A stretch of DNA of 32,000 nt from Pyrococcus furiosus DSM 3638 (GTDB lineage: Archaea > Methanobacteriota_B > Thermococci > Thermococcales > Thermococcaceae). The position numbers were made by a program, and so were the translations under genes. The DNA lies in the NCBI RefSeq assembly GCF_000007305.1, contig NC_003413.1, positions 1,568,141 through 1,600,140 on the forward strand, written 5' to 3'. Shown here one piece after another: positions 1-32,000 of the stretch (its first letter is position 1; every line of letters begins with the position of its first letter). Below the pieces are notes generated by a model that worked only from the letters and a program-made list of their open reading frames with translations, searched no databases and was not told the DNA's origin.

Positions 1-378
1 TTTGTTGCATATGAAAGGGAGTTTGACTTTTTTGGAGAGATGATAGTTAATTTAAGAACTCCTCCCGGATATATGCCTCCAAAAGAATGGGACATCATTG
101 ACTTTGTTCCAGCATATGAAGTAAGTAGAACTTCTCCCCTTGTAAGAGCGTTCGTTAGAGCAATAAGGAAAGCAGGTTACAAGCCGAAGCTAAAGAAAAA
201 AACTGGCACAGCCGATACAAATATTCTCGGACCAAAGTATGGAGTGGATGCAATAGCATATGGGCCTGGAGATTCCAAGCTTGACCACACTCCCTACGAA
301 AGGATAAAGCTCAGGGAATACCTAGAAGCTATTGAAATCCTTAAAAACGCAATTCTCGAGCTCAGCTCAAACGATTGA
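1..378 (+). CDS. C-terminal part of an M20-family deacylase ([LysW]-lysine/ornithine hydrolase or acetylornithine deacetylase type). The 5' end lies outside the window.
   Basis: Frame 1 is open from nt 1, so the listed ATG at 40 is internal. The tail GTADTNILGP...AYGPGDSKLDHTPYERI is typical of ArgE/LysK-type metallopeptidases. Confidence 0.6.
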   Translation, partial: FVAYEREFDFFGEMIVNLRTPPGYMPPKEWDIIDFVPAYEVSRTSPLVRAFVRAIRKAGYKPKLKKKTGTADTNILGPKYGVDAIAYGPGDSKLDHTPYERIKLREYLEAIEILKNAILELSSND

Positions 379-406
379 CAAACCGCTACTTTTCTAATTC
401 ATATCT

Positions 407-421
407 TGACAAATTTTGTCA
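407..421. promoter_or_regulatory. Perfect 7-1-7 palindrome TGACAAA-T-TTTGTCA upstream of the aro-cluster TATA box; candidate operator.
   Basis: Read directly. The reverse complement is identical except at the central base. It ends 26 nt upstream of the TATA box at 448. Confidence 0.35.
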
Positions 422-447
422 TTTGGATAGGAACAGTTGCCCAAGAA

Positions 448-455
448 TTTAAATA
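448..455 (+). promoter_or_regulatory. Archaeal TATA box (TTTAAATA) for the wHTH/aro transcription unit.
   Basis: Matches the consensus-like TTTAAATA in an intergenic A/T-rich stretch. A near-identical module, CCAA(A)GAATTT(T)AAATA, recurs at 13498-13514. Confidence 0.5.
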
Positions 456-486
456 CTCTTTTTATTTTCTTTGTGGATGGTGATAG

Positions 487-551
487 GGTGATGCCACGCC
501 AATTTACACAGCAAAAGGTGATGCCCCGCCAATGGGTGATGCCCTGCCAAT
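487..551 (+). repeat. Three direct copies of the 17-nt unit GGTGATGCCNNGCCAAT (487-503, 517-533, 535-551).
   Basis: Read directly: GGTGATGCCACGCCAAT, GGTGATGCCCCGCCAAT, GGTGATGCCCTGCCAAT. A fourth copy is at 13539-13555. Confidence 0.9.
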
Positions 552-559
552 ATCAATAG
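491..559 (+). CDS. Hypothetical 22-codon upstream ORF (MPRQFTQQKVMPRQWVMPCQYQ) formed by the three repeat units; candidate leader peptide.
   Basis: The ATGs at 491, 521 and 539 are all in one frame, with a TAG stop at 557-559. There is no homology evidence; the call rests only on the repeat and codon pattern. Confidence 0.3.
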   Translation: MPRQFTQQKVMPRQWVMPCQYQ

Positions 560-846
560 ATAACGGCGGGGTAGATGTTCTAAGAAAACTACTTCTTAGA
601 GCTTTAAACGAAAATCAGAGGCTTATACTTGAAAGCATAAACGGCAAGCACAGGTCATTGAACGCTCTACTTGAGGAACTTAGCAGAAAGAAAAGGAAAC
701 CACTGTCAACCCTAAAGCTTAATGCAAGAATTCTGAAGGAGCTAGGATTGATAGAATACGGAACAAAGGATGATCCAAAACCCGTTAGATTGACTGAAGA
801 AGGAAAACTTGTTCTGACAATTTTAAGAGGTGATGGAAGTGAGTGA
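532..846 (+). CDS. Small winged-helix (ArsR/MarR-like) DNA-binding protein; candidate regulator of the aromatic cluster.
   Basis: The 104-aa ORF reads NQRLILESINGKHRSLNALLEEL...TLKLNARILKELGLIEYG...PVRLTEEGK, a pattern typical of HTH plus wing. It is the first ORF after the promoter, and its stop overlaps the transketolase start. Confidence 0.65.
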   Translation: MGDALPISIDNGGVDVLRKLLLRALNENQRLILESINGKHRSLNALLEELSRKKRKPLSTLKLNARILKELGLIEYGTKDDPKPVRLTEEGKLVLTILRGDGSE

Positions 847-1492
847 AGTTCTTACAGTAAAGTTAAAAGAGATGCTAAAGCCTGTTAATGGCTTCCACAT
901 GAACTCCTCCTTAACTTGCCTTAGAATACTCCAAGCAGTTTTAGAACTAAAGAAGGAAGAAGATACGATAATAATAAGCAAGGGACATTCAGCCCCAGCA
1001 TTCTACGTTTTGCTCTGGAAAATGGGACTAATAAGTGACGAAGAACTTATGAGCTTCGCAGAAATTGACGGACTTCCAAGCCACGTAACTAGAGGACTCC
1101 CCTTTATTGAAGTCTCTTCAGGATCACTAGGTCAAGGCCTCTCTGTTGCAAACGGTATAGCACTAGCTAAAAAGATGGACAACAAGAAAGGCAGAATATT
1201 CGTTATTTTAGGAGATGGAGAGCTAGATGAGGGTCAAATATGGGAAGCTGCCATGACAGCAGCTCACCACAACCTTGACAATGTTGTAGCAATTATTGAC
1301 AGAAATTACCACCAGCTTACAGGACATACTGAAGATATACTCGCAAAAGAACCGTTAGCAGAGAAGTGGAAGGCCTTTGGATGGGAGGTTAGGGAAGTTG
1401 AAAATAATGTGGAAAAGCTAAAGGAAACCATAATCGAGCTAGAAAAGATCAATGATAGACCAAAAGTCATAATAGCGAGGTGGAATTGGTGA
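833..1492 (+). CDS. Transketolase, N-terminal (TPP-binding) subunit.
   Basis: Contains the GDGELDEGQIWEA thiamine-diphosphate motif and SKGHSAPAFY. GTG 830 and ATG 833 are alternative starts. Confidence 0.9.
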   Translation: MEVSEVLTVKLKEMLKPVNGFHMNSSLTCLRILQAVLELKKEEDTIIISKGHSAPAFYVLLWKMGLISDEELMSFAEIDGLPSHVTRGLPFIEVSSGSLGQGLSVANGIALAKKMDNKKGRIFVILGDGELDEGQIWEAAMTAAHHNLDNVVAIIDRNYHQLTGHTEDILAKEPLAEKWKAFGWEVREVENNVEKLKETIIELEKINDRPKVIIARWNW

Positions 1493-2412
1493 TAGAAAGC
1501 TTCAGAGAAGCTTTCGGAAGAGCACTTGTCGAAATTGGGAAGAAAAGAGAAGAGGTTGTAGTAATTGATGCGGATGTAAAAGGCTCAACAAAGACAATAT
1601 ATTTCGAAAAAGCATTCCCAAAAAGATTTATCCAAGTCGGAATAAGCGAACAAGATATGATAGGAACTGCGGCAGGGCTTGCAATTGCGGGTAAGATACC
1701 AGTAGCCTCTGCATTTGCAGTATTCCTAATGAGGGCCTGGGAACAGATAAGAAATACCGTAGCAAGAGACAACCTAAACGTGAAGATAGTAGGAACCCAT
1801 TCGGGATTTTCAGATTACATGGATGGATCATCCCATCAGTGTCTGGAAGATATCGCCCTTATGAGGGTTTTACCAAACATGAAGGTGGTTGTCCCAGCAG
1901 ACGCATACGCAACAAAAGTGCTGCTCGAGCAGATTATAGACACTTATGGACCAGTATATATGAGGTTGGGAAGAGACTATGCTCCAAGGGTTTACGAGGA
2001 TGGGACAAAGATAAAGCTAGGAAAGGCCAATGTGTTAAGAAAAGGAAAGGAAATACTTCTAGTGGCAGCTGGAACTTTAGTCCATACAGCGTTAAATGTA
2101 GCTAAAATGCTTGAGAAACTGAATGTAGATGCGAGTGTTATTGACATGCATACAATAAAGCCACTTGACGAAAAAACTCTCTTGAACTATGCAAAAAGAG
2201 CTGAATTAGTTATTACCCTTGAAGAACACAGCATTTATGGAGGGCTAGGAGGAGCAGTTGCGGAGGTTTTGAGCGAAAAACTTCCCAGGAGAGTAGTTCG
2301 GATAGGAACAGTAGAGTTTGGACAATCTGGTAGGGATTATCTTGCACTTCTAGACAGGTATGGATTAACACCCGACAAAATCTACCAAAAAATTGTCCAG
2401 GTGGTGATGTAA
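1480..2412 (+). CDS. Transketolase, C-terminal (pyrimidine-binding) subunit.
   Basis: Contains FIQVGISEQDMIGTAAGLA and a C-terminal domain. The start may be GTG 1480, or GTG 1489 overlapping the upstream TGA. Confidence 0.9.
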   Translation: MELVIESFREAFGRALVEIGKKREEVVVIDADVKGSTKTIYFEKAFPKRFIQVGISEQDMIGTAAGLAIAGKIPVASAFAVFLMRAWEQIRNTVARDNLNVKIVGTHSGFSDYMDGSSHQCLEDIALMRVLPNMKVVVPADAYATKVLLEQIIDTYGPVYMRLGRDYAPRVYEDGTKIKLGKANVLRKGKEILLVAAGTLVHTALNVAKMLEKLNVDASVIDMHTIKPLDEKTLLNYAKRAELVITLEEHSIYGGLGGAVAEVLSEKLPRRVVRIGTVEFGQSGRDYLALLDRYGLTPDKIYQKIVQVVM

Positions 2413-2422
2413 TTTGAGCGTT

Positions 2423-3211
2423 ATGAAGTACTCAAAAGAATACAAAGAGAAGACCGTAGTTAAAATCAATGACGTTAAGTTTGGTGAGGGGTTCACAATA
2501 ATCGCAGGGCCATGCTCAATAGAAAGCAGGGATCAAATTATGAAGGTGGCTGAATTTTTGGCAGAAGTTGGAATCAAAGTTTTGCGTGGGGGAGCATTTA
2601 AACCAAGGACTTCCCCCTATTCCTTCCAAGGGTATGGAGAAAAGGCCCTAAGGTGGATGAGAGAGGCCGCTGATGAATACGGATTAGTAACTGTAACTGA
2701 AGTTATGGACACAAGGCATGTCGAACTCGTGGCAAAATACTCAGACATCCTCCAGATAGGAGCCAGAAATTCCCAGAACTTTGAACTCTTAAAGGAGGTT
2801 GGTAAGGTGGAAAATCCAGTTCTGCTAAAAAGAGGCATGGGGAACACAATACAAGAGCTGCTATACTCGGCCGAATACATTATGGCGCAAGGAAACGAGA
2901 ACGTAATATTATGTGAAAGAGGTATAAGGACTTTTGAAACAGCTACGAGATTTACACTTGATATTTCTGCAGTCCCAGTGGTGAAGGAACTTTCTCACCT
3001 ACCAATTATTGTAGACCCCTCCCACCCAGCAGGAAGGAGAAGCCTAGTAATTCCACTAGCCAAGGCTGCATATGCCATTGGAGCAGATGGTATTATGGTT
3101 GAAGTTCATCCAGAACCAGAAAAGGCACTCTCAGATTCCCAGCAACAACTAACGTTTGATGACTTCTTACAACTACTAAAAGAGCTGGAGGCCCTGGGAT
3201 GGAAGGGATAA
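2423..3211 (+). CDS. 3-deoxy-D-arabino-heptulosonate-7-phosphate (DAH7P) synthase, type I-beta, catalytic barrel only.
   Basis: Contains the [19 protein letters not shown] and DPSH motifs. The 262 aa from [10 protein letters not shown] match my memory of the P. furiosus enzyme. There is no N- or C-terminal regulatory extension. Confidence 0.95.
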
Positions 3212-4206
3212 TTTTTGGAGATCTTTCAACACTTCCCGATTTGCTTTCTTCTCTTTCTCCCTACAAGGTAGTAGTTCTAACTAACACAACTCTAAAGGAA
3301 TTATGGCTCGAAGAAGTTCTAACGTGGTTAAAAGAGTTCAAACCCCAGACAATCGTTGTTCCAGATGGGGAAAAATACAAAGATTTAGATACAGTTAGAT
3401 ATATTTGGGAAAAATTACTAGAAATGGGATTTACACGAAGATCACTCCTAATAGGGTTAGGTGGAGGGGTTATAACAGACATTGCTGGTTTTGTTGCCTC
3501 AACATATATGAGAGGAACATACCTAGGTCTCGTTCCCACAACACTTCTAGCCCAAGTTGATGCAGCTATTGGGGGAAAAACTGGCATAAATTTCTACGGG
3601 AAGAATATAATTGGAACATTTTACCTTCCGAAATTCGTGCTAATTTGTAGGGACTTTCTCAAGACCCTCCCAATGGTGGAAATTCTTAATGGGTTAGCTG
3701 AAGTTGTGAAGTATGGAATACTAGACAAAGAAGTCTACAATGCAATTAAAACAATGAACTCTCCCAGGGAAATTGTAGAAAGGGAGGATATAATAAAGAA
3801 ATCTGTAGCGGTAAAACTGAGAATCGTAGAGGAAGATTTAAAGGAAAACGGAAAGAGGAGAGTTCTAAACTTGGGTCACACAGTAGGACATGCCATAGAG
3901 AAAATTTCTGACTACAAAATAAAACACGGCTTCGCAGTTTCAATGGGATTAGTTGTGGAAGCAAAAATTGGAGAAATATTGTATGGCTTTGATTCAGGGA
4001 AAGTTGTTGAGATACTAACTAAATTTGGTTTGCCTGTAAAAATACCCTTTGATCCATACACAACTCTTCAAGCCATGAAAATCGACAAAAAGGCTTGGTA
4101 CGGAAAGATAGTTATTGTTGTTCCGGTTGAGATTGGAAAAGCCAATATTGAGGAGGTAGATGAAAAGATAATTCTACAAGCGCTGGAGGAAGCTAAAAAT
4201 GCCTAA
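3199..4206 (+). CDS. aroB: 3-dehydroquinate synthase.
   Basis: Contains [19 protein letters not shown], the nucleotide-binding [11 protein letters not shown] and the metal site GHTVGHAIE. Confidence 0.92.
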
Positions 4207-4852
4207 ATTGGCCGGAGTTATAATAGCTAAAACCATTGAAGAAGCTGTAAAAAAGATAAAGCTACATGAAGCCGACCTTTATGAGCTTAGAGTAGATTAC
4301 CTGGAGAGCATGGAGAACATTGAACTCCTCTTACCTCATTCAAACAAGCTGATAGTGACCGTGAGGAAAGTAGAAGAGGGAGGAGCAAAACGCATTGAAG
4401 AACAAGAAAGGTTAAAATTATTTGAGAAGTTTGCAAAAATTAAACCTGCATATTTCGATGTTGAACTTTACTCAAATATCGTGGAGGATGTAATAAACCT
4501 CTCCTCAAAAATAGGGAGCAAAGTAATCCTATCATACCATAACTTTTCTAAAACTCCTTCATACCAAACTCTCCAATCAATTTTGGATTCGATGATAGAG
4601 CTTGAACCAGATATAATAAAAATCGTGACCTATGCGAGGGATTTTCGAGACAACATAGAGGTGATCAAACTCTACGAGAACAGCGAAAATCTAATTGCGT
4701 TTTGCATGGGCGAGAAGGGAAAAATTTCAAGAATATTTAGCGCCCTCTACTCTCCTTTTACGTATGTTAGCATTGACAATAGCGTAGCTCCTGGACAATT
4801 TACAGTTGGAGAGATGAGAAAAATCCTAGAATTGCTAGGTGAGACAAAATGA
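4199..4852 (+). CDS. aroD: 3-dehydroquinate dehydratase, type I.
   Basis: The length, ELRVDYL, SYHNF and IIKIVTYA are typical of type I DHQase. It lies between aroB and aroE. Confidence 0.88.
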
Positions 4853-5664
4853 TAAACGGAGAAACAAAAATTTATGGAATAATTGGCAATCCAGTAAAAC
4901 ACTCCTTGAGCCCAATAATGCACAACGCCCTATTCAAAAAATTTGGAATAAATGCCATTTACGTCCCATTCGAAGTGAAAAAAGATCTAAAGAATGCAAT
5001 AAACGGTGTTAAGGCACTTGACATTCAGGGAGTAAACGTTACAATGCCCTACAAAGAAGAAGTTATAAAATTCCTTGATGAGCTCTCCGAAGACTCTCAA
5101 AATATAGGAAGCGTAAACACTGTTGTGAACCTTGAAGGAAAGCTAGTGGGGTATACAACGGATGGAATAGGAGCCAGAAGAGCATTGGAGCGATTTACTC
5201 AGGTAGATGGGGCCAACATTTTAATTCTAGGAGCAGGAGGTGCTGGAAAAGCAATTGCATATGAACTCTCAAAAGTTGCAAATGTCGTAGTCTTAAACAG
5301 AACCATAGAGAAAGCCAAGAGGTTAGAAAAGTTTGGAATAGTGGGAGACTCCCTAGAAGCCCTCCCATATTATGTCGAGTGGGCAGATATACTGATTAAT
5401 GCAACCTCAGTTGGAATGAATGAAGAAAAAAGTCTAGTACCAAAGAATCTCCTAAGACCTGGGCTAGTTGTTATGGATATAGTCTACAAACCACTAAACA
5501 CCCTACTTCTTAGATATGCTCAGGAAAAGGGATGTATAGCTATTGATGGACTTTGGATGCTAGTCTATCAAGGAGCAGAGAGTTTTAGACTTTGGACTGG
5601 AGAGGAGGGAGACGTAGAACTTATGAGGAGGGTCGCCCTTGCGTGGCTTAGGGAAAGGAAGTAG
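4849..5664 (+). CDS. aroE: Shikimate 5-dehydrogenase.
   Basis: Has the N-terminus [27 protein letters not shown] and the Rossmann motif GAGGAGKA. Its ATGA start/stop overlaps aroD. Confidence 0.93.
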
Positions 5665-6460
5665 TGCAATAACTGTCGTTAATGCTTTTGCAACTGGAAA
5701 AGGCGGAGCTATTGGAATAGACCTATGGACTGAGGCCAAGGTAAAGATAACAGACGGAGAAGTTAAAGGGAAAATTCTTGTAAACGGGTTAGAATTCAAC
5801 GATTTTAGAGTAGTAAATGCCGTTTTGGATGTAATGAGGAGGTATTCTGGGATAGAATTTGGAATAGAGTTCGAGATAAACTCTGAAATACCCGTAGGAA
5901 AAGGTCTAAAAAGTAGCTCTGCCGTAGCAAATGCTCTTGTAGAAGCAATAGCAAGGGCTCTTCGCTTAAATATTCCCGGAATAAAGGTCGTAAAGCTTGG
6001 AGTTGAGGCAGCGAAAAAAGCAGGGGTAACATTGACGGGAGCTTTTGACGATGCTTGTGCCTCTTATTTTGGAGGTTTGTGCCTAACAGATAATCTAAGA
6101 GTTGAACTACTTAAGAGAATTGAAATTGATGAGTTGCCAGTGGTAATTTTAGTTCCAAATGAGACAGTTCTTACAGAAGAGCTGAAAGGGGTAGATTTCC
6201 TAAAAATAGCCCCCTATGTTGAGGAAGCATTCAAGCTTGCAATTAAAGGGGAATGGAAAAAGGCACTTGTTTTAAACGGATTGATATACTCAACATTTCT
6301 AAGCTATCCTCCTGAACCCATATCCAAAGCCTTACATCTTGGAGCTGTAGTGGGGTTAAGTGGAAAAGGACCAAGTGTATTTGCAATTACAGATGAACCG
6401 GAGAGGATAGAAGAAGTTTGGAGAGAATTTGGAGATGTTATAATTACTTCAACAAGATAA
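5639..6460 (+). CDS. aroK: Archaeal-type (GHMP-family) shikimate kinase.
   Basis: Contains the GHMP motif [15 protein letters not shown] and an N-terminus [12 protein letters not shown] like the M. jannaschii enzyme. TTG 5639 is the only start in the open frame. Confidence 0.85.
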
Positions 6461-6509
6461 GACGAAAAAGATAAATCCTGAAACATGATTTATTTTTGGT
6501 GATACTAAG

Positions 6510-7706
6510 ATGAGAAAGGTAGGAATTACACTTTCTGTAGTTGCTCTAGTAATAATGGGATTTGTAGCAGGATGTATTGGTGGTACTCAAACCCAGGGAG
6601 AAAAAGTAAAGGTAGCAGTTCTCTTTGACGTTGGAGGGAGGGGAGATTTAAGCTTCAATGATATGGCATACTTAGGAGCAGAAAGGGCAAAGAAAGAACT
6701 TGGAGTAGAAGTTGAATACATGACTCCAAAGTCTCGTGAAGATATGGTACCTTTACTAAAGCAACTGGCTGAAAGCAAGGAATATGACCTCCTAGTTCTA
6801 ATTGGGTTCCTTTGGACTACTCCATTAGATCAAGTAGCAGATCAATATCCAGATCAAAAGTTTGCCCTCATAGACTCAACTACTGGAAAAGTTAGGGAGA
6901 ATGAAGTAGATATTCTCTTTAGAGAACAAGAAGCTGCAGCACTCATAGGCGTGATAGCCTCTGGAATGGCCTATGAACTTGGTGGCGATACCATAGGTGC
7001 TGTAGCTGGAATGGACATTCCACCACTTTGGAAATTCCACATAGGCTACCTCTATGGAGCAAAGTATTTTGAGAAGAAGACTGGGAAGCCCGTGAAGTTG
7101 CTCTGGCAGTACACTGGAACATTTACAGATACACAAGTTGGATACACTACTGGAATGCAACTGTTGCAACAGGGTGCCAAAGTTCTCTATGGCCTAGCAG
7201 GTCTAACTCACGTTGGAATGTTTGACGCAGTAATCGACTGGAATAAGCAAGGAAAGGGCAAAGCACTTGCTATTGGTCAAGACGCAAGTCAAGAGTGGTA
7301 TGCACCAGAGTATATCCCAATTAGCGGAGCTAAGAGAGTTGACGTTGCTGTTTATACGGCCATTGAAATGGTTGTCAAAAATCAATGGAAAGGAGGAATA
7401 ATGACCCTCGGTCTCAAAGAGGGAGGCGTTGGCTACTGGAATTTGGATGGAGTTAGGCAATTTGCAGAATTTGCCCAGGAGGGTGGAAAACTAAAAGACA
7501 TGACCCCAGAAGATGTTGTTAGAATAGTAAAAGAGCAGAGAGAGAAGTACATAAAGCCAGAAGTTTGGGAGATCGTGCGTGAGCTTGAGGAGAAGATAAA
7601 GAATGGAGAGATAAAGTTCAAGACACCACAGAGCCACGACGAATATGAGCAGATAATTAAGGAGTTAGAGAAAGGTAACTTAGATGCCGCCCTCGAAAAA
7701 GAGTAA
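6510..7706 (+). CDS. BMP/PnrA/Med-family ABC-transporter substrate-binding lipoprotein.
   Basis: Has a signal/TM segment ending in the lipobox-like VAGCIGG. The BMP-like core includes DVGGRGDLSFND. A GGTGAT Shine-Dalgarno sequence lies 6 nt upstream of the ATG. Confidence 0.85.
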   Translation: MRKVGITLSVVALVIMGFVAGCIGGTQTQGEKVKVAVLFDVGGRGDLSFNDMAYLGAERAKKELGVEVEYMTPKSREDMVPLLKQLAESKEYDLLVLIGFLWTTPLDQVADQYPDQKFALIDSTTGKVRENEVDILFREQEAAALIGVIASGMAYELGGDTIGAVAGMDIPPLWKFHIGYLYGAKYFEKKTGKPVKLLWQYTGTFTDTQVGYTTGMQLLQQGAKVLYGLAGLTHVGMFDAVIDWNKQGKGKALAIGQDASQEWYAPEYIPISGAKRVDVAVYTAIEMVVKNQWKGGIMTLGLKEGGVGYWNLDGVRQFAEFAQEGGKLKDMTPEDVVRIVKEQREKYIKPEVWEIVRELEEKIKNGEIKFKTPQSHDEYEQIIKELEKGNLDAALEKE

Positions 7707-7707
7707 C

Positions 7708-7735
7708 TTTTTATTACCCCTTTCTCTTCTTTTTT
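7708..7735 (+). terminator. T-rich tract (T5 at 7708-7712, T6 at 7730-7735) after the binding-protein gene; possible partial terminator.
   Basis: Oligo-T runs are the archaeal termination signal. The position after an SBP gene is typical. No structure is required or seen. Confidence 0.25.
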
Positions 7736-7750
7736 CAGGTGTGCCAAGTT

Positions 7751-9256
7751 ATGAATGCAATTGAGATGGAGAATATAGTAAAGGTTTATCCAGATGGAGT
7801 TGTAGCCCTCAAGGGAGTCGACTTTAAAGTAGAAGCTGGGGAAATTCATGGTCTTCTTGGCGAGAACGGAGCTGGAAAAACAACGCTAATGAGGATCCTC
7901 TATGGGGAGATAAAGCCAACAAAGGGAAAAATAAGAGTTTTTGGAAAAGAAGTAAAATTTTCTGGGCCCTGGGACGCAATAAGATCAGGTATAGGAATGG
8001 TTTACCAGCACTTTACATTGGTCCCAACTTTTACTGTTCTTGAAAACCTTTACCTTGCCTTACTTCCATTAAATCCAAAAATTACCCTAAAAGAAGTCAA
8101 AAAACTTGCAAAAGAAAAGATGAAAGAAACTGGGCTCAAAATCCCCCTTGATGAAATAGTAGAGGATCTTCCTATTGGAATTCAGCAGAGAGTTGAGATA
8201 ACTAAGGCACTCATGCAAAATGCTAAGATTTTGATACTAGATGAGCCAACATCAGTATTAACTCCAATTGAAGTTAGAGAACTCTTCAAGACACTTAGAA
8301 AGCTCAAAGAAAAGGGAATTACAATAGTGTTCATTACCCACAAACTGAAGGAGGTAAAGGAGATAACTGATAGAGTCACCGTAATGCGAAGGGGAGAGGT
8401 AATTGGAACAGTGAAGACGAGTGAAGTTTCGGAAAAGGAGCTAGCAAAAATGATGGTGCAAAGGGACGTTGTAATGAAAATTGAGAAAATGCCCAAGGAG
8501 CCAGGAAAAACAGTGCTTAAGGTAGAGAATCTTTGGGTAAAGGACGATAGAGGATTAGATGCAGTAAAGGGAATATCACTAGAGATAAGGGAAGGAGAAA
8601 TACTCGGAATTGCAGGAGTTCAAGGAAATGGACAGAGAGAATTGGCTGAGACACTTGCAGGAGTTAGAAAACCAGAAAAAGGTAAAATTATCTTTGATAA
8701 AAAAGATATTACAAAAACAGGAGCACTTGAAAGATATAAGATGGGAATTGCATACGTTCCCGATTCCAGAAAAGTAGGATTAGTGGAAGAGATGAACATA
8801 GTAGAAAACACCATTCTCACAAATTTATTTGAAGTAGTTAAATCCGGAAGAATTTCTTGGGACAAGGGAAGAAAAATGGCAAAAGATATTGTAGAGAGGT
8901 TTGAAGTCATTACTCCATCCTTAGCTGCCAAAGTAAAACACTTGAGTGGAGGGAACCAACAAAAAATAATGGTTGGAAGAGAGATAATCAGAGAACCAAA
9001 GGTCTTCATAGTTGCAGAGCCAACTCAAGGGTTGGATATAGGAGCAACGGAATTCATAAGAAAAACATTACTGAATCTTAGAGATCAAGGAAAGGGAATT
9101 CTCCTAATTTCAACAGATCTAGATGAGATTCTTCAATTAAGTGATAGAATTGCCGTGATATATGAGGGTCAAATTATGGCAGTTGGAAAACCTGAAGAGT
9201 TCACCCTTGAGAAGCTAGGACTGCTAATGGGTGGTGTGCATGCTGAAAGTGAATGA
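7751..9256 (+). CDS. ABC transporter ATPase with two fused nucleotide-binding domains.
   Basis: Contains Walker A GENGAGKTT, Walker B ILILDEPT and the signature LSGGNQQK in the second half. ATG 7751 is preferred over GTG 7739. Confidence 0.9.
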   Translation: MNAIEMENIVKVYPDGVVALKGVDFKVEAGEIHGLLGENGAGKTTLMRILYGEIKPTKGKIRVFGKEVKFSGPWDAIRSGIGMVYQHFTLVPTFTVLENLYLALLPLNPKITLKEVKKLAKEKMKETGLKIPLDEIVEDLPIGIQQRVEITKALMQNAKILILDEPTSVLTPIEVRELFKTLRKLKEKGITIVFITHKLKEVKEITDRVTVMRRGEVIGTVKTSEVSEKELAKMMVQRDVVMKIEKMPKEPGKTVLKVENLWVKDDRGLDAVKGISLEIREGEILGIAGVQGNGQRELAETLAGVRKPEKGKIIFDKKDITKTGALERYKMGIAYVPDSRKVGLVEEMNIVENTILTNLFEVVKSGRISWDKGRKMAKDIVERFEVITPSLAAKVKHLSGGNQQKIMVGREIIREPKVFIVAEPTQGLDIGATEFIRKTLLNLRDQGKGILLISTDLDEILQLSDRIAVIYEGQIMAVGKPEEFTLEKLGLLMGGVHAESE

Positions 9257-10229
9257 GAAAACACTCGAAGTTATATCTTCGCTAATATTTGCATTCTTAA
9301 TAGGGGCAATTGTCTTAACATTGTTGGGATATAACCCGGCTAAAGTTTACATCATACTATTTAAATACGGGTACGGAAATCTTGAGTATCTCCTTAATAA
9401 AAGCACACCACTTATATTGACAGGACTTGCATTCTCAATACCAGCTCTTGCAGGTGTTTTTAACATAGGGGGAGAAAGCCAACTTTATGTAGGTGCACTT
9501 ACAGCCCTTCTAGTTGCTTATTATACAAGAAATCCTATTTTAGCCCTAATCCTCGGAGGAATAGCAGGAGGTGCCTTAGGACTTTTCATCGGAGCACTTA
9601 GAGTTTACAGAGGCATTAATGAAGTGATAACGGCAATAATGATAAACTGGACAATGTTCTACATTCTAGCGTACCTCATATCAGCCAAATACCACGATCC
9701 AAAAAATCCTCATGAATCCGTTCCAGTCCCATCTGAAGCAAGAATAGGGGGAATTTTCATAATTGCAGTTCTTATTGCTATTCTCTACTATTACCTCCTT
9801 AATTTTACGGAACTTGGGTACAAGTTGAGGGTGTCAGGATTGTCACCTAAATCTGCAAGGTATGCAGGGTTCAATCCCTCCAAGCTAATTCTCTCTTCAA
9901 TGCTATTGGGTGGTCTAGCTGCGGGCCTTGGAGGGGCCCTCTTAGTCCTGGGAATAACATATGCTATTGATGACACTCTCTCCACAGTATATGGAGTTGG
10001 ATTTACGGGAATAGGAATAGGGCTCTTGGGAAGGAACAATCCAATAGGAATAATATTCTCGGGAATATTTATGAGCGGACTGATAATTGGAGGGCAATGG
10101 GTTGAGTTAAAAACAGGAGCCCCACCAGAGCTTGCAGATACGCTAGTAGGTGTAATAGTGATAACCCTTGCAGTTCCCCAGCTGTATAGAGAAATTTTCA
10201 AGAGAATTAGGAGGGAGAAGCATGCTTGA
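9240..10229 (+). CDS. ABC transporter permease (BMP-system, YufP-like).
   Basis: Polytopic hydrophobic protein. ATG 9240 overlaps the ATPase stop and follows GGTGGTG. Confidence 0.85.
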   Translation: MLKVNEKTLEVISSLIFAFLIGAIVLTLLGYNPAKVYIILFKYGYGNLEYLLNKSTPLILTGLAFSIPALAGVFNIGGESQLYVGALTALLVAYYTRNPILALILGGIAGGALGLFIGALRVYRGINEVITAIMINWTMFYILAYLISAKYHDPKNPHESVPVPSEARIGGIFIIAVLIAILYYYLLNFTELGYKLRVSGLSPKSARYAGFNPSKLILSSMLLGGLAAGLGGALLVLGITYAIDDTLSTVYGVGFTGIGIGLLGRNNPIGIIFSGIFMSGLIIGGQWVELKTGAPPELADTLVGVIVITLAVPQLYREIFKRIRREKHA

Positions 10230-11130
10230 AGATGTATTTGTGCTTCTCTCAAACACATTATTTTCAATGGTCCCATTGGTTCTTGCTGGGGTTGGAGAAG
10301 TAATAACAGAGCGCTCTGGAGTGGTTAACATCGGGCTAGAGGGGATATTCATTCTCTCTGCCTTCCTCACAACTGTAGTTACGTTTTACACAGAAAATCC
10401 CTATCTGGGCCTCATAATTGGAATATTAGTTGGAGCACTCTCCGGACTTCTCCACGGGATAATCAGCGTATACTTGAAAGGTGATCAAATAATTGCAGGA
10501 GTTGGTTTTAATTCTCTAGCCTATGGAATAAGCATACTTTCACTTGTAGCCCTATGGCACAGTCACGGCTCCTCTCCTTCTGTAGAAAAGATGCCCGTAA
10601 TTATTATCGGCCACCTTACAATTCCCCCAATGGCAATAGTGGCAATATTAGTTGGAGTAATTACATGGTGGTGGCTATATAAAACTCCAAGCGGTTTAAA
10701 ACTGAGAGCTTGTGGAGAGGATCCAAGAGCTGCTGAGGCTATGGGGGTTAACGTTCACAGAACTAGGCTATATGCAACGATGGTGGGGGGAGCTTTAACT
10801 GGGCTCGGAGGTGCGTATTTAGTTGTGGGATGGATAGGGCAGTTTACAAAGTTTATATCGGCAGGAAGAGGATTCATAGCCCTAGCAAATGTAGCTTTCA
10901 GCAATTGGAATCCACTGATGGCAGTGGTGGGGGGAATTATATTTGGATTCTTTGACGCACTGTCAATATACGTACCAATAAAGATCCAGAAAACCACTGG
11001 AAGAATAATAACCGCAGAATCAAATCTCTTTAGGATAATCCCATATATAGGAACATTATTAGTGGTCACAATAATCATGAAAAAAGTTAAAGCTCCCAGG
11101 GCTCTTGGGAAACCTTATATCAAGGAGTAA
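10222..11130 (+). CDS. ABC transporter permease (BMP-system, YufQ-like).
   Basis: Polytopic protein containing GEVITERSGVVNIGLEG. ATG 10222 overlaps the previous stop (ATGCTTGA). Confidence 0.85.
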   Translation: MLEDVFVLLSNTLFSMVPLVLAGVGEVITERSGVVNIGLEGIFILSAFLTTVVTFYTENPYLGLIIGILVGALSGLLHGIISVYLKGDQIIAGVGFNSLAYGISILSLVALWHSHGSSPSVEKMPVIIIGHLTIPPMAIVAILVGVITWWWLYKTPSGLKLRACGEDPRAAEAMGVNVHRTRLYATMVGGALTGLGGAYLVVGWIGQFTKFISAGRGFIALANVAFSNWNPLMAVVGGIIFGFFDALSIYVPIKIQKTTGRIITAESNLFRIIPYIGTLLVVTIIMKKVKAPRALGKPYIKE

Positions 11131-11142
11131 CTTTCTTTCCCT

Positions 11143-11186
11143 TTTTAAATTCTGGCCAGCTCCACTAATCCAAAAAACAATAAATT
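11143..11186 (+). promoter_or_regulatory. Candidate internal promoter(s) for aroA: TTTTAAAT (11143-11150) and AATAAATT (11179-11186).
   Basis: These are A/T boxes in the 76-nt gap. The second lies about 25 nt upstream of ATG 11207, which has no Shine-Dalgarno sequence, so the transcript may be leaderless. Confidence 0.3.
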
Positions 11187-11206
11187 CATTGGAAGTAGCA
11201 TTCCAC

Positions 11207-12427
11207 ATGCTTAGAATTGTTCCACCAAAAGAAATTCAAGGTGAAGTAATAGCCCCGCCCTCAAAGAGCTACACCCATAGGGGTTATTTTTTGTCCCTCC
11301 TTGCAGATGAAAAAAGTATAGTAGAGAGACCCCTAATTAGTGATGATACCCTTGCAACCATAGATGCAATTAGAGCTTTTGGTGCTGATCTCATAGAAGA
11401 GGTGGTCTATCCTCCCGAAGAATTAAGGCCAAACTATATATTTGCCCGAGATTCTGGAACAACAGCAAGGATTTCAATAATAGTTTCTTCCCTAGCTAAG
11501 GGTGTTAGTGTAATAGATGGTAGGGAACAGCTCCGTAGGAGACCAATGGAAGATGGAGTATCTTCTTTGAGAATGATTGGTGTAGAAGCAATTGGAAAGA
11601 GACTTCCAGTGAAAGTCTTTGGGAGGGGAAGAATTAGTGCCAAAGAAGTCTCCATAGTGGCCGAAAAGTCCTCTCAATTTGCAACAGGCTTTCTAATACT
11701 AGCAGCGAAGATCGGATTGAAAGTCGAAATAGTGAAACCAGTCTCAAAGCCTTATATTGAGATGACACTAAAAACCATGGAAGAGTTTGGCGTTAAATAC
11801 GATAAAGCTCAAGAAAATGAGAGACTAGTAATTTTTGTTGACCCAGGAGTTAAGGGGACAAAATTTAAGGTTCCAGGGGATTATTCCTCAGCGGCAAACT
11901 TCTTAGTTGCCGGTGCACTCTACGGCAAGATAAGGGTCAGAAACTTGATGAGGGATGACGTTCAAGCAGACAAAGAAATCCTCAACATATTGAGGGAATA
12001 TGGAGCAAAAGTTAAGGTAAAAGATGAGTATGTAGAAGTTGAAAGCAACGAAAGAAATCCATTAAATGTAGATTGCTCAAACTTTCCTGATTTATTTCCC
12101 CTCCTAGCTGTTCTTGCGGCATATGCCGAAGGAAAAAGTGTGATACGAGGGAGACAGTTGAGGATTAAAGAAAGTGACAGAATCCATGCAATGGCGGTAA
12201 ATCTTTCAAGAGCTGGAATTAGAGTTAGGGAGCTTAGTGATGGACTTGAAATCTGGGGTGGCCAACCTAAGGGATTTAGGGGGAAAACATTCAATGATCA
12301 TAGGATTACAATGGCTTTAGCAATCCTCGCCCTGGGGGCTAAGGGCGAGAGTATAATTCCTGAAACTAAAAGTATTGCAAAGTCCTATCCAAACTTTTTC
12401 GAGGATTTAATGAGGGTGATAAAATGA
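11207..12427 (+). CDS. aroA: 5-enolpyruvylshikimate-3-phosphate synthase.
   Basis: Contains APPSKSYTHRG, PGDYSSAANFLVAG, LRIKESDRI and NDHRITMA. The start at MLRIVPP fits family N-termini; the longer ORF from 11105 is rejected. Confidence 0.92.
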   Translation: MLRIVPPKEIQGEVIAPPSKSYTHRGYFLSLLADEKSIVERPLISDDTLATIDAIRAFGADLIEEVVYPPEELRPNYIFARDSGTTARISIIVSSLAKGVSVIDGREQLRRRPMEDGVSSLRMIGVEAIGKRLPVKVFGRGRISAKEVSIVAEKSSQFATGFLILAAKIGLKVEIVKPVSKPYIEMTLKTMEEFGVKYDKAQENERLVIFVDPGVKGTKFKVPGDYSSAANFLVAGALYGKIRVRNLMRDDVQADKEILNILREYGAKVKVKDEYVEVESNERNPLNVDCSNFPDLFPLLAVLAAYAEGKSVIRGRQLRIKESDRIHAMAVNLSRAGIRVRELSDGLEIWGGQPKGFRGKTFNDHRITMALAILALGAKGESIIPETKSIAKSYPNFFEDLMRVIK

Positions 12428-13511
12428 ATGGGAAAATGTTGTCATTTCACTTATTTGGAGAGAGTCATGGGAAAGCCGTAGGAGAGTTCTAATAGAAGGA
12501 GTGCCTCCTGGGATAAGAGTTAACCTGGAGGAGTTAAAAGCCGAACTTGAAAGAAGAAAGGGGATTTCCAAATTTTCAACTGCCAGAAAAGAGAGCGACG
12601 AACCTATAATAATTTCCGGAGTTTTTAGAGGATACACTACTGGAGCTCCAATAACAGTAATTGTGGAAAATAAAGACGTAGATTCTTCATATTATGAGGA
12701 GATCAAAGATACTCCTCGACCTGGGCATGCAGATTATCCAGCAAAGATCAAGTATTTTGGCTTCAATGACTATCGAGGAGGAGGAAGGTTTTCTGGAAGG
12801 CTAACTATAGGCTTTGTAATCGCCGGATATTTCGCCAAGAAGATTCTCGAACCAGTGGGAGTAAAAATTAAAGCCTATATAAAGAGAGTTGGAAAAGTGG
12901 AAGCTAGAAACATGAGCATCGAGGAAATATTCAATTCTCCGAACCCTTACTGCCCAGATGAAGATGCATTTAAAGAGATGCTTAAGGAGATGGAAAGTGC
13001 AAAAAAGTCTGGAGACAGCGTTGGTGGAGTGGTAGAGGTTGTTGCAATAAACGTTCCCCCAGGATTAGGTGGACCTTATGAGGATGATATAGAAGCTGAT
13101 CTTGCCTCAACATTTTTCAGAATTCCAGCTGTAAAGGGTGTTGAGTTTGGACTTGGATTTAAGGTTAGTGAAAAGAGAGGTAGTGAAGTAAACGACCCTT
13201 ATGTCATAAAGAACGGAGAAATACAGACGGTAACAAACAATCATGGAGGCATTATAGGAGGAATAACAACAGGAATGCCAATAGTAGCTAGAATAGCGTT
13301 CAAACCAACTCCCTCAATATACCTTCCCCAAAAAACCGTAAATTTAAGAGAAATGAAGGAAACAACTATAAAGCTAAAGGGGAGATTTGACTCCTGCATA
13401 GTTCCTAAAGCTCTTCCCGTGGTTGAAGGTGCAATGGCCTTTGTGCTTGCAGATCACTTTCTTAGGAGGTTAGCCTGGGAAAGATATGTCCACCTATCCA
13501 AAGAATTTTAA
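12424..13511 (+). pseudogene. aroC: Chorismate synthase with the first 22 codons out of frame with the 336-codon main ORF (12501..13511). This may be a frameshift, a recoding event or a sequence error.
   Basis: ATG 12424 reads MNGKMLSFHLFGESHGKAVGEF, then a stop at 12490-12492. The other frame continues VLIEGVPPGIRV..., RPGHADY and GGGRFSGR. Removing GA from GGAGAGTT (12481-12488) restores GESHGKAVGVLIEGVPPG. Confidence 0.8.
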
Positions 13512-13514
13512 ATA
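13507..13514 (+). promoter_or_regulatory. TATA box (TTTAAATA) for the chorismate mutase / aminotransferase / tyrA unit.
   Basis: It overlaps the aroC stop and is paralogous to the 441-455 module. It lies 24 nt upstream of GTGGGGATGGTGAT. Confidence 0.5.
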
Positions 13515-13536
13515 AAAGGACAACCAAAAAGTGGGG

Positions 13537-13569
13537 ATGGTGATGCCACGCCAATATCAACGAATTTAG
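13537..13569 (+). CDS. Hypothetical 10-codon upstream ORF MVMPRQYQRI (or MPRQYQRI from 13543).
   Basis: Same frame logic as at 491..559, with a TAG stop at 13567-13569, 8 nt before the chorismate mutase ATG. There is no homology evidence. Confidence 0.25.
   Translation: MVMPRQYQRI
13539..13555 (+). repeat. Fourth copy of the 17-nt unit (GGTGATGCCACGCCAAT).
   Basis: Identical to unit 1 at 487-503. The following GCCAATATCAA matches the tail of unit 3. Confidence 0.9.
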
Positions 13570-13577
13570 ATGAACAA

Positions 13578-13808
13578 ATGACAACATTAAAACTCCTTAG
13601 AAAGGAGATAGATAAAATAGACAACCAAATAATATCTCTTCTAAAAAAGAGACTTGAAATAGCCCAAGCAATTGGGAAAATAAAGAAAGAGCTCAATCTC
13701 CCCATAGAAGATAGAAAAAGAGAAGAAGAAGTTCTAAGAAGAGCTGGCGAGTTTAGGGAAATTTTTGAAAAGATTTTGGAGGTTAGCAAAGATGTTCAAC
13801 GTTTATGA
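13578..13808 (+). CDS. Chorismate mutase, AroQ class (monofunctional, 76 aa).
   Basis: Contains LRKEIDKIDNQIISLLKKRLEIAQAIGKIKK...PIEDRKREEEVL, typical AroQ helices. Confidence 0.85.
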   Translation: MTTLKLLRKEIDKIDNQIISLLKKRLEIAQAIGKIKKELNLPIEDRKREEEVLRRAGEFREIFEKILEVSKDVQRL

Positions 13809-14829
13809 GCTATTTAATAAGATAAATGAGGTAAAACCAGAGATTCGACTTGATGCAGGACAACCAGATATCCCCGTAGCTAACGAAATAATAGAAGAAG
13901 CCATAAATTCTCTAAAAAGGGGAGAAACTGGCTATGTAAGTACAACTGGAATTAACGAGTTGAGAGAAAAGATAGCAGAAGTAGAAGGAGTGAGCAAAGA
14001 AGAGGTAATTGTTGGGCCTGGAGCCAAAATATTGATAGCTGCAGAGATAGCAATGGCCAACAAGATTGGAGTAATTGCCCCCTACTGGAATGCCTACCTA
14101 TTGATAGCCAAGAACTTTGAAAAAGAAGTTAAAATAATTGAGACAACATTAGAAAACTCCTGGGAGCCTGAAATTAACGACAACTTAGATGTTGACCTCC
14201 TAATTCTCAACTACCCCAATAACCCTACTGGAAAAATACTCCCAAGAGAAAAACTCAAAGAACTCGTAGAAGTTGCAGAAGAGAAAGGAATCAAAATTCT
14301 TTCCGATGAAATCTATGCTGAAATTTCTTTTAAGTCATTTACTCCTGTTCGAGAGCTCTATGAAAACACGGTCACCGTAAAGGGGTTCTCCAAACTGTAT
14401 TCAATGACTGGCTTTAGGCTTGGATACGCTATTGCCGATAAGGAAGAGATAAGGAAAATAAAAACATTCATTGAATCAACTGTCACCTGTGTTCCTCCTT
14501 TCGTTCAAAGGGCTGGGATCAAGGCTTTGGAGCTTAGAGATGAGTTAATGAAAAAAGTGAGTAGGGAGTATAAGAGAAGAGCAGAACTTGCCTCCAAAAT
14601 CTTGAGGGGATTAGAGTTCTATGAACCCGATGGAGCATTCTACATATTCCTCAAAACACCCATTGATGGGTTGGAATTTGTCTATAAACTACTCGAGAGG
14701 GGAGTTTCAGCATTCCCAGGAATAGCGTTTGGAAATTATCAAAACTTCATAAGGATCTCACTAACGAGTGATAAGCTCGAGAAGGGATTAAACATAATCA
14801 AGGAGGTAGCAGAATGCGAATCACAATAA
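13792..14829 (+). CDS. Class I PLP aminotransferase (aspartate/aromatic type).
   Basis: Contains NYPNNPTG and the PLP-lysine region FSKLYSMTGFRLGY. ATG 13792 overlaps the chorismate mutase 3' end. Confidence 0.88.
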   Translation: MFNVYELFNKINEVKPEIRLDAGQPDIPVANEIIEEAINSLKRGETGYVSTTGINELREKIAEVEGVSKEEVIVGPGAKILIAAEIAMANKIGVIAPYWNAYLLIAKNFEKEVKIIETTLENSWEPEINDNLDVDLLILNYPNNPTGKILPREKLKELVEVAEEKGIKILSDEIYAEISFKSFTPVRELYENTVTVKGFSKLYSMTGFRLGYAIADKEEIRKIKTFIESTVTCVPPFVQRAGIKALELRDELMKKVSREYKRRAELASKILRGLEFYEPDGAFYIFLKTPIDGLEFVYKLLERGVSAFPGIAFGNYQNFIRISLTSDKLEKGLNIIKEVAECESQ

Positions 14830-15588
14830 GTGGATATGGTAAAATGGGAAAACTCTTTGGAAGAGTTCTTTCTGAGGAATTAAACTCAGAAGTGAAATTT
14901 TACTCTAGCCATACAATACTAGATTTTTCCACCCTTAGTGAAGCCTATGAATGGAGTGATGTTATGATACTCGCCTCCACAATAGATAACATAAAAGCTC
15001 AGATTAGGGAGTTAAGAGAGATATCATTGAGTAATCCAAAAGATATTATGATTTTTGACATAGCAACGTTCAAAAAAGACGTACTTACCGAGTACCAAGG
15101 ATTTCCCAGGGAGGTAAAAGTAGCAAGCGTCCACCCAATGTTCGGCCCAGGAGCTAAGAGTTTTAGGGGGCATTTATTTTATCGTTGTCCCTGTAAAGGG
15201 CAGGGAAAAAGACGCCGAAGATGTCGGAAAGTTTATCGAAGGATTGGGGGGAAAAGTTGAATTTATGAGTGTGGAGGAGCATGATAGAATAGTTGGATTC
15301 GTTATTGGAGTGCCCTATCTATTGGGCATTGCATATCTTAAACTATCACTTGAAAACAATCTAGAAAGATTTGGGGGGACCTCTTTTAGATTTCTAACAA
15401 TTTATGGAAAGGCAGTGCTAAATGATGGTCCAAGGTTTATAGAAGAAGTCATTAGAAGATCTAGAGAAGAGATAGCAGAATTCCTAAAGAGTATAGATTC
15501 TGTAAATGTGCATGAACTATCTAAAAAAGTCTCAAGAGAAGAGATAGAGAGGGCATATGAAAAGTTTTACAAAATTTTAGATCCCTAA
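14814..15588 (+). pseudogene. tyrA: Prephenate dehydrogenase split into two ORFs (14814..15260 and 15244..15588) by a 1-nt frameshift at a G5 run.
   Basis: The upstream frame reads ...SVHPMFGPGAKSFRG, then an Arg/Cys-rich nonsense tail. The +1 frame, open from 15124, reads IYFIVVPVKGREKDAEDVGKFIEGLGGKVEFMSVEEHDRIV. Deleting one G in 15166-15170 joins them. Confidence 0.8.
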
Positions 15589-16323
15589 AAGTTCCTCTAC
15601 TTTCTTCTTTAAGAATTCTGTGGCCTCTCTTCCCTTTTCTCCTATTATTTTTACCAAAGCGCTTCCCACAACAACTCCATTCGCACCTTCTTTAAGTAAA
15701 CTCACAACGTGCTCCCTTTTAGACACCCCGAATCCCACAGCAACCTTGTTTCTGCATATCCTTTTAGCTCTTCTGAGCAAATCATAAGCAGTTTTGGGTA
15801 TTTCCTCCCTAGCTCCTGTTGTTCCATATAGGGAGACTAGATAGACAAACCCAGTCGTCATGTCATCAATAACCTTGAGCCTTTCATCTGGAGTATTGGG
15901 AGCCGCCAAAAATACTGTCTTAATGCCTTCTTCTCTAGCAATCTCTGTAAACTCTTTAGCATGAAAAACTGGAAGGTCCACAACTAGAATTCCATCGACA
16001 CCACTAGCCTTTGCCTCTGCTAGAAAATTCCTAACCCCTGCTCTGTATATTGGATTGTAGTAAGTCATCAGGACTATTGGTGTACTGGAATGCCTTCTGA
16101 ATTCCTTAACAATCCAGAAGGCCTCTCTCAACTTAAATCCATTTTTTAGTGCCCTGTAGTGCGACTCTTGAATTGTCTTACCATCAGCTATTGGATCACT
16201 AAATGGAATTCCCAGCTCTATTGCCCCAGCATACTCATCAAGAGCTAGGAGAAAATTGAGAGTAGACTGCTTATCAGGGTCCCCCGCTGTTAAATATGGA
16301 ATTAGAGAACCATCCTTAAACAT
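15577..16323 (-). CDS. trpA: Tryptophan synthase alpha chain.
   Basis: Contains [23 protein letters not shown] and GFGVS. ATG 16323 is embedded in the trpB 3' end; GTG 16329 is an alternative start. Confidence 0.92.
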
Positions 16324-17482
16324 TTCCACTCACCTTCAAGACTATATCAAGATCCTTGTCTCCCCTTCCAGATAGGTTTACTATAATTATCTCGTCTCTA
16401 CTCATTTCTTTTGCAAGCTTCATAGCATAAGCTACTGCATGTGCTGATTCAAGAGCAGGAATTATACCTTCAGTTCTTGAAAGTTCGTGAAACGCTTTCA
16501 ACGCCTCTTCGTCAGTTACAGTAACGTATTCAGCCCTTTGGATTTTCTTAAGATATGCATGTTCAGGCCCCACTCCTGGGTAATCGAGGCCAGGAGCAAT
16601 GCTGTGTGTAGGCTTTATCTGTCCCTCCTCATCCTGTAAGAAGTAGCTAAGCATTCCATGGAATACTCCAACTTGACCAGCATTCAGAGATGCCGAGTGT
16701 TTCCCACTTTCCAAACCCTTACCCCCAGCCTCAACTCCCACAAGTTTAACCTTCTTATCATTTACAAACGGGTAAAATATCCCCATTGCATTGCTTCCTC
16801 CTCCAACACAGGCCACTATTACATCAGGCAACTGCCCTTCAGCCTCAAGAATTTGGGCCTTAGCTTCCCTTCCTATTACGGACTGAAAGTCTCTAACTAT
16901 TGTTGGATATGGATGGGGCCCAACCACGGAACCTATTAAGTAGTGAGTGTATTCAAACGTGGCCACCCAATCCCTTAGGGCTTCATTTATTGCATCCTTT
17001 AATGTCCTAGAACCAGAATTTACTGGAATAACATTTGCCCCCAATAGTTTCATTCTGAATACATTCATTTTTTGTCTTTCAACGTCCTCAGCTCCCATGT
17101 ATATATCAACCTTCATGCCAAGTAAAGCTCCAGCCATTGCCGTTGCAACACCATGCTGACCAGCTCCGGTCTCAGCTATTAGCCTAGTTTTACCCATAAA
17201 CTTCGCTAACAAAGCTTGCCCTATTGCATTGTTCGTCTTGTGGGCTCCTCCGTGAACTAGATCTTCTCTCTTTAGATATATTTTTGCCCCACCTATCTTT
17301 TCAGTTAGTCTTTTGGCATAATATAGAGGAGTTGGTCTGCCAGCCCAGGTTTTAAGATAATAATTCAACTGCCTGTTAAACTCCTCATCGTCTTTAAACC
17401 TTTTATATGCCTTTTCTAATTCTTTTAATGGTTCTATTAGAGTCTCAGGCACATATTGACCTCCAAACTCACCAAACCACAT
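16316..17482 (-). CDS. trpB: Tryptophan synthase beta chain.
   Basis: Contains [10 protein letters not shown], the PLP-lysine region HGGAHKTNN and GGGSNAMG. Confidence 0.96.
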
Positions 17483-18095
17483 TTTTGGCCCTCCTTACAA
17501 ACTCTTCAACTAACTTGGGATCTTTTATTCCATATTTCTCAACTCCAGAAGAGACATCAACACCATAAGGCTTCACAACTTTAATGACTTCCTCAACGTT
17601 TTCAGCATTTAAGCCTCCAGCTACTATAACTGGAATTTTTCTTGCGACTAGAGAAGAAACCCTTAAGTCATGAAGCTTCCCACTCCCCGCTCCTGTATCA
17701 AGTAGTACCATATCAGCGTTGTACCTAGATATTTCTGAGAGAAGCCTGTTGGCATCTTCTTCAGGATTCTTGGAGATAGTTGGAACCCTAAACGCTTTCA
17801 TAACAAAAACCCCGAACTCTTTTTTCAATGTGTCAATTGTTTGAGGCAAAGCATTAGAGTGAACCTGAATGTATTGAGCTCCAGTTCTCTCGATTGCCAT
17901 GGCCCATTCAGAAAATCCAACCATAGTAGAAACTAGAAACACTGGAATAGCAGAGTTTTCTATTATTTCCCTAGCTTTTTCAAGCGGTATTCTCCTCTTA
18001 GAGTTTGAATTGACCACAACTCCTGTAGCATCTGCATGCTTTTCTACGATTTCAAGCTCTTCGAGACTTTTTATTCCGCATATTTTTACGAACAT
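17469..18095 (-). CDS. trpF: Phosphoribosylanthranilate isomerase.
   Basis: Has the N-terminus MFVKICGI and a TIM-barrel PRAI pattern. It lies between trpG and trpB. Confidence 0.9.
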
Positions 18096-18661
18096 TATCT
18101 TGTCATCTCCACGAAGTTTTGTATAATCCTTAATCCGTCCTCTCTCTTTGTCAAAACGCTCTCTGGGTGAAATTGGACTCCTTCTATTGGGAGAGTCTTA
18201 TGCCTAATGCCCATGATTACTCCATCATCCAGAGAAACTGATGTAACTTTGAACCCTTTTGGGGGCTCTAAAACTGCCAAAGAGTGATATCTTCCGGCTA
18301 AAAATGGATTATCGAGTCCTCTATAGACACCCTTGCCATCATGTCTAATAAGGCTAGCTTTCCCATGTTTTGGAGTTACCCTTCCAATCTTCCCCCCAAA
18401 AACAGCTCCGATTATTTGGTGGCCCAGACAAACTCCCAAGAGGGGAACCTCTGATTCCAAAACTATTTCTGGTGAATTGCCGACTTCTCTTCTATCAAGT
18501 GGATGACCTGGGCCCGGTGAGATTATTATACCATCGGGATCCAGCTTTTTAACTTCACTAAGGGTTATCTTGTTAGAAACTACTACTGCTTCATCAAAGA
18601 ATGATACGTATTCAGCGAGATTCCAGACAAAAGAATCTCTATTGTTGATTATTAGAATCAT
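18095..18661 (-). CDS. trpG: Anthranilate synthase component II (glutamine amidotransferase).
   Basis: Starts MILIINNRDSFVWNL and has the catalytic GVCLGHQ and FHPES motifs. ATG 18661 is preferred over the GTG at 18676. Confidence 0.92.
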   Translation of the reverse strand: MILIINNRDSFVWNLAEYVSFFDEAVVVSNKITLSEVKKLDPDGIIISPGPGHPLDRREVGNSPEIVLESEVPLLGVCLGHQIIGAVFGGKIGRVTPKHGKASLIRHDGKGVYRGLDNPFLAGRYHSLAVLEPPKGFKVTSVSLDDGVIMGIRHKTLPIEGVQFHPESVLTKREDGLRIIQNFVEMTR

Positions 18662-18662
18662 G

Positions 18663-19961
18663 CTACTCCACCCCAAAGGCTTTTAGAACAGCCCTCATCT
18701 TGTTTTCAGTTTCATAAAACTCCTTTTCTGGAATTGAATCTGCAACTATACCTGCTCCCGCTCTAATGTGAGCGTGCTTATCTATTTCCGCCATTCTTAT
18801 CGCTATGGCAAAATCTGCATAGCCTGTTACGGAAAAATATCCAACAGCTCCTCCATAAACTCTTCTCCTGCTTTTTTCCAGTTCATCTATAATTTCCATT
18901 GCCCTAATTTTTGGAGCTCCTGTCAATGTTCCAGCTGGGAAAGTTGCCTCAATTGCATCAAACATGTCTTTATCCTCGGCCAACTCCCCAATTATCTCAC
19001 TTTCAATGTGCTGGACATAGCTATACTTGACCACATCAAAGTACCTCACTACCTTAACACTCCTGGGTTTCGAAACTCTCCTAACGTCATTTCTAGCTAA
19101 ATCCACTAGCATTACATGCTCCGCTCTTTCTTTCTCATCAGAGAGTAGGGCTTTTTCAAGTGCCTTGTCTTCTTCCTCGTTCTTTCCCCTTGGAATAGTT
19201 CCGGCAATTGGGTTTATCTTAACAATTTTTCCTTCAACAGAGCCCATTGTTTCAGGAGACGCTCCCACCACTACTTTTTCAAATTCAAGGAGAAAAGTAT
19301 AAGGCGATGGATTAATGTCTAGCAATCTAAGGTAGATTGTAAAAGGATCTAAGTCCGTCTCAACTACGTACTCTCTCGAAAGGACTACTTGAAATACGTC
19401 TCCTGAAAATATGTACTCTTTTCCTTTTTCTACAATTTCAACAAACTCTTCTTTATTTGCATCAGTTTTTAAAATTGAACTTCCTCCATCCTCTCTGGGA
19501 ATTTTTGCCCTTTTGGCCTTTTCCACTATAGCTTCTGGATCAAATGGCGGTTCTTCTAGGGAAACAAAGTAGAGTTTATTTTCTAAATGATCATAAATGT
19601 ATGTCCATGGATAATAGCCAAAAACTGAAGGCTCCTCAACATTCCCCTCTATGTAGTTGTGAACGGCATCATAAGCTATATATCCAACCAAGCCGCCCAT
19701 GAATCTTTCTCCACTTATTGAGTGCTTTATAAAGCCCTTTAACCCCTTAAATGGATTTCTTTCTTTTGATACCTTTTTTCCATCTAAATAAGTTCCTCTC
19801 TCATTTATACTCACAATGAATTCAGGTGCTGCTGAGAGGTAAGTGAATCTGGCCTTTTTGCTATGCTTTTCTGCTGACATTAGGATAAAAGGATACTCAA
19901 GTTGTCTGAGAATAAGGTATAAGCGAAGAGGAGACACTCGATCTAACTCTTTGATAAGCAT
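18663..19961 (-). CDS. trpE: Anthranilate synthase component I.
   Basis: Contains FPAGTLTGAPKIRAMEII, YGGAVGYF and GAGIVADS. Confidence 0.95.
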   Translation of the reverse strand: MLIKELDRVSPLRLYLILRQLEYPFILMSAEKHSKKARFTYLSAAPEFIVSINERGTYLDGKKVSKERNPFKGLKGFIKHSISGERFMGGLVGYIAYDAVHNYIEGNVEEPSVFGYYPWTYIYDHLENKLYFVSLEEPPFDPEAIVEKAKRAKIPREDGGSSILKTDANKEEFVEIVEKGKEYIFSGDVFQVVLSREYVVETDLDPFTIYLRLLDINPSPYTFLLEFEKVVVGASPETMGSVEGKIVKINPIAGTIPRGKNEEEDKALEKALLSDEKERAEHVMLVDLARNDVRRVSKPRSVKVVRYFDVVKYSYVQHIESEIIGELAEDKDMFDAIEATFPAGTLTGAPKIRAMEIIDELEKSRRRVYGGAVGYFSVTGYADFAIAIRMAEIDKHAHIRAGAGIVADSIPEKEFYETENKMRAVLKAFGVE

Positions 19962-20917
19962 GCAATCTCCTCCAATTTCTTTATTATTTTTTCTCCTAGA
20001 ACATTCTCAGCCAGTTCTACTCCTTCTTTCAAATCAGAGGCGATCCCTATTGTATAAAGTGCCATAGCCGAATTTATTAAGACAAAATTCCTGTCTTCAT
20101 TTTTTCCATTTCCACGCAAAACAGCTCTAATTCTCTCTGCACTTTCTTCTGGAGAATAGCAGGGGATAACTTTAGTTCTAGCCAATCCGAAGTCTTCAGG
20201 AGTAACAGTGTAAAAATCTATGTCACCTCTATTGACTTCGGCAACTATAGTTTCTTTCTCTGGACTAATCTCATCCAATCCGCTACCATGAACAACTGTA
20301 GCTCTTTTAACACCGAGGTAATTTAGAGCTCTTGCCATCTTCTCTACTAGGTCTCTAGAATTAACTCCTACAACTTGATAAGCTGGATTTGCTGGATTTG
20401 CTAGCGGTCCCAAAATGTTGAAAATGGTCTTTATTCCCAATTCTTTCCTTACGGGCATTATTCTCTTTAGGGCTGGATGATACATTGGAGCAAATATAAA
20501 TGTGAAGTTAACTTTTTCAATCATCTCTTTAGCCTTCTCTGGAGAAATCTTGATGTTTATTCCCAGGGCCTCTAGAAGATTTGCAGAACCACTTCTTGAA
20601 GTTACGGAGACATTGCCATGCTTAGCTACCTTTGTATATTCTGAAAGAATAAGGGCTGATGCAGTGCTTACATTTATCGTGAATGATTTATCTCCTCCAG
20701 TACCAGCAGTGTCTAGAACCTCCCCAAGATCCAACTTAATTGCATTGTCTCTCATTGCCTTTGCAAATCCCGCTATTTCCTCTGAAGTATACCCTTTAGT
20801 TTGGAGAGCCGCGAGATATGCTGCAATCCTAACTTCGCTTTCTTCCTTGAGGATGTTAAATAAGTCGTAAGCCTCCTCGAAGGATAAATGCCTATTTTCT
20901 ACTATCTTCTCCAGCAT
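19943..20917 (-). CDS. trpD: Anthranilate phosphoribosyltransferase.
   Basis: Contains DTAGTGGD, KHGNVSVTSRSGSAN and NILGPLANP. Confidence 0.95.
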   Translation of the reverse strand: MLEKIVENRHLSFEEAYDLFNILKEESEVRIAAYLAALQTKGYTSEEIAGFAKAMRDNAIKLDLGEVLDTAGTGGDKSFTINVSTASALILSEYTKVAKHGNVSVTSRSGSANLLEALGINIKISPEKAKEMIEKVNFTFIFAPMYHPALKRIMPVRKELGIKTIFNILGPLANPANPAYQVVGVNSRDLVEKMARALNYLGVKRATVVHGSGLDEISPEKETIVAEVNRGDIDFYTVTPEDFGLARTKVIPCYSPEESAERIRAVLRGNGKNEDRNFVLINSAMALYTIGIASDLKEGVELAENVLGEKIIKKLEEIACLSKS

Positions 20918-21603
20918 TATATCTCAGCCTCCACGAATTTTTTGAGAAGTTCTGCGGGATTTTCAGCTTTCATTAAAGCCGTCCCAATGAGTGCAGCATC
21001 AGCAACCCTTAAGGCCCTCTTCAAATCTTCCAATGTTGCTATTCCGCTTTCACTAACTTTCACGAATTTTCCTGGGATTTTTGGAGCTAAAATTTCAGTT
21101 AGAGAAACATCTCCATCGTCCATCTCTAGCTTTCCAATGTCCCTATTGTTTATTCCTATCATTGTAGAATTTGTTTTAATTGCGAGCTTTAGCTCATCTT
21201 CGGTATGAACTTCCACTAGAGTGTCAAGCCCATGCTCTTTTGCATAATCCACAAACTCTGGCAGCTTATCTTTCAATATTCTAGTTATTAATAGAACAGC
21301 AGAGGCACCAACTTCGGCAGTTTTTTCAATTTCCTCTTTGCTTGTTATAAAGTCCTTCCTCAGCACTGGGAGGGTAGTTTCCTTACATAAAACTTTTAGA
21401 AAGTCAAAGCTCCCTTTGAAATACTTTTGATCTGTTATGTAAGAAATCCCCACAGCTCCAGCTTCTTCATATGCCCTCAAAATCCTTAGAGGATCCCTGC
21501 CCCGTAAAAGATCTCCATATTTTGGAGAATAGACTTTGATTTCTGCTATAATAGGATTTTTCTTAGCCTTTCTAATAGCCCTGCTCAGTCCAAAAATCAC
21601 CAC
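20917..21603 (-). CDS. trpC: Indole-3-glycerol-phosphate synthase.
   Basis: Contains IAEIKVYSPKYG, RKDFI and NNRD. The GTG start at 21603 lies 8 nt after GGTGGAG. Confidence 0.9.
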   Translation of the reverse strand: MVIFGLSRAIRKAKKNPIIAEIKVYSPKYGDLLRGRDPLRILRAYEEAGAVGISYITDQKYFKGSFDFLKVLCKETTLPVLRKDFITSKEEIEKTAEVGASAVLLITRILKDKLPEFVDYAKEHGLDTLVEVHTEDELKLAIKTNSTMIGINNRDIGKLEMDDGDVSLTEILAPKIPGKFVKVSESGIATLEDLKRALRVADAALIGTALMKAENPAELLKKFVEAEI

Positions 21604-21641
21604 CCATTATACTCCACCACTACGACAAAAATAACATGATA

Positions 21642-21649
21642 AATTTAAA
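21642..21649 (-). promoter_or_regulatory. Candidate TATA box of the trp operon (TTTAAATT on the - strand).
   Basis: Lies about 40 nt upstream of the trpC start and is part of the 10-nt AAATTTAAAC repeat. Confidence 0.4.
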
Positions 21650-21712
21650 CATTTGGACAGCTCTATCAAGCTAGAATTGAATACACATGTTTGATGAGAA
21701 TTTGATCTAAAG

Positions 21713-21722
21713 AAATTTAAAC
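21713..21722 (+). promoter_or_regulatory. Candidate TATA box for the ACT-domain gene (second AAATTTAAAC copy).
   Basis: Lies about 40-47 nt upstream of ATG 21760. The GGAGGGAG Shine-Dalgarno sequence is at 21747-21754. Confidence 0.4.
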
Positions 21723-21759
21723 AAATTTATTATAATCAGAAATTTAGGAGGGAGAGAGC

Positions 21760-22440
21760 ATGAAAAAAGAAGAGGAAAAGCCTAGTATAGCAAAGCTTGT
21801 AAAGGAGTACATAGAAACAAAACCCTGTATAAGAGAACTTATGATCCTCGGGATAGTAAATTATAGTGCTCTAGCGAGATTTATAGAGGGAGAATTCAAG
21901 AAAAAAGGCATAAAAGCATCCACCGGAGCTATAAAAATGGCCCTTATAAGACTGGGTGAAGAGCTCAGCGAAGAAAGAAGTGGGTTTGAGAAAGCTATAA
22001 AAAATGTCATCTCAAAAACGGTTATCCAACTACAATCAGATTTAGTTGTAATTACAGCAAGAAGGGACATTGTTCTTTCAAAAATAAAAGAATTGGTTGA
22101 GGTGGCAAAAGATTCGAGATTCTTCCAGCTGACTCAGGGAATTGAAACTTTCACTATAGCGATGGCAAACGAAGAAAAGGAAAAAATATTAGAACTATTG
22201 AAGGGTGGAATAATTGACGTTCAAGAAGGGCAAACGGCTATTCTCCTAATAAGCCCATTGGCAATAATAAACACCCCAGGAATCGTGGCATTCATTACCA
22301 CGGCTCTTGCTGTCAATGGGATAAATATAACCCAAATTATTTCATGTTATAAGGATACGATACTGTTAGTTGATAGGAGAAATGCCCCTTCAGCTTACAC
22401 TATTCTTGAAGATCTAATTATCAAGATGAGAGAGCTATAA
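21760..22440 (+). CDS. Predicted amino-acid-metabolism regulator: N-terminal HTH-like region plus C-terminal ACT domain (COG2150-like).
   Basis: The C-terminus ILLISPLAIINTPGIVAFITTALAVNGINITQIISCYKDTILLV is a typical ACT fold pattern. It is divergent from the trp operon. The family assignment is from memory. Confidence 0.55.
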   Translation: MKKEEEKPSIAKLVKEYIETKPCIRELMILGIVNYSALARFIEGEFKKKGIKASTGAIKMALIRLGEELSEERSGFEKAIKNVISKTVIQLQSDLVVITARRDIVLSKIKELVEVAKDSRFFQLTQGIETFTIAMANEEKEKILELLKGGIIDVQEGQTAILLISPLAIINTPGIVAFITTALAVNGINITQIISCYKDTILLVDRRNAPSAYTILEDLIIKMREL

Positions 22441-22534
22441 ATTTTGTTCTATTTGCAACTTTCTATTATATTTTTGCAGTTGATGTTACAAAAGAAATAA
22501 AAATCAGAAAAGACTGAGGGCAAGAGGGCATTTA

Positions 22535-23650
22535 ATGGGGGTGCACAAAAAAGGGTACTTAGTTTTGGAAGATGGCTCAGTGATAGAAGGGAAGGCCTTT
22601 GGTGCAGAAACGATTCGATATGGGGAAGTAGTCTTCACAACGGCAATGGTGGGATATCCAGAATCCCTAACTGATCCTTCATATAAAGGCCAAATCTTAA
22701 TTGCAACAAATCCCTTAATGGGAACTTATGGAGTTTCATCAAAAAGTCTAAAAGAACATGGACTGCCTCTACATTACGAATCGGACTCAATTAAGGTAGA
22801 AGGATTTGTTATATCTTTTCTAATGAGGCCTAATCACTGGAGCAGCGAAATGACTCTAGATGAATGGTTAAGGAGGGAGGGCGTTCCAGGGCTCTATGGA
22901 GTTGATACTAGAGCCTTAGTCAAGAAGATTAGAGAGGAGGGTGTAATGAGAGGAGCAATAGTCACAACAGAAACAGATTTAGAAGAAATTTTAGAGAATA
23001 TTAGAAAAATAAGCTATGAAAGTACCAATTTCGTTGAACTTGTATCGCCAAAAAACCCAATTGTACACACACCAAAAAATGTCAAATTCAGAGTTGTGGT
23101 TCTTGATTTGGGAGTGAAGTTTGGTATTCTTAGAGAGTTACTCAAGAGGGGAATTGAAGTTGTTAGAATTCCATGGAATTGGGACATATTGGAGGCCTAT
23201 TACTCCTACAACGCAGATGGCATATTCATAAGCAATGGGCCTGGAAATCCTACCCTCTTAAAAGAAGTTGCTAAGAGGATTAGAAAGGCATTCAATGAAG
23301 AAATTCCGATGATGGGAATATGCCTTGGCCAACAACTTTTAGCCTTAGCAGATGGGGCAGAAATATACAAGCTTAAATACGGTCATAGAGGGATTAACAA
23401 ACCTGTTAAAGATTTAGAGAGTGGAAAAGCATTTGTTACTACTCAAAATCATGGCTATGCAATTGTTCCTGAAAGCCTAAATGAGTTTAAGGTATGGATG
23501 GTAAACCTAGATGATAACTCTGTAGAGGGAATAAAACACGAAAGTTTACCTATTATAGCTACCCAATATCATCCCGAGGCTTCTCCTGGCCCCTGGGATT
23601 CATTGTGGGTTTTTGATGAATTTGTAAAGATTTTGGAGGGGAGAAAATGA
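22535..23650 (+). CDS. carA: Carbamoyl-phosphate synthase small (glutaminase) subunit.
   Basis: Starts LVLEDGSVIEGKAFGA and contains TDPSYKGQI, the catalytic GICLGQQ, YGHRGINKPV and QYHPEASPGP. Confidence 0.95.
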   Translation: MGVHKKGYLVLEDGSVIEGKAFGAETIRYGEVVFTTAMVGYPESLTDPSYKGQILIATNPLMGTYGVSSKSLKEHGLPLHYESDSIKVEGFVISFLMRPNHWSSEMTLDEWLRREGVPGLYGVDTRALVKKIREEGVMRGAIVTTETDLEEILENIRKISYESTNFVELVSPKNPIVHTPKNVKFRVVVLDLGVKFGILRELLKRGIEVVRIPWNWDILEAYYSYNADGIFISNGPGNPTLLKEVAKRIRKAFNEEIPMMGICLGQQLLALADGAEIYKLKYGHRGINKPVKDLESGKAFVTTQNHGYAIVPESLNEFKVWMVNLDDNSVEGIKHESLPIIATQYHPEASPGPWDSLWVFDEFVKILEGRK

Positions 23651-26600
23651 AAATCGATGTATCAAAAGTCATTGTTATTGGTTCCGGTGCAATAAAAATA
23701 GGTGAAGCAGCTGAGTTTGACTACAGTGGAAGTCAAGCATTAAAAGCATTAAGGGAAGAAGGGATAGAATCAGTGCTAGTAAATCCAAATGTTGCAACTA
23801 TTCAAACTAGCTATGAGCTGGCAGACAAGGTTTATCTTCTTCCATTGAAAACCGAGTTCATAGAAAAGGTAATTGAAAAGGAAAAGCCTGATGGAATACT
23901 AGTCGGTTTTGGAGGACAGACTGCACTCTCCCTGGGAGTTTCCTTGTACAAAAAGGGTATATTAGACAAATACAACGTAAAGGTCCTAGGAACTCCAATT
24001 GAAGGCATTGAAAGAGCACTCGACAGGGAGAAGTTTCAAAAGACCATGAAAAAAGTAGGCCTACCAGTTCCCCCAAGCGATGCAGCAAAAACTCCAGAGG
24101 AAGCCATCGAAATTGCTGAAAGCATAGGATTTCCAGTAATAGTAAGAGTAAGCTTCAACTTAGGAGGCAGAGGCTCTTTCATAGCTAGGTCCAGAGAAGA
24201 GTTTGAGAAATATATCATAAGAGCCTTTGCTCAAAGCGAAATAAGGAAAGTTCTCGTGGAGAAGTATCTCAACGGATGGAAAGAGATAGAGTTCGAAGTT
24301 GTTAGGGATAAAGCTGGAAACTCAGTTGCTGTTGTATGTTTAGAGAACGTTGATCCAATGGGAGTTCACACAGGAGAATCAATAGTTGTAGGCCCTTCCC
24401 AAACCCTGACCAACAGGGAGTATCAAATGCTGAGGGACGCTGCAATAAGGGTTGCGGACGCAATAGAGTTAATTGGAGAAGGAAATGTCCAGCTCGCGTT
24501 AAGTCCCAACTCAGAGGAATACTATGTTATCGAAACAAATCCCAGGATGAGTAGGTCGTCGGCACTAGCAAGCAAAGTTACTGGATACCCTCTCGCATAC
24601 ATAGCTACAAAGTTAGCAATAGGATACACCCTAGATGAACTAAGAAACACTGTTACAGGGATCACAACAGCAGCCTTTGAGCCAAGTCTTGACTATGTAG
24701 CTGTTAAAATTCCCAGGTGGGATTTTAAGAAGTTTGAGGAGGTTAACAAGAGCATAGGAAGTGAAATGAAGAGCATAGGAGAAGTTATGGCAATCGGAAG
24801 GAACTTGCATGAAGCGTTTCAAAAGGCAATAAGAATGCTTGACATAGGTGATGAGCTCATTGGAAAATACTACTTGGAAGATGAGCCTCTCGAGAATGTC
24901 CTAGAGAGACTAAAGAAAAAAGAACCATACTTATTGATGCACATAGCCAAGGCCCTTAGGCTCGGAGCTACGGTTGAAGATATCCACAAGATAACAAAAG
25001 TTGACAAGTTCTTTATCTATGTAATAGAAGACCTTGTTAAGATAGCAGAGGAATTAAGGAAGAATCCAACAGAGGAACTTATTAGGGAAGCTAAAAGGCT
25101 TGGATTCAGCGATTGGGAGATTGAGCTCCTAACAAAAAGAAAAGTAAAAAAGAAATGGAAGCCAGTGGTTAAGAACATTGACACGTTGGCTGGAGAATTT
25201 CCAGCAAAAACAAACTACCTATATGTTACGTATGATGGTGTTGAAAACGACATTCCAAAACCAAAGAAACCCAGCATTCTAGTCTTGGGAGCAGGAGTGT
25301 TTAGGATAGGGGTAAGTGTTGAGTTCGATTGGGCAGTTGTTAACTTTGTAAATGCCATAAGGAAGAGGGGAATAGAAGCAGCAATTCTAAACTACAACCC
25401 AGAAACAGTGTCAACTGATTGGGACATGAGTGATAGACTATACTTTGAGGAAATAACACTTGAGAGAGTTCTTGATATATATGAATTTGAAAGACCCATA
25501 GGCGTAGTGGCATTTGCAGGCGGCCAATTAGCTAATTCTCTAGCAAAGAAATTAGAAAATGCTGGAGTGAAGCTACTCGGAACTTCAGGAAAGAGTGTGG
25601 ATAAGGCAGAGAATAGGGCTAAGTTTTCAAAGTTATTAGAGAAGCTCGGAATTCCTCAACCAGAATGGATCTCAGCAGAGAGCATTGATGAGGCTATAAA
25701 ACTTGCAAAGAAAATTGAATACCCAGTCATAGTGAGGCCAAGCTACGTCTTAAGTGGAACAGCAATGAAAGTTGCTTGGAATGAGAAAGAGCTAATAGAC
25801 TTCTTAAAAGAAGCTGCTTCAGTTTCACCTGAACATCCAGTTTTAATATCCAAGTTTATCCCAGGAACAGAAGCTGAGATTGACGCTGTTAGCGATGGAA
25901 AGAAAGTTGTTGGAGTAACACTCGAGCATATCGAAGGTGCAGGGGTTCACAGTGGGGATTCAACAATGGTAACCCCGTGGAGAACTTTAAGTGAACGAAA
26001 CGTGAAGAGAATATGGGAAATAACATACGAGCTTGCCAAAGAGTTAGAAATTAAGGGACCCTTCAATGTTCAGTTCGTGATAGACAAAAAGCCCTACGTC
26101 CTAGAACTTAACCTAAGGACTAGCAGGTCAATGCCATTCTCCAGTAAGTCCAGAGGAGTAAATCTAATGGAGTTATCTGCCCAGGCAGTGCTAGATGGAG
26201 AGTTAAAAATTGGAGTTGAAGGGAAATATTATGAGATCCCACCTGTAGCCTATGGAGTAAAGAGTCCACAGTTCTCCTGGGCCCAACTCCAGGGAGCATA
26301 TCCATTCCTCGGCCCAGAAATGAGATCAACAGGAGAGGTTGCGGCCCTGGGAACACATTACGAAGACGCCTTACTGAAAAGCTGGCTCTCAGTAAAGCCG
26401 AATGAACTTCCAAAGACATCCGCTTTAATCTATGGTTGGGAGAAAAAAAATATCCTAAAAGAAACGGCAAAAATTTTAGAGAACCTCGGAATTACAACAT
26501 ATTCAATTGGTGGAGACATTGGAGAAATTAATATTTCAAAACAAGAGGCAGTTAATATGATCAAAGAAGGAAAAATAGATATTATAATGACCACAGGATA

Positions 26601-26817
26601 TGCAAAAGATAAGGATTATGAAATTAGAAGGCTTGCAGCAGATTTAAATGTTCCCTTGGTCTTAGATGCAAACTTAGCTTTGGAGCTAGCAAAGGCTATA
26701 GAGTGGAAAACAAAAACTCAAGAAGAGTTTGAAATCAAAGAACTGAGAGAATACTGGATCAGAAAAATCGAAGAAAATGTTGAAGAATATGCAGCTTCAG
26801 TAGTTTTAAGGAGATAA
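23647..26817 (+). CDS. carB: Carbamoyl-phosphate synthase large subunit.
   Basis: The 1056-aa protein has duplicated ATP-grasp halves (IIGSGAIKIGEAAEFDYSG and VLGAGVFRIGVSVEFDW) and ETNPRMSRSSAL. Its ATGA overlaps carA. Confidence 0.97.
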   Translation: MKIDVSKVIVIGSGAIKIGEAAEFDYSGSQALKALREEGIESVLVNPNVATIQTSYELADKVYLLPLKTEFIEKVIEKEKPDGILVGFGGQTALSLGVSLYKKGILDKYNVKVLGTPIEGIERALDREKFQKTMKKVGLPVPPSDAAKTPEEAIEIAESIGFPVIVRVSFNLGGRGSFIARSREEFEKYIIRAFAQSEIRKVLVEKYLNGWKEIEFEVVRDKAGNSVAVVCLENVDPMGVHTGESIVVGPSQTLTNREYQMLRDAAIRVADAIELIGEGNVQLALSPNSEEYYVIETNPRMSRSSALASKVTGYPLAYIATKLAIGYTLDELRNTVTGITTAAFEPSLDYVAVKIPRWDFKKFEEVNKSIGSEMKSIGEVMAIGRNLHEAFQKAIRMLDIGDELIGKYYLEDEPLENVLERLKKKEPYLLMHIAKALRLGATVEDIHKITKVDKFFIYVIEDLVKIAEELRKNPTEELIREAKRLGFSDWEIELLTKRKVKKKWKPVVKNIDTLAGEFPAKTNYLYVTYDGVENDIPKPKKPSILVLGAGVFRIGVSVEFDWAVVNFVNAIRKRGIEAAILNYNPETVSTDWDMSDRLYFEEITLERVLDIYEFERPIGVVAFAGGQLANSLAKKLENAGVKLLGTSGKSVDKAENRAKFSKLLEKLGIPQPEWISAESIDEAIKLAKKIEYPVIVRPSYVLSGTAMKVAWNEKELIDFLKEAASVSPEHPVLISKFIPGTEAEIDAVSDGKKVVGVTLEHIEGAGVHSGDSTMVTPWRTLSERNVKRIWEITYELAKELEIKGPFNVQFVIDKKPYVLELNLRTSRSMPFSSKSRGVNLMELSAQAVLDGELKIGVEGKYYEIPPVAYGVKSPQFSWAQLQGAYPFLGPEMRSTGEVAALGTHYEDALLKSWLSVKPNELPKTSALIYGWEKKNILKETAKILENLGITTYSIGGDIGEINISKQEAVNMIKEGKIDIIMTTGYAKDKDYEIRRLAADLNVPLVLDANLALELAKAIEWKTKTQEEFEIKELREYWIRKIEENVEEYAASVVLRR

Positions 26818-27591
26818 CCTTGTGGATAAGATCTTTGATTTTTTAGTTGCTGCATCAATGGCTTTCATTATTGTTGTTCTAATTTTTCCTTCCTCCAACT
26901 CAAATATCCCATCTATCGTTGTTCCTCCGGGGGTAATTACCATATCTCTAATTTCAGCAGGGTGTCCCTCAAAATTTAGTAAGAGCTTCGCAGTGCCTAA
27001 GAGGGTTTGAGCGGCCGCAAGTTTTGCAATATCTCTTGGGAGTCCAACCCGTAAACCGCCATATATCATGGCTTCTAAAAACACAGAGACATAAGCTGGT
27101 CCAGAGCCACTTAATCCAGTTATGGCATCCATATATTCTTCGTCGATTCTTATATACTTCCCAAAGGACTCAAAGATTTTTTCAACAGTTCTAATTTCCT
27201 CTTCGCTTAAATCTTCCGTTGCATAGGCTGTAAAGGACTCTTTTACGAGAACAGCTATATTTGGCATAGCCCTCACAAATTTTGCATTTGCAAACCTCTT
27301 AAGAAGCTTTATTGGAATTCCCGCCGCTAAAGATATCACAATTTTACTTTCAACTTCTTCCTTTATTTCTTCAAGAACCTTTCCTACTTTATTTGGCTTT
27401 ACTGCGATAATCACGATATCCGCTTCCCTACTGGCTTTTTTGTTGTCTTTTTCAAGTTTTACCCCATATTTCTCCAACCATTTAACCTTTTCAATGCTTC
27501 TCCTTGTAGCAATGACTTCGTAATTACTTTCAGCCAAGGCCTTTGCAACAGCACTCCCAATTGTTCCCGCTCCAATTACAGCAACCTTCAT
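26806..27591 (-). CDS. proC: Pyrroline-5-carboxylate reductase.
   Basis: Contains MKVAVIGAGTIGSAV, the MPNIA region, GSGPAYV and TPGGTT. Confidence 0.92.
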   Translation of the reverse strand: MKVAVIGAGTIGSAVAKALAESNYEVIATRRSIEKVKWLEKYGVKLEKDNKKASREADIVIIAVKPNKVGKVLEEIKEEVESKIVISLAAGIPIKLLKRFANAKFVRAMPNIAVLVKESFTAYATEDLSEEEIRTVEKIFESFGKYIRIDEEYMDAITGLSGSGPAYVSVFLEAMIYGGLRVGLPRDIAKLAAAQTLLGTAKLLLNFEGHPAEIRDMVITPGGTTIDGIFELEEGKIRTTIMKAIDAATKKSKILSTRLSP

Positions 27592-27657
27592 TTATTTCAC
27601 CTAAACTTTGGAAATAATGTAGAATGTTTATAACTCTTCTTGAGAATACTTCGTCAT

Positions 27658-28074
27658 TTATCCCAACATACCCTCAAGTTCTAGCTTTTTCTTTTGTCTT
27701 AGAAACACAACTGGAACCCCTGCTTCCCTTAACCTTTTTCTCAATTGCTTATCATTAGTGCAAACTATCACATTGTCGTTTGAAATCGCAAACTCATAAA
27801 TTAACTCATCTGTAGTTTTGGACATAAAATCTCCTACGTAAATTGTGGGAAACCGTTCAGCCAACTTAAGTGCCATTCGAGCAGCAATAAGGTCTTTTCC
27901 TCTAAGCTTGCCTTCTCTGAGAATAGTCTTCAATTCTTCCAAAACTATGTTCGGTATTACAATTTTGTAATTCACATCAAGTATTCTTTCGAGCTCAGAT
28001 ATTATGTCCACGCCAAATTGCCCAGGGATAAAAAGAAAATTTGTATCAGGAATAACCAGCCAAACTCTCTTCAT
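27658..28074 (-). CDS. PIN-domain protein (Fcf1/Utp24-like putative endoribonuclease).
   Basis: Contains VIPDTNFL, TTDE and CTNDKQLRKRL acidic PIN positions. Its position downstream of aIF2-gamma is the usual archaeal one. Confidence 0.75.
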   Translation of the reverse strand: MKRVWLVIPDTNFLFIPGQFGVDIISELERILDVNYKIVIPNIVLEELKTILREGKLRGKDLIAARMALKLAERFPTIYVGDFMSKTTDELIYEFAISNDNVIVCTNDKQLRKRLREAGVPVVFLRQKKKLELEGMLG

Positions 28075-28079
28075 TGCCT

Positions 28080-29315
28080 TTACTCCTTAATTATGCCGTA
28101 TCCTATCAATCTCCATCTTGACCCTATTTGCCTGCTAATTGCAACTCTTTCTCCAGGTTCAGCACAAACTGGTATCTGGAGCTTAAGCTCTATCTCATCC
28201 TTACCTAGAGCTGTAACTAAACCCATTGTTCTAGCCGTTCCAACGTTTAATAGGAGAACTTCTTTCCTCTTAATGGGCTCAACATTCAGCTCTTGCTCAG
28301 TACCAACGACTCTCTCCAGTAGGTGAACTTCAAGCCTCAGATCTGTCCAAACTGGCGGCAACTTCCCTGGTTTTCCAACTACGTTTCCTGCCATTAAATC
28401 ACCTTTAGTCAAGTAAGGGTCAAGCTTTGTTCCAATACCCACAAGTCCTCCTGGGTATGCCTCCTCTACGAATTGTCCTCCTGCCTGTAATGATACAATT
28501 TCGGTAGTTATTGGCTCATATTTTATCCTTCCGTGCTCTTCATAGGGAACTCCCGGCCTAATTTCTATCTCATCCCCAACTTTTAGCTTTCCTTGAACTA
28601 TCGAACCTCCCAAAACTCCTCCCACGAGCTTTTCTGGAGGAGTTCCCGGCTTATTTACGTCAAAGCTCCTAAGCACGAGCATCTTTGGAGGCTTATTTGA
28701 ATCTCTCTTTGGGGTCGGTATAAACTCCTCTATTGCCTTGACAAGCACATCAATATTGGCCCCATGAAGGGCAGATATTGGAATTATTGGAGCGTTTTCA
28801 GCTACAGTCCCCTTGATGAACTCTTTTATCTGTCTGTAATTTTCCAAGGCTTTCTCTTTATCAACCAATTCAATTTTGTTTTGAGCAATTATTATGTTCT
28901 TTTGCCCAATAATTTGGAGAGCCATCAAGTGCTCTCTCGTCTGAGGCCTTGGACAGGGCTCATTTGCAGCTATAACTAAAATTGCTCCATCCATTAATGA
29001 TGCCCCAGCAAGCATTGTGGTCATTAACGCCTCGTGACCGGGAGAGTCTATGAAAGAAACTCTCCTTATGAATTCTGTCTCGTGACCACAGTAAGGACAT
29101 ATCGGTGAAGTTGAATACCTGCCACAGTTAGAACATCTCCTTATCTCTGCATCTGCAAATCCTATCTTAATTGTGATACCCCTTCTAAGCTCTTCACTGT
29201 GAGTATCTGTCCAAACCCCCGTAAGAGCTTTTGTAAGGGTTGTTTTACCGTGGTCAACGTGACCAACCATCCCTATATTTACCTCCGCCTGCCTAGTTTT
29301 TCTTTTCTCACCCAT
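28080..29315 (-). CDS. eif2g: Translation initiation factor aIF2 gamma subunit.
   Basis: Contains the G1 motif [10 protein letters not shown], the zinc knuckle CSNCGRY...CPYCG, DSPGH and QNKIE. ATG 29315 is preferred over TTG 29330. Confidence 0.96.
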
Positions 29316-29373
29316 TGTCCTCTCCCCCAAAATGGTAGATAGCTATTCCATTTATAGCTTTATTCCTGGGAAT

Positions 29374-30390
29374 TCAATGTTTAATAAACCTCCCCTCCAG
29401 TCCTGTTCCAGAAGGATCTACATCGTCTCTCATAATCAAAACTACCCTACTTGGTTCATATTCATCTTCAATGTGATAACCCGGAAGATACTTGACCAGT
29501 GCTTCAGCGAATTCTCTTATGTCTTCATGGCTTGGCATGTTGTTTATTGTGAGCCTATTCCTTGAAAATCCTACAAACATGTAAGCCTTTGCCTCAACGA
29601 ACATTGGCCTCGCTTTCATTATTAGCCTAGCGTATCCTTCTGGATTGTGCATGTTCTCTCCCTTAACTAGTGTTAGTCTAACAACAGTTCTCGTTGGGAT
29701 ATCTCTCATCAATTCTAGGAACTCCAGTATCTTCTCCCACCCATCTGGGATCATAGGAATATTTACTTTGTTATAGGATTCTATATCCGGAGCTGTCAGA
29801 GATACATAGAGCTGAGTTGGTAGCTTATCATCCTTTATCATCTCCCTGAGGCTTTCTGGGACTGTTCCGTTGGTAACTATAAATGTCGTGAACCCTCTCT
29901 TGTGGAACTCCTCTACCAGATCTCCCATATATGGATAAAGCATTGGCTCCCCTGAAAGACTTATTGCAGCATGCTTTGGTTCCCAAGCTTCCTCAAATTT
30001 TTTCTTGTCAACTTTTGGATTACCCTTGTACCCCACCAACAGCTTTCTTTGGGCCTTTATACTCTCCTCAACTATGAAAGCTGGGTCATCCCAGGGCTCT
30101 GGAACTTCAGTACCTAAGAAAGTCTCCATTGGACGCCAGCAGAAGATACAGTTGTGGGTGCACCACGCTAGCACTGGAGTCATTTGAAGGCAACGGTGAG
30201 AGTGAATGCCATAGAACTTCTGCTTATAACAGAATCTCCCTTCCGTTAGACTCTTCTTCAACCAGTGGCAAAGTTTAACCCCGCTGTGCCTACCTACGAG
30301 TTCATAGTGTTGTTTTCTAAACAAATTAGCTATCTCTTCAGGCATGTTTGGATTAGCTTGAACAGTAATTTTTCCAGGCTTTATATCCAT
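29374..30390 (-). CDS. taw1: tRNA 4-demethylwyosine synthase (TYW1/Taw1), radical SAM.
   Basis: Contains the radical-SAM cluster CTHNCIFCWRP plus upstream Cys residues (CHWLKK..CYK). ATG 30390 lies 6 nt after GGAGGTGA. Confidence 0.88.
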   Translation of the reverse strand: MDIKPGKITVQANPNMPEEIANLFRKQHYELVGRHSGVKLCHWLKKSLTEGRFCYKQKFYGIHSHRCLQMTPVLAWCTHNCIFCWRPMETFLGTEVPEPWDDPAFIVEESIKAQRKLLVGYKGNPKVDKKKFEEAWEPKHAAISLSGEPMLYPYMGDLVEEFHKRGFTTFIVTNGTVPESLREMIKDDKLPTQLYVSLTAPDIESYNKVNIPMIPDGWEKILEFLELMRDIPTRTVVRLTLVKGENMHNPEGYARLIMKARPMFVEAKAYMFVGFSRNRLTINNMPSHEDIREFAEALVKYLPGYHIEDEYEPSRVVLIMRDDVDPSGTGLEGRFIKH

Positions 30391-30561
30391 TCTCACTCAC
30401 CTCCAGATTAGCTCGCCTAACTTAAATACCAGAATAATCATTTAAAAAGTTATTTACCTTCATTTAACCAACAACATTTTTTGAAAACTAATTCATTAAA
30501 CAGTATTGTTAACCCAAAATGCCTTAAAGAAAAGCCACGAATAAAGTCTTTGGTGATAGGA

Positions 30562-31062
30562 ATGAAGATACTGTTCTTGAGTGCAAACGAATTTGAAGAT
30601 GTAGAGCTAATCTACCCCTACCACAGGCTCAAGGAAGAAGGTCACGAAGTTTACATAGCGAGCTTCGAGAAGGGTGTAATTACAGGAAAGCACGGATATT
30701 CAGTCAAGGTGGACTTAACCTTTGACGAGGTTAACCCCGACGAATTCGACGCTTTAGTTCTCCCAGGAGGAAGGGCCCCAGAGAGAGTAAGGCTTAACGA
30801 GAAAGCAGTTGAGATAGCAAGAAAAATGTTCACCGAAGGAAAGCCAGTGGCAACTATCTGTCATGGTCCTCAGATATTGATTTCCGCTGGAGTGCTAAAG
30901 GGAAGAAAGGGAACAAGCTACATAGGAATAAGAGACGACATGATTAATGCCGGAGTAGAGTGGATAGACAGAGAGGTTGTTGTTGACGGAAACTGGGTTA
31001 GTTCTAGACACCCAGGAGACCTTTACGCTTGGATGAGAGAATTTGTTAAATTACTTAAGTGA
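30562..31062 (+). CDS. pfpI: Intracellular protease PfpI (DJ-1/PfpI family).
   Basis: The 166-aa protein starts MKILFLSANEFEDVELIYPYHRLKEEGHEVY and has the nucleophile elbow ICHGPQILI. The sequence is recognised as P. furiosus protease I. GGTGATAGG lies upstream of the ATG. Confidence 0.95.
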   Translation: MKILFLSANEFEDVELIYPYHRLKEEGHEVYIASFEKGVITGKHGYSVKVDLTFDEVNPDEFDALVLPGGRAPERVRLNEKAVEIARKMFTEGKPVATICHGPQILISAGVLKGRKGTSYIGIRDDMINAGVEWIDREVVVDGNWVSSRHPGDLYAWMREFVKLLK

Positions 31063-31089
31063 TCATTGTAAGTATTCATAATTCATAAA

Positions 31090-31103
31090 TTTTTTATATT
31101 TTT
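31090..31103 (+). terminator. Oligo-T terminator after pfpI (T6 then T5).
   Basis: TTTTTTATATTTTT lies 28 nt after the stop codon. Confidence 0.4.
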
Positions 31104-31131
31104 GTTAGTCCTTTTTCATTGGTGAATACTA

Positions 31132-31860
31132 GTGAGAAGGGGGCTATCATTACTTGGTTTTATTATTGGTGCAGTTATTGGGATAATAATAGGAGCACTA
31201 ATTTTAGCAGGAATATTCCTCCTAGCTTTAGGGAGCACCATAAGTTTTCTAGACTTCCCCAACTGCCACTGCACATGTGAAACTATTAATAATGCAGGTC
31301 CTATAAAAGAAATAGGAGCGTATAATGCAACATCCCTTATCATAGAGGACGTAATTGGAACGGTAAAAATAAAGCCAAGTAACGAACCACAGATAAAGGT
31401 TCTCTCCAACCTTCCGATAAATGTGTCCGTTTCTGAAGACTCGCTGGTTATAACGTGCTCAGAATGTCGCGAAAAGAGCTTTAAAAACGGAGAAATAATA
31501 CTCATGGGAAACTTATCGAGCATAAAAACATCAGACATCCTGGGAAGACTTATAGTTGAAGTACCAACTAAGAGAATAGAGGTTGGAGACGTATTAGGGG
31601 AAGTTAATATTCAAGCATACACAGAAGTGTTTGAGAGCGAGGACATTCTTGGAAGAGCCGAGATCAAGGCAACAAGAGAAGTTCAGATTGAGGATGTCAT
31701 AGGAGAGGTAAAAATCACGATACCAAAGAATTCTACCGCCAAGATATCATATTCTAAAATTATCGGAAAGATTGCTGATCTTTCAGAAGATAGCAATAAG
31801 ATTGTTAAAGTAGATATTGAAGACATTCTGGGTGAGCTAACCGTTGAAAACGAAAAGTGA
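31132..31860 (+). CDS. Membrane-anchored protein with about 7 repeats of a D-[VI]-[LI]-G beta-strand motif (DUF4097/putative-adhesin-like).
   Basis: Has an N-terminal TM helix (LLGFIIGAVIGIIIGALILAGIFLLALG), then EDVIGTV, SDILGRL, GDVLGEV, EDILGRA, EDVIGEV, KIIGKI and EDILGEL. The start is GTG. Confidence 0.6.
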   Translation: MRRGLSLLGFIIGAVIGIIIGALILAGIFLLALGSTISFLDFPNCHCTCETINNAGPIKEIGAYNATSLIIEDVIGTVKIKPSNEPQIKVLSNLPINVSVSEDSLVITCSECREKSFKNGEIILMGNLSSIKTSDILGRLIVEVPTKRIEVGDVLGEVNIQAYTEVFESEDILGRAEIKATREVQIEDVIGEVKITIPKNSTAKISYSKIIGKIADLSEDSNKIVKVDIEDILGELTVENEK

Positions 31861-32000
31861 AATAGTAAGGGCATTCATCCTAGGAAGTCTGTTAGAAGTA
31901 GCTATTCCAAAGCCTGGAAACGTTTCAAGATATAAGGACTTTGAAGACCTAACATTCTATCATTTTTTATTTGGAAATACTGCCCTAATCGGACCTTATT
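31844..32000 (+). CDS. 5' part of a CitG-like triphosphoribosyl-dephospho-CoA synthase family protein, running off the window.
   Basis: The frame is open from 31841 to the window end and reads ...IVRAFILGSLLEVAIPKPGNVSRYKDFEDLTFYHFLFGN. PKPGNV..DFED resembles the family's N-terminal motif as I remember it. The TTG start is a guess. Confidence 0.4.
   Translation, partial: MKTKSEIVRAFILGSLLEVAIPKPGNVSRYKDFEDLTFYHFLFGNTALIGPY

Follow-up and report, generated by a model that had tools for sequence, protein, structure and literature searches.

A putative translated sensor of aromatic aminoacyl-tRNA supply in the leaders of archaeal aromatic amino acid biosynthesis genes

Sensing of amino acid supply by a ribosome that translates a leader ORF is textbook bacterial biology. 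The Escherichia coli leaders of the trpL, pheL/pheA and pheM/pheST systems are ORFs that contain codons of the downstream pathway or synthetase. Ribosomes can also change frame: in prfB they shift by +1 at a slow A-site codon preceded by an SD, in dnaX by -1 between an SD ~10 nt upstream and a downstream hairpin, and frameshifts at hungry codons occur in E. coli. In tnaC/Rho and ermC, a ribosome stalled on a short leader ORF near the 5′ end raises downstream expression by keeping a termination factor away or by shielding the mRNA from 5′ decay. To our knowledge the sole programmed -1 frameshift in archaea is that of Sulfolobus fucA1, at a classic slippery site, and we know of no link between leaders and the archaeal counterparts FttA/aCPSF1 and aRNase J. 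No established case of ribosome-mediated amino acid sensing through an archaeal leader ORF was found in the literature searched, nor are we aware of one. In mycobacteria, polycysteine leaderless sORFs attenuate cysteine genes, whose expression thereby responds to cysteine (bioRxiv 10.1101/834739).

For archaeal aromatic amino acid biosynthesis, a DNA-binding regulator has been described in Thermococcus kodakarensis. This wHTH protein, Tar (TK0271), recognizes the site TGGACA-N8-TGTCCA upstream of the BRE/TATA elements (PMC6737238). Although Tar binds none of Trp, Tyr and Phe, all three operons are induced when any single one of these amino acids is lacking (Yamamoto et al. 2019). Here we describe a leader module that could supply this missing amino acid input, and that offers a testable answer to the question left by that work.

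The window analysed here is a stretch of 32,000 nt from Pyrococcus furiosus DSM 3638. An earlier note on this DNA had described three 17-mer units between a TATA box and the gene for a wHTH protein. The units (GGTGATGCCACGCCAAT, GGTGATGCCCCGCCAAT and GGTGATGCCCTGCCAAT) are present as described, the TATA box is confirmed, and the ATGs at 491, 521 and 539 do share one frame, within which the ATG of the wHTH gene falls (Table 1). That gene is tar; its product is 73% identical to the representative of the TK0271 cluster. Searching the 17-mer pattern with up to three mismatches gave five matches in the 32-kb window against 0.5 expected, and none of 100 shuffles reached five. A fourth exact copy, the same as unit 1 and absent from the earlier note, was located at 13539-13555 in the leader of chorismate mutase, where the frame reads ATG GTG ATG CCA CGC CAA TAT and continues to TAG.

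Table 1. Features of the aro/tar, chorismate mutase and trp leaders (coordinates are those of the window)
Feature	Position	Strand	Remarks
Candidate Tar operator	424..443	+	TGGATAGGAACAGTTGCCCA; 4 nt 5′ of TATA box; 2 mismatches to TGGACA-N8-TGTCCA
TATA box, aro/tar promoter	448..455	+	TTTAAATA; orthologues have TATA-like boxes 21-24 nt 5′ of first GGTGAT
First SD-like GGTGAT	479..484	+	6 nt 5′ of uORF ATG 491; G479 is the predicted TSS
Unit 1	487..503	+	GGTGATG CCA CGC CAA T, then TTT (Phe, 503-505)
uORF, tar leader	491..559	+	22 codons, MPRQFTQQKVMPRQWVMPCQYQ then stop; +1 frame relative to tar; three modules fused
Unit 2	517..533	+	then TGG (Trp, 533-535); GGTGAT 9 nt 5′ of tar ATG 532
tar (PF1687)	532..846	+	orthologue of T. 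kodakarensis TK0271 (P0053)
Unit 3	535..551	+	then TAT (Tyr, 551-553); inside tar codons 2-7
Hairpin	540..573	+	unit 3 (GCCCUGCC) paired with GGCGGGGU at 565-572; Tyr codon and uORF stop in loop
TATA box, chorismate mutase (tyr-phe) operon promoter	13507..13514	+	TTTAAATA; ~30 nt before unit 4
uORF, chorismate mutase leader	13537..13569	+	MVMPRQYQRI then stop; holds unit 4, then TAT (Tyr)
Mini-ORF	13570..13581	+	ATG AAC AAA TGA; abuts uORF stop (TAGATG), overlaps chorismate mutase start (ATGA)
Chorismate mutase (PF1701)	13578..13808	+	-1 frame relative to its uORF
uORF, trp-operon leader	21572..21607	-	MGGDFWTEQGY then stop; overlaps trpC start

The earlier note had judged the succession of Phe, Trp and Tyr codons after the three units unlikely to be chance. 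The probability is indeed small (~0.6% given the fixed T, in a single genome), but the Trp codon, which had been counted as an independent event, is not one: the start codon of tar (CCA ATG G..) in part dictates the TGG of unit 2. The real weight is carried by comparative data, not by single-genome odds. It might still be argued that the units are a recent local triplication in which the aromatic codons are chance and without function, as the copies within the genome are 88-100% identical and odds of this size are not negligible genome-wide. This is contradicted by the unit-specific TT, GG and AT, which are kept across Thermococcales, and by the occurrence of the module in several other lineages, making functionless triplication exceedingly improbable.

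Comparison of orthologous leaders indicates that the 17-mer is a copy of a conserved archaeal leader module, comprising an SD-like GGTGAT, an AUG, a Pro or Ser codon, an Arg or Cys codon, Gln (CAA) and then a single aromatic codon. Aromatic codons remained attached to the unit, as the earlier note had asked of orthologues, in 80 of 81 distinct leaders of Tar homologues from at least six archaeal lineages. The module lies 21-24 nt past the TATA box before tar homologues of Thermococci, Thermoplasmata, Korarchaeia-like Thermoproteota, Bathyarchaeia, Nitrososphaeria and Aenigmatarchaeota. In the ATG frame of the 80 leaders the codon following CAA/CAG was TAT (69), TAC (8), TTC (10), TTT (7) or TGG (7), while TTA, TTG, TCN, TGY and stop codons were absent among these sites; the T-to-C and C-to-T switches at the third position of the aromatic codon are synonymous. 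The Tyr unit is the most widely kept (TAT/TAC in 77 of 101 site codons), the Phe codon of unit 1 is found in every three-unit Thermococcales leader, and in all W units of this comparison the ATG of the tar frame coincides. The exceptions are L014 and L020, where the first unit is followed by ATG, and L073, with His codons in place of aromatic ones. In one unit CAC replaces CAA/CAG.

The association was also seen when the reading frame was disregarded. Matches to ATG-N5-CCAA-NNN ended in an aromatic triplet in 70 of 85 cases behind a TATA-like box versus 59 of 270 elsewhere (Fisher p = 9e-24), and in an independent metagenome scan that left the two bases after CCAAT free, the triplet was aromatic in 15/15 matches in promoter context versus 22/66 chance matches. 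An extension of the module to other amino acids was rejected, as the non-aromatic ATG-N5-CCAA matches behind TATA-like boxes were chance occurrences inside genes. Two non-aromatic cases are not chance, namely L014 (Met) and one Micrarchaeota Tar-like leader (His).

Spacings from unit to unit (18, 21, 30, 33, 36, 51 and 57 nt) are each divisible by three, an ATG or GTG in the uORF frame was present upstream of the site in the inspected leaders, and the uORFs of Thermococci and Korarchaeia-like archaea mostly stop (TGA, TAG or TAA) 0-2 codons past the last aromatic codon. Orthologous uORFs read MSRQF..MSRQWVMPRQY (T. kodakarensis) and MPRQFTQSKVMPRQWVMPCQYL, each followed by a stop. The units also lie in the tar frame, raising the question of whether they are a coding repeat of the Tar N-terminus, GD(A/V)(P/L)P(I/M), with the aromatic codons a by-product and translation in Thermococcus beginning at a leaderless GUG at +2. 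From this GUG the tar frame stays open across the three units in T. kodakarensis and in three Thermococcus MAGs, and several of the differences among Thermococcus species that fall between units 1 and 2 are synonymous in that frame (TAT/TAC, GAA/GAG, TTC/TTT, AAA/AAG). In Pyrococcus, however, the tar frame has a stop before unit 1. Moreover, the unit is also found ahead of unrelated genes, where the "tar frame" ends quickly in the cases of pheS and DAHP synthase. Across phyla, the nucleotide identity of the unit is far above that of the rest of Tar (45-55% amino acid identity). The aromatic codon is overlapped in the tar frame by ATA, ATT or ATG; ATC never occurs there, although it accounts for 28% of the Ile codons of these genes, and ATA/ATT is always followed by a pyrimidine. 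In unit 3 of L001 the Ile codon is lost (CTA) while the Tyr codon of the other frame is kept. A coding repeat as the whole explanation is therefore very unlikely.

The identity of the aromatic codon tracks the downstream gene. A Phe unit was found before the prephenate dehydratase gene pheA (leaders L013 and L021) and, on ~10 contigs, before archaeal pheS, where it encodes MPCQF, then T, P or V and a stop. For the chorismate mutase/tyrA operon it is a Tyr unit, and for tar F+W+Y, F+Y or Y, with all three present in the three-unit Thermococcales and one or two elsewhere. Orthologues of the chorismate mutase uORF read VTVMSRQYRVLIL (T. kodakarensis, beginning at the mapped TSS), MVMQRQYP and MVMPSQYRRMMNRS, each ending at a stop. 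Through its overlaps, the mini-ORF that follows this uORF in P. furiosus forms a chain of stop/start coupling to chorismate mutase. The trp-operon leader uORF is a possible relative of the module; it is also present in one Thermococcus MAG, and the trpC TSS of T. kodakarensis lies 18 nt upstream of the start. Conservation of this uORF may be a by-product of trpC coding.

To place the units on the mRNA, positions in the T. kodakarensis TSS table were transferred to P. furiosus by spacing. By published dRNA-seq, transcription of TK0271 and TK0261 begins precisely at the module's first G (for TK0271 the first G of GGTGATCGGTGATG, 23 nt past TTTAAATA), and these modules are therefore transcribed and 5′-proximal. 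A TSS downstream of 559, the outcome that the earlier note had set against its own proposal, is accordingly not what is observed for the orthologue. The same 23-nt spacing predicts G479 as the TSS in P. furiosus, so a mini-ORF that the earlier note had begun at ATG 477 is probably upstream of the TSS and probably not transcribed. The T. kodakarensis tar leader has a GUG at +2 and an AUG at +11, and in Thermoplasmata and Bathyarchaeia an AUG or GUG sits at the predicted TSS.

These positions also bear on the alternative offered in the earlier note, that the units are operators for the wHTH protein. The Tar consensus instead matches the box at 424-443, which is the sole promoter-adjoining match in the window with up to two mismatches; the window-wide number of matches with up to three mismatches was not above chance, so it is its position that argues for this candidate. 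An equivalent position in the T. kodakarensis aro promoter is occupied by TGGACAGGCAAACCTGGCGA. The units do not resemble TGGACA-N8-TGTCCA, and as direct repeats 3′ of the TSS, rather than palindromic half-sites upstream of BRE/TATA, they were rejected as Tar operators.

In a broader form of this alternative, the units would be DNA operators spanning +1 to ~+70, at which a repressor (Tar or another factor) blocks recruitment of RNA polymerase. Units that begin at the TSS occupy the classic position of an archaeal repressor, several promoters belonging to a single regulon share them, and nearly every base is kept, including the wobble positions of both frames. However, the site mapped for Tar, upstream of the TATA box, is a palindrome of another sequence, and a repressor explains neither the spacing by threes rather than by helical repeats nor the in-frame stop that follows. 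The restriction to five aromatic codons with synonymous switches, and the match of triplet to gene (Phe for pheA and pheS), are likewise left unexplained. Repression at the units is thus considered quite unlikely.

The overlapping genes often lack a start of their own. In 53 of the 80 leaders the tar frame has no ATG, GTG or TTG. In T. kodakarensis no canonical start for chorismate mutase exists between the TSS and an internal ATG that lies 19 codons inside the Pfam domain, and chorismate mutase in L002 and L003 likewise has an open product frame with no start codon of its own. Most Tar homologues and the T. kodakarensis chorismate mutase therefore call for non-AUG initiation or for recoding at the module. 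In P. furiosus both tar (532) and chorismate mutase (13578) have their own ATG, and for tar the GGTGAT of unit 2 can, from its placement 9 nt away, be read as the SD.

Initiation might be all that the unit provides, with GGTGAT as SD, a 9-nt spacer, and AUG, AUA or AUU in the tar frame as the start codon; expression would then be held down by the weakness of the non-AUG starts, a situation known from infC, and the overlapping AUG frame would not be a sensor. The annotated functional tar start (ATG 532; TK0271) does fall exactly at the W-unit position, and a start at this position is the sole candidate for many tar homologues and for the T. kodakarensis chorismate mutase. What remains unexplained is the constant pyrimidine after AUA/AUU, the gene-specific choice of Phe or Tyr, and the universal keeping of the module AUG/GUG in the other frame. 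Additionally, the Bathyarchaeia have no SD at a usable distance from the AUA, and their 5′-terminal AUG/GUG in the other frame would compete with it. An initiation region alone is therefore an unlikely account of the module.

The earlier note had envisaged a bacterial-style mechanism, for which neither the structure searches nor the gene arrangement gave support. No terminator-like site was found in 380-900, no T5 run was seen by eye in 479-900, and the uORF overlaps tar. Rfam 15 gave no match at gathering score in the window, chance-level matches only in 380-700, and none in a pheS leader. The P. furiosus tar leader folds with z = -3.6, and pairing of the type found at 540-573 is strong (-18 kcal/mol) in three-unit Thermococcales only; this hairpin is lineage-specific or incidental. 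A hairpin downstream of the site is kept in Bathyarchaeia only (98.6% of cells paired; one compensatory pair, in two sequences). No general covariation of the hairpin was detected, with mean duplex energies of -7.2 vs -7.4 kcal/mol when arms were swapped between lineages, and the pheS leaders have no conserved consensus structure. A conserved RNA switch was rejected on these grounds. The slippery heptamer X XXY YYZ is absent, the site being C CAA UAU, UUU or UGG, and in Thermococci and Thermoplasmata an SD-like GTGAT lies 7 nt 5′ of the CAA. From the earlier interpretation, the attachment of aromatic codons to the unit is retained, but the bacterial-style mechanism, the wHTH operators, the 477 mini-ORF and the independence of the Trp codon are not.

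Taken together, the comparative data suggest, with a probability of roughly 0.6, that the module is a translated sensor of aromatic aminoacyl-tRNA supply that raises expression of overlapping or downstream genes. In P. furiosus, three modules are joined into one uORF, which begins ~12 nt from the predicted 5′ end of the mRNA and runs across the start of tar in a frame offset by one base; tar encodes the activator of all three aromatic operons. The fourth module, with its Tyr codon, heads the mRNA of the chorismate mutase operon. The uORF would be translated, and the dwell time of the ribosome at the Phe, Trp or Tyr codon would report the matching charged tRNA. A pause at any of the three codons would raise the overlapping -1-frame gene, tar or chorismate mutase, and a shortage of any single aromatic amino acid would thereby yield more Tar and increase all three operons via the Tar boxes.

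For overlapping genes, the route we prefer would be a -1 switch of frame at the hungry codon, such that CCA-AUN is read instead of C-CAA-UNN, either by a -1 shift or by restart in place. It is preferred because the -1 frame usually lacks its own start codon, and start-less main ORFs of this kind, in Tar leaders and in the T. kodakarensis chorismate mutase, are hints of recoding or restart at the hungry codon. Substitution patterns did not separate a frameshift from AUA/AUU initiation: constraint seems to act on the tar frame in the Thermococcus spacers, on the uORF frame in those of Pyrococcus. The stronger claim is that Tar homologues in most archaeal lineages and the Thermococcus chorismate mutase are made only by ribosomes that start at the 5′-proximal module AUG and undergo such a shift, or drop-off of a 4-residue peptidyl-tRNA and restart, at the Gln-aromatic site (C-CAA-UAU taken as CCA-AUA); the trigger would be an A site left empty when aromatic aminoacyl-tRNA is scarce. 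This claim is tentative and on balance doubtful. Re-pairing of tRNA-Gln on CCA would be poor, which counts against a -1 shift. As the main alternative route, a stalled 5′-proximal ribosome could protect the 5′ end of the mRNA or block a termination factor; protection or antitermination is likelier where the module lies at least 100 nt upstream, as before pheS. Stop/start overlaps, such as ATGA at the chorismate mutase of P. furiosus and TTGA at pheA, point to coupling, in which case ribosome stalling would lower rather than raise expression, and this counts against the proposed output. Every unit base outside the two Y positions is nearly invariant, exceeding what a 4-residue peptide needs; this agrees with dual coding, the tar frame giving GDxPP[I/M], but also with recognition of the nucleic acid by protein or RNA.

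The module spans phyla, is defined by sequence and carries a codon-level signature of such a sensor; the mRNA on which it sits encodes the only activator of aromatic biosynthesis known in archaea. If the stronger claim is true, hungry-codon recoding would be conserved from Thermococci to Bathyarchaeia, and it would account for the response of T. kodakarensis to a shortage of Phe, Trp or Tyr singly. The start-less genes are a second puzzle, directly testable in a genetically tractable organism. Moreover, the module provides a rule for amending wrong start annotations, such as that of TK0261, currently a 58-aa fragment, and those of many Tar genes, whose predicted proteins carry spurious N-terminal extensions encoded across the genes' own promoters.

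Among the systems outlined at the outset, tnaC and ermC differ in that stalling needs a nascent peptide plus ligand or antibiotic, whereas stalling at the module would depend on tRNA supply. The module partly resembles programmed frameshift sites, with an SD-like element at a fixed distance, here 7 nt 5′ of the P-site codon, a potentially slow A-site codon, an open product frame without its own start (in 53/80 Tar leaders, but not in P. furiosus) and, in Bathyarchaeia, a hairpin 6 nt downstream; unlike them it has no X XXY YYZ, and its P-site would re-pair poorly from CAA to CCA. The Tar regulon comprises the same genes and promoters as the module. Tar acts on DNA upstream of the TATA box, whereas the module lies 3′ of the TSS and is not described in PMC6737238.

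The module differs from the E. coli attenuators and other bacterial leaders in having a single regulatory codon rather than a run, and no terminator/antiterminator hairpins or U-tract between the leader ORF and the first gene. Its uORF begins no more than ~12 nt from the 5′ end and in many cases runs into the main ORF in a different frame, and the sequence GTGATG-YCC-YGC-CAA is itself kept across phyla, in a host with archaeal transcription and translation. Like the E. coli leaders, it is by sequence a short ORF with its own initiation signals (GGTGAT, ATG 491 and the TSS of the orthologue) that contains end-product codons (F, W and Y, one per module). The gene pairings are the same, with Phe codons before pheA and pheS, and ribosome-speed sensing, proposed for the module, would be common to both. 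The mycobacterial Cys sORFs are bacterial and use consecutive Cys codons, with neither a conserved module nor a start-less -1 main ORF; in both systems, however, a near-leaderless ORF that starts at or near the TSS forms the first cistron of a biosynthetic operon and carries codons for its end products.

The three 17-nt units of the tar leader described in the earlier note (an SD-like GGTGAT, an ATG and three codons ending in CAA, then an aromatic codon) were all reproduced in the sequence, together with their coordinates, common ATG frame and encoded peptide, MPRQFTQQKVMPRQWVMPCQYQ followed by a stop. Searching the 32-kb window with up to three mismatches gave five matches to the unit pattern against 0.5 expected. 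A fourth copy, identical to unit 1, was located in the chorismate mutase leader ~30 nt 3′ of a second TTTAAATA box. Its ATG frame reads MVMPRQYQRI before a stop that abuts a 3-codon ORF (TAGATG), whose own stop codon is in turn shared in part with the start of chorismate mutase (ATGA). The occurrence of three different aromatic codons had been considered an improbable coincidence; Phe, Trp and Tyr are indeed all present, but the Trp codon is tied to the ATG of tar and is not an independent case.

Features of the window discussed in the text
Feature	Position	Strand
Tar-box-like palindrome	424-443	
Unit 1 (Phe TTT)	487-503	
Unit 2 (Trp TGG)	517-533	
Unit 3 (Tyr TAT)	535-551	
uORF in the ATG frame of the units	491-559	
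PF1687, split transketolase, DAHP synthase, DHQ synthase, DHQ dehydratase, shikimate dehydrogenase, shikimate kinase	532-6460	
Inserted Bmp-type ABC transporter	6510-11130	
EPSP synthase and chorismate synthase	11105-13511	
Fourth unit	13539-13555	
Second promoter, then chorismate mutase, aminotransferase, split prephenate dehydrogenase	from 13578	
Prephenate dehydrogenase (PF1703 + PF1704)	14814-15588	
trp operon	21603-15577	minus
trp-operon leader	21572-21607	minus
PF1712, ACT-domain protein	21760-22440	

The 104-aa ORF overlapped by the uORF is PF1687 in the DSM 3638 re-annotation, has an identical copy in strain COM1 (CP003685.1) and is the orthologue of T. kodakarensis TK0271 (tar). Tar recognizes the operator TGGACA-N8-TGTCCA upstream of BRE/TATA, and its binding is unaffected by Trp, Tyr or Phe (PMC6737238). 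The alternative offered in the earlier note, that the units are operators for this wHTH protein, was rejected, as a Tar-box-like palindrome (TGGATAGGAACAGTTGCCCA) lies elsewhere, four bases 5′ of the TATA box, and is placed likewise in T. kodakarensis. The units also did not match a known RNA family. Elsewhere in the window, a Bmp/PnrA-type transporter (binding protein, ATPase, two permeases) interrupts the aro operon after shikimate kinase and before EPSP synthase, an insertion shared with other Pyrococcus loci (L084, L087) and absent from T. kodakarensis. Prephenate dehydrogenase consists of two overlapping ORFs, representing either a frameshifted or a two-piece gene, and PF1712, divergent from the trp promoter, is a candidate amino-acid-binding regulator. 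The trp leader encodes MGGDFWTEQGY, overlaps the trpC start (GTG 21603) and has a counterpart, MTGDGFWPEQGY and a stop, in a Thermococcus MAG (L001); an SD-like GGTGAT ahead of UUU-UGG on a U-run recalls the +1 geometry of prfB, here leading into the trpC frame, and the conservation of this leader may be a plain reflection of trpC coding.

A profile search for Tar homologues yielded 80 loci, all from MAGs, and isolate genomes were added through exact-protein look-ups. The aromatic codons were found attached to the unit in these orthologous leaders, a check proposed earlier: Gln-aromatic occurs in the ATG frame of the module in 80 of 81 distinct leaders (site codons TAT 69, TTC 10, TAC 8, TTT 7, TGG 7). 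Three-unit Thermococcales leaders encode MSRQF..(M/K)SRQWVMP(R/H/N)QY (L002, L003, L006, T. kodakarensis) or MPRQFTQSKVMPRQWVMPCQYL (CP015193.1) before the stop, and in L001 the third unit is degenerate and the stop later. The T. barophilus-like group has a single unit (MVM[PS][RC]QY[L/S], stop), while a P. abyssi-like locus retains one W unit within MRGEFKVMPYQWKILE and its stop. Thermoplasmata leaders carry one or two units of (A/C)GTGATGCCC(C/T)GCCAA followed by TTC, TAT or TAC, Korarchaeia-like Thermoproteota encode MPRQY or MSRQY, and Bathyarchaeia have a longer version, (M)DVHQLQY; the module also heads Tar homologues of Nitrososphaeria and Aenigmatarchaeota. In two Thermoplasmata (L014:9914 and L020 ~790) ATG-G comes after the first of the three units (CCAAATGG and TCAGATGG), placing Met in frame and TGG one base off frame; this may be a decayed Trp unit. 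A Micrarchaeota Tar-like leader (L073:9930, MASQHNHT..) has two His codons at the place of the aromatic codon, which may reflect re-targeting of the module to a different amino acid.

These leaders are phylogenetically related and the counts overstate the number of independent events; event-counting arguments rest on synonymous switches, distinct spacings and distinct gene contexts. After the fixed T, exactly the five aromatic codons occur in the 81-leader set, TTA, TTG, TCN, TGY and stops being absent, and third-position T/C switches are repeated in separate lineages. In the tar frame the overlapping position is filled by ATA, ATT or ATG; ATC, 28% of Ile codons in Tar bodies, never occurs there (P = 0.007 for its absence from even 15 independent cases), and the next tar-frame residue is free to vary (S, L, R, C, F, Y). 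In L001 unit 3 the tar-frame Ile codon is gone (CTA) and the uORF-frame Tyr is retained. Unit spacings, found without regard to frame, were 18, 21, 30, 33, 36, 51 and 57 nt, all multiples of three (P = 5e-4 if independent), and in Thermococci and Korarchaeia-like leaders the module frame is mostly closed 0-2 codons past the last aromatic codon by any of the three stops. A frame-agnostic scan of all fetched DNA for ATG-N5-CCAA-NNN found aromatic codons in 70/85 cases behind a TATA-like box versus 59/270 elsewhere (p = 9e-24). In an independent metagenome scan with GTGATGYCCYGCCAAT and the next two bases free, 15/15 matches ~30 nt behind an archaeal TATA box were aromatic, and matches in bacterial-like contigs used all T-codons. 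These sequence patterns point to the unit as a signal read in codons, more than just a DNA motif. Dual coding accounts for its near-invariance only on condition that both short peptides are important; a possible rival is a trans-acting factor reading the unit as RNA or DNA.

The identity of the codon also follows the downstream gene. Two Thermoplasmata have Phe units ahead of prephenate dehydratase (MPCQFTQTC and MPCQFTPDR, each with a stop; Pfam PDT), and in ~10 sediment contigs Phe units, as MPCQF[T/P/V] and a stop, lie ahead of the archaeal phenylalanyl-tRNA synthetase alpha subunit (Pfam tRNA-synt_2d). Tyr units precede the chorismate mutase/aminotransferase/tyrA operon of Pyrococcus and Thermococcus and an AroG-type DAHP synthase (L026); tar, whose product controls all three branches, has F+W+Y, F+Y or Y. 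A further uORF (Y..W..F) precedes an amino-acid kinase (L129). At pheA the uORF stop UGA overlaps UUG, a plausible start (UUGA; L013:5769-5800, L021:6581-6612), which implies translational coupling. At pheS the module lies 100-130 nt upstream (L092:2044-2190 and ~9 similar metagenome contigs, L091-L166); the interval contains two conserved primary-sequence elements, GCATAYTTTTATTAAAAC and AACAACTACATTAC, possible signs of a second promoter or of a T-tract terminator, and no conserved RNA structure was found between module and pheS.

Transcription of the modules was assessed from T. kodakarensis dRNA-seq, where primary TSSs were reported at 227747(-) for TK0271 and 219368(-) for TK0261 (Jaeger et al., PMC4247193). 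Mapped on the locus, both are the first G of the segments beginning GGTGATCGGTGATG (TK0271) and GGTGACGGTGATG (TK0261), 21-23 nt past the TATA box, so the mRNA contains, from +1, each of the three tar units as well as that of chorismate mutase. The same spacing predicts G479 as the P. furiosus tar TSS, so a mini-ORF with ATG 477, proposed in the earlier note, is probably outside the transcript. Read counts for TK0271 exceed those of the next gene, TK0270, ~10-fold under several conditions (PMC4247193, supplementary file 10), compatible with, although not diagnostic of, a 5′ segment of the aro transcript that is stable, attenuated or ends prematurely. A bacterial-type attenuator was rejected: the uORF overlaps tar and no terminator-like element was found after it.

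Unexpectedly, the tar frame (frame a) often lacks a start codon. In the leaders inspected, the module's ATG frame (frame b, a+1) contains an ATG or GTG that precedes the aromatic site by a few codons. Frame a was searched up to the conserved domain, beginning at the final in-frame stop or 45 nt 5′ of the first unit, and has no ATG, GTG or TTG in 53/80 leaders; gene callers return truncated proteins or extensions back through the promoter. Only W units (CCA-ATG-G) supply a frame-a ATG, and tar of Pyrococcus and of T. kodakarensis starts at this codon. The chorismate mutases of T. kodakarensis, L002 and L003 likewise share frame a with their unit and lack a canonical start. In T. kodakarensis (L088:18322-18609) frame a begins at the mRNA +1 and its sole ATG is codon 38, yet Pfam CM_2 begins at codon 19. 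TK0261 is accordingly annotated from this internal ATG, with a length of 58 aa, although the organism needs no Tyr, Phe or Trp supplement for growth (PMC6737238). This annotation is almost certainly incorrect, the real start being non-canonical.

Opening of frame a must therefore depend on a non-canonical event at the module or close to it. One candidate is initiation at the AUA/AUU overlapping the aromatic codon, which sits 9 nt past GGUGAU, the place of tar's AUG in the W unit. Another is a -1 shift, or drop-off and restart, of the frame-b ribosome at C-CAA-UAU. This suits the regulatory logic, a hungry codon giving more Tar or chorismate mutase, and agrees with three sequence features: CCAA is invariant, an SD-like element lies 7 nt upstream, and Bathyarchaeia have a conserved 6-bp hairpin 6 nt downstream; however, a classical slippery heptamer is absent and P-site re-pairing would be poor. 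Leu-Arg codons within the hairpin (GCGGAG-N8-CUCCGC, 6 nt past CAA-UAU; L028-L080, alignment A3, columns 37-56) are frozen at synonymous sites, unlike the following Leu-Arg pair, which is free to vary, and a compensatory change from G-C to A-U occurs at one base pair. A hairpin between unit 3 and GGCGGGG (540-573) was rejected as a general element, being strong only in three-unit Thermococcales and failing a covariation swap control. Termination-reinitiation is a third candidate, consistent with ATGA at P. furiosus chorismate mutase and TTGA at pheA and some tar genes, but its logic is wrong-way for a starvation response.

Taken together, the data show an initiation-competent 5′-proximal mini-ORF with a gene-matched aromatic codon, conserved across phyla and placed in the mRNAs of the pathway activator and branch enzymes. 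Ribosomes would translate the module and pause at the aromatic codon if cognate charged tRNA were scarce. At Phe 503, Trp 533 or Tyr 551 of P. furiosus, such a pause would yield more Tar from the overlapping frame, which would activate the aro (autoregulatory), trp and tyr-phe promoters, and the Tyr unit would add branch-specific control on the chorismate mutase operon. For overlapping genes we favour a frame switch or restart at the hungry codon as the output step, with a probability of about 0.4. A somewhat less probable output is that the stalled ribosome protects the 5′ end or blocks a termination factor, the sole option for modules >100 nt upstream, as at pheS; coupling or occlusion schemes take the remainder.

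A full-text literature search returned nothing on archaeal aromatic leader ORFs or the TK0261 start-codon problem; it did return the Tar paper and analogues from bacteria or mycobacteria. Recoding at the module, if true, would be categorically new. Amino-acid sensing by a leader ORF is the known kind here, and the pairings of the module with pheA and pheS resemble E. coli pheL-pheA and pheM-pheST.

Follow-up and report, generated by a model that had tools for sequence, protein, structure and literature searches.

The gap between aroC and the chorismate mutase (CM) gene of Pyrococcus furiosus, which is 66 nt long (13512-13577) as the first-pass annotation had it, raises the question of what a promoter and a leader with a single tyrosine codon do directly in front of the tyrosine-branch genes. 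In Thermococcus kodakarensis the activator Tar (TK0271) binds and activates the aro and tyr-phe promoters, and its regulon is marked by a box of consensus TGGACA-N8-TGTCCA directly upstream of BRE/TATA (PMC6737238). That study dealt with the transcriptional layer only and found no aromatic amino-acid effector (PMC6737238). Here, we propose that positions 13487-13577 probably represent one instance of a pan-archaeal module that regulates genes of aromatic amino acids. As read from the sequence, this module combines a Tar-box promoter with a mini-ORF, before which the 5' leader is very short or absent.

Two P. furiosus promoters with a common unit

The window, by which we mean the whole 32-kb stretch of DNA analysed, holds four exact copies of GGTGATGCCNNGCCAAT, against 0.04 expected from shuffles. 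All are on the + strand: those at 487, 517 and 535 precede tar/aro (locus A), and the one at 13539-13555 precedes CM (locus B; Table 1). No further copy was found in the window with up to two mismatches allowed. The fourth copy had been recognised in the aroC-CM gap before, and it is indeed there. The wider resemblance claimed for the two loci is also real: CCAA(A)GAATTT(T)AAATA is common to 441-455 and 13498-13514, and GTGG(GG)ATGGTGAT recurs at 473 and 13531. The tail GCCAATATCAA is shared as well; its positions, 546-556 and 13550-13560, are one base lower than those given before. What had been called a TATA module is a shared element, but it also contains the proximal half-site of the Tar box. 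The locus A Tar box matches the published consensus at 10 of 12 positions. That of locus B is degenerate (5/6 in the proximal half and 3/6 in the distal half against TGGACA-N8-TGTCCA); the orthologous CM promoters of T. kodakarensis and of a Pyrococcus relative (L174) have good Tar boxes. Locus B is a paralogous promoter and leader, as had been suggested; in P. furiosus it corresponds to the tyr-phe promoter of T. kodakarensis, and locus A to the aro promoter (PMC6737238). The similarity of the two loci is no local accident, the unit being equally placed before CM in L174, T. kodakarensis and several metagenome-assembled genomes (MAGs).

Table 1. Positions of the elements discussed, numbered from the first base of the window
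Feature	Positions	Strand	Remarks
Locus A Tar box TGGATA-N8-TGCCCA and TATA	424-455	+	Tar box 424-443; TATA 448-455
Locus A units	487-503, 517-533, 535-551	+	Codons F 503-505, W 533-535, Y 551-553
Locus A leader ORF VMPRQ-F-TQQK-VMPRQ-W-VMPCQ-Y-Q-stop	488-559	+	
tar (PF1687), TK0271-family activator	532-846	+	-1 frame of leader
Degenerate Tar box AAGATA-N8-TATCCA	13481-13500	+	Overlaps aroC 3' end; aligns with 70+ orthologous/paralogous promoters
BRE/TATA of tyrosine-branch promoter, AATTTTAAATA	13504-13514	+	Shared with locus A 445-455
Predicted transcription start zone	13533-13538	+	Inferred from T. kodakarensis TSS geometry
Leader ORF MVMPRQYQRI-stop (0 frame)	13537-13569	+	ATG GTG ATG CCA CGC CAA TAT CAA CGA ATT TAG
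17-nt unit GGTGATGCCACGCCAAT	13539-13555	+	SD-like GGTGAT, ATG, two variable codons, CAA, T
Proposed -1 shift site C-CAA-TAT	13551-13557	+	P-site Gln CAA 13552-13554; A-site Tyr 13555-13557
-1 frame ORF PISTNLDEQ, then CM	13551-13808	+	Own ATG 13578; stop 13806-13808
Aminotransferase PF1702, second operon gene	13765-14829	+	
Prephenate dehydrogenase PF1703	14814-15588	+	Two ORFs through 1-nt insertion near 15168
Small ORF MGGDFWTEQGY-stop	21572-21607	-	Overlaps trpC start (GTG 21603)

The genes had been correctly named, tar as a member of the TK0271 family and CM (PF1701, a PF01817 match), an aminotransferase and prephenate dehydrogenase behind the locus B unit. The TATA of locus B has the same position as that of T. 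kodakarensis TK0261, for which a transcription start site (TSS) is mapped. Published T. kodakarensis TSSs fall on the first G of GGTGA(C/T)(C)GGTGATG, 23-25 nt past TTAAAT (PMC4247193), and the locus B start zone was placed by these, used in place of P. furiosus ones. With that geometry transcription would start at G13536/A13537, so that the leader ATG at 13537 would be leaderless or nearly so. The leader read from this ATG has the single Tyr codon and the stop ascribed to it, and the stop lies only 8 nt from the CM ATG, before which there is no SD. The other frame, GDATPISTNLDEQ, does run open into CM. Orthologous CM leaders read VMPRQYL-stop (L174), VMSRQYRVLIL-stop (T. kodakarensis), VMQRQYP-stop (L002) and VMPSQYRRMMNRS-stop (L006).

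Conservation of the unit and of its two frames

A genome scan for the module yielded MAGs, and isolate genomes were added through exact-protein matches. The combination of Tar box, TATA and a unit about 20 nt after the transcription start was found at 73 non-redundant promoters. They come from at least five archaeal lineages, among them Thermococci, Thermoplasmata and Bathyarchaeia, and their raw number overstates independent events since the loci share phylogenetic descent. Throughout 1.05 Mb of related loci, all unit matches lie on the tar strand, 22-25 nt past a TATA that a Tar box precedes, and in the 73 promoters C-CAA stands 40-48 nt past TATA. The unit is absent from some Tar-box promoters (L014 pheA) and from some CM genes (T. 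paralvinellae). We found no earlier description in the literature of the unit, its aromatic codons or its frame relationship.

The codon after the unit had been taken for a selected aromatic codon, and the comparison strongly favours this: it is TTT/TTC, TGG or TAT/TAC in 71 of the 73 promoters, the exceptions being ATG (L014) and CAC (L073). Both synonymous aromatic codons are used, and the overlapping codon of the other frame is free to encode various residues (S, L, F, Y, C, R, H). The expected match between amino acid and pathway holds too, with Y before CM (P. furiosus, L174, T. kodakarensis, L002, L003, L006), F before prephenate dehydratase (L013, L021) and F+W+Y before tar/aro, tar being preceded by F-W-Y, W-Y, F-Y or Y. 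The spacing of serial units is a multiple of 3 throughout, namely 30 and 18 nt at locus A and 36, 33 and 18 nt among other species. The Gln of the unit is encoded by CAA only, while CAG is 3-5 times commoner in downstream ORFs; among 94 non-redundant units, CAA is preceded by C in 91 and by T in 3, although the codon to which this base belongs differs in its amino acid. A rival view is that the unit is a protein-binding site in DNA or RNA, for instance an initially transcribed element or an operator for some further regulator, with the codon pattern as a by-product of conservation. The fixed distance from TATA and the operator-like repetition at locus A would suit such a site. We nevertheless hold it to be highly improbable, since the copies are one-stranded and stay in phase despite spacers of 30, 33, 36 and 51 nt, the variable positions are those expected of codons (TTT/TTC, TAT/TAC), and the triplet that follows the unit changes with the pathway. 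Furthermore, the palindrome that Tar binds lies ahead of TATA, outside the unit (PMC6737238), the RNA of locus B has no significant structure, and no Rfam family, T-box and other cis-regulatory RNAs included, reaches gathering score across the window.

The frame relationship is as regular as the codons. In the 0 frame, set by the unit ATG, each unit reads M-x-x-Gln(CAA) and one aromatic codon, and a stop closes the frame after 1-23 codons. Beyond the last unit the -1 frame is a long ORF (44-363 codons) in all 73 promoters, encoding Tar, CM, prephenate dehydratase or a coupling ORF; serial units are always in phase, and no -1 frame stop lies between them. By the published TSS positions, the mRNA begins some 10 nt ahead of the unit AUG. 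No in-frame ATG, GTG or TTG stands between the TSS region and the conserved domain in any of the 4 CM genes or in 46 of the 63 Tar genes. One of these genes is TK0261, with a published TSS 10 nt before the unit AUG, and the want of a start codon has left it in RefSeq as a 58-aa fragment. Some Bathyarchaeia tar ORFs have no start codon whatever, or none before about codon 82-91. We considered an extended Tar, in which the GDAPPI repeats would be an N-terminus translated from an upstream start, and rejected it because TGA-TAG closes the P. furiosus tar frame directly before unit 1 and the mapped T. kodakarensis TSSs leave no start codon upstream. Among 35 distinct Bathyarchaeia sequences, variability directly past the site has a period of three and falls on the third positions of the -1 frame (1.19 bits versus 0.26 and 0.53). 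In Thermoplasmata the -1 frame is an ORF of about 50 codons with a stop overlapping the DAHP synthase ATG, so that -1 translation matters even where there is no fusion. The second frame (GDATPIS...) had been put forward as something on which selection might act instead of the first. It is open, but it does not serve as an alternative: both frames are needed together, since the aromatic frame always closes and the -1 frame is always a gene, usually without a start of its own.

In-frame starts do occur. In Thermococcus tar mRNAs with three units, a GUG in frame with tar lies at +2, P. furiosus tar has an ATG (532) that arises from the CAA-TGG (Gln-Trp) codon pair, and P. furiosus CM has ATG 13578, also kept in L174. 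Since both P. furiosus genes have in-frame ATGs, recoding is not strictly required in this species, and CM may have a basal, frameshift-independent route through ATG 13578.

A candidate frameshift sensor for aromatic amino acids

Comparative sequence analysis and published TSS positions are the basis of the mechanism that we put forward. A ribosome starting at the leader AUG would make Met-Pro-Arg-Gln. With plentiful Tyr-tRNA, Tyr would be added and translation would terminate at TAG 13567-13569, leaving a dead-end peptide. With scarce Tyr-tRNA, the A site would stay empty and the ribosome would pause at the 'hungry' aromatic codon, whereupon peptidyl-tRNA-Gln(UUG) could slip by -1 from CAA to CCA (C-CAA to CCA-A), keeping its pairs at positions 1 and 3. 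The A site would then hold AUA (Ile), and translation would proceed in the -1 frame into CM. The base constraints at the site, C or T before CAA and never CAG, accord with such a slip. Before tar/aro, the three serial units (Phe, Trp, Tyr) would act on tar itself, and Tar would turn on the aro, trp and tyr operons as well as its own; with units in series, lack of any one amino acid would yield Tar. The identity of the aromatic codon and its match to the pathway would fit a slow A-site codon reporting amino-acid supply; the step from pause to shift is one that we infer. Taken together, we think it probable that a starvation-dependent -1 slip at the aromatic codon gates synthesis of the activator and the enzyme. 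The expected trans-frame junction peptides are MVMPR / QISTNLDEQMTTLK for P. furiosus CM, QISIDNGGVDVLR (Tyr shift), QMGDALPISIDNGGVDVLR (Trp) and QIYTAK (Phe) for P. furiosus Tar, and QISSPDLVELAILR for T. kodakarensis CM.

The site is unlike the usual programmed -1 sites in part. An overlapping -1 ORF, usually without its own initiation, is present; a heptamer and a stimulatory structure are not. C-CAA-UAU is no slippery heptamer of the form X-XXY-YYZ; only a single P-site tRNA could re-pair, at 2/3 positions, with the middle base pair (U35 with C) mismatched after the proposed slip. Downstream of the locus B site, at 5-9 nt, no stimulatory hairpin or pseudoknot was found, nor any conserved structure. 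Hairpins occur elsewhere, as in Bathyarchaeia, where GCGGAG-N8-CTCCGC lies past the site, and at locus A (540-572), where unit 3 is paired with GGCGGGG. Neither is general, and RNA structure was rejected as a general mechanism because locus B and many other loci have no hairpin.

A ribosome stalled near the 5' end could also sense the amino acid and act in some way other than recoding, whether by protection from 5'-3' decay (ermC-type), by blocking factor-dependent termination and polarity, or by control of reinitiation at ATG 13578. The conservation of the aromatic codon, the ATG and the nearby stop fits this reading, as does the position of the CM ATG just past the leader stop in P. furiosus and L174. 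In T. gammatolerans the CM gene has a degenerate unit, MVMFR-stop, with its stop overlapping a normal ATG (TAATG), an arrangement that looks like plain translational coupling. In two conditions, T. kodakarensis RNA-seq reads are about 10-fold more numerous for TK0271 than for TK0270, a difference that polarity beyond the leader could produce. Such a sensor would, however, leave three things unexplained: the position of the gene in an open -1 frame in 73 of 73 cases, the translation of those genes (46/63 for Tar, 4/4 for CM) that have no start, and the C before CAA together with the absence of CAG. In addition, simple termination-reinitiation has the wrong sign, as stalling would lower the amount of an activator needed under starvation. 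We therefore consider a sensor without recoding rather unlikely.

The remaining explanation is initiation at a non-AUG codon. GGUGAU is complementary to the 3' end of 16S rRNA, and with a 9-nt spacer it could direct initiation at an AUA, AUU or AUG in the gene frame, the ATG frame being a competing or incidental uORF. In the -1 frame, CCA is followed by AUA, AUU or AUG without exception; Gln-Trp units all have a real ATG at this exact position, and so has T. gammatolerans CM. CAA followed by a U-initial codon gives AU[A/U/G] automatically, so this regularity is no independent evidence for non-AUG initiation. Moreover, Bathyarchaeia units have no SD-like sequence at the needed distance, and to our knowledge AUA or AUU is not an established archaeal start. 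The restriction to F/Y/W, the use of synonymous codons, the pathway match and the C before CAA would all be left without a reason, and stalling of a ribosome at the aromatic codon would mask the 'start', again giving the wrong regulatory sign. Non-AUG initiation is thus quite improbable in our judgement, and the starvation-dependent -1 slip remains the reading that we prefer.

Relation to known sensors and recoding sites

The published account of the Tar regulon is silent on the transcribed unit, its aromatic codons and the frame relationship. The bacterial trpL, pheL and hisL leaders resemble the unit in that a 5' mini-ORF contains end-product codons and a translating ribosome reads the supply of charged tRNA; the unit differs in having one regulatory codon and no run, and its proposed output is a change of frame into the structural gene. 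Classical attenuation was rejected since the leader codons are present but the terminator/antiterminator pair is absent, and locus B is thus not attenuation of the bacterial type. No terminator-like site was found on the + strand between 13300 and 13900, and folding of locus B gave no alternative hairpins (z = -1.9, not significant). There is no U-tract.

The proposed shift takes the same physical step as the 'hungry codon' frameshifting of Gallant and co-workers in E. coli, in which, for want of one aminoacyl-tRNA, the A site is empty and the P-site tRNA slips by one base (PMC8211752; PMC5009743). That effect is known as an error or laboratory phenomenon, whereas here we propose a designed output conserved across phyla. 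Frameshifting in E. coli pheL is considered incidental, and a 2016 review knew of no natural hungry-codon shift that makes a functional trans-frame protein under starvation (PMC5009743). The only -1 frameshift reported in a cellular archaeal gene is that of Saccharolobus solfataricus fucA1 (PMC8211752). There, too, two ORFs are joined in the -1 frame, but the site is in mid-gene in one species, with an A-AAA-AAT heptamer, flanking rare codons and a stem-loop, whereas the unit described here lies at mRNA codons 4-5, has no heptamer, is conserved across phyla and has a clear metabolic logic. The autoregulation of release factor 2 in E. coli prfB, a +1 frameshift with an SD-like element upstream (PMC5009743), offers a parallel in design. 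Both systems would have a short first ORF ending at a slow A-site codon, a functional protein in another frame without an initiation site, an SD-like element upstream of the site and a frameshift frequency that is sensor and effector at once. In contrast to prfB, the archaeal shift would be -1 and not +1, its slow codon is an end-product sense codon and not a stop, the shift codon CAA would keep 2/3 pairs, and the unit is combined with a transcriptional activator. On balance we lean towards the view that hungry-codon frameshifting serves as an aromatic amino-acid sensor in Archaea, across at least five major lineages, and that a prfB-like +1 version (NUU-UGG-N) may gate trpC.

If true, this would account for the sensing of Phe, Trp and Tyr by the Tar regulon, with three serial codons gating translation of the activator. 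It would also be the first natural starvation-induced frameshift yielding functional proteins, apparently ancient and widespread, and the first amino-acid sensor of the leader-peptide type in Archaea, extending the bacterial paradigm with another output. For annotation, dozens of tar and CM genes now stand as truncated ORFs, have starts placed impossibly within the TATA box, or are missing. Finally, a unit so small and modular, which devotes a single codon to each amino acid, could provide a portable amino-acid-responsive switch for the engineering of thermophiles.

A separate observation concerns the trp operon, where trpC is in the +1 frame of the small ORF MGGDFWTEQGY-stop at GAT-TTT-TGG-A; a role for this ORF is putative. 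The trpC of L022 has no start codon. A metagenome search for trp leaders with a TrpC alignment gave relatives of at most 50% identity and no Thermococcales. The site in the trp small ORF (NUU-UGG-N, with SD-like GGUGAU 0-3 nt upstream) bears a closer likeness than the -1 unit to the CUU-UGA-C of prfB.

The repeated unit at the aro and tyrosine-branch promoters

The 17-nt unit (an SD-like GGTGAT, an ATG, two variable codons, CAA and a T) is present in the window as four exact copies of GGTGATGCCNNGCCAAT at 487, 517, 535 and 13539, all on the + strand, against 0.04 expected. The first three belong to locus A, the promoter and leader in front of tar and the aro genes, and the fourth to locus B (13487-13577), in front of the chorismate mutase (CM) gene. 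The TATA module, GTGG(GG)ATGGTGAT and a tail are all common to both loci, as the first-pass annotation had claimed, although its coordinates for the tail were one base off. The leader that it read at locus B, ATG(13537) GTG ATG CCA CGC CAA TAT CAA CGA ATT TAG, was found as described, and comparative evidence backs its view that the Tyr branch has an amino-acid-specific Tyr leader and the common pathway a paralogous F+W+Y one. It had also seen a second frame, GDATPISTNLDEQ, open as far as the CM ATG at 13578, and had treated it as a caveat. The frame is there; rather than a caveat, it would be half of the mechanism proposed here.

The gene layout is that of Thermococcus kodakarensis, whose activator Tar (TK0271 family) binds the palindrome TGGACA-N8-TGTCCA, the Tar box, upstream of BRE/TATA at the aro, tyr-phe and trp promoters (PMC6737238).

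Positions of the genes and leaders discussed (window coordinates unless a related locus is named)
Feature	Position	Remarks
tar (wHTH protein PF1687, TK0271/Tar family)	532-846	
aro genes, after tar	830-13511	interrupted by BMP-type ABC transporter at 6510-11130
Chorismate mutase PF1701	13578-13808	followed by aminotransferase PF1702 and prephenate dehydrogenase PF1703
Prephenate dehydrogenase PF1703	14814-15588	two ORFs
trp operon		- strand, convergent with the aro/tyr-branch genes
Small ORF at trpC	21607-21572	- strand; arrangement also in L171, L172, L173, L001, L022
P. abyssi tar leader	L085 9935-10010	
T. gammatolerans leader	L084 9940-10010	
T. kodakarensis TK0261	L087 18298-18609	
Thermoplasmata coupling ORF / DAHP synthase	L018 200-373 / 363-1427	also L012, L019, L022, L023, L024
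Thermoplasmata coupling ORF / DAHP synthase	L026 ~7926-8080 / 8068-9141	

Several local features were also observed. At 540-572, unit 3 (UGCCCUGCC) pairs with GGCGGGGUA in the N-terminal coding region of tar to form a 9-bp hairpin that might influence how accessible the tar ATG or the last unit is; the leader stop and the Tyr codon lie in its loop. Its T. kodakarensis equivalent has 7 bp (CCCCGCC/GGCGGGG), and locus B has none. The BMP-family transporter (substrate-binding protein, ATPase and two permeases) lies between shikimate kinase and EPSP synthase, an insertion that P. chitonophagus and P. abyssi share and T. kodakarensis and T. gammatolerans lack. The transporter might carry an aromatic compound or an intermediate of the shikimate pathway. 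PF1703 is split by an apparent 1-nt insertion, with the junction near 15165-15170 (AAG AGT TTT AGG GGG C ATT TAT...), and is annotated as split in the 2019 re-sequenced genome too. P. furiosus tyrA may thus be a pseudogene or require a +1 shift; either would be odd for an operon under a putative Tyr sensor. The window agrees with the 2001 assembly and differs by 2 nt from that of 2019 inside or upstream of aroC (window 12424-12501 and 13511; offsets 1551474 vs 1551472), and the annotated aroC start differs as well (361 aa vs 336 aa in the window).

Two reading frames across archaeal loci

A genome scan with the Tar alignment gave 80 loci from Thermococci, Thermoplasmata (halophilic lineages included), Bathyarchaeia, Korarchaeia-like Thermoproteota, Nitrososphaeria and Aenigmatarchaeota; the isolate genomes of P. 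chitonophagus, T. gammatolerans, P. abyssi, T. paralvinellae and T. kodakarensis were added separately. Throughout 1.05 Mb of loci, all unit-like sequences (at most 3 substitutions) share the strand of tar and follow, at 22-25 nt, a TATA with a Tar box in front of it; they stand before tar and at second promoters within the same loci. Tar box, TATA and unit thus form one deeply conserved module. C-CAA follows the TATA by 40-48 nt in 73 non-redundant promoters. Bathyarchaeia carry a variant unit, (V/M)..VHQLQ-Y, with the invariant core TCCAATATC.

Read in the ATG frame, the triplet after CAA is TTT/TTC, TGG or TAT/TAC in all but two of these promoters (ATG in L014, CAC in L073). Both synonymous codons are in use for Phe and for Tyr, and the residue of the overlapping codon in the other frame is free to vary (S, L, F, Y, C, R, H). 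Serial units are always in phase, across spacers of 30, 33, 36, 51 or 18 nt that vary in sequence too. The order F, W, Y is found in Pyrococcus, T. kodakarensis, several Thermococcus MAGs and one DHVE2 MAG, and elsewhere the set is W-Y, F-Y, Y or W. A Y unit precedes chorismate mutase/tyrA operons in P. furiosus, its close relative L174, T. kodakarensis, L002, L003 and L006, and an F unit precedes prephenate dehydratase in two Thermoplasmata (L013, L021), so that the amino acid of the unit fits the pathway downstream. CM genes without a dedicated promoter (T. paralvinellae, L175, L177) have no unit. Were the unit simply a DNA or RNA binding site, its phase, strand, synonymous variation and pathway match would be left unaccounted for; moreover, Tar binding maps upstream of the TATA, not at the unit. 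Some leader variants are lineage-specific. In P. abyssi the tar leader, MPYQ-W-KILE*, has one W unit, carries Tyr as its third codon and is preceded by a longer 5' region holding a decayed ATGGTGA repeat; that of T. gammatolerans, MSRLGRSSNQVMPHQ-Y-W-*, has adjacent Tyr and Trp codons.

In all 73 promoters the long ORF after the last unit (44-363 codons) is the -1 frame. Counts from these loci are not phylogenetically independent, but the frame is kept through many linker indels and in front of different downstream genes. The ATG frame stops 1-23 codons after the last unit, no stop interrupts the -1 frame between serial units, and the linker from unit to domain (8-17 codons) varies in sequence while always keeping the frame. 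From the start-site region to the conserved domain, the gene's own frame is free of ATG, GTG and TTG in 46 of 63 Tar genes, and in two more the sole ATG is the one formed by the Gln-Trp pair CAA-TGG; the four CM genes scored all lack a start codon. Several Bathyarchaeia tar ORFs reach their first start codon not before about codon 82-91, or have none at all (L034). Across 35 distinct Bathyarchaeia sequences, column variability follows a clean period of three on -1 frame third positions (1.19 bits vs 0.26 and 0.53), and this signal sets in directly after the invariant core.

Public annotations are inconsistent for TK0261 and for Bathyarchaeia tar genes such as L034, L044 and L057, for want of a start codon. 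Called lengths of Tar homologues range from 69 to 165 aa, frequently with odd N-terminal extensions in which a repeated GD[VA]PP[IM] represents the units translated in the tar frame. The CM frame of TK0261 has no start codon downstream of the transcription start site (TSS) until an internal Met, and RefSeq therefore gives a 58-aa fragment (219081-219257), from which the domain's N-terminal half with its conserved LRRRIDEID is missing; an alternative call begins at an ATC within the TATA box and yields an ORF of 103 aa.

A second, Tar-box promoter in Thermoplasmata carries a Y unit whose -1 frame is an ORF of about 50 codons with a conserved C-terminus (...F[FS][EK][VI]YLRRGYD*), its stop overlapping the ATG of a class-I DAHP synthase gene. 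The -1-frame translation therefore matters even without fusion, and this arrangement may be a coupling form of the same proposed switch.

A proposed frameshift sensor and its alternatives

The primary TSSs of T. kodakarensis determined by dRNA-seq, 227747(-) for TK0271 and 219368(-) for TK0261 (PMC4247193, supplementary file 2), both map onto the first G of GGTGA(T/C)(C)GGTGATG, which places the AUG of the unit at +12 and +11, respectively. With the same geometry, P. furiosus transcripts would start at ~479 at locus A and ~13536-13537 at locus B, making the locus B leader ATG leaderless or nearly so.

The most likely reading of these patterns, which we hold with somewhat more confidence than doubt, is a hungry-codon -1 frameshift sensor. 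Initiation would be possible only at the leader AUG/GUG; the ribosome would make M-x-x-Q and next require one aromatic aminoacyl-tRNA. Were this plentiful, termination would follow a few codons on; were it scarce, the A site would stay empty and peptidyl-tRNA-Gln could slip from CAA to CCA, so that AUA, AUU or AUG would enter the A site and the ribosome, now in the -1 frame, would go on to translate Tar, CM or PheA. The base before CAA, the third of a codon whose amino acid varies widely, is C in 91/94 units and T in 3/94, and either would pair with tRNA G36 after the slip. The Gln is always CAA, while CAG is 3-5 times commoner in ORFs just downstream; CAA is read by a UUG anticodon able to retain its U34-A pair after the slip. 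C or T before CAA, exclusive CAA and an immediate aromatic codon fit the slip model and are otherwise unexplained. The sign of regulation would also be right, with starvation yielding activator or enzyme. Since tar follows serial F, W and Y units and has its own Tar box, shortage of any one amino acid would give more Tar, and more Tar would induce all three operons. Such induction is the behavior reported for T. kodakarensis, in which no aromatic amino acid changed Tar binding; its authors did not settle how a lack of any one of them is recognized. If true, this would be a new kind of amino-acid regulation.

Some features fit less easily. C-CAA-U differs from the classical slippery heptamer and loses the middle pair after the slip, and no general downstream stimulator of frameshifting was found. 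P. furiosus has in-frame ATGs at tar (532, forced by Gln-Trp) and CM (13578, kept in L174), so a frameshift-independent route may exist at locus B, and three-unit Thermococcus tar mRNAs have a GUG at +2 in the tar frame. The CM gene of T. gammatolerans has a degenerate unit, MVMFR*, its stop overlapping a normal ATG at exactly the AUA position, which looks like ordinary coupling.

Initiation at AUA/AUU in the gene's own frame would account for the frame, but it leaves the aromatic codons, the C before CAA and the Bathyarchaeia variant unaccounted for and gives the wrong regulatory sign. A leader-peptide sensor acting through mRNA protection, anti-polarity or reinitiation could operate, possibly alongside recoding: reads on TK0271 are ~10-fold more abundant than on TK0270 in two conditions, which hints at polarity, yet genes without start codons and the universal -1 relationship are not accounted for. 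Bacterial leader peptides would share their input with the proposed sensor; unlike them, locus B has no terminator/antiterminator, and the frameshifting at E. coli pheL is regarded as incidental. The closest logic to that of the proposed sensor is found in prfB and antizyme: there a short ORF is paired with a slowly read A-site codon, the functional product comes from the new frame, and frameshifting is sensor and effector at once. Its physical step would be Gallant's hungry-codon frameshifting, for which a 2016 review knew no natural case yielding functional starvation-specific proteins; a 2021 review lists fucA1 of S. solfataricus as the sole -1 frameshift in a cellular archaeal gene. Our literature search found no prior description of the unit or module, and no Rfam family matched in the window.

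A small ORF at trpC

The trp promoter in the window (- strand, Tar-box half-site TGTCCA and TATA) has no unit. A small ORF, ATG GGT GGT GAT TTT TGG ACT GAG CAG GGC TAT TAG (MGGDFWTEQGY*), overlaps the start of trpC, and trpC is in the +1 frame relative to it. Since most trpC genes of Thermococcales come with an ATG or GTG of their own, the arrangement is a lead, not a finding. P. abyssi has an identical MGGDFW, T. stetteri and L001 have GGT GAT GGT TTT TGG, L173 has GGA CTT TGG, and the Thermoplasmata MAG L022 has GTT TGG; the trpC frame of L022 lacks a start codon and is closed by a TAG immediately upstream of the conserved FGL. NUU-UGG-N, preceded at 0-3 nt by an SD-like GGUGAU, resembles the CUU-UGA-C +1 frameshift cassette of prfB.
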